Shown here piece after piece: positions 1 to 64,000 of a stretch of DNA of 64,000 nucleotides (position 1 is the stretch's first letter; each line of letters opens with the position of its first letter). The position numbers and the translations under genes were made by a program. Location of the stretch: IMG/VR virus record IMGVR_UViG_3300027899_000001, positions 62,001 to 126,000 of that record; one strand, written 5' to 3'. Below the pieces are notes generated by a model that saw only the letters and a program-made list of their open reading frames with translations, was not told the origin of the DNA and made no database searches.

Positions 1-234
1 AAAAAATTGTATAGAACAATTATCAACATTTAATGTTCCATCTAAATTTATTGTTACATAATTCATTACGTCGAAATCATCAAAACCACTACGATCATTG
101 GGTTTAAAATATTTATGTAAACCTGAGTTAATTTGATTTAGCCATTTTTTAATTTTTTGAGCTAAACCAATTCCCATATCCCATACAGGATCTGAATTTT
201 CTACAAATTTTTCAAATACATATTGAGCTTTCAT
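1..234 (-). CDS. Partial ORF running off the window start; tagged putative internal head protein (MKAQYVFEKFVENSDPVWDMGIGLAQKIKKW...TINLDGTLNV)
   Basis: Hand-translated, not in the ORF track. ATG at 234, open frame to position 1. Carries the EKFxExSDPxxDMGIG tag and an INxDGTxDV segment shared with ORF 15642-16172. Late-promoter motif at 247-262. Confidence 0.85.
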   Translation of the reverse strand, partial: MKAQYVFEKFVENSDPVWDMGIGLAQKIKKWLNQINSGLHKYFKPNDRSGFDDFDVMNYVTINLDGTLNVDNCSIQFF

Positions 235-284
235 AGAATGAATTACTTTTATTTATATATTCTTTATGTCTAAATTGAATTGAC

Positions 285-310
285 AAAAAACCCCCACTGA
301 GGCTGGGGGT
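285..310 (-). terminator. Intrinsic terminator ending the tmRNA transcript
   Basis: CCCCCA-GCCTCAG-TGGGGG followed by TTTTTT on the minus strand. Confidence 0.8.
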
Positions 311-334
311 AAATCTCCTACCAACGAGTGCTTC

Positions 335-370
335 TTAAGCAGCCATTTGTAATGCGTAACTATTTTCGCC
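335..370 (-). other. tmRNA tag reading frame (A)GENSYALQMAA*
   Basis: GGC GAA AAT AGT TAC GCA TTA CAA ATG GCT GCT TAA, preceded by GTAAAC. Stop codon lies in a TGCTT/AAGCA hairpin. Resembles Bacteroidota GENNYALAA-type tags. Confidence 0.8.
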
Positions 371-548
371 GTTTACTTGCGTGTTGAGACATTCATTATT
401 TCCCTTAGTATACAATCTAAACCAAATCATCCCCATTAAAAGCAATATCTCTTTTATAAAGATTTGTGGAGATGGTGGGATCCGACCCCACGTCTTGCAT
501 ACCTACTCTATAACTAGCTCTTGCGAGCATTCTCAATATCTTAAAGAA

Positions 549-556
549 CAAATATA
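549..556 (-). promoter_or_regulatory. Bacteroidota-type -7 element (TATATTTG) upstream of tmRNA
   Basis: Matches TAnnTTTG; lies just upstream of the predicted 5' end of the acceptor piece. Confidence 0.55.
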
Positions 557-600
557 ATACAAAATCTTACAATTTGTATCATATCTTTGTTAATTATTTG

Positions 601-951
601 TTAAACTTTAGCTTTTGTTGCTCTTTTTCTTGGAGCTGTAACAGGTTTAACAGTTTCAACTGGTTGTGTTGGAGGTGCTGGAGGTGCTGGAGGATTAACT
701 ACTTGAGGATCTTCAGTAGGCGTATTAAATAATTTATTAAGACCAAAAAATCTCCAAAGTACATAATAAATAACAAATATTGCTAACCAAATTCCTAATA
801 CTCCATGAAGTAATCCTTTAGTAGCTACAAATGCAAAAAATAATATTAATATATTAACATATTGTACCCAATATTTTTTAAATTCCGGCAATGCTGTATT
901 TATTGCCCATCCTTTTAATACTTCCCATAATTTTGTTAAAAAGTTTTTCAT
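601..951 (-). CDS. Hypothetical membrane protein (about 2 TM segments, Pro-rich then basic C-terminus); possibly lysis-related
   Basis: Hydrophobic YVNILILFFAFVA and GVLGIWLAIFVIYYVLW; PPAPPAPP tail. Confidence 0.6.
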   Translation of the reverse strand: MKNFLTKLWEVLKGWAINTALPEFKKYWVQYVNILILFFAFVATKGLLHGVLGIWLAIFVIYYVLWRFFGLNKLFNTPTEDPQVVNPPAPPAPPTQPVETVKPVTAPRKRATKAKV

Positions 952-973
952 AGTTTTAAGTTTATTTTAAAGA

Positions 974-1069
974 TTATTTTTCTGATACTTTATCCCATAT
1001 AATAACTGCTAATAGGATAACTATTATACCCCCTAAGATAATAATAGTTTTTAAAAATGTTGTGTCCAT
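974..1069 (-). CDS. Small single-TM protein, 31 aa (MDTTFLKTIIILGGIIVILLAVIIWDKVSEK)
   Basis: Hand-translated; fills the gap between portal and 601-951 in the same orientation. Confidence 0.55.
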   Translation of the reverse strand: MDTTFLKTIIILGGIIVILLAVIIWDKVSEK

Positions 1070-1086
1070 GCTATTAAATTTTAATT

Positions 1087-2907
1087 TTAAATTCCTAATG
1101 TTGTTCCACCGGCTTCAGGTGCTGTTTCTGTTCCTCCTGTTTCAGTGCCAGGTTCAGTAGGAGCGCCAAGGCCAAGATCTTCTCCCCCGCCACCCATACC
1201 TAAACCGCCGCCAAGATCCATTCCTCCGCCCATTCCACCAGTTGAAGTTCCAGGAACTCCTCCTTCTTCGCCTTGAGCTGCATTAATACGTTTAACATTT
1301 TGAGCAATACGAGTAAGTTGTTCTCTTCTTTCTTTCTTATATCTTTCATTTAATTTCATATCTTCTTCAGTAAAATCCATATATTTTTCAACTAAAAATT
1401 TTGGATCAAAATACATTCCATCTACTGTTATATTTCCTTCAGCATCAACTTCTTGTTGTTTAATATTCATTAATTCACCAACTATACCAGATCCTTGTCT
1501 AGCTATGTCTCTTTTCTTAGCCTCAGTAAATAAGTTTTCTTCAATGAATTCAAGACCAATAGCACCTTTTAATGCTTTATCTTTTGCAAACTCTGGATGT
1601 TTTAAACAAAATTGAATCCAAGTAGGTTTTAATAATATATCTTGAAGTATAGAACGAATACGATTAATAAAATAATTAAATCTTATTTCTTCTCTTGCAA
1701 TGCTTTCTCCGCCAGTTGTCCAATTAGAACCGCCAGATGCACCTTCTTCTCCACTACTTGAAAATCTATCTTTTGGAATTTTTGTTTCAATAATAAATCT
1801 TTTCCAAAAATAATCAAGAGCCATTGTTCCTGTTAAATCAAATCCCTGAGGAGCAAAAGAATCCACTTCAACTTGTCCACCACCTTCTTTTGATGGAAAG
1901 ATATATTGTTTTGCAAATGAAAAATTTGGAGTTCCATTAATTGTTACTTCACCACTGTGATAATCTATTGTAACATCTTCTTTATACATTGCACGTAATT
2001 CAGATAATCGTGTTCTTGCTTTAACTTCTGATTGTGTTCCAATAGGCACAATCATTTTCATACGATATTGAGAATTAATTACATTCCAAATAATACGTGA
2101 ATTTTCCATTGTTCTAAGCATATTAAATGCTCTTACAAGTCTTTCAACATATGATAAACGAGATATAAAATTTCCTCTAGCCCATGAAATATAAATTATA
2201 TTTCCGTCAACTAATTCTCTTTGTTTTTCTGAATCTCCTCTAAATTGAATCCATACTCTAAATTCGTTACCATCTTCATCTTTTCTCATTTCTGGTTCAA
2301 GAGTAACAGGATCAAGTTCTTTAAATCCTAAAACATTTTTTGCAGGGTCAGAGCCTTCACCGTCATATATAATTTCAAATGCAAGAAATCCATCAATTAA
2401 GAATTTTTTACAATAATGCCATCCATCATGTCCAGTATTAAAACCGAATGCATAATAAACTCTTTTAAAAGATTCATTGAGATCATCTACAATTTCTTTT
2501 GCTTTTTCGGCTTTAAGAACTGATTTTAATTTTTTCGTATTAGGATATGCAAAAAAGTTAGCATCATCTTGAATAATTGTTTCATCTGCTATAACTTCTA
2601 TTACATGTTCTATTTCTCCATTCATTGCAAATCTACGAAGAAAATCTCTTCTTGTTGGATATTCTTTATCAAAAAATGCAATAAATTCTTTTTGATTAAT
2701 ATCGGCTCCGGAATATAATTGATGTTGCCCATAAAGACTATAGATTGAGTCTTCAGTTTGTTCACTAATACCAATGGCACGAGATTGCTTTATTACTCGT
2801 TCATCCCATTTCATTCCAAGAACAGAAAGATATCGGATATTTCTTTGTATGTTATCTAAAAAAGATTTAGAATTTCTATCCAAATCTCGAATTGAAAATC
2901 CTGCCAT
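1087..2907 (-). CDS. gp20: Portal protein, T4 gp20-like, with Gly-rich C-terminal tail
   Basis: ERLVRAFNMLRTMENSRIIW, LDYFWKRFIIETKIPKDRF and IAREEIRFNYFINRIR align by eye with gp20 conserved blocks. Confidence 0.85.
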   Translation of the reverse strand: MAGFSIRDLDRNSKSFLDNIQRNIRYLSVLGMKWDERVIKQSRAIGISEQTEDSIYSLYGQHQLYSGADINQKEFIAFFDKEYPTRRDFLRRFAMNGEIEHVIEVIADETIIQDDANFFAYPNTKKLKSVLKAEKAKEIVDDLNESFKRVYYAFGFNTGHDGWHYCKKFLIDGFLAFEIIYDGEGSDPAKNVLGFKELDPVTLEPEMRKDEDGNEFRVWIQFRGDSEKQRELVDGNIIYISWARGNFISRLSYVERLVRAFNMLRTMENSRIIWNVINSQYRMKMIVPIGTQSEVKARTRLSELRAMYKEDVTIDYHSGEVTINGTPNFSFAKQYIFPSKEGGGQVEVDSFAPQGFDLTGTMALDYFWKRFIIETKIPKDRFSSSGEEGASGGSNWTTGGESIAREEIRFNYFINRIRSILQDILLKPTWIQFCLKHPEFAKDKALKGAIGLEFIEENLFTEAKKRDIARQGSGIVGELMNIKQQEVDAEGNITVDGMYFDPKFLVEKYMDFTEEDMKLNERYKKERREQLTRIAQNVKRINAAQGEEGGVPGTSTGGMGGGMDLGGGLGMGGGGEDLGLGAPTEPGTETGGTETAPEAGGTTLGI

Positions 2908-2941
2908 GTTAATTCTTTATTTATTTTATATATTTAATATT

Positions 2942-3646
2942 CTATTTAGTTTTATTTAGATTATTCCAATAAGTTCTATATATCATTTCTAGATTAGCTT
3001 TTTTGAAAGATTGTTTTGAATCAAAAAATGGAATATATTGCCATTCCTCATATTCTATCATTCTTAATTTACGAATATGATTAAGACTATAAGACCTATA
3101 ACCATAATTAAAAAGAGCGTTTTGTTGATCATTAAACATTTTAAAAATAGCAGGATTTTTTCCAGTTATTGCAGCAATTTGATATTCAGCGTTTAGTGCT
3201 AAAACATTGTACTCTGTATCTCTTTCTATATCTTTTAAAAACGGTTTATATAAATCATAATAGGCTTGAAAAAATTTTACTCTTTCGCCTTTAGGTAACA
3301 TATTTAAATTTATGCCTTTAACTAATTTATTAGAATAATCATATCTTGTACAAAATAATATTGGAGTAAAATCATGAAATGTAATAACTTTTCCTGTTTT
3401 TAAATTTTGTAACTCGTTTATATTAGTTTCATTTAAATGAATAAAAGTATATACCATTCCTTCTGCAGGTACTCCTCTCTTTACTCTATTTACAATAGAT
3501 TCTTGATCAGTAGATTCAATGTCTATTAATTTTTTAGAACCCTTTAAATCTAATTTAAGATAATTATCAAATAAACGCTCAAATGCAAGATCATTGATTC
3601 CATCTATTCGTTTTAATTTTTCATGTATTAATTTTGGATCTTCCAT
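2942..3646 (-). CDS. gp2: DNA end protector protein, T4 gp2-like
   Basis: HDFTPILF...GINLNMLPKGERVKF...YSLNHIR...EEWQYIPF; adjacent to gp4-like gene. Confidence 0.65.
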   Translation of the reverse strand: MEDPKLIHEKLKRIDGINDLAFERLFDNYLKLDLKGSKKLIDIESTDQESIVNRVKRGVPAEGMVYTFIHLNETNINELQNLKTGKVITFHDFTPILFCTRYDYSNKLVKGINLNMLPKGERVKFFQAYYDLYKPFLKDIERDTEYNVLALNAEYQIAAITGKNPAIFKMFNDQQNALFNYGYRSYSLNHIRKLRMIEYEEWQYIPFFDSKQSFKKANLEMIYRTYWNNLNKTK

Positions 3647-3648
3647 AT

Positions 3649-4269
3649 CTATGCATTATTTGAGGGCCAAAATCTTCCTATTAATTTTTGAAGAGTATCT
3701 TCTGTGAATACATAAAATTTTACGCCATTTTTTTCAGCATAAGCATTCATAGCAGCAAATTTAGCTTCATTAATTAAAAATTCTTTAGCATCTAAATTAA
3801 ATCTTTTCCATTCTTTTAACGGAGCATTTGGACCAGGAGGCACAGGTTTCTTAAGTTTATTGGCAGGCTTTATATCTAAAAACATTTTTTCTACTTTTCC
3901 TTCGCCTTTATCTATTTCAATCCAGAAATCAGTATTATAGTTTTTAACAACCCAATTTTTTGGATCATTGGGATTTAGTCCATATTTTTTGCATTCTTCA
4001 AGTTTAGATACTCTATCATAATATGGAACTTTAATTGGTTCTGAAGACCAACGTTTAACTGATGGAGAAAAATCACACCATCTACAAAATGATTTCTCCC
4101 AACCTGAACGATATATTACAAGATTAGGATCGCCTAGATATTTATCAGGATTTTGAACTTTATAATATCCTTGATAGGTTTCACCCTTTTTTAATTTTCC
4201 CGCTTCAGTAAAATTATTACGTTTGGGTGTATGCCATAATTTATAATTTTGATTTAGATTATCACTCAT
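3649..4269 (-). CDS. gp4: Head completion nuclease, T4 gp4-like (likely start MSDNLNQ at 4269)
   Basis: GYYKVQNPDKYLGDPNLVIYRSGWEKSFCRWCD...WSSEPIKVPY...YNTDF...DIKP. Confidence 0.85.
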   Translation of the reverse strand: MSDNLNQNYKLWHTPKRNNFTEAGKLKKGETYQGYYKVQNPDKYLGDPNLVIYRSGWEKSFCRWCDFSPSVKRWSSEPIKVPYYDRVSKLEECKKYGLNPNDPKNWVVKNYNTDFWIEIDKGEGKVEKMFLDIKPANKLKKPVPPGPNAPLKEWKRFNLDAKEFLINEAKFAAMNAYAEKNGVKFYVFTEDTLQKLIGRFWPSNNA

Positions 4270-5014
4270 TGCAGATATTTTTATATTTACATTTTTCGCC
4301 ATGCCATTTTCCATAATTGCCGGGGTCAAAATCTTTATTACAATAGTTACAATGTTTATATTTTCTTTTATGTGATGATATACTCAATTTTTCTTTAGTT
4401 TGTGAAGAATGCTTTCGCCCTTTATTAGCTAATTGTAATTTATATTTATATTCTTGTATTTTTATTTTCCCTTGTTCTTCTCCATATTTTTCAATTAAAC
4501 TTTCGCAAACCGATCCCTTAAAGAATGCATTATTTTTAAGTTTTTTTGCATTTGATATACGTTTTTTTGTTTCGATTGAACGCTTATGTCCATAAGTTGC
4601 TTTAGAAATATTATTTTTCCATTCTGTTGTTAATTTAAGTCCTAATCTAGCTTTACCTATTTTTTGTTTTGTTATTTTAGAATGCCCAGTTAATGAAATT
4701 AATTCTTTTACATATTTATAGTCACGAGAAGAAATTTTATAGTTTTCTTTATGTATACCAAATATCATTTTATGAAATGCTAATGTGATTTTTCTGTTTC
4801 CTTTATATATGTATGTAAGCAATTTGTGACAAATATAATGTTCTCTTGCTGTCAATAAAACTAAATTTTCTTTTTCGTTAGTTCCGCCTAAACACAATGG
4901 AATTATATGATGATTTTCATAATAAACATAATCTTCTTGATTTTTTCTTAACTTAATTCTATTTTCAAGTTTTGCTACTTGAATTATAGATTCATAGACT
5001 TTTAGATGATTCAT
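4262..5014 (-). CDS. Free-standing HNH homing endonuclease with NUMOD3-like repeats
   Basis: ENHHIIPLCLGGTNEKENLVLLTAREHYICH; GHKRSIETKKRIS and GRKHSSQTKEKLS repeats; overlaps gp4 start by 8 nt. Confidence 0.85.
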   Translation of the reverse strand: MNHLKVYESIIQVAKLENRIKLRKNQEDYVYYENHHIIPLCLGGTNEKENLVLLTAREHYICHKLLTYIYKGNRKITLAFHKMIFGIHKENYKISSRDYKYVKELISLTGHSKITKQKIGKARLGLKLTTEWKNNISKATYGHKRSIETKKRISNAKKLKNNAFFKGSVCESLIEKYGEEQGKIKIQEYKYKLQLANKGRKHSSQTKEKLSISSHKRKYKHCNYCNKDFDPGNYGKWHGEKCKYKNICNE

Positions 5015-5212
5015 TTATTATCATTATTAGTCATTTTAAAAACTTCCTATATGTACATTTATATAGCCTTCTTTTACTTTCTTTTGAAAAAAATCTGCAT
5101 AAATTTTTACAGAATCGCTTTCTCTACATATATGAAGGCGCCCTTCAGCCATTTCGTTTTCAAGAAATTTTTCAAAAGAACTTTTCTTTTTTCTAAATAT
5201 ACGCATTTTTAT

Positions 5213-5563
5213 TTATATATTATAGATCTTATTACTTGACACCGAAATTTTCTTTGATTTTGGCATATTTCCATATAATTTTCTCCATCCTTTTGCGAAA
5301 CCGTTTTTAATTATTTGTGTAAAATATGCGAATGCATTTTGAGATTTTGCCGGATCATATCCTCGCCAATATTGAAAACAATCCATAACTGCAAATGATA
5401 TACAATCTTCTCGATCTTCAGGATAAATATAGTTTAATTTAGTAGAAAATTTCTTTGCCATTAACATAAACATATCCAAAGCAATTGGAGTTAATTTATC
5501 AGCTTCTTTAGATTTTATTATTTCGTTTCGCAGGTCGGCATTCTTTACATGATGTAGTCCCAT
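5213..5563 (-). CDS. gp55: Late-transcription sigma factor, T4 gp55-like (short)
   Basis: EDREDCISFAVMDCFQYWRGYDPAKSQNAFAYFTQIIKNGF. Confidence 0.8.
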   Translation of the reverse strand: MGLHHVKNADLRNEIIKSKEADKLTPIALDMFMLMAKKFSTKLNYIYPEDREDCISFAVMDCFQYWRGYDPAKSQNAFAYFTQIIKNGFAKGWRKLYGNMPKSKKISVSSNKIYNI

Positions 5564-5652
5564 AATTTCAATTTTAATTAATTTTTAATTTATATGAACA
5601 AAACGCGACATTGTTTTGTCACGTTTAATTTTTAATTAATTTTTAACACTTA

Positions 5653-6153
5653 TCATTCATTTTTTTCCTTTGGTTCAATAGGAGTAATAATAATGTTTGG
5701 GTCTAATTTAGGAGGCTTAATTTTTTCTTCAGGTATTTTAGGAATAAGTTGAAGTTTTAATTCATCCATATATTGTACAAAATCTTTCTTTGTAAGAGAT
5801 TTATCATTAGCAAGATATTTAATCCAAGATTCTTTCATAAAATTTTGATTATCTATTATAAGATTTTGATTTTTTACTACATCATTTGTTTTTAATTTAA
5901 TTTCCCATACAATGACTATCAAAGAATCTAATTTTCTACTATCTGTAAGTTGATTAAATTTTATTTCAGTAACATCTTTTTTAAGAGATATTTTTTCATT
6001 ATCTTTTCTTTCTGACTTTACACCAAGCGTCCATACAAAGGTCACTGCGGTTACTACAGTCATGAAGTAACCCCAATAATTTTTTATAAATTCACCAAAC
6101 GGATTGGTTACTTTAATAGGTATCGTCGGTTTAACCGGTGTTTGTTTAGCCAT
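5653..6153 (-). CDS. Hypothetical protein, N-terminal TM segment plus coiled-coil
   Basis: YWGYFMTVVTAVTFVWTLGV; operon-packed ORF. Confidence 0.55.
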   Translation of the reverse strand: MAKQTPVKPTIPIKVTNPFGEFIKNYWGYFMTVVTAVTFVWTLGVKSERKDNEKISLKKDVTEIKFNQLTDSRKLDSLIVIVWEIKLKTNDVVKNQNLIIDNQNFMKESWIKYLANDKSLTKKDFVQYMDELKLQLIPKIPEEKIKPPKLDPNIIITPIEPKEKNE

Positions 6154-6365
6154 TAGTCTAATGCATCTATTACTTCATCTAAAAGAGCTTTAATAGTAGG
6201 ATCTGTTATTTGATATTTAGCTCTAACTAATTTTTTAATTAATAATTTTTTTCTTCTGAAATCTCCTTTAAAATTAAGAGTTATTCCAAATACAACGCCT
6301 TCAAGATTGTCTCCTTTTTCAAAATCTTCATCTGAATAAATTTCATTAATAGTTTTTGCTCTCAT
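6153..6365 (-). CDS. Hypothetical protein
   Basis: Tightly packed ORF in a minus-strand operon. Confidence 0.55.
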   Translation of the reverse strand: MRAKTINEIYSDEDFEKGDNLEGVVFGITLNFKGDFRRKKLLIKKLVRAKYQITDPTIKALLDEVIDALD

Positions 6366-6366
6366 A

Positions 6367-7011
6367 TTATACTGATAATGTTCTTAACGTTCCTTTAGGC
6401 ATTGTTTGCATTTCTTGTTGTCCATCAGGAGTTTTACGAATGATTTTAACTGCATCTGCATCTCCAATAGCATTTGAATAATCAACAGCGTTAATAAGAA
6501 TATTTTCAAGAGCATCTTCATTGCCCTCATCTATAATGACTCCCGGAACATAGTTGTCTTCATTTGCAAAATCATTAAGATCTTCAAATATTCTAACTTG
6601 TGATTTAGGCATAAATGAAACACTTCCTTCTATAAGAACTTTTACGTTATCATCATCTTTTGCTTTTTGCCACAAGTCATATCTAACAAAACAATCACTA
6701 AGTTTAATAGGAACATTTCCCATATAAACTCCGCATTTAATATATTGTTCAAATAAAAGTTTTTGAGTAACTTCATCAAATTTGAACTGTTTTTCAGGTG
6801 TTATTTCAGGCGTTTCTTGTTTCTCAGTTTTGAGTTTAGAAGGATCAACTAATGATGTGTTTCCTTGAATTTGAACAATAACTTGTCCATTGATTTCTCC
6901 AATCACAAATCCTTTTTGTCCATCAAGTTTTACTTTATCTCCTATTTGGACGCATTCATTAAGTTGTAAATATTCTACTTCTTGTTTTTCTTCATCTAAT
7001 ATATTATCCAT
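6367..7011 (-). CDS. Hypothetical protein (N-terminal KOW/SH3-like segment)
   Basis: IGDKVKLDGQKGFVIGE motif; operon-packed. Confidence 0.55.
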   Translation of the reverse strand: MDNILDEEKQEVEYLQLNECVQIGDKVKLDGQKGFVIGEINGQVIVQIQGNTSLVDPSKLKTEKQETPEITPEKQFKFDEVTQKLLFEQYIKCGVYMGNVPIKLSDCFVRYDLWQKAKDDDNVKVLIEGSVSFMPKSQVRIFEDLNDFANEDNYVPGVIIDEGNEDALENILINAVDYSNAIGDADAVKIIRKTPDGQQEMQTMPKGTLRTLSV

Positions 7012-7035
7012 AGCTTAAAATTTTTATTTTGCTAT

Positions 7036-17276: not shown

Positions 17277-17627
17277 TTACCATCGTCCACCTCGTTCATC
17301 TTCCCATTGTTGTTCTTGTTGTTCTTGCCAATATCTTTCTTGATCTCTTGCAAAATTTTCTTGTTCCTGTTGATGCATTAATTCACCATAACAATCAACA
17401 CACATTGTATGTACAACTCTGTCACTATTTTCACCAAATGTATCTATAATAGCTTTTGATCTTTCTATTTCTTCTGATTTTATAAGTTTTTCACCTTCTA
17501 TATCTATTAAATCTCCGCAATTATGACATTTATATACAGTTCCTTGATGTCCAATACCCATTTTATGAATAGGATCTGCCTCTTCTTCAAATTTTTCATA
17601 TAAATGTTCTTTAACGATTTTCATCAT
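17277..17627 (-). CDS. Tagged protein with Zn-ribbon cargo (start MMKIVKEH)
   Basis: MKIVKEHLYEKFEEEADPIHKMGIG; CHNC...CVDC. Confidence 0.7.
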   Translation of the reverse strand: MMKIVKEHLYEKFEEEADPIHKMGIGHQGTVYKCHNCGDLIDIEGEKLIKSEEIERSKAIIDTFGENSDRVVHTMCVDCYGELMHQQEQENFARDQERYWQEQQEQQWEDERGGRW

Positions 17628-17952
17628 ATAATATAAATACTGTTTCATCTAAATTAGGTTCTTCTTCTACAGTTATTCCAAATTCTTTATTTGCCATTGT
17701 TAAATATTTCGGCCATTCTTTTACGAAAAGTTTAAATCCTTCTTGAGATTTTTGATCCATAAAACCGTCTTCGTAAACATTTAAAAATCCTAAATATCTA
17801 TCATCTGTGCGATCTAATTGATAATCTTCAGCTACACTTTTTAAAAAATGACGAATAAGTTTTTCTTTCCAATTAATTCCTATTCTTAAATCATCAATGG
17901 GATCAGATTCTTCTTCAAATCTCTCGTATAATATTTCTTTAACTAATTTCAC
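17611..17952 (-). CDS. Tagged putative internal head protein
   Basis: MKLVKEILYERFEEESDPIDDLRIG. Confidence 0.75.
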   Translation of the reverse strand: MKLVKEILYERFEEESDPIDDLRIGINWKEKLIRHFLKSVAEDYQLDRTDDRYLGFLNVYEDGFMDQKSQEGFKLFVKEWPKYLTMANKEFGITVEEEPNLDETVFILYDENR

Positions 17953-18464
17953 TTTTGTAGTTTTTGTATAGTTTTTAATAATTCAGAGGATTTACTATTT
18001 AAATGTTTTATATCTCTAATGAAAGATTGATCTACAGGTTTAAATTTACTTGTAAAAATTCCTGATGTGCTGATGTAAGTATTATTAGGTGTTATGAATT
18101 TATCTTTTGTATGAGAATAAACAACAACATCTGTAAATGAGACTTTAGATCCAGAAACTTTTACAATTTTTACAAGTTCTTGAACTAAGTTTGTAGTTAG
18201 TCCGTGATAACCTCCAAATGGACCTCCATATTGCCACCATAATTGATCAGCTCCATTTTTTATTGCGTAATTAGATAATCTTGAAATTCCATACTGAATG
18301 CCTAAAACAAGTTGTTCATTTGCAGACATTAGTTTAAGATTTTTCCCAGTTACTACATGATCAAGTTCTTTTTGAATTTGATTTAATTCTCCAATTCCCA
18401 TATCATGTATAGGATCGCTTTCTTCTGAGAATTTTTCGTTTAGATGTTCTTTAACAAGTTTCAT
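17949..18464 (-). CDS. Tagged putative internal head protein
   Basis: MKLVKEHLNEKFSEESDPIHDMGIG. Confidence 0.75.
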   Translation of the reverse strand: MKLVKEHLNEKFSEESDPIHDMGIGELNQIQKELDHVVTGKNLKLMSANEQLVLGIQYGISRLSNYAIKNGADQLWWQYGGPFGGYHGLTTNLVQELVKIVKVSGSKVSFTDVVVYSHTKDKFITPNNTYISTSGIFTSKFKPVDQSFIRDIKHLNSKSSELLKTIQKLQK

Positions 18465-18946
18465 AGGTCTATTGTGTGCGCTCTATTTTTCTTGCACTTA
18501 TTTTCATTTTCAAGAATAATGTCTTTTAACATTACTTTTTTCATTGTTTTATCTTCAAGTTTAAATAAAAATGCTTCTCCACCACTCAATTTTGCCATAG
18601 GAATTCCTTGATGTAATTTATCAGGATCAGACTTAATACGAAATGTAAGAGCACTTCTATTTATTTCAAGAATTTTAATCTCATTAGTTAATGCAGTTTG
18701 TAATTCATCACTATAATCTTCATCTTTTACATCAATAGTGTCAGTATCGGCCATATCAGATGTGTCAACATCGATGTCTTCTACTTCTTCTTCATCATCT
18801 TCAGCTTTATACCAATTATCTTCCTTTTCATCTTCGTCTTCATCTTCGATGTTTCTTGGTTTTTCAATCGCTTCTACTTTTTTAGGAGCGCCTCTTTTTG
18901 AAAATTCGCTGAGCGATTCTTCTATCATGTATATTCGTTTTTTCAT
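18461..18946 (-). CDS. Hypothetical acidic protein
   Basis: Asp/Glu-rich middle; operon-packed. Confidence 0.55.
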   Translation of the reverse strand: MKKRIYMIEESLSEFSKRGAPKKVEAIEKPRNIEDEDEDEKEDNWYKAEDDEEEVEDIDVDTSDMADTDTIDVKDEDYSDELQTALTNEIKILEINRSALTFRIKSDPDKLHQGIPMAKLSGGEAFLFKLEDKTMKKVMLKDIILENENKCKKNRAHTIDL

Positions 18947-18950
18947 ATGA

Positions 18951-19550
18951 TTAGGGTTTAATTTTTCTACTATTTCTTCTACAAACTCGGCATTTTCCGT
19001 TTTTAATTTTTAATGGGTGAACTTCTTCTCCGCATTCTGTACATTTTATGAAATGATTTTTGTCTGCATCTTCATATTGTATTCTGCTTAAAGGATAACT
19101 TCCAGATATAGGTTGATTTCTTTCTTTATTAGAAAATGGGGTTTGAAAATTTTCTTGTAATTTTGATTTAAGCATAGTTATCAATTTATCGTACTCTTCT
19201 GGCATTAAACATATTTCATAATCCAATACAATGATTATTGGATGTGCTTTTAAAAGTCTAATATCTCCTATTTCTTGACGTAATTCTTCATCATCTGTTG
19301 TTAAAAAATATCTATCGTTAAATTCCATTACTTTAAATTTAGAATCTTTTTCTCCTATTAAATCAATAAAATCTTTTATAGTTTGTTTCATTTCTCTCCA
19401 TTCTTCAAGATCTTCATGTTTTCTACGGGCCCATTTTTTAATATATTGGAATATTTGACTTAATGCAAAGGAAGATAAATACGCTACACTTATATTACCT
19501 AATGCATTTAGATCTTCATTTAAATTTTCTTTTACATATTGTGCTTTCAT
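18951..19550 (-). CDS. Hypothetical protein with leader ending LNE and C-terminal Zn-ribbon
   Basis: MKAQYVKENLNE leader without the DPI tag; CTEC...CRVC. Confidence 0.6.
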   Translation of the reverse strand: MKAQYVKENLNEDLNALGNISVAYLSSFALSQIFQYIKKWARRKHEDLEEWREMKQTIKDFIDLIGEKDSKFKVMEFNDRYFLTTDDEELRQEIGDIRLLKAHPIIIVLDYEICLMPEEYDKLITMLKSKLQENFQTPFSNKERNQPISGSYPLSRIQYEDADKNHFIKCTECGEEVHPLKIKNGKCRVCRRNSRKIKP

Positions 19551-19565
19551 TTCATATCATTATTT

Positions 19566-19898
19566 TTATTCGCTTATGTATATTTTTTCATCTGATCCTA
19601 TTGTGTACATTTCACCATTATTATCTAACAAATTTACTTCGCGTTGATTTTTTCTACCTTTAACTTCCTTTACTTTTATAGTTTGTGTTTTCCATTCATG
19701 TCCACGGTTTCCCCATTTATGCATTTTTCCAGTAACAGTTCTTCCAGTTAAATTATTATCTAAATAACGAAGCCAGTTTTTTCCTGCTTTGTCCATGATT
19801 TCTTCAAACACATAATCAAGATTTACGCCACCAATACCCATATCTGCTATTGGATCAGTTTGATCATCGAATTTTTCGTTAATAAGATGTGCTCTCAA
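19566..19898 (-). CDS. Tagged putative internal head protein (TTG start)
   Basis: MRAHLINEKFDDQTDPIADMGIG; late-promoter motif at 19908-19923. Confidence 0.75.
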   Translation of the reverse strand: MRAHLINEKFDDQTDPIADMGIGGVNLDYVFEEIMDKAGKNWLRYLDNNLTGRTVTGKMHKWGNRGHEWKTQTIKVKEVKGRKNQREVNLLDNNGEMYTIGSDEKIYISE

Positions 19899-19933
19899 AA
19901 TAATTAGTTTATTTTATATATTCAGCAAAGCAA

Positions 19934-19954
19934 AAGGAGAATGTTATTCTCCTT
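19934..19954 (-). terminator. Hairpin, probable intrinsic terminator for minus-strand transcripts
   Basis: AAGGAGAAT-GTT-ATTCTCCTT 9-bp stem; followed by TTGCTTTG on minus. Confidence 0.55.
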
Positions 19955-19971
19955 CGTTAAGTTTTTCAATG

Positions 19972-20053
19972 AATATATAAATAAAGAGGTAAGACTTTAG
20001 TAGAAGTCAGCTGACGATTTGGATAATCAGGTGTCCCTCTTTATTTATATATT
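19972..20053. other. Inverted-repeat-bounded structured element 1 (face-to-face late promoters around a two-hairpin core)
   Basis: Perfect 18-bp IR AATATATAAATAAAGAGG / CCTCTTTATTTATATATT enclosing TAA-[GACTT/AAGTC]-AG-[CTGA/TCAG]-GTGTC. Confidence 0.7.
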
Positions 20054-20079
20054 TTTACTTAAAATAAGATTTGGAAATC

Positions 20080-20979
20080 ATGAAAGAATTTAGAAAAACA
20101 GAAAATTGCTCTTTTATTTGCGAAGAATGCGGAAAAATATATGAAACTCTCAATGGATTAAGAGTACATGTTCAGCGTTCTCATACTACTAAGATATATC
20201 ATGATAAATGGTTAAAAGAAGATTTTGAGGGAAAATGTAAAACATGTGGAAACGAAACAAAATTTAAAGGAATATTGTCAGGATATTATAATTGTTGCTC
20301 TAAAAAATGTGTAGACACATATAGATATGAACAGAATAAAAAAACAAATTTAAAATTTTATGGAGTAGAAAATAATTATCAACGCGTAGATGTAAAAGAA
20401 AAAAACAAAAAACTTTGTAAAGAAAGATATGGGCACGAAAATCCTGCTCATGGAACAAACAAAGAAAAGGTTAAAAAAACTATGCTATCGCGATATAACT
20501 CTGAATATGCTTTTCAAAATAAAAATTGTAGAGAAAAATTTGAAAATACTATGTTATTAAAATATGGTCATATTTATCCTTTACAAAATACCGAAATTTT
20601 TATAAAAGCATCTAAAAGTAATATTAATGTAAACTCATTTAAAAATACAGATATATGGTATCAAGGATCCTATGAATTAGATTTTTTAGAAAAATATTAT
20701 AATATATTTCCAGATATTATCAGAGGGCCATCAATAAAATATATTTATAAAAACGAACAAAAAATTTATTATCCAGATTTTTTAATTCCATCATTAAATT
20801 TAATAGTGGAATGTAAAAATTCTTATTTATTAAAAAGAGATACAGAAATATTAAAAGAAAAGAAAAAGGCAATTATAAATAACGGATATAATTATATTAT
20901 AATTGTAAATAAAGATTATTCTGAATTTAATAATTTTTCTATAGATAAATCAGAAAATCCTGCATTTTTTTCTATTTGA
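20080..20979 (+). CDS. Free-standing endonuclease, family copy 2 (inverted orientation; likely start MKEFRK at 20080)
   Basis: CEECGKIY; YGVENNYQ; YQGSYELDFLEKYY...YYPDFLIPSLNLIVECK. Confidence 0.75.
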   Translation: MKEFRKTENCSFICEECGKIYETLNGLRVHVQRSHTTKIYHDKWLKEDFEGKCKTCGNETKFKGILSGYYNCCSKKCVDTYRYEQNKKTNLKFYGVENNYQRVDVKEKNKKLCKERYGHENPAHGTNKEKVKKTMLSRYNSEYAFQNKNCREKFENTMLLKYGHIYPLQNTEIFIKASKSNINVNSFKNTDIWYQGSYELDFLEKYYNIFPDIIRGPSIKYIYKNEQKIYYPDFLIPSLNLIVECKNSYLLKRDTEILKEKKKAIINNGYNYIIIVNKDYSEFNNFSIDKSENPAFFSI

Positions 20980-22619
20980 ATTTTATAATCAAAGTATTCT
21001 ATTGGTAATGCAGCATGATGTATTATAAATATATTCATATTCAATTCCTTAGTTGTATTTTTTAATACTCCTAACACATCATATATTTTATCATTGTCTA
21101 ATGAAGACAAAACTTCATCTAGCATAAATATGTTTAATCCAGGATATTTACGTTTTAACATTCTTATTATAGATATAAGCACTGCAAGATCAACAGATTT
21201 TTTCTCGCCCGTTGAGAGTGTATCTACTCCAATTTCAATTCCTAAATGATGTAATTCAGGTTCAAAATCTGAATTAAAAGATAAATTATAAGGAAAATGT
21301 AATTCGTGTAATGTAAATGATATTTCTCTATTAAGTGTAGGAAGATAACTTTCAAGAATTTTCTTTTTAATGCCAGCATCTGAATATAATTGTTCAAGAA
21401 TTGCAAGATATTTATATTCTTCATCAAATTTAACTTTATCTTCACTTTTAGATGTAAGAGTAGTAGTATTATCAGAAATTATATTTTGAATACTTGTAAA
21501 TTCTTGAGGCTTATCCATTTTTAATCTATCCATTTCTGATTGAATGGAATTATATGTAGATTGAACCTGAATAATAAAATTATTAATAGTCACAAGTCCT
21601 TGATTAATTTTTTGTAATGCTGATGTATATTTTCCTTCATCAGAATTTACGCCTATTAATTCTTCTTGTTTCTGTTTTAACTCTCCTTGAAGAGCTTCTT
21701 TTATTAAATTAAATCTTGAATCATTAAATGGAGTGGCACAAGTTGGACATTTTTCTTGACGAAATAAATCTAATTGAATATTAACATGCTGAATCTCATG
21801 TTGAATTTTCATTTTTTGTTGTTGAAAAACACTATATGAACGATTTATTTCATCTCGTTTTCCTTCGTATATTGTTTTCTTATTATAACCTTCTAAGAGT
21901 TTAGGTTTATATAATTCTAATTGTTTAGCTAAATTGGCAATTTTTTCTGTATTATCTTGAGTAACTTGTGTTTGAAGTTTTTGAAGTTCTTTAACTGCAA
22001 TATCTATGTTATTTTTAAGAGTCATTATTTCTCTATCAAAAAGATCCATATTTGTTTTAACATCTCTTAAATCTTTTTTAACAAGTTCGTTCATCTTATT
22101 AATAATTTCCATCGCAAATAACTTATCAATGATAATTCTCTTATCATGTGGAGTCATTGAGATAAAGGATTTAAAATCATTAATAGATAAAGAAATAATG
22201 TTCGAGAAGATATGATAGGGTAGTCCAGTAACCTCTAGATCTATATAATCTTGGTAATTTACAATTCCGGCTTTGCCAATATCATTATCATCATTTGTAT
22301 CGTCATCAATATCATTATTCTTAAATACTCTTAAATCTGATGGCGAAAAATTTCTTTCTATTGTTACAAATGTTTCAGGGTTTGTTTCATCAGTGCCTCT
22401 TATCCATCCATGTTTATTCAGACGATTTGCTATTTCATCTTTCTTAAATTTATCAAGTTTTCCATAATAAAGAACTTTAGGAAGATTAACAAAAAAAGAT
22501 TTTCCATTTCCATTTTTTCCAAGAACCATCCAAAGTCCGCCTTCATCGGGCAATTCAAGACTTTGTAATTTATTTCCAAAAGGACCAATATTTCTCCATT
22601 CTATTTTCTTTAATTTCAT
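20916..22619 (-). CDS. gp46: Recombination ATPase, T4 gp46/SbcC/Rad50-like
   Basis: GKNGNGKS Walker A, CPTC zinc hook, LSTGEK signature, LDEV Walker B. Confidence 0.9.
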   Translation of the reverse strand: MKLKKIEWRNIGPFGNKLQSLELPDEGGLWMVLGKNGNGKSFFVNLPKVLYYGKLDKFKKDEIANRLNKHGWIRGTDETNPETFVTIERNFSPSDLRVFKNNDIDDDTNDDNDIGKAGIVNYQDYIDLEVTGLPYHIFSNIISLSINDFKSFISMTPHDKRIIIDKLFAMEIINKMNELVKKDLRDVKTNMDLFDREIMTLKNNIDIAVKELQKLQTQVTQDNTEKIANLAKQLELYKPKLLEGYNKKTIYEGKRDEINRSYSVFQQQKMKIQHEIQHVNIQLDLFRQEKCPTCATPFNDSRFNLIKEALQGELKQKQEELIGVNSDEGKYTSALQKINQGLVTINNFIIQVQSTYNSIQSEMDRLKMDKPQEFTSIQNIISDNTTTLTSKSEDKVKFDEEYKYLAILEQLYSDAGIKKKILESYLPTLNREISFTLHELHFPYNLSFNSDFEPELHHLGIEIGVDTLSTGEKKSVDLAVLISIIRMLKRKYPGLNIFMLDEVLSSLDNDKIYDVLGVLKNTTKELNMNIFIIHHAALPIEYFDYKIQIEKNAGFSDLSIEKLLNSE

Positions 22620-23119
22620 AATTCATTATTATAATTATTTTTATTAACGTCATATTCACTGAAAATATATTTTACTTCATCTATCATATCTTGAATAGAA
22701 TCATAAATTTGTATTTCAGGTCTTGCTAATTTTGTTTGAATAATTACATCTTGTTTACGTTCATATTCTGGATCAGTTCCTACGATTGCAGGTCTATCCA
22801 TAGAATTACACCACATTCCTAATTCATAAAGAACTATAGGATTGAGTGATCCTCTTGAAAACCAAAAGAATACAAGATTTGCATCTTTAAGTTTTTGAAA
22901 TTCCCACGTAATTTGTTCTTCTGTTGCTTTAGGATCATTAATAGAAAAGTTTTTTCTACGTGGTGTATAAATTGTAAGATTAGAAATATCTTTTAATTCA
23001 TCTATAACATATTTTTGCCAGTCTGGACAGTTAGTTATTCCGCCAGCTAAAAACATTTTTACATTTGTGTTATTTTCAACAGAATAAATTTCATGAGGTG
23101 CTTCAATTATTAGAGCCAT
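22616..23119 (-). CDS. Nucleoside 2-deoxyribosyltransferase-like protein
   Basis: MFLAGGITNCPDWQK...EQITWE...LYELG. Confidence 0.7.
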   Translation of the reverse strand: MALIIEAPHEIYSVENNTNVKMFLAGGITNCPDWQKYVIDELKDISNLTIYTPRRKNFSINDPKATEEQITWEFQKLKDANLVFFWFSRGSLNPIVLYELGMWCNSMDRPAIVGTDPEYERKQDVIIQTKLARPEIQIYDSIQDMIDEVKYIFSEYDVNKNNYNNEL

Positions 23120-23565
23120 TATTTTTTCTTTATTCGTGGTGTAGGTAATTTTGGGAATACCTTTTTTCCTTTTATTTTTTCTTCTGACAGTTTTTTACAT
23201 TTAATAATTGCCTTAGCCTTAACGAGTAATTCATCAATAGGTTTATTTTCATATCCAAATCTTGCATCACCTTCCATTAAAATATACAAATCTTCTTCTA
23301 TTTTATCTGCTATATTTTTTAATGCATCAAAATCTAAATTTATATTTAAATCACCATACCAAATTTTACGATGAGTTTTTGTAAGAACATTTGCATTAAA
23401 TATGACTAATTCCCCTTGATGTTCTTGACAATAACTACTTTTAGATGAAGCTATAATCCTTCCTTGTATAAGACCATTAGTTGCAAAAATTACATAACAA
23501 TGTGGATCTGGTTTAAATTCAGATGGAAATTGTTCATCTTCTGGAAAAAAATCTTTTTCTGCCAT
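23119..23565 (-). CDS. Hypothetical protein
   Basis: Operon-packed 148-aa ORF. Confidence 0.55.
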   Translation of the reverse strand: MAEKDFFPEDEQFPSEFKPDPHCYVIFATNGLIQGRIIASSKSSYCQEHQGELVIFNANVLTKTHRKIWYGDLNINLDFDALKNIADKIEEDLYILMEGDARFGYENKPIDELLVKAKAIIKCKKLSEEKIKGKKVFPKLPTPRIKKK

Positions 23566-24677
23566 TATTCTAAATCTTCTTTTGATGCTTTTTCATAGTA
23601 TTTTCTATTCATTAGCTTTAATTTAACAAGCATTTCCATTTGATAACCTAAATCTTTAATACTCATTTCTAATAAAGTTAAAATATCTTTAATATCAACT
23701 CCATTTAGCGCGTCTGAAAGTTCATCCTCTAGTTTCTTTCTTTCTCCTACAGTTTCAATCTTTTTGTATTTACAGTCTCTTAATATATCTATAAACTTTG
23801 TTAAATTAAATAAGTGTATAAATTTATCAGGAACGATAATGTCTGTATAATTATTATTTAATAATTTTATGGTATCTTGTAAAGAAAGTTCTAGAATTCC
23901 TTCTAATAATATTCTTTGGAATATAGGAGAATAATCATTGGGTGTAACTACATAAGAATCTGTAGCAGGATCAAATAGATATAATCCTTTAGTATTTCCA
24001 ATATCTGAACGTTTTGTATGATAAGGAGATCCTATATAAATAAAATTATTTAATTCTTGACGCTTATGAATGTGTCCAGAAAATAATTTCTTGATATTTC
24101 TAAAACTAAGAAAATTTGCTCCTGAGGCTTTTATTTCTCTTCCATTATCATATTTAAATCCAGCAATATCAGCATGAGTAAATATGTAATTAACTTTATT
24201 TGCTCTAACATAATTTTCTTCTGCTTCCTTATTACCTATCCATGGAAGAACAAGAATACTAGATTGTTTATTCGTAATAATTATAGGTTTTTCATAAACA
24301 AATACATTAGGAATAAATTTAAACGCAACTATAGAATTTACGTCAGTATCATATTTTTTATAGATATCATGATTTCCTGTAAGAAAATGAACAGGTAAAA
24401 TTTCTGCAAGTTCAAGAACTAAATCTATTGAAGTATTCATTACATAAATATCCAATAATTGTCTATTATCAAACCAGTCTCCTAAAATAAAGAGTATATC
24501 ACCAGGCTGAACGTTCTGTTTAAGATACGGAATGTAAAAATTTCTAAAGAAATTTTCTTGATTTGTTAACCATTCTAATGAATTCGCTCTAACACCAAAA
24601 TGAAGGTCACTAAGTAGAAATATATGATTGTAATTAATATGTTGCGTCTCTACTTTAAATTGTTTTAAGTCAATCAT
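23565..24677 (-). CDS. gp47: Recombination nuclease, T4 gp47/SbcD/Mre11-like
   Basis: SDLHFG, GDWFD, GNHD, GHIH phosphoesterase motifs; near gp46. Confidence 0.9.
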   Translation of the reverse strand: MIDLKQFKVETQHINYNHIFLLSDLHFGVRANSLEWLTNQENFFRNFYIPYLKQNVQPGDILFILGDWFDNRQLLDIYVMNTSIDLVLELAEILPVHFLTGNHDIYKKYDTDVNSIVAFKFIPNVFVYEKPIIITNKQSSILVLPWIGNKEAEENYVRANKVNYIFTHADIAGFKYDNGREIKASGANFLSFRNIKKLFSGHIHKRQELNNFIYIGSPYHTKRSDIGNTKGLYLFDPATDSYVVTPNDYSPIFQRILLEGILELSLQDTIKLLNNNYTDIIVPDKFIHLFNLTKFIDILRDCKYKKIETVGERKKLEDELSDALNGVDIKDILTLLEMSIKDLGYQMEMLVKLKLMNRKYYEKASKEDLE

Positions 24678-24696
24678 ACAGTTTAATTATTTTATT

Positions 24697-25167
24697 TTAA
24701 AACAATCTTTTAGTTTTAATTTTATGAGTTAGTCCATATTTTTCATTTAATTCTTTTAATAAACTTTCTTTATCAAGAACTCCTACTTCACTATATAATT
24801 GATCATAGTTTACTTGAAAAAATTCTGCAAATGCAATAAAAATTTCCATGTTTGAATATTTCTTTTCTTCTAAAAGTTTTTGTTTGAAATAATAATACAT
24901 TTTTATTCTATCATTTCCGTCAGCTCTTTTAGGTTTCTTATATTTTTCAAAATATGGAGATTTTTCAAATATTGCATACATTTCATCATCTAACATTTTT
25001 AGTGTTCGATTTTCTACAATATTATCTCCCAATTGATCTTCGTAAAGAGAAAATACACTATCATGAACTTTCATAGTTCCAAACTCTTCATACGCTTGTT
25101 CTCCTTGATTGTAAGAGTTATTTATGATTTTATCTTCCCGAAGTTCGTTCTTTTTTTCTTTTTCCAT
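24697..25167 (-). CDS. Hypothetical protein ending KTKRLF
   Basis: Operon-packed between gp41 and gp47. Confidence 0.6.
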   Translation of the reverse strand: MEKEKKNELREDKIINNSYNQGEQAYEEFGTMKVHDSVFSLYEDQLGDNIVENRTLKMLDDEMYAIFEKSPYFEKYKKPKRADGNDRIKMYYYFKQKLLEEKKYSNMEIFIAFAEFFQVNYDQLYSEVGVLDKESLLKELNEKYGLTHKIKTKRLF

Positions 25168-25171
25168 ATAA

Positions 25172-26656
25172 TTAAGTTATGTTAAATAATTCATTTCCAG
25201 TTATTTTAATATCTCCAAAATCTGCATTTGCTGGTGCATCTGGTTCTAATGGAGAAGTCTTTTTACTAATTGCTGCTTCTATAGTTGTTGTAGTTGTTTT
25301 TTGGCCTCTTGGCTGTCTTTGCCCCGCAGTTACAGAGTTAATAAAAAATTCCATATCTTGAATTGGAGCATTTCTATCTTCTTCAATTCTGGCATATTTC
25401 CAATCTATTAAAAATCTTTTTCTTGTATTTTCAAATCCAGCAACTCTATTTGCTAAACATTTAAGAAAATATTCTCCCCTTGCTTTCATTTCAGCATTTG
25501 TAATAATACCAAATAAAATATCAACTGTGTGTAATAAACCTGCTGATTCTGCAACTGATGTAATACTTAAATCATTTGTGTCCCATCCACTTCTATTTGT
25601 TTGTGTTACCGAAATAATAGCCCAGTTATTTTCCTGACCCATTGCTCTTATATCTTCAGATATTTGTTTTATTTTAAGATATGTATTTTCACTATTAGGA
25701 TTTCTCCAATTTTTCATAATGTTAATATAATCTATGAAAATGTTATCAAATTTATATCCTAACATTTCTTGCGCTTTTCTTAAATATGCTGCCATATCAT
25801 TTGCAGAAGCAGTTGAAGATGGAAATTCTTTTACATGTAATTCACCTAATGGCTTTATAGATCTTTGTCTTAAATTTGTAAGTTTTTGTTTAAGAAGTGG
25901 TTGGTCATGTGTAAAAATTTCATAATCATCTAATGGAACATTTAACATATTTGCTCCTATTCTCATATTAACTAATTCTTCTTGTAATTCTAATGTTATA
26001 TAAGCTGTATTATATCCCATCATTGCCGATTTTGCCGCCATATTACACAACCACATTGACTTTCCTGATTTAGGCATACCAAAGAGAACCATAAGAGAAC
26101 CCTTCCAATATCCGCCCTTTGTGCATATATCTATATAATCATAACCTGTTGAAGTTCTTGCTAATCTTGTTTGTAAGTGAGATAATGGGTCAAAGAAGTT
26201 TTTACCCATATTAAATGTAAAATCAACAACAGTTTCTGAAGATAACATGTGTCTTACTTTTTCAACTACTTCATTTGCATTTTCAGCAGTTACTTTAGTA
26301 GTTTTCATGTATGCAATTGCTTTACGCATTACATTATCCAAATTTCTAACTTGAATCCAGGGACCTATATTATTTTCTAGCCAATCATCTTGATATTCTC
26401 CTAATAATTGTTTAGTGTTATATAAACCTGTAATAATATCATCATTAAATTTTTCGCCCAATCCCTTAATTTGAACTAATTGAACCATTTGATCTTTAGT
26501 AGGCGCTTCTTTATATTTTAATGCATGATCTTTTGCAATTTCAAATAATTCTCTTACATTTGAATTTGTAAAAAAATCAGGTTTAGTTGTATTAAGAAAT
26601 AAAGCGTTACCTAAAATGTAATGAAAGAATACTTGTTCCTGAAAAGCGTTAATCAT
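25172..26656 (-). CDS. gp41: Replicative DnaB-like helicase, T4 gp41-like
   Basis: GMPKSGKS, ITLEL, IDYINIM, SVTQTNRSG. Confidence 0.88.
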   Translation of the reverse strand: MINAFQEQVFFHYILGNALFLNTTKPDFFTNSNVRELFEIAKDHALKYKEAPTKDQMVQLVQIKGLGEKFNDDIITGLYNTKQLLGEYQDDWLENNIGPWIQVRNLDNVMRKAIAYMKTTKVTAENANEVVEKVRHMLSSETVVDFTFNMGKNFFDPLSHLQTRLARTSTGYDYIDICTKGGYWKGSLMVLFGMPKSGKSMWLCNMAAKSAMMGYNTAYITLELQEELVNMRIGANMLNVPLDDYEIFTHDQPLLKQKLTNLRQRSIKPLGELHVKEFPSSTASANDMAAYLRKAQEMLGYKFDNIFIDYINIMKNWRNPNSENTYLKIKQISEDIRAMGQENNWAIISVTQTNRSGWDTNDLSITSVAESAGLLHTVDILFGIITNAEMKARGEYFLKCLANRVAGFENTRKRFLIDWKYARIEEDRNAPIQDMEFFINSVTAGQRQPRGQKTTTTTIEAAISKKTSPLEPDAPANADFGDIKITGNELFNIT

Positions 26657-26670
26657 ATATTATTTTTGTA

Positions 26671-26952
26671 TTATATTGAGGTTTCCCATAAATGTTTAAT
26701 AACTCTGTAACTCGAATATTTAAGTTTTTCTAAATATCCCATATCAACTAATTTATCTAAATCATCAGATAATTCGGAATTTATTCTAACTCTTGTTTTG
26801 AAATAAGCGTCTCGGGTTTTGAATTCACCATCGAAACGCCGTTCATCATTCATAAAATTTACGATTTCAAATAAAAGATCTTCATATGTAGGGTTTTCAA
26901 TAATTCCAATTAAGTTTTTTATTTTAACATTTTTTTCATCAATAGACTTCAT
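26671..26952 (-). CDS. Hypothetical small protein between uvsX and gp41
   Basis: 93-aa ORF; LDKLVDMGYL suggests a winged-helix-like fold. Confidence 0.5.
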   Translation of the reverse strand: MKSIDEKNVKIKNLIGIIENPTYEDLLFEIVNFMNDERRFDGEFKTRDAYFKTRVRINSELSDDLDKLVDMGYLEKLKYSSYRVIKHLWETSI

Positions 26953-27030
26953 ATAAAAAGTGTTTATTTTTTTAAAGAAAAAAAGGCCTAAAGTTTCACT
27001 CTAGACCTTTAAGTTTATGTTAATGCGTTT

Positions 27031-28377
27031 TTAGTCTTGGTGTGGAAGACCTAAATCACCTAATTCTATATCAAGTTCATCAGACTCGAGATTAACTTCT
27101 CCTAATTCCGTATCATCTATTAAATCTACAGTTATTTCTGCAAGATCTTCAAGAGATTCTATACTTGGAAGCATAAATGTTTTTTTAATAATATTTTCAT
27201 CAAGTTGAGTTAAAACATCTTGTGTAAATACTTTTTCAGTATATAATTCTGCTATAGGAACTTCTCCACCTAAATGTTTACAAACAAGAGTTCTGGCAGT
27301 ATCTTTAGGATAAGCGTATGCTAATGAAACTCCACTTTTATCTTCTAGAGTTGATACCATTTCATAACATCTCTTTTGTTCAGCTGGTGTTAATTTTGAA
27401 TAATCCTTTGGAGAAAGCAATTTTCCTCTAATTATTCCACAAGTTTCCCATGTTACAAATTTTTCAAGACCTACAAAAGGATTGGGTTTTTTATAGAATG
27501 GAATATGAATTTGAACTTTAATTGGACGAGCAAATCTTTGTTTATACGGGTGAACAGTTACTACAATACCAATTTTAGTTGCTTCAATACCTTGATTTTT
27601 TACATGATCTTCTGAATCTTTATCAGTAAGTTTTGATTTTGTAAGAACAAATATAATAGAAGTGTTATATAAACCGCCACCTCCGCCTGATACAGTATCA
27701 CCAGGGATATATGATCCTATGGAAGCATATACATGATTACATACAATGAATGGAATGCCATTTTTAGCGAAATCGCTACCAATTACTCTAAAAGTTCTAC
27801 GAATAGCTTGTTGTTTTGTCATATCTCGTTTATTATCTCCTGATGTTGTATCAGCTTTTTCTTTTGTTGATGATAAATTTCCAAGAGAATCGAGAACGAC
27901 CATTACTTTTGGCGGAGTTTTTCCTGATTTTTTAATATCTGCAATGGTTTCATTTAACTTAGCAGTTAATGTTGCAAATTCTTCAACTGTATTAACATTC
28001 TCAAGACGAAATTTGCTTGTATCAATACCTAATTTTTTAACAAAATCAACATCAATTGATCCTTCAGAATCATAATAAATTGGAAAATAATCTAACGCTT
28101 GGGCACTTCTAACAATACTTATAGCAAGATATGTTTTTCCCGTTCCTTGTTGTCCTGCAAACATAAGAGATCTTCTATTAGGCATTCCCCCAAATAAAGA
28201 ACCACTCATTGCTGCATTAAGAATATAAGAACCAGTAGGAATCCATTCATCAATTTTAGCATAAATACTATCTTCTATGATAGCACCGTCTGGCGATATT
28301 TTAGTTAATGCGTCGTTAAGTTCTGAAAATGTTGCTTTAGTTGAGGGAGTCTTTTCTGTAGATACTTTTTTGGCCAT
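27031..28377 (-). CDS. uvsX: RecA-like recombinase, UvsX-like
   Basis: WIPTGSYILNAAMSG, AGQQGTGKT, YYDSEGS, VLDSLGNL, GDNKRDMT. Confidence 0.9.
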   Translation of the reverse strand: MAKKVSTEKTPSTKATFSELNDALTKISPDGAIIEDSIYAKIDEWIPTGSYILNAAMSGSLFGGMPNRRSLMFAGQQGTGKTYLAISIVRSAQALDYFPIYYDSEGSIDVDFVKKLGIDTSKFRLENVNTVEEFATLTAKLNETIADIKKSGKTPPKVMVVLDSLGNLSSTKEKADTTSGDNKRDMTKQQAIRRTFRVIGSDFAKNGIPFIVCNHVYASIGSYIPGDTVSGGGGGLYNTSIIFVLTKSKLTDKDSEDHVKNQGIEATKIGIVVTVHPYKQRFARPIKVQIHIPFYKKPNPFVGLEKFVTWETCGIIRGKLLSPKDYSKLTPAEQKRCYEMVSTLEDKSGVSLAYAYPKDTARTLVCKHLGGEVPIAELYTEKVFTQDVLTQLDENIIKKTFMLPSIESLEDLAEITVDLIDDTELGEVNLESDELDIELGDLGLPHQD

Positions 28378-28439
28378 AATTTAATAATTTATTTTATATT
28401 TTATTAAAGAATGGCCAAATAGTTTTAAGTATTTTCTTT

Positions 28440-28772
28440 TTATTTAAAAGAAGGCGGAACAAAGTCTAATGCTCTTTGCATGAATATGTTAGTTACTTCC
28501 CAATCTTCGCCTCCTATATCTCTTGCTGCAAGATATCGTCTATATGCTTTTTGTTTATCTTGAATAAGTTTGCACATTGTACTTGCTAATCTTGCTTCTT
28601 TTGCATGGTCGCCATTTGCTTTTTTAATGATATCTTTGACTCTCATTATATCTTTTGCTTCTGGATGCATCCATTTAGGATAGTGTTCAAGTCTGTGCTT
28701 AACACCAATTTTCATATCCTGAATAGGATCTGATTCTTCAGTAAACTTTTCAAAAACACGCCAGGCTTTCAT
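28440..28772 (-). CDS. Tagged putative internal head protein
   Basis: MKAWRVFEKFTEESDPIQDMKIG; own late-promoter motif at 28783-28798. Confidence 0.75.
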   Translation of the reverse strand: MKAWRVFEKFTEESDPIQDMKIGVKHRLEHYPKWMHPEAKDIMRVKDIIKKANGDHAKEARLASTMCKLIQDKQKAYRRYLAARDIGGEDWEVTNIFMQRALDFVPPSFK

Positions 28773-28810
28773 AGAATATACATTTATTTTATATATTCTA
28801 TTTATTTAAT

Positions 28811-29434
28811 TTACACAGCGCTTTCTGTCCAATCTTTATCTTTTCCTAAAAGTTGTAAATCATTCATTATTTGAATAACTTCATAAAGATTTATTGGACG
28901 AAGCCAAAAAGCAGGATATTGTTTATTATCTATACCTACATCATATGATAAGCCCGTGTTCTGAAATCTTCCATGACAATGCCCGTAAAGATGCCATGCG
29001 CCATGAATTTTTCTATTCCAAGATGCTAGAGGATAATGACATAAAACTATGTGTATATTTAACCCAAATCTTGAGAATACAAAATCTTTAATCTGCGTTA
29101 TTTCAGTCCAGTTTCCAAGATGATCAACACTTTTATCATGATTTCCTGTAATAAGATGTTTATTACCATTTAATCTTGCAACAAATTTCTGAGCATCTAC
29201 ACGCTTTGCCATTGAAGTATCACCAATAATATAAACTTCATGTTTAGGTTTAACATATTTATTGAATACTTCTTTAATAAGCCATTCATCATGTTCTTCT
29301 TTAGATACAGGGCGACCGCATATATCTACAATTTTTGGATGTCCATGATGTAAATCTGCAGTAAACCAGATTTTTTCCATTTCGGCAATTATCTCTGGCG
29401 TTAATTTATCTAATATTTCTGTTTGTATATTCAT
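28811..29434 (-). CDS. Calcineurin-like metallophosphoesterase
   Basis: FTADLHHGH, IGD, GNHD, CHYP, HLYGHCH. Confidence 0.85.
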   Translation of the reverse strand: MNIQTEILDKLTPEIIAEMEKIWFTADLHHGHPKIVDICGRPVSKEEHDEWLIKEVFNKYVKPKHEVYIIGDTSMAKRVDAQKFVARLNGNKHLITGNHDKSVDHLGNWTEITQIKDFVFSRFGLNIHIVLCHYPLASWNRKIHGAWHLYGHCHGRFQNTGLSYDVGIDNKQYPAFWLRPINLYEVIQIMNDLQLLGKDKDWTESAV

Positions 29435-29625
29435 TTTTTCTTTTTTCTTTTTAATTTTATTGTATTCGTCTTATCATCAAATACAATTTTGAATTTATCT
29501 CTTAAATCTTTGGGTATGTAAACATCTTTCCATACTATTCTCCAAAGATATTTTTTCCAATTGGCTTGATTATCATTTTCATCAATCCAAATAATTGGTT
29601 TTTTTAATTTCTTATTCTTTTTCAT
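29431..29625 (-). CDS. Hypothetical basic protein, possibly leaderless
   Basis: ATG lies 4 nt after a TATATTTG element. Confidence 0.55.
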   Translation of the reverse strand: MKKNKKLKKPIIWIDENDNQANWKKYLWRIVWKDVYIPKDLRDKFKIVFDDKTNTIKLKRKKKK

Positions 29626-29629
29626 AATA

Positions 29630-29667
29630 CAAATATAATAAAAAATCCTGATATAAAAAAATCAGGA
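29630..29667 (-). promoter_or_regulatory. Hairpin (terminator-like) directly followed by a TATATTTG promoter element
   Basis: TCCTGAT/ATCAGGA inverted repeat (29646-29667), T-run, then TATTATATTTG on minus. Confidence 0.5.
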
Positions 29668-29907
29668 GTCCTTTTTTTGCGATTCTTTGTAAGATTCTTC
29701 TTCTGCTTCATAACACTTCTCACACCTCTTATACGGTTTTCCTGTATTTTGATTATACATAATTTTCCAAGTATGTGGCTGTAAAGGCATATGATTATCT
29801 GGATGTCCGGCATATGTTGTTTGACATTTTTCACAACCTTTGCAATCTGGAAAACTATCAGTAGTCCATGCTATTGCTTCTCCACATTTACATCTTAATG
29901 TTCTCAT
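29662..29907 (-). CDS. Small Cys-rich Zn-finger protein
   Basis: CKCG, CKGCEKC, CEKC. Confidence 0.6.
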   Translation of the reverse strand: MRTLRCKCGEAIAWTTDSFPDCKGCEKCQTTYAGHPDNHMPLQPHTWKIMYNQNTGKPYKRCEKCYEAEEESYKESQKKDS

Positions 29908-30889
29908 ATTTTTTTATTTTTGTATAATCTTTATCAATGATAATTAAATATGTATAGCCTAATGCTTTAGTATATTTTTCTTTTTTCTTATTTTGTTTTT
30001 CAAATCTATTATAATAATATTTACTTTTACATTCAATTATTAGATTTAACGATGGAATATAAAAATCAGGAAAATATATTTTATTTTTATTTTCATATTT
30101 ATATTTGATTGCTGATCCATTTTGTATGTCAGGATATTTATCATAAAATTTTTCTAAAAAATCCAATTCATATGATCCACGATAATAAATATTTGTATTT
30201 TTAAAATTTTTAGCTTTAAGCCCACTTTTTTGTTGTTTTTCAAATATTTCTTTATTTTGCATTGGATTTTCGACATCATATTTTTTTAAACAACTATTTA
30301 TTTTATGAGTTTTAACAACATTTGATGAATTTGGAGATACTGTACCATATTTTTTTAAAGACGTTTCTTGCTTTTTGGTCTTTATTTTTTTATTTTTTAA
30401 AGGATGTTCACCATATAAATTGATCATAATTTCGTTTCCTTTTTCTCTAATTTTTTTATTACTTAATCCCCATTCGCAGCCATAATTTTTAAATGTTGTT
30501 TCTTTTGATTTTTTTCTATTTGTATAATATTCATCATTGTATTTTTGTTTTTTAATTTTTTTAATTTTATTTTTAATTTTTTTTGATTGAAATACATTTT
30601 TAACACCAAATTTTTTAAAAACTTCTTCTTCTGTTCTAATCTGATTCCATTTTTTTTCGCATTCTCCTTTACAACAAGTTTTATATCCTCCTGCTATATT
30701 ATTAAATACGGTTTCTTTATTGCATATTTTGCATAACCCCTCTTCATTTTCACGTATATATTTATCAAAATATTCTTTAGCTTTATGTTTTCTTACTATA
30801 TGATTTATTATACCATGTTTAGAAATAGATGTTAACCCGCATTCTTCACATATAAAAAAATTATTTTGATTTTGTTGAAACCTTTTCAT
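29888..30889 (-). CDS. Free-standing endonuclease, family copy 3
   Basis: CEECGL..H..RKH; KYDVENPMQ; YRGSYELDFLEKFY...YFPDFYIPSLNLIIECK; late promoter at 30901-30914. Confidence 0.75.
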   Translation of the reverse strand: MKRFQQNQNNFFICEECGLTSISKHGIINHIVRKHKAKEYFDKYIRENEEGLCKICNKETVFNNIAGGYKTCCKGECEKKWNQIRTEEEVFKKFGVKNVFQSKKIKNKIKKIKKQKYNDEYYTNRKKSKETTFKNYGCEWGLSNKKIREKGNEIMINLYGEHPLKNKKIKTKKQETSLKKYGTVSPNSSNVVKTHKINSCLKKYDVENPMQNKEIFEKQQKSGLKAKNFKNTNIYYRGSYELDFLEKFYDKYPDIQNGSAIKYKYENKNKIYFPDFYIPSLNLIIECKSKYYYNRFEKQNKKKEKYTKALGYTYLIIIDKDYTKIKKYENIKM

Positions 30890-30924
30890 GATATAATAGT
30901 TTATTTATATATTCATGAAAAATT

Positions 30925-32094
30925 TTAAAAAAGTGAACGCGCGTATATTAAATTTCCTGGCACTGGATTAAATCCTACTGCCTCTAATATTCTATTAAAA
31001 GGCTCTACTATAGTTTTAGTAAATTGTAAATCATAATCGACTGCTGGCGCAAATTCATATGGAAAGTTTCCCGGTAGGAAACCGAATACTTCATTTTCGT
31101 CTTTTGTATAATAAAATTTAACTTTATCTCCTGTCTTAATTATATTATACTTTGTTTTCCATTTACTATTTAATATAATATGATTATATACTGCTGAAGC
31201 TCTAACATTTTGTCCACACTTTGGAGCTAATCTAACTTGTTTTTTATCTTCTAAACAATATTTTTCATAATCACCAAGAGATTGTGTTTTTGCAACATCT
31301 TCTGGATTTTGCATAACATATTCTTTCTTGTATTCTTTTAATTTTTTTACAACATCTGAATATAAAAGTCCTTTTTCTTTTTCACAAACCAGTTTAATCA
31401 TTTCTTTAAGAACTTTTCTTGCAAATTTTGGAGTTGATCCTTGCATAATTTCTATGCCAACATGTTTAATTTTTTCTTGAGGAGGAAAGAAAACACCAGG
31501 ATCTTTCCATGCTAAATTCAAAATATATTTTTTCTTTGCAACCATTGTTGCGGAATAAGAAATTTTTTCCAATTCTAAGTCTTGTATATTTTTAGTATTA
31601 TATCTTTTAGCGTATTCTTCAAATTTTTCTTTAAGATATAAATTTAATCTCAATTCTTTTATCTTTATTATAAAATCTACTTGACTTCCTGAATAATCAC
31701 AAGATTTTAACATTGAATCAAAGGTTACATATACACTATCAGTATCCATATAAATTGTAACTGTAGGATCATTTATTTTATTTGCATATGTAATTCCTAA
31801 TTGTTTATGTAATTCTTTATCAAGATGCCATTCATTCATAAAGTATTCATCAATAGTACGACTTGCAAATTTTGCTACATCTTGTCCTTGAAGAGTTACT
31901 GCCTCTGCTACATTAATATTAAATCCTACAAAATACTGAGAAGCACATGCACCATAAACTGAGTTCAACCAAATTTTAATTGATTGCTCTAAATTGAAAT
32001 ACTTTTCTTTTTCTAATTTTAGACGTTCAATTTCAGCTTCTAATTCTTCTATTGAACAGGTGTTAGGATTTATTTTTGTGAGAGTAAACTCCAT
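30925..32094 (-). CDS. gp43: Family B DNA polymerase, C-terminal half of a split gp43
   Basis: KIWLNSVYGA (region III), YMDTDSVY (region I), KKKY; no exonuclease or DxxSLYP region. Confidence 0.85.
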   Translation of the reverse strand: MEFTLTKINPNTCSIEELEAEIERLKLEKEKYFNLEQSIKIWLNSVYGACASQYFVGFNINVAEAVTLQGQDVAKFASRTIDEYFMNEWHLDKELHKQLGITYANKINDPTVTIYMDTDSVYVTFDSMLKSCDYSGSQVDFIIKIKELRLNLYLKEKFEEYAKRYNTKNIQDLELEKISYSATMVAKKKYILNLAWKDPGVFFPPQEKIKHVGIEIMQGSTPKFARKVLKEMIKLVCEKEKGLLYSDVVKKLKEYKKEYVMQNPEDVAKTQSLGDYEKYCLEDKKQVRLAPKCGQNVRASAVYNHIILNSKWKTKYNIIKTGDKVKFYYTKDENEVFGFLPGNFPYEFAPAVDYDLQFTKTIVEPFNRILEAVGFNPVPGNLIYARSLF

Positions 32095-32154
32095 ATGTTT
32101 TACTTTTTATATAGAGAATTGAATATAGAGTTTTTGTATTAACATAGATTTAAC

Positions 32155-32565
32155 TTAAAATCCACGTTCTATTATAATAAATCTATTATTGAACATTATT
32201 CGAGAAACTATCATATTATTACCAGGATACCAATTTTTAACAATCTTTTCCGTTTCTTTTAATTCTTCTTTAGCCCTATTTAACAGATCTTTATCTCTGA
32301 ATCTCATAAAATTTATTGTTGTTACAGTCGGGCTATGACGAATAACGTTTGTAACAAGAACATAATGATCAGGAAGTATTTTAAATCCACTATAAAAGGC
32401 AGTAAAAGCACCAGATCGATTATGTGTAACTGCTACTGCTTTTTTCGCTTGTATAATAGCGCCAGGACGAAGAGTTTCAAACGACATTCCACCAATACCC
32501 ATATCATGTATAGGATCAGATTCCTCAGTAAATTTCTCGTTTATATGTTCTCTTACTAGTTTCAT
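32155..32565 (-). CDS. Tagged putative internal head protein (KOW/SH3-like cargo)
   Basis: MKLVREHINEKFTEESDPIHDMGIG. Confidence 0.75.
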   Translation of the reverse strand: MKLVREHINEKFTEESDPIHDMGIGGMSFETLRPGAIIQAKKAVAVTHNRSGAFTAFYSGFKILPDHYVLVTNVIRHSPTVTTINFMRFRDKDLLNRAKEELKETEKIVKNWYPGNNMIVSRIMFNNRFIIIERGF

Positions 32566-34616
32566 GGTTCTAAATCTATTCTTCCATCAATTTGTTTACA
32601 ATATTTACGTACTTTTGCATTAGTAAATTTTCCTGGATTACCTCCAGCATAAAAATTACCAGTTCTGCCGCGTCCTCTGGTTACTATTTTAGGACAACCT
32701 TCTAAAGACATTAATTTATTATCAGAACATCTAAAATATCCATGAACTTCCTTAGGAAATCCTCGTAATGAAGTTAAACCCTGATGTCCAAAATCACACC
32801 ACCCGTCTACAATATTAAAAGTTATATATGATGGTAATTGGTCAATATGAACATCTATTTTTCCTGCTAAATTTCCGTGTACATCAATAGTACCATCTTT
32901 TCTAATTACATATGGCGATTTATAATTTTGATCATCGTTTTGTTCTATTTCTATATTTTTATCAAACCATTCTGCAATTTTTTTCACTATGCCAATTCCC
33001 ATATCATATATAGGATCAGATTCTTCTGTAAATTTTTCATTTATTCTTGGATAATAAGATTCTGTAATTGTATCCATTTTTTCCGGTTTCATAATAGCTA
33101 CACTAACATTAGAAGACATTGTTGTGGGTTTTCTAATATAAACTCTTATTTTATTTAATTCTCCACAAATTTTAGCAAAATACGTTATTTCAATTCCTGT
33201 TGCTGAATTGCTGTCTTTAATTAGAATTCGTCCATCAATATTTTTATTAGATATATTATAAATTGATACACCGCCATTTTGTTCACGTTTAGTTATATCA
33301 ACTTTCTCTGGATTTCCCGTGTCATCTCCAGTAAATATAAAAAATGTTGGATTTTTTCCCAATCCCATAGAATATGATAATAAACCGTTAATGAATAAAT
33401 TATCTTGAGATACTTTAGTTAATAAATAATTAAGTAATTTAAGAGATGCATATTTTATTTTGGCAGAATTAACTTTTTTAAATCCATCAATAGGATCTTC
33501 CTTTGCATATTTATATAAATGGGCTTCTTTTATTTGAGATATATTAATATCAACTTTTTTTCTTTCGTCTATAATTCCTTGTAAAAATCTATTGTTATCC
33601 CAAGTTAATTCTTCTTTTGTAAGATCATATTTATCTTTTACTGTTTCAGATTTACGTAAATATCCTTTTCCCCATCCCGCTTGAGATTTACTTTCTTTTA
33701 ACGATATGCCTAATATGATTTTACTATCATCATATGATTTTAGATCTTCAACAAATATACTATTATAATCTCCTATTTTAAATTCTTCTGTTTGCTTTTC
33801 TTTAGCTTTATTCCAAGTTTCTAATACTTTTGATTCTTGACCGGGCTTAACTAAAATAAAATCCATAGGACACCATTTATCAACTTCTTTCTTAGTAAAT
33901 CCTAAACTTGTTGCTGCTTCTTCTTTAATTTTCTTAAAAAGAGCATTATTTCTATAAGGAATCCAATCTTTATATTCTGTAGTTTTTAATTTTTTTCCAA
34001 CAGCCATAGCATTAAATATGCTAAGAAGAATTTTTTCATTAAAATTTGCAATATCTTTTGCAAGTTCAGCTACAATAGAATCAATTTCTGATTGTTCTAC
34101 TCCTTTAATACCTTTTGTTCCTATATCTTTTATTAATAATCCTAAAAGCTTTTTATATTCTGCTTCGTTTTTATCTTTAATATTAAAGGGTTTATATTGA
34201 TTATCAATATCATCTGTTTCAAAAAAGAAAATAGCAAGCCCTTCTTTAAATTCTGTAGTAGTTCTTGTAGTTTTTCCTCTATAATTGCTATCTGAAAATA
34301 CAAGATTTTTTTCTGTTCCATTAAGATTAAAACTAATAGATTTAAATTTTGATGATATGTCTAAACCTTCTTCACCTTCTTTTGGCTCTAATATCTTAAT
34401 AGTAGTCGGATCTACATTAATATTATATTTTTTAATAACTTCTTTAAAATCATTTACTAATTCATCAATAGTTACAACTCCTTTATTTTTTAAACGAGTA
34501 TCTTTAGAATGAATGCTATATTTCTCAGGAAATTCTGCAAGAATTTTATTTCTTATAGAGCCCACTGTGTTTAATTTGTCTATTTTTTCTAATAATCTGG
34601 GATAAAAAGACATCAT
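32562..34616 (-). CDS. Large protein: possible nuclease-like N-terminal region, internal tag, then LRR-like C-terminal domain
   Basis: KWCPMDFILV...GISLKE; internal RINEKFTEESDPIYDMGIG; LTSLRGFPKEV..LMSLEGCPKIV; late promoter at 34621-34636. Confidence 0.65.
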   Translation of the reverse strand: MMSFYPRLLEKIDKLNTVGSIRNKILAEFPEKYSIHSKDTRLKNKGVVTIDELVNDFKEVIKKYNINVDPTTIKILEPKEGEEGLDISSKFKSISFNLNGTEKNLVFSDSNYRGKTTRTTTEFKEGLAIFFFETDDIDNQYKPFNIKDKNEAEYKKLLGLLIKDIGTKGIKGVEQSEIDSIVAELAKDIANFNEKILLSIFNAMAVGKKLKTTEYKDWIPYRNNALFKKIKEEAATSLGFTKKEVDKWCPMDFILVKPGQESKVLETWNKAKEKQTEEFKIGDYNSIFVEDLKSYDDSKIILGISLKESKSQAGWGKGYLRKSETVKDKYDLTKEELTWDNNRFLQGIIDERKKVDINISQIKEAHLYKYAKEDPIDGFKKVNSAKIKYASLKLLNYLLTKVSQDNLFINGLLSYSMGLGKNPTFFIFTGDDTGNPEKVDITKREQNGGVSIYNISNKNIDGRILIKDSNSATGIEITYFAKICGELNKIRVYIRKPTTMSSNVSVAIMKPEKMDTITESYYPRINEKFTEESDPIYDMGIGIVKKIAEWFDKNIEIEQNDDQNYKSPYVIRKDGTIDVHGNLAGKIDVHIDQLPSYITFNIVDGWCDFGHQGLTSLRGFPKEVHGYFRCSDNKLMSLEGCPKIVTRGRGRTGNFYAGGNPGKFTNAKVRKYCKQIDGRIDLEP

Positions 34617-34651
34617 TAGTTTTATTTTATATATTTAGATATTTACAAGAT

Positions 34652-34678
34652 AAAAAATCCCGGTGATTAGCCGGGATT
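34652..34678 (-). terminator. Intrinsic terminator after the clamp-like gene
   Basis: AATCCCGG-7nt-CCGGGATT followed by a T-run on minus. Confidence 0.75.
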
Positions 34679-34717
34679 GGATTTTCCTTTCGGAATATCG
34701 ATAATGAAAAAGACAGC

Positions 34718-35497
34718 TTATTCAGTATCAGTAGTCATAGATAATACGCAAACAGTATCACTATCTTTTGATTTGAATACTAATCGATCTTCGCCAAGAT
34801 CTACATTGTAATTTTCGATATCAATATTTGCGTATTGATTCTTAAATACACTTAAAGTTGTTGCAGTTCTTCCTATTTCACATATTGTTAATTCAAATGT
34901 TTTTCCAGATACAACTACTTCGTTATCTTTAAATTTAAATTCAATGAACTTATGATCATTATCTATTGCACATAAAGAATTGATCTTTTCTATATTTGCT
35001 TTCACTAATTCAAATGTACCAAGTACACCCATCTTAGCTATTGTATTCATAAATAAATCATCAGGAATATATTTGAAAACTTTAAGAGATGTACATTGAG
35101 TACTCATTTTCAAACTTTTATTCTTAAATTCTAATGTTTCAGCTGCAAAATTTGTAATTTTATCATCGCCTACAAGTTCTTGATAATTTACAATAATTGT
35201 AAATTCCATCTCACTAAACTGATCAATTATTTTAATTAAACGGGGAATATTAAAAATTCCAACTTTAATTCTTTTAGGCTCTTTTGTTCCTTTTGTTAAT
35301 AATCCCGCTTCATCAAAAGCAATAGTGCTCATTTTAACAACAGATCTTTCTGTGTTATATGTTTTTGCTATAAATGTGGAAGTGGTTTCATCTATCTCTA
35401 AAAGTAAAGAGTTATCAATAATAGAGAATTTTTTAAGCCATGCTGTGAATGCCTTAACGTTTTTTGCAGTAAATTCAAGTGTCTTTTTCGAAGCCAT
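34718..35497 (-). CDS. Probable sliding clamp, gp45/PCNA-like
   Basis: Size (259 aa), alternating helix/strand two-domain pattern, acidic C-terminus, replication-gene context; no single diagnostic motif. Confidence 0.5.
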   Translation of the reverse strand: MASKKTLEFTAKNVKAFTAWLKKFSIIDNSLLLEIDETTSTFIAKTYNTERSVVKMSTIAFDEAGLLTKGTKEPKRIKVGIFNIPRLIKIIDQFSEMEFTIIVNYQELVGDDKITNFAAETLEFKNKSLKMSTQCTSLKVFKYIPDDLFMNTIAKMGVLGTFELVKANIEKINSLCAIDNDHKFIEFKFKDNEVVVSGKTFELTICEIGRTATTLSVFKNQYANIDIENYNVDLGEDRLVFKSKDSDTVCVLSMTTDTE

Positions 35498-35563
35498 AAT
35501 TTTATGTATTTAGTATTTATATTTTTATACTGTAATACATAAAAGTTTTAATTTAACAATTTT

Positions 35564-35983
35564 TTAATCATATTTTTTATCTAATAAAATGTTATTTAAA
35601 TAATCTTTTATATCTGGATAATAATTAAAGTAATAATATCTATGAACAGTTTCTTCATATTGTTTTTTCGTTATTTGTAATTCTTTACAAATATTACCAA
35701 TTCTTTTTCGCTTTTTATACCAAATTATAAATGTGTAGATTGCTATCAATGCTAATAAAAATGCATAAAAAATGCTAGTTATGTATAGACAATACATGGG
35801 TAGTCCTAAAAGATGTGAACTTGCAGCCATTAAAAATGGAAAAAATAAACCAAAACAAGAAATTATAACTGGCCATATATTACGAGATAAACTTACTACT
35901 GAAATATATTTTATAAAAAATAATTCACATGAACTAGGAGAGAATTTTCTATATGCTTCTTCAAATTGTTTTTTAGTTATCAT
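35564..35983 (-). CDS. Hypothetical 2-TM membrane protein
   Basis: IWPVIISCFGLFFPFLMAA and YITSIFYAFLLALIAIYTFIIW. Confidence 0.6.
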   Translation of the reverse strand: MITKKQFEEAYRKFSPSSCELFFIKYISVVSLSRNIWPVIISCFGLFFPFLMAASSHLLGLPMYCLYITSIFYAFLLALIAIYTFIIWYKKRKRIGNICKELQITKKQYEETVHRYYYFNYYPDIKDYLNNILLDKKYD

Positions 35984-36025
35984 CTACAAAATACATACTT
36001 TTTATATTTATTCATGATTTTTTAT

Positions 36026-36111
36026 GAATATATAATAAAAGCAGTAATCTTTATCTGTATAATAAAGAAACCGAAGAGGGATCAACGGCTGTCCTGCTAA
36101 ATTATATATTC
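36026..36111. other. Inverted-repeat-bounded structured element 2
   Basis: GAATATATAAT..AGCAG / CTGCT..ATTATATATTC enclosing TAA-[TCTTTAT/ATAAAGA]-AA-[CCG/CGG]-CTGTC; same architecture as 19972-20053. Confidence 0.7.
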
Positions 36112-36131
36112 TTAAAATAATAGGGGGATTC

Positions 36132-36884
36132 ATGGAAAAGAAATTTAATTATGTTTATTTAACAACAAATCTTGTTAATGGTAATCAATATGTTGGTGAT
36201 CGATCTTGTAATTGTAATCCAGAAAATGATAAATATTTAGGTAGTGGTACATATTATAAAAACGCTGAAAAACTATACGGAAAAGTAAATTTTAATAAAC
36301 AAATACTTGAATGTTTTGATACACGTGAAAAAGCTTTTAATGCTCAAGAAAAATATATTAAACAATATAATACATTAGTTCCAAACGGATATAATATAGA
36401 TCCCGTTGGTGGGCATGGAACTTATGGCGGATATTTGTCTGAAGAAACAAAATTAAAAATAGGTAATTCAAATAAAGGAAAAATCCATACAGAAGAAACA
36501 AAAAATTTATGGAAAAAACAAAGAAAAGGAAAAAATAATGGCATGTATGGTAAAGGTTATTTAATTTCTAAAGAAAAAAATGGAAGATATAATGAACCAG
36601 TATCTTCTAAAACGAAAGAAAAAATAAGTAACTCTAAAAAAGGTAAAAATACATGGATGAAAGGAAAAAATCATTCAATAAAAACAAAAGAACAAATTAG
36701 TAAAACAAAATCAAAATTAAGTTTTGAACAAAAACAAGAAATTTTTAATTCAATTAAAAATCGTAATACTAATCAAACAATAGAAGATATAATAAAAATT
36801 TTAATTATTAAATTTAATGTGTCTAGAAATACTATTTATAGAGCATATAATTATATTTACTCAATTTCTTCATTATCTTCTTGA
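36132..36884 (+). CDS. GIY-YIG homing endonuclease with NUMOD3-like repeats (inverted orientation)
   Basis: YVYLTTNLVNGNQYVG, YLGSG, EKYI, GYN; GKIHTEETK repeats. Confidence 0.85.
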   Translation: MEKKFNYVYLTTNLVNGNQYVGDRSCNCNPENDKYLGSGTYYKNAEKLYGKVNFNKQILECFDTREKAFNAQEKYIKQYNTLVPNGYNIDPVGGHGTYGGYLSEETKLKIGNSNKGKIHTEETKNLWKKQRKGKNNGMYGKGYLISKEKNGRYNEPVSSKTKEKISNSKKGKNTWMKGKNHSIKTKEQISKTKSKLSFEQKQEIFNSIKNRNTNQTIEDIIKILIIKFNVSRNTIYRAYNYIYSISSLSS

Positions 36885-38317
36885 TTATCACTATCAAATA
36901 CATCATTACCATCCCATATTATAATACCCTCTTTATCTTCAGTTATATCACCTGTTTCAAACAGATTAACTATATTTGTTTTATGTCCAATTCCACGAGC
37001 CAATGTAGGATCAGGATATTTGTTAAAGGCTTTTTCTGCTTCTTTTAATTCTTTTTCTTTTTCTTTAAGATCTCTTATTAGCGCTCTTATTGTTGCTGCA
37101 GTTGCAAAAAGTTCATCGGTTGTGAACTTTCTTGATGTCATTCTCTCTAATCGTTCAACTATTTCTTTTTCATAGTTTTTAGCTTTAAACCATTCATCGA
37201 TTTCATTATTTGTTCTAATATTAGTTTTAGTTTTTTCTAATATAAATCCTATAAATAGTTCTTTAGCATAACTAAAGTTTAATTCAAAAGATAATTTATC
37301 TCTTTCGTATAAAGTATTCTTTAGTTTTAATCTAACTACTTGCCATTTGTAATCTTCAAGATATTGCTCAATCGAATCATATGTAAGAACTTGTCCATCT
37401 TTAATGAATACTGGATTTTCAGTTACAATTACTGAAAATGCTTTTTGAACAAATCTTATTACTTCTTCCCAATCTTCCTTTGATCTTCCTATATAAGCAA
37501 TTTCTATATTTACTTTATGTTTAGAATCATCTTTAATTCTTATATTACCCTCAAATTTATTAAAAAGATAATCTAATTTTTTAAGAACGGTATCATATTT
37601 AAGAATTGGAGGAATTTCTTTAACTGTAATTTTTTTATTATCAATAGTTACGTTTGAAGAAATTAACCATGCTTTATCAACGCCTTTATATTTTTCTATA
37701 TTTCCATTAAATCCTTCAAAATAAGGTTTAACACTTTTACGAGTTCCTGCTAAAAAATCTTGAATGTCTTTCAATTTACGAGGAAGTATAGTTGTTTTAT
37801 ATCCAACAGCAATACCTACTATAGGTGTAACTAGACCAAGGGGTATATCCATCCAGAACGGATCGTACGGGCCCTCAGGTTCTCTTGTAGTAAGGTAATT
37901 ATACTTATTAAGGATACCATTAGCTGGACCTGAAAGTCTTACAGATGTGTATCTTGCTGCTGCTGGAGAAGGAGATACCTCAGATCCAAAAAATCCATAT
38001 CCTTCAAGAATTTGTAATGCATTACCAAAAGGTCGAGCTAATTTAGAGATAGCTCCTTCTAAAGATGTATTACCGTGATGATAACCATCTTCTATAGATT
38101 TACCAACAACTGTAAGTGTTTTCTGATATGCACCTGGAGAATTTTTAAGTATGAATCTTTGTACAGGAGTAAGTGCATCATAGAAACTGGGAATGCCCCT
38201 AGCTTCTAAGACATACACAGCATAATCTCTAAACTTACTATCTATAAATTTAGAAATTGGAAGACGTATTATTTTTTCTTTTTGTTTAGGCTTTGTTAGA
38301 TCTCGTTTACTCATCAA
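36857..38317 (-). CDS. gp52: Type II topoisomerase A-type subunit, T4 gp52-like
   Basis: RGIPSFYDALTPVQRFIL, YHHGNTS, AAARYT (catalytic Tyr). Confidence 0.9.
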   Translation of the reverse strand: MMSKRDLTKPKQKEKIIRLPISKFIDSKFRDYAVYVLEARGIPSFYDALTPVQRFILKNSPGAYQKTLTVVGKSIEDGYHHGNTSLEGAISKLARPFGNALQILEGYGFFGSEVSPSPAAARYTSVRLSGPANGILNKYNYLTTREPEGPYDPFWMDIPLGLVTPIVGIAVGYKTTILPRKLKDIQDFLAGTRKSVKPYFEGFNGNIEKYKGVDKAWLISSNVTIDNKKITVKEIPPILKYDTVLKKLDYLFNKFEGNIRIKDDSKHKVNIEIAYIGRSKEDWEEVIRFVQKAFSVIVTENPVFIKDGQVLTYDSIEQYLEDYKWQVVRLKLKNTLYERDKLSFELNFSYAKELFIGFILEKTKTNIRTNNEIDEWFKAKNYEKEIVERLERMTSRKFTTDELFATAATIRALIRDLKEKEKELKEAEKAFNKYPDPTLARGIGHKTNIVNLFETGDITEDKEGIIIWDGNDVFDSDNQEDNEEIE

Positions 38318-38609
38318 ATTCTTTCTTAAGTTTAAGATAACTTTCGTAACGTCTTTTCTTCATTTTTTCTTTAAAAAAGTTTTCCTCTTTTTTTCTTTTT
38401 TCAAATTCTTCATCAGTTTCTAAGAATTCTCTTTCAACTTCAAGAAACCAATGAGCATCCCAAGATTCATTTTCAGAATAAAATCCTTCATCAAATCCTG
38501 CACGTATTCTGTCTTCGGGTTGAAGTTCTATTGTTATTTCTTTATATAACACTGGACCGTCCCAGTTTTTAGTGCTGAATACGGTTTTAATTATTTTTTT
38601 CTTTTCCAT
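38307..38609 (-). CDS. Hypothetical protein (start MEKKK at 38609), possibly leaderless
   Basis: ATG lies 4 nt after a TATATTTA element. Confidence 0.6.
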   Translation of the reverse strand: MEKKKIIKTVFSTKNWDGPVLYKEITIELQPEDRIRAGFDEGFYSENESWDAHWFLEVEREFLETDEEFEKRKKEENFFKEKMKKRRYESYLKLKKEFDE

Positions 38610-38610
38610 A

Positions 38611-38660
38611 ATGTAAATATAATACAAATATTTGACAGAAAAAAATATTATGATAAAAAT
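38611..38660 (-). promoter_or_regulatory. Repeated early-promoter module
   Basis: plus-strand atgtaaatataa...tttgacagaaaaaaa shared with 57306 and 58127. Confidence 0.6.
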
Positions 38661-38666
38661 TTTTGA

Positions 38667-38906
38667 TTATTTAAGATCTTTTAAGATATTTGCGTAAGGA
38701 TCTATTTCTTTTACTTCTTCAGTTATTTCTTTTTCAAATCCTGTAAGTTCATTTTCATCTTTATCTTGATCTTTAGCTAAAAGTTTGTGAGTATCAACTT
38801 CTATTTCACCTCCTAAATCTGGTTCTAATTTAGTATTTTCATAGATATATTCACTTTTTGATGGATTATCTTCCCAGGGTCCCCAAATATTAAGTTTCTT
38901 TTTCAT
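38667..38906 (-). CDS. Hypothetical protein
   Basis: Operon-packed ORF. Confidence 0.5.
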   Translation of the reverse strand: MKKKLNIWGPWEDNPSKSEYIYENTKLEPDLGGEIEVDTHKLLAKDQDKDENELTGFEKEITEEVKEIDPYANILKDLK

Positions 38907-38907
38907 G

Positions 38908-39474
38908 TTATTTAATATTGTTTATTAGATCTTTTTTAATTGATTCTATATTTCCTGGATTATTTATATAATTTAATGAACAATAAGTTTCAACTAATTT
39001 ATTAAATACTTTTTTGTTTTCTATTAAATTTTTTCTTGTTACATGATTTTTATCAAGTATTTTGAAAATTTCACTTAAATGTTGTTTTGTATCAAATTCA
39101 TCAGGAATTATAGAAAATGACATTTTAGGTTTAATTTCTTTAGGCTCTTCTAATGATTCGCTTAATTTATTATCAAATTTAACTTCAACCTTTTTAGATA
39201 TATCAGTTGAATATTGACTTTGCCAAGGATGAAATACAGTATCTTCTGCTATAACTTCTAAAGAGATTTTACCCACATAATTTTCTTTAAGAATACCCTT
39301 TAATTTGTTTATAGGAATTTTAACAGTTCCATCGGGATTAATTTCTCCTGTAAATGTTAATGTAAAATTTTCAGTTTCTAACATAAGACGAGCTTCACTT
39401 TCAGTTAAAGATGCTCCTTCTATATTAACATTGCATTGAAAAATTTTGTTTTTATCAAGAAATATTTTGTACAT
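38908..39474 (-). CDS. Hypothetical protein, possibly virion-associated
   Basis: Operon-packed, beta-rich N-terminus. Confidence 0.55.
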   Translation of the reverse strand: MYKIFLDKNKIFQCNVNIEGASLTESEARLMLETENFTLTFTGEINPDGTVKIPINKLKGILKENYVGKISLEVIAEDTVFHPWQSQYSTDISKKVEVKFDNKLSESLEEPKEIKPKMSFSIIPDEFDTKQHLSEIFKILDKNHVTRKNLIENKKVFNKLVETYCSLNYINNPGNIESIKKDLINNIK

Positions 39475-39796
39475 TTACTTCTATTTTATTTTTAAGCATT
39501 TCATTAAGTATTATGTCAATGTGTTCTGCTGTGATCTTTATATCTTCGTTTTTGTATTTATATGATATATATTCATCTTCTCCTGTAATTTTGCATACTA
39601 TTTTTATTATTCTACGTTTCTTTTCTTCTGAAAGTTTATTGAGTTTATCTAGATCATGTTTTCGTACGCCTCCACCTAAAGGCGCTGTAGCAGCAAAAGG
39701 AAGAACCTCGCTAATTAAAAATCCAACTTCTTCCCAATTCATATTAACATTTTCCCAATTAATAAGAACTTCTTCCCAATTATAATACTGAAACAT
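39455..39796 (-). CDS. Hypothetical protein (WEE/WEN repeat N-terminus)
   Basis: NWEEVLINWENVNMNWEEV; divergent from the tail-fibre cassette. Confidence 0.55.
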   Translation of the reverse strand: MFQYYNWEEVLINWENVNMNWEEVGFLISEVLPFAATAPLGGGVRKHDLDKLNKLSEEKKRRIIKIVCKITGEDEYISYKYKNEDIKITAEHIDIILNEMLKNKIEVNVQNIS

Positions 39797-39848
39797 ACGG
39801 TATATTTTATATAGAATATATATTAAAATATATTAAACATCTAATCAT

Positions 39849-40877
39849 ATGAGTTTAGAATTAACAGGAAAATATGTATCTTCCACCTATCTTAATTTAG
39901 TGCAGCATGCCAGCGATAATAATTATTATGATGGCGCTGGTAATTTACTTACAATAGGAAGTGGAATTCAAGGAATTCAGGGAATTCAAGGAATTCAGGG
40001 AATACAGGGAAATGATGGAGCTCAAGGAATTCAGGGAACTCAAGGAATAATTGGAATTCAAGGAACTCAAGGCATACAAGGAATTGATGGTACTCAAGGA
40101 ACTCAAGGTACTCAAGGAATTCAGGGAATTCAGGGTATTCAAGGAATAAATGGAATACAAGGAACTCAAGGTATTCAAGGAATAGATGGGGCTCAAGGAA
40201 CTCAAGGTATACAAGGAATTCAAGGAATAGATGGAACTCAAGGAACTCAAGGGATTCAGGGAACTCAAGGAATTCAAGGAATAACGGGTATTCAAGGTAC
40301 TCAAGGTATTCAAGGAATTCAAGGAATAGATGGAACTCAAGGAACACAAGGTATTCAAGGAATTCAAGGTACTCAAGGTATTCAAGGAATACAAGGGACT
40401 CAAGGAACTCAAGGTATTCAAGGAATTGATGGTGCACAAGGAGCTCAAAGTATTCAAGGAATTCAGGGAATACAAGGAATACAAGGAACAAGCCTTCTTA
40501 ATATAGTTGATGACACTACTCCACAATTAGGAGGAGAATTAGATGCACAAGCCCATTCAATAGGATTTACTCAACAAACTATCACTTATGATGTAACTAC
40601 AACTACAGTTGATTGGAAATTAGGTAATAAAGCTTCGATTACAGCAACAGGAAATATAGGAACATTTGCTTTTACTAATCCTTCTTATGCCTGTAATTTA
40701 TTATTAAAATTCATTCATGATGGAGGAGGCAGAACTGTTACAACTTGGGATACTGATATTAAATGGGCAGGAGCAACTCCGCCTACTTTAAGCACAGGTT
40801 CTGGAAACATAGATATTTTAAGTTTTTACTTTGATGGCACCAATTATTACGGTATGGCATCATTAAATTTTGCATAA
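39849..40877 (+). CDS. Collagen-like (Gly-X-Gln) tail fibre protein
   Basis: About 58 G-X-Y triplets (mostly GIQ/GTQ) then a beta-rich domain ending DILSFYFDGTNYYG. Confidence 0.8.
   Translation: MSLELTGKYVSSTYLNLVQHASDNNYYDGAGNLLTIGSGIQGIQGIQGIQGIQGNDGAQGIQGTQGIIGIQGTQGIQGIDGTQGTQGTQGIQGIQGIQGINGIQGTQGIQGIDGAQGTQGIQGIQGIDGTQGTQGIQGTQGIQGITGIQGTQGIQGIQGIDGTQGTQGIQGIQGTQGIQGIQGTQGTQGIQGIDGAQGAQSIQGIQGIQGIQGTSLLNIVDDTTPQLGGELDAQAHSIGFTQQTITYDVTTTTVDWKLGNKASITATGNIGTFAFTNPSYACNLLLKFIHDGGGRTVTTWDTDIKWAGATPPTLSTGSGNIDILSFYFDGTNYYGMASLNFA
39963..40493 (+). repeat. Degenerate 9-bp tandem repeat (ggaattcaa/ggaactcaa) coding the collagen region
   Basis: Directly visible in sequence. Confidence 0.9.
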
Positions 40878-40880
40878 TAT

Positions 40881-43800
40881 ATGGCAACTATTACTATAAC
40901 AGATTCAGGAGGAACACGAAACTGGAGCGATGCAGCTACTTGGTCTACAGGCGTTAAACCTACTGCAGCGGATGAGATCATAGCTACAGCTACAAGTGGT
41001 AATGTAACTATTAATGAAGCAGCCGTTTGTCGTTCTATGAATTTAACTAATTATACTAGTACTCTTACGCATAATGCATTTTCATTAACAATCGGCGATG
41101 GTACTGCGCCTACTGGACTTTTAGCATTAAAATTAGTTAGTACTTATTCTCCTAATGCAAGTTCATCTATTGTATTTACATCAAGCGCAGTAGGAGTCCA
41201 TACAGTTGATACTGGAGCTAAGACTATACAGGCAATAACATTTAATAATACAGGGTCTTATCAGTTTGTAACAAATACAATTACAGTAACAGGGAGTATA
41301 ACGCACACTAATGGCATAATTGATTTTAATGGATTATCAGCAACTATTGGAGCAAATTTACTTTCAACTGGTACATCTTCTCGTACCTTAACTTTAGGTG
41401 CATCTATTATTACTTTTACGGGTACAAGTTCTCAGCCCACCATTACAGGCTCAAATTTTAACATTACAATAAATTCAGCAACATTTATTTTATCTGGGAT
41501 TAGTACAGGATTTTCAACTGTTGATAGTACTAATTTTAATGGATTGAGTTTAAAAATAACGGGATCTGCAGGATCAATATCCTTTTATAATACTTGTACA
41601 ATTCAGAATTTTATAATTGATCCTACTACAACAAAAACAATTTCAATTACAGTAGGTAAAACTATTACTTTAACAGGTAATTTATATTGTCAACCTACTG
41701 CCGGTCAGGTAAAATTTACTACAGGATCAATATCTAAATCATCAGGAACAGTAAATCTTTATCAAGTTGCTGCATCATCTACTACTACTTTCACAGGAGG
41801 CGCTACATGGAATTTACGTAATAATTGTGATGTTGTTATTGCTGATGCTTCTACTTATGGTTTATCACGTTCATCACCAGGATATTCATACATTGATTAT
41901 GTGAATGGCTCAGATAATTTTTATACAGCTTATGGATTTCATAAAGTAGAGTATACAGATGCTTCAGGTGTTTGCCCTATAGAAGATGAGATAATGTTAG
42001 GAGGAACGAGCGGTAGCAGCGCGAAAGTTTCGTACATACGTCCTTTTGATTGGTCAACTGGTATCGGCACACTATATTTCAAAAGTAAAAGTGCGCCATT
42101 CACTGCTGAAACATTGACAGGACAAACTGGAGGAAGCACTTGTTCAATTGCAAAAGATACTAGTAGTGCTGCTTGGCAAACAATTACATCTGGTGCATTG
42201 GCAGCAAGAATTGCTCCCAATGATATTATATGTATAGCGCAATCTCCAGATTCATCTAGTATGGGAACAGCAGTTTGGACAGATCAATCTACAAATTTAC
42301 CAGCAAGTAAGACAATAACTACTTCAACGAATTCAGGCGGACTAGTCAACATTAATGTTAATGTATCAACTCATGGTTTTACTACTGGCGATGTTGTATA
42401 CATACAAGACCATTTAGGATCTTCAACTGTAAATGGATGTTGGAGTATAACTTCTGTAGATGCAAGTCACTTTACTCTTGATGGAGCAACATATGTTACA
42501 AATGGTACTCAAGGTACAGTAACGTTAGTTAATCGTTCGGCTGTTAAACTTACTACTGCTCAAACGTTAACAATAACAAGAAACGAAAATGCATGGACTG
42601 CTGGAGCATCAGGGGATGCAGTTGCTACTGTAGATGCATATAATCTTGATCGTAAAGAAGGTATGTATAGTACTAGAATAATATTAGATTCTGCAGTTCA
42701 AACAAATAAATTACAGGCATATTTTCCTGTTACTATCGCTGGAGTGACTCTTAACAATTATCAAAAACTTTCATTTTGGTTTAAAAATGATTCAGCAATA
42801 ACATGCGCCAATTCCACTACTTTTATGTGGTATGTTGCATTGTGCTCAGATTCATCTGGAGCAGTGCCAATAGACACATTTCCTATACCTGCTATTCCTT
42901 CATTAAATAGATGGGTTCCATTAACTATTCAACGTTGTGATACTTCTACAAATTCTTTTGTAGCCGGAGGCAATCTTGGTGGTAATACTTCAACTCAAAT
43001 TCAAAGCATTGCTATGTATTCTGGAGCCACTGCTCCTGCAAATAGTAGTAGAATATATATTGATAATTTTGTAGCATGTGTTAGTGCTGGGCTGAATCTG
43101 CAGAGTCTTATAAGTAAAAATGCTTCAACACAAGGTTACGATACTTCAATTAATTATGCAAACGAAGGATGGCATTGTATTCAAAGTATCAGTGAAGACG
43201 GAAAAATATTAAAAATAGATAATGATACAAATGCAATGGCAAATTTAAGCATTACAACAAGAGGAACAGGATATACAGGAACATCAGGTTTATTTACAAC
43301 ATATATGCGAGAGGCAATAAAAACTTCTCTTGCTTCAGGACAAACTACATCTGTTAATACTATTAATGATATTGGATTGGTTGGATTAAATATACAATAT
43401 CAATTTGGTTATAATCTAATTACAGGTTTGCAAACAGGCGAGACTTTCTTTGATGGGCTTAATGGCAATGGATATGGGATAAATTTTACTTCTATATCAT
43501 ATACTACTATTAATTATGCATCTTTCTGTAGATATTATACAGGTATCTTTTCTAATTCTGGTAATAGTAATATATTTTCTACTATTACAAATCTTTGCAG
43601 TAATACGTATGGCATATTTTTTCAATATGGTAATAATAATCTAGTTAATACAATAATTAACAGCAATAATAATGGAATTTATTCTGTATATCTTAGTTAT
43701 TGTAATAGTAATATTTTTAATAAATTAACACATTGTAATAGTAATTATAATTATGGTATTATATTTGTTAGTTCTATTTCAAATATCATAAATTTTGCAA

Positions 43801-44444
43801 GTATTAATAATAGTGGAACTTCAGCTATATATTATCAATATTCATCTGAAAGTATTATTCGAGAAATTAATTCTACTTATAATGCTCTTGCAATAACTAG
43901 TATATATGGCGGAACGCATTATATACAAAATTATATGTTAAATGATAGTATTGATTACCTGAATGGTAGTCCGGGTGTACAAGATAATTCTATGATTTAT
44001 TGTCAAAATTATAGATTAACAGGATATGAAAAAATATTTACAAATTATGCTACTATAGTTAGCCAAGCATCTACATTAACAAATGGTTCTGGAAAAGAAT
44101 GGAAAATAGAAGTTACTAACATTTTTAGAACTAGCGCATACCCTCTTCGTTTTCCTATAGCTAGAGTTGCTGTTGCTGCAAATTCAGTAGTAACAATTAA
44201 ACTTTGGATGAAAAAATCTCATGCAACAAATATTATTGCAAATCTTGTGTGCATGGAAAATCAAGTTGCAGGACTTACAACTCGTAACATAGCAACAAAA
44301 GCTAATAACACAGACGAAGAACAAGTTACACTTACTCTTGATAAACCCACAGAAACAGGAGTTATTGAGATAGAAGTACAAGCATACTGGGGCGGAGCTA
44401 CAGCAAATGTAATCTTTGATAAACTAACAATATCACAAGCATGA
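40881..44444 (+). CDS. Large tail fibre/tailspike-like receptor-binding protein with beta-helix-like repeats
   Basis: 1187 aa, Thr/Ser/Gly/Asn-rich; repeating N-N-x-x-G-I segments near the C-terminus; follows the collagen fibre gene. Confidence 0.6.
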   Translation: MATITITDSGGTRNWSDAATWSTGVKPTAADEIIATATSGNVTINEAAVCRSMNLTNYTSTLTHNAFSLTIGDGTAPTGLLALKLVSTYSPNASSSIVFTSSAVGVHTVDTGAKTIQAITFNNTGSYQFVTNTITVTGSITHTNGIIDFNGLSATIGANLLSTGTSSRTLTLGASIITFTGTSSQPTITGSNFNITINSATFILSGISTGFSTVDSTNFNGLSLKITGSAGSISFYNTCTIQNFIIDPTTTKTISITVGKTITLTGNLYCQPTAGQVKFTTGSISKSSGTVNLYQVAASSTTTFTGGATWNLRNNCDVVIADASTYGLSRSSPGYSYIDYVNGSDNFYTAYGFHKVEYTDASGVCPIEDEIMLGGTSGSSAKVSYIRPFDWSTGIGTLYFKSKSAPFTAETLTGQTGGSTCSIAKDTSSAAWQTITSGALAARIAPNDIICIAQSPDSSSMGTAVWTDQSTNLPASKTITTSTNSGGLVNINVNVSTHGFTTGDVVYIQDHLGSSTVNGCWSITSVDASHFTLDGATYVTNGTQGTVTLVNRSAVKLTTAQTLTITRNENAWTAGASGDAVATVDAYNLDRKEGMYSTRIILDSAVQTNKLQAYFPVTIAGVTLNNYQKLSFWFKNDSAITCANSTTFMWYVALCSDSSGAVPIDTFPIPAIPSLNRWVPLTIQRCDTSTNSFVAGGNLGGNTSTQIQSIAMYSGATAPANSSRIYIDNFVACVSAGLNLQSLISKNASTQGYDTSINYANEGWHCIQSISEDGKILKIDNDTNAMANLSITTRGTGYTGTSGLFTTYMREAIKTSLASGQTTSVNTINDIGLVGLNIQYQFGYNLITGLQTGETFFDGLNGNGYGINFTSISYTTINYASFCRYYTGIFSNSGNSNIFSTITNLCSNTYGIFFQYGNNNLVNTIINSNNNGIYSVYLSYCNSNIFNKLTHCNSNYNYGIIFVSSISNIINFASINNSGTSAIYYQYSSESIIREINSTYNALAITSIYGGTHYIQNYMLNDSIDYLNGSPGVQDNSMIYCQNYRLTGYEKIFTNYATIVSQASTLTNGSGKEWKIEVTNIFRTSAYPLRFPIARVAVAANSVVTIKLWMKKSHATNIIANLVCMENQVAGLTTRNIATKANNTDEEQVTLTLDKPTETGVIEIEVQAYWGGATANVIFDKLTISQA

Positions 44445-44920
44445 TAGTACTTGAAAATAAATTAGAATACGGAAGATATAATGCACTTATACAATTAGAC
44501 GATGGAAATGGTATGAGAATGCAATTCTTTGAGCATTTATCAGATGAAGAAATAATATCTAGAGCTCAAGAAGTTGTTGATTACACTATAGCACAGCAAA
44601 TGTACAACACTATAGAAACGTTTCAATTTAATGTAATCGATAACGCAGAATTATTAAAAGAATTCATATATAAGATTAAAGAAAATCCAAATGTTACACT
44701 TATACAGTATAACAACTGGCTCAATGCAAGAGAATGGTATCAAATAGCGATCATCAAGTATTTTGTGTACACCTTAGCTATTAAACTAGCAGATAAGAAG
44801 GGCATAATGCTAACAGATTTAACAGAAGCTCAAGTGTTACAAAAATTACGAGATTGGATAGTTGCAACAGATTTAAGAACAATAGGAAAAGTAATAGGCT
44901 ATGGCACTCCCAACGATTAA
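44441..44920 (+). CDS. Hypothetical protein, possibly fibre-associated
   Basis: ATGA overlap with the fibre gene. Confidence 0.55.
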   Translation: MIVLENKLEYGRYNALIQLDDGNGMRMQFFEHLSDEEIISRAQEVVDYTIAQQMYNTIETFQFNVIDNAELLKEFIYKIKENPNVTLIQYNNWLNAREWYQIAIIKYFVYTLAIKLADKKGIMLTDLTEAQVLQKLRDWIVATDLRTIGKVIGYGTPND

Positions 44921-45092
44921 TGATGAATATACTCTAAATATTAATTATTTAGGAAAACCTTTTATACGAGTAGCGACAAAAAGTACTACAGATTTGAATA
45001 CTTTAAATACAGTGTATTTAGGTCAACCTTTTTGGGGGCTTTCACCTTCAAGCGAAACTACTAATGCAATATTTTTTGGCACTGAATTTTAA
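44901..45092 (+). CDS. Small hypothetical protein with internal repeat (TLNxxYLGxPF twice)
   Basis: TLNINYLGKPF and TLNTVYLGQPF. Confidence 0.6.
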   Translation: MALPTINDEYTLNINYLGKPFIRVATKSTTDLNTLNTVYLGQPFWGLSPSSETTNAIFFGTEF

Positions 45093-45095
45093 TTA

Positions 45096-45629
45096 CTAAT
45101 TACAATATGCTTTTGAAGAATTATTATTAATTAATATAAAATTAAATATTACTTCAAAAGCAAATTGAGTATGAGCTTCATTGAAATTAGCACCAATTCC
45201 TGCTTTCCACGTTAATCGTTTAAATTGTGGAAACATATAAGATTGAACGCCGATTAAAAATATAACAGAAGGAATAGGTTCATAATGCCAAGGTAATTCA
45301 GATTCATCTAATTTTATAAATCCAGTTGAAGCATATCCTCCTGAAATATAAAAACGTAAATTAATATCTTGTATGCCACTTTCACGAAGATTACTATATG
45401 TAGTAAAAACTGTACTCCATGAACTAATCTTCTCGGACGTATATGGCAAAGAGCCTTGAGGACGCCAGCCTCCACCTAAAGAAAATCTTGAAACATTTAT
45501 TTCTGCTCCGAATAATCCATTTATTTCTGAATCTCCAATATTAATATTTAAAGATATAGGAACTTGCGCATTAAGAGATGTGGATAAGAATATAAGTATT
45601 ATAAATAAACAACTTTTTATGTATTTCAT
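45096..45629 (-). CDS. Secreted outer-membrane beta-barrel-like protein
   Basis: Signal peptide MKYIKSCLFIILIFLSTSLNA-Q; amphipathic strands GAEINV, SLGGGW, YISGGY, LIGVQS, WKAGIG. Confidence 0.55.
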   Translation of the reverse strand: MKYIKSCLFIILIFLSTSLNAQVPISLNINIGDSEINGLFGAEINVSRFSLGGGWRPQGSLPYTSEKISSWSTVFTTYSNLRESGIQDINLRFYISGGYASTGFIKLDESELPWHYEPIPSVIFLIGVQSYMFPQFKRLTWKAGIGANFNEAHTQFAFEVIFNFILINNNSSKAYCN

Positions 45630-45640
45630 GATGCATATTA

Positions 45641-46261
45641 TTAGCGTTTATTTTCTTTCCATCTCATAATATCATAATTTTTATGTTTTTCCCAACATGA
45701 TTTACAAATAGTATAAATCCATCCTTCAGTTTGTCCAACATTAATAGTAGAGCCACAGGTTTCACAAATTTTATAAGATAGACTTTCAGCAAAAGATGTT
45801 ATTCCATAGATAGTATTATCTCCACCATTATAATAAAATCGCAGTCCTCCAAATTTTTCTTTTATTTGAGTAACTTCTATACTTATAGGTGGACGTCCTC
45901 CTCTAGGAGCATTTTTATAAATCCATTCGCCAATGGCTCTAAGAGTTTTTTGTTTTGCAGATGTTCTTATTCTAAGTTTATAACTCAGATTTTTCATCCA
46001 TTTATATTTGAACTCATTAGCTCTATTTCTGTTTTCATTTTCAATATGATTTTTTATTTCGCTCATAAGTTCATCAAGAAGCATAAACCAACCTCGATTA
46101 CATTCAATTCCAAATTGTATCGGGTCAACAATTTCTTTCTGATTAATAAGTTCTGCTACTTCTTCTTTTATAGATTTTTCACTTATATAAATTTTCTTTT
46201 TTACATGAGAGAAAAATTCAGGATATTTATCTAAAAGTTTTCGTTCTAATTCAGCTTCCAT
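45641..46261 (-). CDS. Phage hypothetical protein with C-terminal Zn-ribbon (start MEAEL)
   Basis: GIECNRGWFMLL, QIKEKFGGLRFYY, CETC...CKSC. Confidence 0.65.
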   Translation of the reverse strand: MEAELERKLLDKYPEFFSHVKKKIYISEKSIKEEVAELINQKEIVDPIQFGIECNRGWFMLLDELMSEIKNHIENENRNRANEFKYKWMKNLSYKLRIRTSAKQKTLRAIGEWIYKNAPRGGRPPISIEVTQIKEKFGGLRFYYNGGDNTIYGITSFAESLSYKICETCGSTINVGQTEGWIYTICKSCWEKHKNYDIMRWKENKR

Positions 46262-46265
46262 ATTT

Positions 46266-47228
46266 TTAGCTATTAAGTATAAATTTTGTATAATCTTTAT
46301 CGACAATCATTATATAATTAAAACCTTTAGAAATAGTAGCTTTTTGTTTTGCTTCTATAATTTTTTTATCTTTTTTTATAAGATATGAGTTTTTAATTTC
46401 AATTATAAGATTTAATGAAGGAATATAAAAATCAGGGAAATAAATTTTATTTTTATTATTATATCGATATTTAATCGAGGGCCCGTTTTTTAAATCTGGA
46501 TACATATTTAAAAATTTTTCAAGAAAATCTAATTCGTAAGAACCTCTATAATATATATCAATGTTTAAATATTTATGAGAATAATAAGCGCTTTTTTGTT
46601 GTTTTTCAAATATATTTTTAACTTGCCCAGGATATTCAACACCATATTTTTCTACATATATTTTTTTGATATCTTCTTTTATTTTTTTAGATTGAAATAC
46701 ATTATCTACACCCCATTTTTCTTTACAAGTTTTTTTTACTTTTTCTCTATTTGAATAATATTCATTTCCATATCTTTCTTTTTTTGTTTGTTTTGATTTT
46801 TCTTTTGATTTTTCTAATTGAAATGAATTTTCTACATCATAACGTTCTTTAAGTGTTTTTTTGCAGGTTTCCTGATTCCATCCATTGGGCACACATTTTA
46901 AAGAACAATATTTATTCGGCGCGCCTCTCGTAAAATTTACAGATTTTCCACAAGTTTTACACGTTGGCGTTCCGTATTTTTTAATATAATTTTTCTTTCT
47001 CCATTCTGGTCCTTTATGGCCTACTGCAAAATCATGAAAAATATTATCTCGATATTCGGGCATTTCATCACAATATCCGCATTTGCATTTTGGCGATATT
47101 CCATTTAATACATATTCTATATGATAATTCTTAGAAGATATATGATGGTGTTGTTTTAAATGATTATTAAATTTTCTTAAAGCTAAAAACTCTTCATTAC
47201 AAATTTGACATTTAATGTTTGATTTCAT
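46266..47228 (-). CDS. Free-standing endonuclease, family copy 4
   Basis: CQIC..H...HH; KYGVEYPGQ; YRGSYELDFLEKF...YFPDFYIPSLNLIIEIK; late promoter at 47230-47245. Confidence 0.75.
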   Translation of the reverse strand: MKSNIKCQICNEEFLALRKFNNHLKQHHHISSKNYHIEYVLNGISPKCKCGYCDEMPEYRDNIFHDFAVGHKGPEWRKKNYIKKYGTPTCKTCGKSVNFTRGAPNKYCSLKCVPNGWNQETCKKTLKERYDVENSFQLEKSKEKSKQTKKERYGNEYYSNREKVKKTCKEKWGVDNVFQSKKIKEDIKKIYVEKYGVEYPGQVKNIFEKQQKSAYYSHKYLNIDIYYRGSYELDFLEKFLNMYPDLKNGPSIKYRYNNKNKIYFPDFYIPSLNLIIEIKNSYLIKKDKKIIEAKQKATISKGFNYIMIVDKDYTKFILNS

Positions 47229-47304
47229 TTTTATTTTATATATTCATCTTAATTCAAAAATGTAATGAATGTGGTGTTAATTTTTTGTTAAGATTTTAAT
47301 TTTC

Positions 47305-48141
47305 TTATTGTGTTAAAAAACCTACTTTTTTAGGTACGGGTTTTGCGTGATTATCTGTTCCATAATAATAAATATCTGCAAGAGTCATAGGCTCTGTAAC
47401 ATTAATTTCTTTATGACCAAGTTTAACTAAAAGAGCTTTTGATTTTTCGATTGAAAGTTTTTCAAATTTATAATTCATTAAAAGTCTTCCTTTTCTTGTA
47501 AGAGCTTCATCTATATTCTTAGTTCCTGTGTTAAAGGTTGCTACTATAGAAATATTCAAACAATCTGAAAGTAAACCATCAGTAAGATTAAGAACATTAC
47601 TTACAGCAGAACTTCTTCCCCCATTATTTCTTTTTTCAAGAGCGGGTTCAGCATCTTCAATTATAAGAACTGAATCATTATTTCTCATAAGAAAAGGAAT
47701 AAAGGCTGGATCTGTAATAGAATCAACCATATCAGGAGATATGAAAATGATGTTCTTCTTAAGTTTAGATGTAAGATACCTAATATAAGTAGTATTATGA
47801 CTAATAATATTATTTGTATAATATAATTTATTAGAATCAACATCTAATTCTAAATCATACATATTTTCACGCTCATCTAATTTTATAACTTGTTGAACAT
47901 TTTCATATCCCGTTTTTGTTAAAATTATATCTCCTATTTTTAAGTTTTTTACATATATTTCAACATTATTATTTAATAATACAATGTGATTATCTGCACA
48001 TCTTAATTGATATTTATCTGTTTTTAAAAGATACACATCATATTTAATAGTTTTATGAATAGCATCAATATTAACCCATCCATCCGGAGTTAATACTTCA
48101 TAATCTTCTAATTTTTTAGATTTTATAAATTTTTTATTCAT
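47305..48141 (-). CDS. AAA ATPase C-terminal part, preceded by a 116-aa IntC (split intein)
   Basis: CADNH block B, MYDLEL, IISHN|TTYIRYL; then IIEDAE Walker B, LNLTDG, ALTRKGR. Confidence 0.9.
   Translation of the reverse strand: MNKKFIKSKKLEDYEVLTPDGWVNIDAIHKTIKYDVYLLKTDKYQLRCADNHIVLLNNNVEIYVKNLKIGDIILTKTGYENVQQVIKLDERENMYDLELDVDSNKLYYTNNIISHNTTYIRYLTSKLKKNIIFISPDMVDSITDPAFIPFLMRNNDSVLIIEDAEPALEKRNNGGRSSAVSNVLNLTDGLLSDCLNISIVATFNTGTKNIDEALTRKGRLLMNYKFEKLSIEKSKALLVKLGHKEINVTEPMTLADIYYYGTDNHAKPVPKKVGFLTQ
47794..48141 (-). mobile_element. IntC (116 aa) of an atypically split intein
   Basis: Ends His-Asn before Thr+1. Confidence 0.85.
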
Positions 48142-49039
48142 ATTTTATAAAGTTTATACATTTTAATAAAGTATTTTGATAATTAAATTTATTTAAATCA
48201 TCTTCCCAAATAATTAAAATTTTATATCCAAGAGATTGCAGCATTTCAATTTTAAATTTATCTTTTTGCCATATTTCTTTTGCAGTTAATATTTTAGTTT
48301 TACTTATTGCAATTATAGAATTTTCAAAATAATATTTAGGATTTGCGTGATAAAAATTGCCATTCAATTCTATTATTTTATTTTCATATAAAAGATCAAC
48401 ATAAAATCCTTTATTTTTATTATAACGTATCCATTTTTCTTCTATTCCAAAATAAAGTTTTTTATCTATATTATTTTGTAAATCATTAAAAAATTTTTCG
48501 GATAATTTACTATATCTTCTAAATAAACTGTTTCTTCTTCCTTTACCTCTTTCATGTGATAATATTTTTACTCGTTCCTCTCCAAATTTTTGTGTTAATT
48601 GATCTTTTGTTTTTCCACGAGTTTTATTAATTTCAATTCTTTCACTATCAGATTTTGAATAATATGTATTTTTTCTTTTCTGTAAAATATTATTTTTTTT
48701 CTCTTCAGAAAAATTATCTATAGAAAGTTTAGCCCTAACCCCATCTATCATTTTTTTTATTTCATCTGGATCAGTTATATTCTTTTTTATCCAATATTCT
48801 TTTTCCCATGGCATAAGCATATTTTCATAAGAATCTTTTGATCTTTTTTTTGCATTTTCAGATTGTATTTGTTTAATTTTTTCAATGGCTTCATTTTTAG
48901 AAAACCCGCGTTTAATCCAAAATTCTATGCAAAATCTAGAAGTTTCTTTTCTTTTTTGCAATGCAATATTTTCAGCTTCATTTTCATTGTATCCTTTTTT
49001 TATCCAATATTCTTTATCGTAAATAGTTATTTTTTTCAT
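48134..49039 (-). CDS. Vsr/DUF559-like endonuclease between the split-intein halves of the AAA gene
   Basis: KEYWIKKG repeats; FYVDL..ENKIIELNGNFYHANP...WQKD...IWE; late promoter at 49047-49062. Confidence 0.75.
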   Translation of the reverse strand: MKKITIYDKEYWIKKGYNENEAENIALQKRKETSRFCIEFWIKRGFSKNEAIEKIKQIQSENAKKRSKDSYENMLMPWEKEYWIKKNITDPDEIKKMIDGVRAKLSIDNFSEEKKNNILQKRKNTYYSKSDSERIEINKTRGKTKDQLTQKFGEERVKILSHERGKGRRNSLFRRYSKLSEKFFNDLQNNIDKKLYFGIEEKWIRYNKNKGFYVDLLYENKIIELNGNFYHANPKYYFENSIIAISKTKILTAKEIWQKDKFKIEMLQSLGYKILIIWEDDLNKFNYQNTLLKCINFIKYE

Positions 49040-49091
49040 AAATATTTTTATTTTATATATTCATGATTTTCATTAGCTGGAATACCAAAAA

Positions 49092-50012
49092 CTACATCAA
49101 ATCTGTAATATTTATTTCTTCTATTTTTCCTGTTTTTTTATTACGTATAGTTATTTTAGTATTATAACAAACACACTTACCTGTTCCTGGTTCACCCGGA
49201 AGAATAACGAGATTAGTTTTATCTTTACTATTGAGACCTGTAATTATTTCAGACGATATTTCTTCAAATCCATCATTATAATTTTCTTTTAAGTCTACTT
49301 TTATTTTCTTTACATCGAATCCTATTTTTTCAAATCCATGTTGATTTTTATATACAATATAGATTTTATTCTTTGTGATTTTAGGTTTTTTATGATTTTT
49401 TAATAAACTTAACAGTGTATGAAAAGTAGAATTTTCATTCTTTTCTGCACTTATATCATAATATATTGAGCCTTCATTAATTCCATCAAAAAATAACAAT
49501 AAATCTTTATCAAAGGCAATTAAAAGAGAACTTATTTTAGCTTCATTACTATCTTGAAATGATATCTTAAAAAAGCTATTATCAGGAACATTATAATACT
49601 TAAAAAGATTATTTATAAAATTACTTACATTATAATCTTCGAATCTAAAAATAGCTGGATAAAACCCATTAAGAAGTTGATAACGATATCCAAAATGATT
49701 CGTTTCAGAACAATATGAAAGATATGCTTCATCAGCATCAGCCATTTTTACAAAATCTCCAATAGGATAGAAATTAAGTTTAGGCTTATCTGAAAATTTA
49801 ATAGCTTTTATTTTATTAAAATCTACTGCAATATCTACAGAATCGCTAGTATTTTCTTTAGGTTCAATTTCTTCTCCGAATTCTTCAAATACTGAGTCAT
49901 CTATGTAATTTATATTCATATCTATAGGTTTATAATCTTTTAGTTTTAATTCATCAAAATATTCTTTATTCCAATGTCCATGATCATAGACTTTTATTTT
50001 CCTTCTAGCCAT
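49092..50012 (-). CDS. AAA ATPase N-terminal part ending in a 27-aa IntN
   Basis: ILPGEPGTGK|CVCYNTKITIRNKKTGKIEEINITDLM*. Confidence 0.88.
   Translation of the reverse strand: MARRKIKVYDHGHWNKEYFDELKLKDYKPIDMNINYIDDSVFEEFGEEIEPKENTSDSVDIAVDFNKIKAIKFSDKPKLNFYPIGDFVKMADADEAYLSYCSETNHFGYRYQLLNGFYPAIFRFEDYNVSNFINNLFKYYNVPDNSFFKISFQDSNEAKISSLLIAFDKDLLLFFDGINEGSIYYDISAEKNENSTFHTLLSLLKNHKKPKITKNKIYIVYKNQHGFEKIGFDVKKIKVDLKENYNDGFEEISSEIITGLNSKDKTNLVILPGEPGTGKCVCYNTKITIRNKKTGKIEEINITDLM
49095..49175 (-). mobile_element. IntN (27 aa) of an atypically split intein
   Basis: Cys1 immediately after the Walker A Lys; block A-like CVCYNTKI. Confidence 0.82.
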
Positions 50013-50500
50013 TTTTTTCTTTTTGCCGGTGAATCCCCAAATGCTATTTCAAGAAATCTATCAGCGCTTCTATCATTAATAACTGAGAATAATATCTTAT
50101 TGTTCATTACATTTTCCCAATCTTCTAATGAAAGAGAACCAAGTCCTTTAAGATAATTTACATTTGTTACTTTTGTTTTTTCTATAAATTCTGAATATTC
50201 TTCTAAAGTATAAAAATACTTTCTTTCTTTTCCAACTGTGCAAACTACTAATGGCGTTATTATTCTATAAAGTTTCTTCTTTTCAATTATATGAGGAAAC
50301 CATTTATGAAAGAAACTAATAATAAGAGAACTAATATGCTGTCCATCGCAATTATGTGCTAATATTTTTGTATTTTCATTTAAATAAACATAAAAGGTGT
50401 GACTATCTTTTACTGTTATATCATACATTATTAAATTTTTTCTATATTTTTTAATATTCGCGGGTTGCACTAATTTATATTTTGTTAAATCTATATTCAT
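49994..50500 (-). CDS. Topoisomerase II B-type subunit C-terminal part, preceded by a 50-aa IntC
   Basis: MYDITVKDSHTF...ILAHN|CDGQHISSL...YLKGLGS. Confidence 0.9.
   Translation of the reverse strand: MNIDLTKYKLVQPANIKKYRKNLIMYDITVKDSHTFYVYLNENTKILAHNCDGQHISSLIISFFHKWFPHIIEKKKLYRIITPLVVCTVGKERKYFYTLEEYSEFIEKTKVTNVNYLKGLGSLSLEDWENVMNNKILFSVINDRSADRFLEIAFGDSPAKRKKWLEGK
50351..50500 (-). mobile_element. IntC (50 aa) of a split intein
   Basis: YDI block F; ends His-Asn before Cys+1. Confidence 0.88.
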
Positions 50501-51489
50501 ATTTCTATTATTATATTTCTGTGTTTAATTTCATCTAATATTTGTAATAAATATTCTTCTGTAAGTTTTGTTGATTCCCATATAATTAATATTGCAATAT
50601 TTTTTTTGAATTCATGATTAAATAAATAATTAATTCTATTTTTATCTTTTTCCCAAATTTCATATGCAAATCTTTTCATTATTTTATGAAAATAATCTTT
50701 TGGATAATATTTAGAATTACAGTGCCAATAATCGCCATAAAATTCTATTATGATATTTAAATCCGGTATATAAAAATCTATTGCTCCATTTTTTCCAATT
50801 TCATTTTCATATTTATATTCTTCTACATAATAAATATTACATTTATTAAGAATATCACCAACTATTTTAGATTTAATAGATTTATTAGGCCCAAACGCGG
50901 AATGTTTCTTTTTTCTAAAAATATCATATTTTTCTAGGCCTTCAATTTCTCCATATTTTTCAATATACCATGATAATGTATTAGCTTTAGATATTTTAGC
51001 ATTTCGTTTTTCATATTTTTTAATACCTTCTTCTTTACCATATTTTTTAACATAATTTTCTAAATTAGCTCTCCATGTAAGCTCCCTAAATCCTTTACTT
51101 TTATCATGTTTAACATCAGTAATATTTTTTTTATGTAATAAACTTAAGTATAGAGAATTTGCGCCAATATGTTCAAATCTTTTTTTATCATACGGTTCAT
51201 TAAATATTTTTTGACTAATATTTTCTTTACATTGTAATGTATGACAAAAATATCCATCGTTATAACTTACTTTATACAATTTATTTTTATGATCAATTTC
51301 AAACGTTGGAATAGCATATTTATTGCAAAATCCGCATATTTCTAATTTAAAATTTGGAGTTAAATTTTTATAATATTTTTTAACATACTCATTAAGTAAT
51401 AAGTCGTGCACGCGTTTTACATGGGATCCTATATAAGTTCCATTATTAGTAACCTCTTTTCCGCAAATTAAACATCTAATCTTTTCCAT
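50497..51489 (-). CDS. Vsr/DUF559-like endonuclease between the split-intein halves of the topoisomerase gene
   Basis: CLICG; KKYGKEEG repeats; IDFYIPDLNIIIEFYGDYWHCN...IWE; late promoter at 51502-51517. Confidence 0.75.
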   Translation of the reverse strand: MEKIRCLICGKEVTNNGTYIGSHVKRVHDLLLNEYVKKYYKNLTPNFKLEICGFCNKYAIPTFEIDHKNKLYKVSYNDGYFCHTLQCKENISQKIFNEPYDKKRFEHIGANSLYLSLLHKKNITDVKHDKSKGFRELTWRANLENYVKKYGKEEGIKKYEKRNAKISKANTLSWYIEKYGEIEGLEKYDIFRKKKHSAFGPNKSIKSKIVGDILNKCNIYYVEEYKYENEIGKNGAIDFYIPDLNIIIEFYGDYWHCNSKYYPKDYFHKIMKRFAYEIWEKDKNRINYLFNHEFKKNIAILIIWESTKLTEEYLLQILDEIKHRNIIIEI

Positions 51490-51533
51490 ATGCTTTCCAT
51501 CTTTATTTTATATATTCATGACGGTTTTCATGT

Positions 51534-53267
51534 TTATTCTTTTTTAAGAAGTAAAAAATCAGTTTTTTTCAAATCTTTAGCAAAAATTTCTTGTAATTTT
51601 TCATTTCTACATACTATTAAAATATGATTTTCTGAACAAATTAATTTTTCATTATTAATTTCTATTTCAATATATTTTTCTTTTTTTGTTTTTATTATTT
51701 TTTCGATAGTTTTATATTCATTGGTGTGTGTTAAAATTTCATCATTATAGGTTAAATCTTTAATTTTTTTAAATCCATCTTTTGTAATAATTAAATGGTC
51801 TTCATCAAGACAATCTTCATCTGTAGCAATTATTATTTTGTCATAAACTGGTAATTTATCTTTGCCGGGTTCTATTTCAAGAATGCTCATTATATCTAAC
51901 CATTCAGCATTTCCTGTTAAATCTGATAATTTTCTTGCATTTTTAACCTTTCCTTTAAGAGCATATACTGCGTCAGTTTCAGAATCTCTTGCTTGTTTTA
52001 CTGAACCTGCTGCTGAAAGTCCTTCAGTAATATATATGCATCCCTTGTATTTTGAAGCAGGACTAAATTTATCAGATATCTTTCTTTTCGATTGCTTCTG
52101 AGCCTTTCTAATCTTAACTAAATTTTCATTATGGAGTCTATCTTCTATAGATTTTTCGATGCTTCTTGCTATATCAGATTTACTCAAGAATCTTATTAAC
52201 TTACTATGAAAAGATTCTTTCATCAATTCTTCTATTTCTCCACGACCTGTTGCAAATTTTGTTTTATTTTGGTCTGCAAATCTCATTAATTGCGACGGAA
52301 GATTAAGAGATATAAGAGTTTCATAGAAATGGTGAGCTAAATTATACTTAAAATATTCATTACCCCAATCATTAACTACTTTCTGATGTATTCCTGTACA
52401 GTTAGATCCATTAACAAATGATAAAGAACAAGAATTTTCATATGCTTCCCAAAGATATATTGTCCCCATATTGTTAGTTACAGTTATATGATCTTTAGGA
52501 ATAAAATCTGTCGTTATATCTATATCAAATTGTTTTCCTTCTTTTATAAAATATCCTTTGAAATCTAATTTATTAATAATAGGATCGTTCTTTATTAAGA
52601 AGTATTTGAATGAAAGATAAGTTGTTATTAAATCTATATCCCATTTAAGATCTAGAAATATTTTCTTTGATGGAATAAAGGTTATTTTAGTTCCAAGTTT
52701 ATCTGAAGATTCTTTTTTTCTTATTTCTTCATTTACTACTACGAAATCATCCCATGTAAATTTTACATAATGAGTTTTATTAACAGTAGTTACTGCGAAT
52801 TTCTCAGATAAAATATTAGTTACGGCAGCACCTAAACCAAAAGTTCCAAGTATATTAGTTGATGTATCAGTAAAATTAGAACCTGCGTGAAGTTCTTCAA
52901 GAGCAGTTCTTACTACATTTTTCTTTGTTTTACTATGTTTTTTAGCTGCATCATGAAATCCTAAACCTTCATCTATCACAATTATTTCATTATTATCAAG
53001 ATTAACTTTAACTGTAACATTTTTCATTTTACCCTTACATCGTTTAGCTTCATCTAAAGAATTTTCTAAAATTTCATAAAATAATTGATAAAATCCAGGT
53101 GAATATTTTTTTTCTAATGAAATTAATTTATTATTAATAACAAGCGGATATTTACTATCTTCTATTTCAGATATTTGCCCAACATAAAGAGTAGGCCTTA
53201 ATCGTATAGCGGTAAAATTATCTAACGCTATTATTTCTTTTGAATTTCCTGTATTATTTTTTAACAT
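51534..53267 (-). CDS. Topoisomerase II B-type (gp39/GyrB-like) N-terminal part ending in a 92-aa IntN
   Basis: EILENSLDE, DEGLG, GTFGLGA (GHKL), TEGLSA, ALKGKV, IIIATDED|CLDEDH. Confidence 0.9.
   Translation of the reverse strand: MLKNNTGNSKEIIALDNFTAIRLRPTLYVGQISEIEDSKYPLVINNKLISLEKKYSPGFYQLFYEILENSLDEAKRCKGKMKNVTVKVNLDNNEIIVIDEGLGFHDAAKKHSKTKKNVVRTALEELHAGSNFTDTSTNILGTFGLGAAVTNILSEKFAVTTVNKTHYVKFTWDDFVVVNEEIRKKESSDKLGTKITFIPSKKIFLDLKWDIDLITTYLSFKYFLIKNDPIINKLDFKGYFIKEGKQFDIDITTDFIPKDHITVTNNMGTIYLWEAYENSCSLSFVNGSNCTGIHQKVVNDWGNEYFKYNLAHHFYETLISLNLPSQLMRFADQNKTKFATGRGEIEELMKESFHSKLIRFLSKSDIARSIEKSIEDRLHNENLVKIRKAQKQSKRKISDKFSPASKYKGCIYITEGLSAAGSVKQARDSETDAVYALKGKVKNARKLSDLTGNAEWLDIMSILEIEPGKDKLPVYDKIIIATDEDCLDEDHLIITKDGFKKIKDLTYNDEILTHTNEYKTIEKIIKTKKEKYIEIEINNEKLICSENHILIVCRNEKLQEIFAKDLKKTDFLLLKKE
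51537..51812 (-). mobile_element. IntN (92 aa) of a split intein
   Basis: CLDEDHLI block A; CSENH block B. Confidence 0.88.
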
Positions 53268-54198
53268 AATTTTCTATAAATTCTTTATAGTTTTTATTTA
53301 AGATAAGAATATAATTATATCCTAATTTTTTTGTTGCTTTTTCTTTTTCAAAAATTTCATTTTCATTCATTTTTAAGGTATAAGATCCTTTTATTTCTAT
53401 TACTAAATTTTCAGATGGTAGATAAAAATCAGAATGATATACTCTATTTTTTCCATCAAGGTTATATTTTATAGACGGCCCATTTTGCATATCATTAAAT
53501 AAAGTATAAAAATTTTCTAAAAAGTCAAATTCATATGACGCTTGATACGTTAAATTACTATCTTTATATTGATGTAATAGCATCCTAGTTTTAAATGCTT
53601 TATCATATATTCCTTTATCTTGTAAAGGATTTTCGACTCCATATTTTTTTAAATAATGTTGTTTTAAATTATTTTGAATAATTTTGCTAGAATATGGATT
53701 TTTTGTTCCATAATTTTTTTTACATGTTTTTTCTGCTTTTAATTTAACATCTTTATTAGCTAATGTACATGCAGTTCCATATTTTTTTATATTAGTATTT
53801 TCAAGTTTATCTCTAACTATTTTTGATTTATTTGGATTATCTACTCCATAATTTTCTTTCCACGTTTCTTTCATTTTATTTTTACAATCTTCTCTTTGAA
53901 AATTGTTTTCTACTCCATAAGTGTGTAATAATGTTTCTTTTCGAGTTTCATTTGCAATTTTTATACTATGATTATTACAACAACCTTTAATATATCCATA
54001 AGCTAAACTTTTAAACTTAGTTTGTTTATTACATATTTTACATAATTCTTCGTTATCTTCTTTTAACCATTTATCAAAATATATTTTAGTGTTATCGTGC
54101 TTTCGTTGAATATGTTTACTTAAAGACATTAAATTTTTACATATTTTTTGGCATTCTTCACAAATATAAAAATCATTTTCTTGTTTAAATTTTTTCAT
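53254..54198 (-). CDS. Free-standing endonuclease, family copy 5
   Basis: CEECQK..H..RKH; YGVENNFQ; YQASYEFDFLENFY...YHSDFYLPSENLVIEIK. Confidence 0.75.
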   Translation of the reverse strand: MKKFKQENDFYICEECQKICKNLMSLSKHIQRKHDNTKIYFDKWLKEDNEELCKICNKQTKFKSLAYGYIKGCCNNHSIKIANETRKETLLHTYGVENNFQREDCKNKMKETWKENYGVDNPNKSKIVRDKLENTNIKKYGTACTLANKDVKLKAEKTCKKNYGTKNPYSSKIIQNNLKQHYLKKYGVENPLQDKGIYDKAFKTRMLLHQYKDSNLTYQASYEFDFLENFYTLFNDMQNGPSIKYNLDGKNRVYHSDFYLPSENLVIEIKGSYTLKMNENEIFEKEKATKKLGYNYILILNKNYKEFIENYVKK

Positions 54199-54306
54199 AA
54201 ATATATTTTTAATTTATATATCTATGAGTGCCAAAAGTTTTTGTTATATTTAGAGTTCTTCTGTTCTATCGCCATATGTTTTTTGTATATTATATAAGGT
54301 TTATAA

Positions 54307-54534
54307 TTAAAGTTTTATGAAACGATTCATGCCTGCTATTATTGATAACCAATCATAGTATTCATCTCGTTCTTCTTCTGTATCAAACCAATAGCATATA
54401 TTTCCATGATTAAATGTAAAATCTATTCCATACTGAAATACTTGAGTACCTTTAACTCCTTCATATAATGTTTTGTTAAAATAATCTACTTGATTTAAAT
54501 TAATGCTAGCACAATTTTCTTTAGTTATCCACAT
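54307..54534 (-). CDS. Hypothetical protein
   Basis: Small ORF in an accessory cluster. Confidence 0.55.
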   Translation of the reverse strand: MWITKENCASINLNQVDYFNKTLYEGVKGTQVFQYGIDFTFNHGNICYWFDTEEERDEYYDWLSIIAGMNRFIKL

Positions 54535-54538
54535 AGCT

Positions 54539-54814
54539 TTATTTTTTTAAATGTTTGCTTATTTTACTTAAATCTGGTTCTTTTTGTTCATAATAAACTA
54601 TTCTTCTTCTTTTTCTTGGTTTAGTTTGAGTAATAGATTCTTTACCATTTTCAATTATACTAAAATAATTGAGTATTCCTACAAAGGCACTAAATCCTGT
54701 TGCCCAACCTATAAAATTCATATCGTTTTTAAAGAAAAGTATAGTCATAATTATTAAAGCTATTACGACTATTAGATAAAGAGTTCTTGTTAATGACATA
54801 TTACTTTGTTTCAA
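54539..54814 (-). CDS. Small 2-TM membrane protein
   Basis: LYLIVVIALIIMTILFF and IGWATGFSAFVGILNYF. Confidence 0.6.
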   Translation of the reverse strand: MKQSNMSLTRTLYLIVVIALIIMTILFFKNDMNFIGWATGFSAFVGILNYFSIIENGKESITQTKPRKRRRIVYYEQKEPDLSKISKHLKK

Positions 54815-54836
54815 TAATTATTATATAATTCTATTT

Positions 54837-54956
54837 TTAATTCGTTCTTTCATGTTTATGTTCTTTTTTATGTTTAACTAATAAAATTATAAATCCCACA
54901 CATAATCCTATTGCTGTTATCATCATTGCCATTAAAAAAGTGTCAATAGTTTCCAT
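54837..54956 (-). CDS. Small single-TM protein, 39 aa (METIDTFLMAMMITAIGLCVGFIILLVKHKKEHKHERTN)
   Basis: Hand-translated; 1-nt overlap with the stop of 54956-55249. Confidence 0.55.
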   Translation of the reverse strand: METIDTFLMAMMITAIGLCVGFIILLVKHKKEHKHERTN

Positions 54957-55249
54957 TATTTTATAGGTTTAAGTTTCTTATAAGTTTCGATATTTCTTTC
55001 ACACCCATCTTTATATGAACTCCAACTATCATCTCTATAAATATTTCCATTATAAGAACTTGCGAAAAAAGGAGTCCATCCAAAATATTTACGATAAACT
55101 TCTGAACGATAAAATATAATTTCACCTTTGATTTTTTCTCTTATTCTAAATTCTTCTGATTTAGGAAACCAATTTTTATGAAGTCTATTAAGAATTCCTA
55201 TACCTATGAATATAAAAAGAATTATTAAAATAGTTATAAACTGTGTCAT
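54956..55249 (-). CDS. Small protein with N-terminal TM segment
   Basis: FITILIILFIFIGIGIL. Confidence 0.55.
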   Translation of the reverse strand: MTQFITILIILFIFIGIGILNRLHKNWFPKSEEFRIREKIKGEIIFYRSEVYRKYFGWTPFFASSYNGNIYRDDSWSSYKDGCERNIETYKKLKPIK

Positions 55250-55312
55250 TTTTTTAAATTTTAAGTTAGAAATTAATTAATTATTTTTCATAAATTATTA
55301 AAAGTTTTGTTT

Positions 55313-56353
55313 TCATATATTTAGAAGTTTATTAAATTGTGCATACTGTTTATCTAAAATTAAAATATAGTTATATCCTTCTTTTTTTACTGCGTATTCT
55401 TTCTCTTTAATTTTTTCATCTTTTTTAAAAAAATAGTTGCTTTTTATTTCTATTATTAAGTTTAAATCGGAAATAAAAAAATCGGGAAAATAAACGTGAT
55501 TATTATTTTCATATACATAATTTATTTTTGGCCCATTTAATATATTAACTTTTTCATAATAATTTTCTAAAAAATCTAATTCATATGTACCTTGATAATT
55601 TAAACTAGTATCTTTATATTGGTTAATTTGTAATCCTGATTTGAACCATTTTAAGCGTATTTCATCACTTTGAAATACATTTTCTACTCCGTATCTTTCT
55701 AAACATGTTTGTTTTATTTTATTTCTTACATCTTTTGATTTAAAGGGTGTATCTGTTCCATAATGTTTTAAACAAGTTTGTCTTGATTTTTCTTTAACAC
55801 TTTTAGACTGTATATGATGTTTATTACCATAACGTATTAACGATGTATTTTCTCCTTTTTCTCTAACTTCTTTATTTTTCCAAGGATGATTTTTGCCATA
55901 TCTTTTTTTATTTGTTTCTTCTGTTTTATTTCTTATTTCTTTTGATTTAAATGGGGTATCAACTCCAAATTTTTTTATACAAGTTTGTTTTGATTTTTCT
56001 CTATTACTATAATTTTCATCGCCGTATTTTTTGTTTTTTGTTTCTTTGCATTTATTTTTTATTAAATCATTCTGAAATACGTTTTCTACTCCATAAATTT
56101 TTAAATTCGTTTCCTTTTTTGTTTTTTCTTTTAATATTTTTAAACATCTTTTGTTTTTACATGTTAATTGATAACCTTTTTGAATAGATATAAATACTGT
56201 TTCTTTTCCACAAATTTTACATATACCATCACTATTATTTTTTATATACTTATCATAATAATGTTTTCCATTATGGCATTTTCTAATATGATGACTAAAA
56301 GATCTCCATGAATATAAAATTTTATTACATTCTTTACATTTAAAGTTTTCCAT
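55313..56353 (-). CDS. Free-standing endonuclease, family copy 6
   Basis: CKEC..HH.RKCH; YGVENVFQ repeats; YQGTYELDFLENYY...YFPDFFISDLNLIIEIK. Confidence 0.75.
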   Translation of the reverse strand: MENFKCKECNKILYSWRSFSHHIRKCHNGKHYYDKYIKNNSDGICKICGKETVFISIQKGYQLTCKNKRCLKILKEKTKKETNLKIYGVENVFQNDLIKNKCKETKNKKYGDENYSNREKSKQTCIKKFGVDTPFKSKEIRNKTEETNKKRYGKNHPWKNKEVREKGENTSLIRYGNKHHIQSKSVKEKSRQTCLKHYGTDTPFKSKDVRNKIKQTCLERYGVENVFQSDEIRLKWFKSGLQINQYKDTSLNYQGTYELDFLENYYEKVNILNGPKINYVYENNNHVYFPDFFISDLNLIIEIKSNYFFKKDEKIKEKEYAVKKEGYNYILILDKQYAQFNKLLNI

Positions 56354-56415
56354 AAATAGTTTATTATATATATTATAGAAAACTAAGATATTCTGCTATA
56401 TTCCAAAGAATTTTG

Positions 56416-57273
56416 TTAAATTGAAGAAAAATAACTTTCAGCTATTGTCCAAAGAGTCTTATTAAATTCTATATTACGAGTGGCATTTGTTATTCCACGA
56501 GGTCTTGTTCTACGACCATTTACAGTATGTCTTTCGAATTCACCTTTAACCAATCTTTCCTGAACTATATTAAATACTGTCCAAAGATCTTCTTTTTTAT
56601 CTTCTCCTCTTAAAGGCTCAACTATCTGTGTTGGATTCATTATTGCAGTAACTTTCTTAAAATCTACAGTTCCATCAGGCTGTATAAAAACATGAGGTTC
56701 ACGATTAGCTATAGCCTTTATAACGAATTCTTCTCTCTGATCGTTATTAAGAACTACTTGTTGCATATCACTTATATGCTTACCTATTATAGAATACTGT
56801 TCTGCTACCACAGACATAAGTTGTTTAAGTTCTTCAACGTCTATTCCAACGTGACGAAGTTTAACTGAGGTGAACATTCCAGGCATCGCCACTATAAGTC
56901 CATTGGTGCAAACTAAACGGAAAATACCCATATGCCCCATTGCAGGAGATCCTCCATTATGAGAGTTGTCAAGGATAAACTGTGGTTTAACGTTATCTCC
57001 TTTAAGATTCATAAAATCAAAGCCAAGATCGGGGTTGAAGAAACGTATCATATGACGGGCATATGGGCTTACACCATTCTGTTTGGCAAATGCAGGAAGC
57101 CAACCAGTTTTTTCAAAAGCGGCAATAAGTTCATCTGTTGGAACAAATGAATATCGAGTTGAAAGTTTAGGACTTTCATGAGTAGAAAAAGCTGCGGGAA
57201 CACGAATTTTTAATTCGTCAATACTTGTTGCTTTGTAACCAATCGATGTTAAGGGATTTTCAATGTGTGCCAT
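56416..57273 (-). CDS. DUF932-family protein
   Basis: RYSFVPT, RHMIRF, NSHNGG...GIFRLVCTNGLI. Confidence 0.75.
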   Translation of the reverse strand: MAHIENPLTSIGYKATSIDELKIRVPAAFSTHESPKLSTRYSFVPTDELIAAFEKTGWLPAFAKQNGVSPYARHMIRFFNPDLGFDFMNLKGDNVKPQFILDNSHNGGSPAMGHMGIFRLVCTNGLIVAMPGMFTSVKLRHVGIDVEELKQLMSVVAEQYSIIGKHISDMQQVVLNNDQREEFVIKAIANREPHVFIQPDGTVDFKKVTAIMNPTQIVEPLRGEDKKEDLWTVFNIVQERLVKGEFERHTVNGRRTRPRGITNATRNIEFNKTLWTIAESYFSSI

Positions 57274-57305
57274 GACTTTATGTATTAATGTTTTAACTTC
57301 TATAG

Positions 57306-57368
57306 TGTAAATATAATACTTTAATTTGACAGAAAAAAATTATTTACAGATTATTTTCAAATTATTTT
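57306..57368 (-). promoter_or_regulatory. Repeated early-promoter module
   Basis: tgtaaatataa...tttgacagaaaaaaa..tttac.gattattttcaaattatttt, near-identical to 58127-58190. Confidence 0.65.
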
Positions 57369-58101
57369 AATAATCTTTTACACAACGAACTGACATACCT
57401 GCTTCTTTAGGATATGGATAATCTGTTTCAAAGGATCCATATAAATTTTTAAAATATTTATGCAATATGATATTCCATCCTTTATTTTCTACTGGTGCAA
57501 ATCCATTTTGTGTTACATATTCCGTTGATGTCCACCAAAAACCAATACGTTCAAAATTAAGAAATTCTCCTGTATAATCTATAAAACCTCCAGGAAGCGC
57601 AGTAAACCCACTTTCATTAGTTGCTCCAACGTTTGGTTCTTCCCAATGCTCAAATCCCGCCTCTTTTAACTTACCGCCTGCAATACTGTCACCACCCAAA
57701 TAATCTGCTAATTGCATCCATTCATTATATGAAGGAACATGCCAACCTGTCGGACATAATTTTCCAGTATTAACTGCATGCCAATTATATAATTTTCCAT
57801 ATGTTTCTGAATTGATAATGTTTCCATTACATTCAGTATATGCAGGAGTAATAGAAGTACTCCAGATTTCCGCATTGTTGACAAAAGGAATAGGCGTTCC
57901 ATCATTGAAAGTTGTTGTTTTCAAATTTTCTACCATCCATATTTGATAGCCTATTGTTTTTTTAGTATAGTTATTACCATCAATATCAACTATTGACGAA
58001 TCAATTGGTTTAACATATACAATTTCTATTTTCGTACAGCTAATTAACAAAATAAAAACTATTGTTAATAAACTGATGACAAATAAATTTAATTTTTTCA
58101 T
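57367..58101 (-). CDS. FISUMP-domain (Fibrobacter succinogenes major paralogous domain) lipoprotein
   Basis: Lipobox LISC; DIDGNNY..IG.QIWM.ENL, YGKLYNW, LCP.GWHVPS, GF.ALPGG, WWTST, SVRCVKD. Confidence 0.85.
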   Translation of the reverse strand: MKKLNLFVISLLTIVFILLISCTKIEIVYVKPIDSSIVDIDGNNYTKKTIGYQIWMVENLKTTTFNDGTPIPFVNNAEIWSTSITPAYTECNGNIINSETYGKLYNWHAVNTGKLCPTGWHVPSYNEWMQLADYLGGDSIAGGKLKEAGFEHWEEPNVGATNESGFTALPGGFIDYTGEFLNFERIGFWWTSTEYVTQNGFAPVENKGWNIILHKYFKNLYGSFETDYPYPKEAGMSVRCVKDY

Positions 58102-58126
58102 ATCAATAATTTTAAGTTAATCTGTA

Positions 58127-58190
58127 ATGTAAATTTAATCATAATTTTTGACAGAAAAAAATCTTTTACGGATTATTTTCAAATTATTTT
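58127..58190 (-). promoter_or_regulatory. Repeated early-promoter module
   Basis: atgtaaatttaa...tttgacagaaaaaaa...gattattttcaaattatttt. Confidence 0.65.
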
Positions 58191-58215
58191 TTAAAATATA
58201 TAAAATAAAAGAGCT

Positions 58216-58593
58216 ATGATACTACCTGGCAATGAAGAAAACACCCTTCCACAAATTGTATATGAAGAAATGGATGGAACTATATCAATTAAAGGAAGAT
58301 CAATTTCTCCTGAAGTTGAAGATTATTTTTCTGATTTTTTACCTTACTTAAAGGATTGTATTGAAAAGAAACCAATGGATATGAAAATCAGTTTTGATTT
58401 CGAATACTTTAATACAAAAACTAGTAAGTTATTAATGCAGCTACTTTATACTGTCAAACCTTTAGAAGAACAAGGATTTAAGATTGATATTACATGGACG
58501 TATGAAGAAGGCGATGATGATATGAAGGACATCGGTGAAGATTATGAAGATCTTGCACAGATTAAATTCACATTTATTGAAAAGCCCGAATAG
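58216..58593 (+). CDS. SiaC/DUF1987-family protein
   Basis: ISIKGRSISPE..DYF, FEYFNTKTSK.L..L, ITW.YEEGDDDM.D.GED; late promoter at 58194-58210. Confidence 0.75.
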   Translation: MILPGNEENTLPQIVYEEMDGTISIKGRSISPEVEDYFSDFLPYLKDCIEKKPMDMKISFDFEYFNTKTSKLLMQLLYTVKPLEEQGFKIDITWTYEEGDDDMKDIGEDYEDLAQIKFTFIEKPE

Positions 58594-58599
58594 GGCTTT
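58581..58599. terminator. Bidirectional terminator hairpin
   Basis: AAAGCCC-GAATA-GGGCTTT between convergent genes. Confidence 0.65.
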
Positions 58600-58607
58600 T
58601 CCTTTTA

Positions 58608-59030
58608 TTAGAAAAGAGCTTTAGCTTTACATTTTGTAGATTTCCAATTTTCATAATCCCATGTGAGTGCATCATGACACACAATATTATGATTTAATAT
58701 ATCTTTAGCAGTAATAATATCCTCATCTGAAAGAGACGGGAGGAGCTCTAGAAGACGTTGCCTCATTTCCTTCACATTATCTTCTTGCAATTCAACTGCA
58801 AAAATAGTAGATAAGGCTTGTAAAGAATCATGACCTTTTTCTAATTTTCGAGATAAAATCTGCACTAAAAAATTTCCGTTGCCACCTGCTGGATCTATAA
58901 AAGTTTTCAACGGATTATCCCAAATTTCCTGTGGGATTTTATCAAGCATTTCGTTTATAAGTTCAGGACACGTAAATTCTTCTGCTGTTGATTTTTTTCT
59001 TTGTTTTCGTTTTAATTCAAGATCTGTCAT
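58608..59030 (-). CDS. N6-adenine methyltransferase fragment with SAM-binding motif I only; ends KAKALF
   Basis: EEFTCPELINEML, FIDPAGGNGNFL, IFAVEL..DNV; no NPPY. Confidence 0.75.
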   Translation of the reverse strand: MTDLELKRKQRKKSTAEEFTCPELINEMLDKIPQEIWDNPLKTFIDPAGGNGNFLVQILSRKLEKGHDSLQALSTIFAVELQEDNVKEMRQRLLELLPSLSDEDIITAKDILNHNIVCHDALTWDYENWKSTKCKAKALF

Positions 59031-59032
59031 TA

Positions 59033-59197
59033 TTATTTTACATCATTTACGTCAACATAAAACAATTCATTGTGATTATCTTTATCATATATGTATAGTA
59101 TACCATTTTTTATTTTTATATAATAAACTGTATTTCCGTTATTAACATCATATACATAATAATGTTTTTCTTCTTTAATAGTAACTGAGTTTTCCAT
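59033..59197 (-). CDS. Small hypothetical protein, 54 aa (MENSVTIKEEKHYYVYDV...)
   Basis: Hand-translated; fills the gap between the two methyltransferase ORFs. Confidence 0.5.
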   Translation of the reverse strand: MENSVTIKEEKHYYVYDVNNGNTVYYIKIKNGILYIYDKDNHNELFYVDVNDVK

Positions 59198-59207
59198 ATT
59201 AAAATTT

Positions 59208-60404
59208 TTAATAATATTTAGGTATATTTTTTTCTATAAATTCTATTTCTTCTTTTTTTAGCTCAAAGCTGTTATATAGTTTTTCATCTGTCCATTCTTG
59301 AGAAAAATCTAACCAAGGAATAGAAGACAATTCACTTCCTTCTTGAGACATTGCTATCTTATATATTGATAATGAAAATCTTGCAAAATTAGTTTTCATA
59401 TAATTCAAAAGATTTTCTGCTTCTTTTTTTGTTTTAAATCCAAAATATACTTTTTCTTTTTTTCTTGTTACTATTGTATTTTGATCGAAAAAAGTATAAA
59501 AATCATCAGCAACCCATTTATTTGTAGTTTTAGAAGTATTTCCACGAAATCTAGGAATATTAACATAATATTTCCCGTTTTCTCTTATATGTTGGCTTAA
59601 ATTATTAGTTTTACAATATAACAAAATTTTATTTCGTAATGATATAAAATCTGATGTTACATCATGCATGTGCACATCTTTTATATCATTAATTTTATGA
59701 GTAGTTTTAAAAATGTCGTTATATAATATTACTTCAGTATTATTTTTTTCTTTATCAAAAAAGGATATTGACATAGGAGCCTGTAAATTTATATCTTTAA
59801 AATATTTAATAGAATTAAATAAGTCTATTTTAATTATTTTACTAAATATGCTATAATAAAACAATTCATTTGTTCTTTTATTTACTGCTCGTTGATTTAA
59901 GTATATTGTAGCGGGATGCACAGCAATAACATATTTTTTTGATATATTATATGCAATATTTAAAAAATCTATATAAAGTTTTCCTTTGTATGGAGGGTTT
60001 AAAATTACAACATCAAATTTTGGCATCTTTTCTTCTCCTTCTATTTGTTTAGTATTATATGAATATATAACTACTTTGTTTTGATCTATACCCATTCCAA
60101 TTGCTGCTTTTTTCTTTAATTCACACGGTGTCATAAACCAAACATTTTTTAAATCTCTTATTTTTTCTTTAATTGTCCATATAAATTCTAAATTGAACAT
60201 AACCATAATATTCATATCACTATTTAATTCTGGAAGTTTATTTATCATTTCTTCACAAAGTTCAAAAGGAGTATACACATTATGAGTATCTGTACTTCTT
60301 TTTAGAATTTCTTTAATTCTTAATATAACTTCTTTTCTTTCCATGTTTATGTAAATAAAATTAACCAAATTATAGTCCAAATTACATATATAATGGGTAA
60401 CCAA
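59208..60404 (-). CDS. Eco57I/TaqI-like gamma N6-adenine methyltransferase with NPPY and TRD-like C-terminus but degenerate motif I
   Basis: VYTPFELCEEM, KFDVVILNPPY, LYIDFL, VIAVHP; start may be MERKE at 60344. Confidence 0.75.
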   Translation of the reverse strand: MVTHYICNLDYNLVNFIYINMERKEVILRIKEILKRSTDTHNVYTPFELCEEMINKLPELNSDMNIMVMFNLEFIWTIKEKIRDLKNVWFMTPCELKKKAAIGMGIDQNKVVIYSYNTKQIEGEEKMPKFDVVILNPPYKGKLYIDFLNIAYNISKKYVIAVHPATIYLNQRAVNKRTNELFYYSIFSKIIKIDLFNSIKYFKDINLQAPMSISFFDKEKNNTEVILYNDIFKTTHKINDIKDVHMHDVTSDFISLRNKILLYCKTNNLSQHIRENGKYYVNIPRFRGNTSKTTNKWVADDFYTFFDQNTIVTRKKEKVYFGFKTKKEAENLLNYMKTNFARFSLSIYKIAMSQEGSELSSIPWLDFSQEWTDEKLYNSFELKKEEIEFIEKNIPKYY

Positions 60405-60410
60405 AAAAAT

Positions 60411-61952
60411 TTAAGAAAATTTAATAACTTCTTCATCACTCATATTTTTTATTTTTTCCTCTAATCTAAAGTCTTCTATCGCTATTTTATCTGCAATTTC
60501 TTTTTCTTCTATATTATGCTGTATACTAACAAAAACGTCAAATAATGCTTTTACTTTAATATCAGCAACATTTGTTCCTGCCAATGGTATTTTAACTGTA
60601 TGCCCATTATTGTATGTTATTTCAACATCTTCACTGGCATCAAATCCAGTTTCTCGCAAAGCTTCTATAATTGATTGAATTTTTTCAGTTAAATCTTCTC
60701 CTATTATGCCATAACAAGGAACTATTATCCAAGCATATGGTTTCTTAAAGTCTTCAAGATCATCATATTTTATAACTCCTGAATACAAGTTTTTCCTGTC
60801 ATCTTTTTGTAATCTACTTGCTCTTCCTAATGTTTGTAAAAATTTACCCGTTGTCATAGTGTTCATTGGCATAATTCCTGTTATACCTGGAACATCTATG
60901 CCTTCAGATAATATATTTATGTGAAAAATGATTGCGTCATCTTTATCATCCATACCTTGTAATTCTTCAAGAAATTTTTCACGTCTAACAACTTCTCCAT
61001 TAATACGTGGGCTAAATGCTGAAGATATATCAAATATTTTTAAATTGTCTCTTAATGCTAAAAATTTCTGCATCTTCGGATGTGTCACGTACTTATTCAG
61101 ATCTTCTGAACCGCCAGTAACAACAAGTAATTTTGCTCCATTATTACAATTCATTTTATGTTTAATGAAAGCATCTTTAATAGCATTCACATCTATATCT
61201 ATCTTATCGTATACGTCTTCATCATTTTTGTTTTCAAGGTCTGTAAATTGTAATCTCGGACGTAATATTTCACCAGCGATAATCATTTCTAATGGAGTTT
61301 TTTCATAAATGATAGGACCAAATAGATCGCTGTTATTCATTCCTAATCCTTTATCTGAAAAAGTTTCTTTCAATGTTGCAGTGAAATAATATTTACGTAA
61401 TGAGTTGAATTGTTTCACTGCGTTTACTTCATTTTCTAAACATATCCAACTAAATTCCTTTGAAACTAAGTATTGTGCTTCATCACATAAAGTCATATAA
61501 ACTGGAATTTGTGCATCCATAATTCTTTCTGAAGAATCATAAGTACCAAAAATAATCAAAGGAACGTTTTCAAGTCTTGCTTTTTCATATTCTTCAGCTA
61601 TTTTTATATATGAAGTCGTTGATGTTAATTGTCTAAATGGCAAATCAACTGTCCACATTCTTTTTGTATCATCAACTGTTTTTCCTGAATGTACTATAAG
61701 ATAATGGCAATCCTTTTTTTGTAATAATAATGTTTCTTTTATAACATTATAAAGTTGATTACATAAAATAATTCTTGGTGCCAAAATAACAAAAACTGGA
61801 ATTTCTTGATGTTTAAATCCAGCATCAATATTATTAGAAATAGCATATGATTCTATATATGTTTTTCCTGATCCTGTTGGAAGATGAATAATGCCTTCAT
61901 TACTATTTTCAATAGCATTAAGTGCTTCTATTTGATGTTGTCTAAGTTTCAT
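60411..61952 (-). CDS. SF2 helicase-like ATPase (restriction-enzyme Res/Type ISP-like)
   Basis: LRQHQ, LPTGSGKT, CDEAQ, FTAT, LSEGIDVP, QTLGRASR. Confidence 0.85.
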   Translation of the reverse strand: MKLRQHQIEALNAIENSNEGIIHLPTGSGKTYIESYAISNNIDAGFKHQEIPVFVILAPRIILCNQLYNVIKETLLLQKKDCHYLIVHSGKTVDDTKRMWTVDLPFRQLTSTTSYIKIAEEYEKARLENVPLIIFGTYDSSERIMDAQIPVYMTLCDEAQYLVSKEFSWICLENEVNAVKQFNSLRKYYFTATLKETFSDKGLGMNNSDLFGPIIYEKTPLEMIIAGEILRPRLQFTDLENKNDEDVYDKIDIDVNAIKDAFIKHKMNCNNGAKLLVVTGGSEDLNKYVTHPKMQKFLALRDNLKIFDISSAFSPRINGEVVRREKFLEELQGMDDKDDAIIFHINILSEGIDVPGITGIMPMNTMTTGKFLQTLGRASRLQKDDRKNLYSGVIKYDDLEDFKKPYAWIIVPCYGIIGEDLTEKIQSIIEALRETGFDASEDVEITYNNGHTVKIPLAGTNVADIKVKALFDVFVSIQHNIEEKEIADKIAIEDFRLEEKIKNMSDEEVIKFS

Positions 61953-62539
61953 ATTTTTATGGTATTTAAACTTTTTTTAACTAAATCTCTAAATGAATTC
62001 CAAAAAAGAATATTATTATCAACTAATTCTCTAAGATTTTCATATCCTAAACATCTTACTTTTTTTGTAAACATTTCATCTTCTGTAAAATAATGTAAGC
62101 CTTCTGCTGTCGTAATAATAAGCATATTATTTTTACTTTTAGGATCTACATCATATCTTAATACAGATGCTGAAGTAAAATTACTTAAATGATCTTGGTT
62201 AGCTGTTAATAACACTCTATTATTTGAACGATATTTAACTTGTACTGTAGCGGGTTTTCCGTCTATTCCTATACCTTTTCCATCTACTCCAGTATCATCA
62301 CTTGTAATGGGAATATATTTTCCTATAGCTATGCGATTATCTGCAGGAGATAATTTAATTAATGCTTCTACAAATAATTCAAATCCATCTCCTTTATATT
62401 TTTCAGGCTCATATCTATTAGGAAATAATAATGATTGTTGTTCAAGACGAGTACAAAAAGTTGAAAGCTTTTTTACATTTACTAGTAATCCATTTATATC
62501 ATGTGAATTAAATAAAAAAGGATGAATTAAGGTTTCCAT
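61949..62539 (-). CDS. Mrr-like PD-(D/E)xK restriction endonuclease
   Basis: KGDGFELFVE, DDTGVDG, VQVKY; ATGA-coupled to the helicase. Confidence 0.7.
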   Translation of the reverse strand: METLIHPFLFNSHDINGLLVNVKKLSTFCTRLEQQSLLFPNRYEPEKYKGDGFELFVEALIKLSPADNRIAIGKYIPITSDDTGVDGKGIGIDGKPATVQVKYRSNNRVLLTANQDHLSNFTSASVLRYDVDPKSKNNMLIITTAEGLHYFTEDEMFTKKVRCLGYENLRELVDNNILFWNSFRDLVKKSLNTIKI

Positions 62540-62565
62540 TGTTTATGTTTTTAACTTATTCTGTA

Positions 62566-62636
62566 ATGTAAATATAAACAAAATATCCGAAACAAAAAAA
62601 TTATTTCGGATATATTTTAACAATTTCTTAATTTTT
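62566..62636 (-). promoter_or_regulatory. Repeated early-promoter module with 10-bp inverted repeat
   Basis: atgtaaatataa; ATATCCGAAA/TTTCGGATAT (62583-62613); attttaacaatttcttaattttt shared with 63005-63027. Confidence 0.65.
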
Positions 62637-62640
62637 TTCT

Positions 62641-62937
62641 TTATTTAAGTCTCAATGACATCTTTGCAGCTGCCAAATACGTGTTTGTTACGAATTTCTG
62701 CATCATATTAAGATTGTAAATTCTTGCCATATCATCCTTATATCTATTTGCTGCCATAGGACTTACATGAGTAGCAGGGTCATCAAGAATTCGAGTCACT
62801 TCAGCTTTTAACTGAATAAGATTATACTTAGTAATGTTTTTAATAAGTGTTTCAAGCTGAGCTCCTACACTTTTCGATGCCGTTACTGTTCTAGTAAGGT
62901 CCGGCATGTTTCGATTTAATTTTTTATCTTTATACAT
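62641..62937 (-). CDS. Hypothetical protein (start MYKDKK)
   Basis: Downstream of the promoter module at 62957. Confidence 0.55.
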   Translation of the reverse strand: MYKDKKLNRNMPDLTRTVTASKSVGAQLETLIKNITKYNLIQLKAEVTRILDDPATHVSPMAANRYKDDMARIYNLNMMQKFVTNTYLAAAKMSLRLK

Positions 62938-62956
62938 AATCTTATTTTTAATTACA

Positions 62957-63027
62957 ATGTAAATATAAAACAAAAATCCGACAAATAAAAATATTTATCG
63001 GATTATTTTAACAATTTCTTAATTTTT
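62957..63027 (-). promoter_or_regulatory. Repeated early-promoter module with inverted repeat
   Basis: atgtaaatataa; AATCCGAcAAATA/TATTTaTCGGATT; 23-nt block identical to 62614-62636. Confidence 0.65.
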
Positions 63028-63517
63028 ATTCTATAATATACATTTTTACAGAATCTCCAAAGAAATCTGAATGTTCTTTCACGTAATCAAGTATTCTTAA
63101 AAATTTACTTTTATTATTAGGTTTATATGAATCCTCTAATTCAAACTCATATTTTTCTCTACATTTTTTCAACATTTTTACACTTATCCACCATAACTCT
63201 TCTGGATTTTTAGAATTATTTATTATTAAATACTTTGCTTTACTTTGTTCTAAAGAATCGTTTTTATTATTATCTATTACAGTATATGTACTTCCATATT
63301 TTACATCTACAGGAAGTATTAATTTGCCTAAAAACGGTGTTAATTCATCAAATATAAAATAATAATCTATTTTATCATTCATATCTTCTTGCAAAGTTGC
63401 TTCTTCGCTATGAACTATATAACCTCTTTTTCTTAAAAGTTCAATAGCTCTTTTAGCAACTAATGGCTGATTATAAATTCCAAGCTGTTGATCTGCAGTG
63501 CTTCCGTATGTTGACAT
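63026..63517 (-). CDS. Hypothetical protein, possible PD-(D/E)xK nuclease fold
   Basis: EDMNDKIDY...VDVKY. Confidence 0.45.
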   Translation of the reverse strand: MSTYGSTADQQLGIYNQPLVAKRAIELLRKRGYIVHSEEATLQEDMNDKIDYYFIFDELTPFLGKLILPVDVKYGSTYTVIDNNKNDSLEQSKAKYLIINNSKNPEELWWISVKMLKKCREKYEFELEDSYKPNNKSKFLRILDYVKEHSDFFGDSVKMYIIE

Positions 63518-63524
63518 TTTATGT

Positions 63525-63746
63525 TTATTTGTGAGTACTAAATAATTCTTTTAACATTTCCATAGCGCAATTGTTACAAAATAATACCTTTGTCTTTCCT
63601 CTTATTTCGTCCCATGTAAGATTTTCCTTTACAATCACTCTACACTTATGACATAAGATAGCACCACGCCCACCATTGAATTTAATGATAGGCTTTAACT
63701 TTTTCTTAGTTACAGGATCGTATCTTAATTTGGATAACATAAACAT
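63525..63746 (-). CDS. Small Zn-finger protein
   Basis: CHKC...CNNC. Confidence 0.55.
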   Translation of the reverse strand: MFMLSKLRYDPVTKKKLKPIIKFNGGRGAILCHKCRVIVKENLTWDEIRGKTKVLFCNNCAMEMLKELFSTHK

Positions 63747-63764
63747 CTAATCTTTATATTATAT

Positions 63765-64000
63765 TTATACGCATAAGTTTTTTCGTTTTATAATTAAATC
63801 TGAAAGTTCTTTTTCAAAATTTGTATTTACTTCTCTTGCCATTGGCAAAACATATTTCTCTGTTTGTTCAAGATACTCTAATATTTTACCAGCAGTATGT
63901 GTATCTAAATGTAAATCAGTAAGGTTACTTATTCTATCTGCACACTTAAGAATTTTTGCATTCTTTGAACCTTTTTCTAACAATCTTTGAAGATATTCTT
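63765..64000 (-). CDS. HD-domain (RelA/SpoT-type hydrolase-like) protein, C-terminal part; 5' end outside the window
   Basis: EYLQRL...AKILKCADRISNL resembles the KLADRxxN motif; frame open to the window end. Confidence 0.6.
   Translation of the reverse strand, partial: EYLQRLLEKGSKNAKILKCADRISNLTDLHLDTHTAGKILEYLEQTEKYVLPMAREVNTNFEKELSDLIIKRKNLCV

What the first reader, a model, noticed from the sequence alone, without database searches (positions are those of the whole stretch)
58608..62539. Type ISP-like restriction-modification system encoded as separate genes in a jumbo phage
Seen: under one early-promoter module, in transcription order: Mrr-like nuclease, SF2 ATPase (ATGA-coupled), NPPY methyltransferase with TRD-like tail, small ORF, methyltransferase fragment. 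Known: Type ISP enzymes (LlaGI, LlaBIII) carry Mrr nuclease, SF2 ATPase, gamma methyltransferase and TRD in this order in one polypeptide. Inference: a multi-subunit version used for host DNA degradation, exclusion of competing phages, or self-methylation.
Basis: partly seen in the sequence, partly recalled or inferred. Interest (0 to 1): 0.65.

Follow-up and report, generated by a model that had tools for sequence, protein, structure and literature searches.

The report
Split Type ISP-like restriction enzyme in phage
A 405-kb freshwater phage carries, as one operon of separate genes, the nuclease, DNA motor and adenine methyltransferase that lactococcal Type ISP restriction enzymes hold in one chain. 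It also carries a conserved small protein that is only the cofactor-binding half of a methyltransferase, and the same module recurs in many large phages.

Summary
On the minus strand, between a hairpin/promoter cassette (62645-62540) and a terminator (58601-58579), lie five genes:
- g1: Mrr-family nuclease.
- g2: SF2 ATPase, overlapping g1 by ATGA.
- g3: gamma-class NPPY adenine methyltransferase with a TRD.
- g4: a 54-aa ORF, not conserved elsewhere.
- g5: 140 aa.

The Type ISP reading is supported by homology.
- g1 has the Mrr signature with LlaGI's spacing, and its model best matches the LlaBIII nuclease domain (Z 9.9).
- A g2-family profile hits LlaGI and LlaBIII first in the PDB (about 1e-25).
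- g1, g2, g3 and g5 co-occur in about 20 independent viral or metagenomic loci, in different orders.
- They also occur fused: g2+g3, and single chains g1-g2-[g5-like]-[g3 C-half] of about 1250 aa.

- g5 is not a fragment. It is a highly conserved stand-alone protein with motifs X, I, II and III and a canonical SAM loop.
- g3 has that loop deleted (N[LP]EF) but keeps NPPY, so methylation probably needs g5 in trans.

No enzyme activity, recognition site or biological role has been tested. PADLOC and NCBIfam models do not recognise the module. I rate it a new variant of a known kind.

The parts
62540..62645 (-). Upstream regulatory cassette. It has a conserved box (TTAAGAAATTGTTAAAAT), a 13-bp-stem hairpin with a T-run (62613-62583), then an AT-rich promoter-like box (TTTGTTTATATTTACATT, 62582-62565) about 25 nt before the g1 ATG.
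   Evidence: Sequence read. Hairpin called. The cassette is repeated at 63035-62930 with 84% identity. The box is found 7 times in the window at up to 3 mismatches, against 2.3 expected. Function as a promoter is inferred, not shown.
61949..62539 (-). g1: stand-alone Mrr-family PD-(D/E)xK nuclease, 196 aa. Motif I is G52-F-E54. Motif II is D82-T-G84-V-D86. Motif III is Q100-V-K102.
   Evidence: The motifs are invariant in 34 homologues. D86 to Q100 has the same 14-residue spacing as LlaGI D78 to Q92. AF2 model pLDDT 92.5. Best structural match is LlaBIII residues 12-169, Z 9.9, rmsd 3.4 over 133 residues; this is tied with the Mrr-like folds AF1548, AspBHI and MspJI, with the Avs4 N-terminus just below at Z 8.1. 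PHROG match is phrog_7683, unknown function.
60411..61952 (-). g2: SF2 helicase-like ATPase, 513 aa, overlapping the g1 stop by 4 nt. Walker A GSGKT, DEAQ box, TAT, and QxxGRxxR are present.
   Evidence: Pfam ResIII 2e-12 and DEAD 3e-11. phrog_16 DNA helicase. A family profile hits LlaGI at 7e-26 and LlaBIII at 1e-25 first in the PDB, covering both RecA lobes; next come XPB at 5e-20 and HsdR at 6e-12.
59208..60344 (-). g3: gamma-class N6-adenine methyltransferase-like protein with a C-terminal TRD, 378 aa. NPPY (116-119) is invariant. The motif I glycine loop is replaced by F-N-L-E-F (50-54). Met107 coincides with the start of NPPY-only homologues.
   Evidence: Pfam N6_Mtase. AF2 pLDDT 92.1 with a complete Rossmann fold plus TRD. 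Best matches are CamA Z 19.1 over 325 residues and M.TaqI Z 17.7; LlaGI scores Z 16.6 and LlaBIII Z 16.1 over the methyltransferase core only. AGGAG lies 8 nt before the Met107 ATG.
59033..59197 (-). g4: 54-aa ORF between g3 and g5. It is lineage-specific and its significance is unknown.
   Evidence: It has no family hit apart from a weak PADLOC MTase_III hit (E 0.0068). It was found only in the records of this same phage among all loci searched. Other loci carry unrelated ORFs of 110-167 aa, or nothing, in this position.
58608..59030 (-). g5: stand-alone N-terminal half of a gamma-class methyltransferase, 140 aa. It has motif X (FTCPELINEML), a canonical motif I (FIDPAGGNGNF), motif II (VELQED) and motif III (CHDALTWDY). 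Motif IV is absent.
   Evidence: 240 homologues of similar length; the 120 listed are 57-70% identical. Alignment motifs. g5 matches the C-terminal third of phrog_11371, while g3's C-half matches that profile's first two thirds. The two parts are fused in permuted order in Aeromonas phage CC2 gp189. In the single-chain relatives the g5-like segment occupies the methyltransferase N-half position.
58579..58601 (.). GC-rich hairpin terminator between the convergent g5 (minus strand) and the SiaC-family gene (plus strand).
   Evidence: 9-bp stem with 5 GC pairs and a T-run. The sequence was read.

Best explanation
The operon encodes a multi-subunit, phage-borne relative of Type ISP restriction-modification enzymes.

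Proposed mechanism (inferred unless marked otherwise):
- g3 recognises a short, probably asymmetric DNA site through its TRD and flips the target adenine into the NPPY pocket.
- g3 has lost the SAM-binding loop. g5 supplies that half of the methyltransferase in trans, so N6-adenine methylation of the phage's own DNA needs both proteins.
- On unmethylated sites, such as the host chromosome or a co-infecting phage, g2 is proposed to dock on g3 through its C-terminal region, as in the natural g2-g3 fusions. It then hydrolyses ATP and translocates double-stranded DNA.
- The Mrr nuclease g1 is translationally coupled to g2 and fused to it in relatives. It nicks and cleaves the DNA, by analogy with LlaGI/LlaBIII on collision of two converging complexes.

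Shown here: domain identities, intact catalytic motifs, homology of g1 and g2 to Type ISP, co-conservation, and fusions.

Inferred: physical complex formation, methylation, ATP-driven cleavage, and the biological role (host DNA breakdown or exclusion of rival phages).
For: - Nuclease. g1 has the Mrr motifs E54, D82-x-G-V-D86 and Q100-x-K102, invariant in homologues and with LlaGI's spacing. Its model best matches the LlaBIII nuclease domain, Z 9.9.
- ATPase. The g2-family profile's best PDB hits are LlaGI and LlaBIII, 7e-26 and 1e-25, over both RecA lobes.
- Methyltransferase. g3 folds as a complete gamma-class methyltransferase with TRD, and NPPY is invariant.
- Co-conservation anchored on g1. 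Among g1-anchored loci with enough flank, g1, g2 and g3 are together in all but one, and g5 in all but two (L019 and L022). Examples are cyanophages S-CAM7 and Bellamy with different gene orders, L008, L009, L011, L015, L018, L020, L021, L025, L028 and L030.
- Co-conservation anchored on g5. L066, L075, L077, L079, L083 and L088 again carry all four genes.
- Fusions. L018 has g2+g3 in 893 aa. Fusions of g1+g2 run to 716-780 aa. P0369 and P0389 have g1, g2, a g5-like N-half and a g3 C-half in 1251-1257 aa. L023 is at least 1380 aa.
- Conservation pattern. It fits a restriction-modification system with a variable specificity subunit. Mean column identity is 58% for g1, 65% for g5 and 35% for g3, and some loci carry tandem g3 paralogues.
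- g5 and g3's C-half form one protein in a permuted fusion, Aeromonas phage CC2 gp189.
Against: - No biochemical or methylome data exist for any member.
- The complex prediction could not be run, so no subunit contact has been tested.
- g3 is predicted to fold completely on its own, including a degenerate N-half. How g5 would reach its active site is therefore unexplained.
- g5 also accompanies large relatives that keep a canonical motif I (L039-L043, L072). Simple complementation cannot be its whole role.
- g3's methyltransferase plus TRD resembles orphan or Type II enzymes (CamA, M.TaqI) more fully than it resembles Type ISP.
- Many phages carry g5, g3 and a g2-like helicase without any g1 nuclease. 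The core function may therefore be helicase-assisted methylation, with restriction as an add-on.
- A Type ISP coupler domain was not identified.
Confidence: 0.62

Rival explanations
1. The module is a helicase-assisted self-methylation system for evading host restriction. On this reading g2 makes g3/g5 a processive or replication-coupled methyltransferase. The g1 nuclease serves recombination, repair or packaging rather than restriction.
For: Pairs of g5 with a g2-like helicase, and sets of g5, NPPY-only g3 and helicase, occur without any g1 in many cyanophage-like contigs (L081-L109). A g2-like helicase was found in 425 phage records, 414 of them cyanophage-named, while g1 was found in only 17.
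Against: Wherever g1 is present it lies next to g2 or fused to it. Its catalytic motifs are invariant. g1 and g2 each find Type ISP as their closest solved relative. Other large relatives carry a different nuclease, T5orf172/GIY-YIG-like, in the same N-terminal position. That pattern argues that a nuclease is an integral effector.
Confidence: 0.15
2. The module is a modification-dependent (Type IV-like) nuclease-motor. On this reading the SAM-blind g3 is a reader that flips and senses already-methylated adenines in host DNA, for example Dam-type marks. g5 would have a regulatory or SAM-sensing role.
For: g3 lacks the glycine loop of motif I in almost all split modules yet keeps an invariant NPPY pocket. 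Several close structural neighbours of g1 (MspJI, AspBHI, and the Mrr family itself) are modification-dependent enzymes.
Against: g5 keeps canonical SAM-binding motifs I-III under strong conservation. The single-chain relatives have a fully canonical methyltransferase in the same position. NPPY-only g3 halves paired with g5 look like a true split methyltransferase.
Confidence: 0.1
3. The genes are functionally unrelated neighbours: a replication or repair nuclease-helicase beside an orphan methyltransferase and a decayed methyltransferase fragment.
For: Jumbo phages carry many orphan methyltransferases (PMC7824862). L022 has g1 and g2 with no adjacent methyltransferase.
Against: The genes are co-conserved across divergent phages with shuffled order. 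Fusions join g1-g2, g2-g3, g5-g3 and all of them in single chains. g5 has 240 full-length homologues (the 120 listed are 57-70% identical), which is not decay.
Confidence: 0.04

Closest known systems
[quoted passage not shown]
   Same: - The functional order is the same: Mrr-family nuclease, SF2 ATPase, gamma-class N6-adenine methyltransferase, TRD.
- g1 shares the D-x-G-h-D ... Q-x-K signature and spacing, and LlaBIII is its best structural match.
- The g2-family profile hits these two enzymes first.
- Single-chain relatives of g1 and g2 with the whole architecture exist in phage contigs.
   Different: - Here there are four separate proteins instead of one chain of about 1570 aa.
- The methyltransferase is itself divided. 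g3 has a deleted SAM loop and g5 is a separate SAM-binding half.
- The methyltransferase plus TRD is closer overall to CamA and M.TaqI.
- No coupler domain was identified.
- The module is encoded by lytic-type large phages rather than lactococcal plasmids.
- No activity has been measured.
Gamma-class N6-adenine methyltransferases with TaqI-type TRDs (CamA, M.TaqI, M.BseCI; Eco57I/MmeI Pfam families)
   Same: The g3 model superposes on CamA over 325 of 378 residues, Z 19.1, and on M.TaqI at Z 17.7. The NPPY motif is present and the TRD is C-terminal.
   Different: Those enzymes bind SAM through their own motif I. g3 has N[LP]EF in its place and is accompanied by a separate protein carrying motifs X and I-III. 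g3 is also wired to a nuclease and a motor.
Circularly permuted phage methyltransferases of phrog_11371 (for example Aeromonas phage CC2 gp189)
   Same: These are homologous to g3's C-half plus g5, joined in the order NPPY-TRD-X-I-II-III. This shows that the two pieces make one enzyme.
   Different: They are single-chain orphan methyltransferases. The g1 and g2 models found no partner in the 10-kb CC2 region.
Classical Type I (HsdR/M/S) and Type III (Res/Mod) systems
   Same: These are multi-subunit ATP-dependent restriction-modification enzymes with an SF2 motor, a PD-(D/E)xK nuclease and a gamma- or beta-class adenine methyltransferase. HsdR is a weaker hit of the g2 profile, 6e-12.
   Different: In Type I and Type III the nuclease and motor are one polypeptide. 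Type I has a separate HsdS. None has a stand-alone SAM-binding half-domain. PADLOC Type I and Type III models match only marginally or not at all.

Membership tests
Type ISP restriction-modification enzymes | All activities in a single polypeptide | tested here: not met
   Here there are four separate ORFs with stop codons between them. Relatives in other phage contigs are single chains of 1228-1257 aa.
Type ISP restriction-modification enzymes | N-terminal Mrr-family nuclease with motif I E, motif II D-x-G-h-D and motif III Q-x-K | tested here: met
   g1 has E54, D82-T-G-V-D86 and Q100-V-K102, all invariant, with spacing as in LlaGI. Best fold match is LlaBIII residues 12-169, Z 9.9.
Type ISP restriction-modification enzymes | SF2 helicase-like ATPase of the LlaGI/LlaBIII type | tested here: met
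   The profile of 16 g2 homologues hits LlaGI at 7.2e-26 and LlaBIII at 1.1e-25, its two best PDB hits, with both RecA lobes aligned.
Type ISP restriction-modification enzymes | Coupler domain between the ATPase and the methyltransferase | tested here: inconclusive
   g2 residues about 390-513 lie beyond the aligned ATPase lobes, and g2 joins g3 directly in the L018 fusion. No model of g2 was made, so the fold of this region is unknown.
Type ISP restriction-modification enzymes | Gamma-class N6-adenine methyltransferase with SAM-binding motif I and NPPY, followed by a TRD | tested here: inconclusive
   NPPY and the TRD are in g3. g3's own motif I loop is deleted. A canonical motif I is on the separate g5. 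LlaGI and LlaBIII methyltransferase cores align at Z 16.6 and 16.1, below CamA at 19.1.
Type ISP restriction-modification enzymes | ATP-driven translocation with cleavage on head-on collision, and methylation of one strand of an asymmetric site | not testable with these tools
   This needs biochemistry and a methylome.
Mrr-like PD-(D/E)xK nucleases (Pfam Mrr_cat) | Significant match to the family model | tested here: not met
   No Pfam hit at E up to 0.1, and the profile search against PDB sequences found nothing. Membership rests on motifs and fold.
Split or trans-complemented DNA methyltransferase | The two halves are encoded separately, each lacks motifs the other has, and they are fused in relatives | tested here: met
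   g5 has motifs X and I-III only, while NPPY-only g3 homologues start at MPKFD (L007, L035, L036, L044, L056, L091-L099). Fusions are seen in CC2 gp189 and in P0369/P0389. Physical complementation is untested.
Known anti-phage defence systems in PADLOC (BREX, DISARM, MADS, Type I-IV restriction-modification) | Match to the system's marker models | tested here: not met
   g1 and g3 match no model. g2 has only partial weak hits (PbeA 1e-10 over 70 residues). g5 has weak hits to mad2 and MTase_II. NCBIfam gives no hit above its cut-offs.

The most novel reading that the evidence does not exclude
The small g5 protein may be a portable cofactor half of a methyltransferase, used in trans by interchangeable NPPY-TRD halves. 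Several such halves can sit in tandem, giving one phage several specificities.

In this phage, full-length g3 is SAM-blind and would arm the nuclease-motor complex for restriction only. A shorter g3 product starting at the conserved Met107, which is exactly where NPPY-only homologues begin, would pair with g5 to methylate. Restriction and modification would then be carried out by different assemblies built from the same gene. This would be a new way of organising and regulating a restriction-modification enzyme.
Probability: 0.3. Interest if true: 0.75.

Novelty: new variant of a known kind. Interest (0 to 1): 0.62.

Why it matters
- Type ISP enzymes are known as single-chain bacterial and plasmid defence proteins. 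This finding shows a sizeable, phage-confined sister group. The g1 nuclease family alone has 556 representatives at 50% identity. Members range from single chains to fully split operons.
- No current defence or annotation model recognises these modules.
- If active, they are restriction systems used by large lytic phages. Their targets would be the host chromosome or rival phages. This bears on how T4-like phages without modified bases tell self from host DNA.
- The stand-alone SAM-binding half-domain, g5, is a natural example of a methyltransferase divided between strands beta3 and beta4. It often serves loci with several catalytic/TRD halves.
- That arrangement is of interest for enzyme evolution and for engineering programmable methyltransferases.

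Tried and rejected
- Nucleotide search of the region against 50,697 phage records found no match.
- Single-sequence PDB searches with g1, g3 and g5 were uninformative. The g1 profile against PDB sequences also found nothing; the fold search was needed.
- I considered reading g3 and g5 as one interrupted or recoded gene, because they share a frame. I rejected this: 12 stops of mixed type lie between them, and g5 homologues are stand-alone genes elsewhere. No alternative genetic code was invoked.
- I rejected g5 as a decayed fragment, given 240 conserved full-length homologues.
- I looked for g3 and g5 paralogues elsewhere in the 405-kb genome that g5 might serve. None were found.
- A pattern scan for g1 relatives in 185,579 bacterial and archaeal species genomes found none. 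The scan depends on two peptide patterns, so this is weak evidence of absence.
No verdict on binding exists.
- phmmer of the L023 single-chain ORF against the PDB was too insensitive to show Type ISP.
- The sequencing-run search found only the probable source, a freshwater metagenome, and no RNA run.
- The jumbo-phage comparative review PMC7824862 mentions permuted M.EcoKI-like methylases and nuclease-coupled modification enzymes, but not this module.

Full report
**Where and what.** The window is bases 62001-126000 of a 405,016-bp IMG/VR virus record with direct terminal repeats. The only sequencing run holding the region is a freshwater metagenome, probably its source. The region is AT-rich, 22-30% GC. 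Five ORFs lie on the minus strand in this transcription order:
- g1, 62539-61949, 196 aa.
- g2, 61952-60411, 513 aa, overlapping the g1 stop by 4 nt.
- g3, 60344-59208, 378 aa from the ATG used by public gene calls; the open frame reaches a TTG at 60404.
- g4, 59197-59033, 54 aa.
- g5, 59030-58608, 140 aa.

**Operon boundaries.**
- Upstream of g1 is a cassette made of a conserved box, a 13-bp-stem hairpin with a T-run, and an AT-rich promoter-like box.
- The same cassette, 84% identical, precedes the upstream gene.
- A GC-rich hairpin terminator follows g5, facing a convergent SiaC-family gene.
- One transcription unit is therefore plausible. 'Early' timing is not shown.

**g1 is an Mrr-family nuclease.**
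- Pfam finds nothing and PHROGs gives only phrog_7683, unknown function.
- An alignment of 34 homologues shows invariant G-F-E54, D82-x-G84-V-D86 and Q100-x-K102.
- Smith et al. (PMC2790908) define the LlaGI/Mrr signature as follows:
  - a motif I glutamate preceded by a small residue;
  - a motif II catalytic aspartate, with a second aspartate four residues upstream linked by a glycine (D74/D78);
  - a motif III Q-x-K (Q92/K94).
- g1 has all of these, with the same 14-residue gap between the catalytic aspartate and the glutamine.
- The AlphaFold model is confident, pLDDT 92.5.
- Foldseek gives only PD-(D/E)xK nucleases, none at E of 0.001 or better.
- Re-alignment ranks the N-terminal nuclease of the Type ISP enzyme LlaBIII first, at Z 9.9 over 133 residues with rmsd 3.4. 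It is tied within one Z unit with other Mrr-like folds (AF1548, AspBHI, MspJI); the Avs4 N-terminus follows at Z 8.1.

**g2 is an SF2 ATPase of the Type ISP kind.**
- Pfam ResIII and DEAD score above their cut-offs.
- As a single sequence, g2's closest PDB matches are XPB and MDA5.
- A profile of 16 family members instead puts LlaGI (7.2e-26) and LlaBIII (1.1e-25) first. XPB follows at 5e-20 and a Type I HsdR at 6e-12. The alignment covers motifs of both RecA lobes.

**g3 is a gamma-class adenine methyltransferase with a TRD but without a SAM loop.**
- The model (pLDDT 92.1) has the full Rossmann sheet, including strands beta1-3, followed by a C-terminal domain.
- It superposes best on CamA (Z 19.1, 325 residues) and M.TaqI (Z 17.7).
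- HsdM-type cores, LlaGI (Z 16.6) and LlaBIII (Z 16.1) align over about 200 residues only.
- N116-P-P-Y119 is invariant.
- Where motif I should read D-P-x-x-G-x-G-x-F, g3 and nearly all module-type homologues read h-h-x-N-[LP]-E-F. The loop is about four residues shorter, and N51 and E53 are invariant.

**g5 is not a fragment.**
- It has motif X, a canonical motif I (D-P-A-G-G-N-G-N-F), motif II and motif III, and then stops just before where motif IV would begin.
- It has 240 homologues of 77-245 aa; the 120 listed are 57-70% identical.
- It matches positions 283-382 of phrog_11371, while g3 residues 129-386 match positions 3-254 of the same profile.
- In Aeromonas phage CC2 gp189 the two parts are one protein in permuted order, NPPY-TRD-X-I-II-III.
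- g3 and g5 share a reading frame here, but 12 stops of mixed type separate them.
- The genome has no other g3 or g5 copy.

**Co-conservation.**
- g1 relatives in cyanomyoviruses S-CAM7 and Bellamy sit beside a g2-like helicase, a g3-like protein of about 417 aa and a g5-like protein of about 134 aa. The two phages have different gene orders.
- Metagenome contigs of up to 280 kb, with T4-type portal genes nearby, show g1-g2-g3-(x)-g5.
- I built HMMs for each gene and scanned all fetched loci.
- Nearly every g1-anchored locus with enough flank had all four functions. The exceptions are informative:
  - L019 has a g3 with a canonical motif I and no g5.
  - L022 has only g1 and g2.
- Anchoring on g5 in 80 viral loci gave three patterns:
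  - Complete modules again (L066, L075, L077, L079, L083, L088).
  - Many loci where g5 directly follows one to three tandem NPPY-only g3 genes of 250-330 aa that begin at M-(P)-K-F-D.
  - Many loci where g5 follows giant proteins of 1100-1400 aa; the scanned examples combine a ResIII helicase, an Eco57I-type methyltransferase, or both, and in L045 and L050 an N-terminal T5orf172/MUG113 nuclease-like domain.
- g4 was found only in this phage.

**Fusions.**
- L018 and L024 encode an 893-aa g2-g3 fusion.
- The exhaustive profile search with g1 found 556 representatives. Most are about 200 aa. Some are 716-780 aa (g1+g2), and some are 1076-1257 aa.
- Pfam shows ResIII/DEAD and then N6_Mtase/Eco57I/MmeI in the longest ones, P0369, P0389 and P0446.
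- In P0369 and P0389 the order is g1 (about 1-200), g2 (about 205-705), a g5-like segment with canonical motif I (about 835-965), then NPPY and the g3 C-half. That is the Type ISP architecture.
- These single-chain forms sit in phage-like contigs.
- In the single chains, the g5-like segment occupies the methyltransferase N-half. This is the strongest evidence that g5 is the functional SAM-binding half in the split systems.

**What remains unexplained.**
- g3 keeps a degenerate N-half that the model packs into the sheet. How g5 would act on it is therefore open.
- g5 also follows large relatives that keep a canonical motif I (L039-L043, L072).
- One observation may bear on this. Met107 of g3 is conserved in at least 90% of homologues, is exactly where NPPY-only homologues start, and has AGGAG 8 nt upstream. 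Other genes here lack such a motif. An internally started short g3 could be g5's partner. This is speculation.

**Comparison and novelty.**
- PADLOC and NCBIfam do not recognise the module.
- A pattern scan of 185,579 prokaryotic species genomes found no g1 relative, though the sensitivity of that scan is limited.
- The jumbo-phage comparative review does not describe the module.
- It works like, and is homologous in nuclease and motor to, Type ISP enzymes. It fails the defining 'single polypeptide' criterion and has a divided methyltransferase.
- I therefore file it as a new, phage-borne, multi-subunit variant of that kind rather than as a member.
- Restriction activity, methylation, site specificity and biological role are inferences.

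Noticed in passing
window 62540-62645 and 62930-63035 (minus strand): Two adjacent intergenic regions share an 84%-identical cassette: the box TTAAGAAATTGTTAAAAT, a 13-bp-stem hairpin with a T-run, then TTTGTTTATATTTACATT. It looks like a combined terminator and promoter unit, reminiscent of the promoter-stem-loop cassettes of T4-type phages (comparison from memory). Looser copies of the last box lie at 58126-58143 and 38610-38627.
   Followed up: partly
window 59990-60080 (g3 Met107, ATG at 60026-60024): A Met conserved in at least 90% of g3 homologues coincides with the first residue of the NPPY-only homologues. It is preceded by AGGAG 8 nt upstream, although the annotated starts of g1 and g3-g5 have no such motif. 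This may be an internal translation start.
   Followed up: partly
window 51534-56353 (minus strand): Two homing-endonuclease-like ORFs (53254-54198 and 55313-56353; phrog_3339, phrog_12131) lie next to a topoisomerase II large-subunit ORF (51534-53267). The first overlaps its start. Endonuclease invasion around the topoisomerase gene is possible.
   Followed up: no
window 56400-58600: A patch with higher GC (0.29-0.34 against about 0.22) holds a Fib_succ_major-domain ORF (57367-58101, minus strand), a SiaC-family ORF (58216-58593, plus strand) and a phrog_12094 ORF (56416-57273). These may be recently acquired host-like genes. They may hint at a Bacteroidota or Fibrobacterota host.
   Followed up: no
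L114 1749-2996; contig of P0446 (no DNA held): Two contigs that carry single-chain nuclease-helicase-methyltransferase relatives also encode an adenylosuccinate-synthetase-like protein a few kb upstream. In phages this can be PurZ of the 2-aminoadenine pathway. That would be odd beside an adenine methyltransferase.
   Followed up: no
L023 9929-14068: This single-chain relative is at least 1380 aa and is cut by the contig end. It has a LAGLIDADG-like stretch (residues 957-1008, E 6e-4, below the Pfam cut-off) between the helicase and the methyltransferase. This may be an intein or an inserted endonuclease domain.
   Followed up: no
L015 and L017 (g1 2640-3212, g2 5291-6814, g3 7412-8275 plus 8376-8618 in L015): In this relative about 2 kb separates g1 from g2, and g3 is in two ORFs of 288 and 81 aa. 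The cause could be an inserted element or a disrupted gene.
   Followed up: no
L045 2646-6203; L050 5144-9217; L039-L043: Giant proteins of 1100-1400 aa sit directly upstream of g5 homologues. In L045 the protein combines a T5orf172/MUG113 (GIY-YIG-like) N-terminus with a ResIII helicase and an Eco57I-type methyltransferase. This is a second single-chain nuclease-motor-methyltransferase architecture with a different nuclease. L050 shows only a weak T5orf172 match, at the Pfam cut-off (E 8e-4).
   Followed up: partly
window 13867-15579 (minus strand): A second, unrelated SF2 helicase (phrog_2488, 1e-107) lies elsewhere in the window. It is not part of the module.
   Followed up: no
L033 (Prevotella phage Lak-C1) 5190-7423: Lak megaphages encode a g5 homologue about 40% identical to g5. 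In the standard code, only pieces of a g3-like gene lie beside it. This may be an effect of their alternative genetic code (recalled, not tested here).
   Followed up: no
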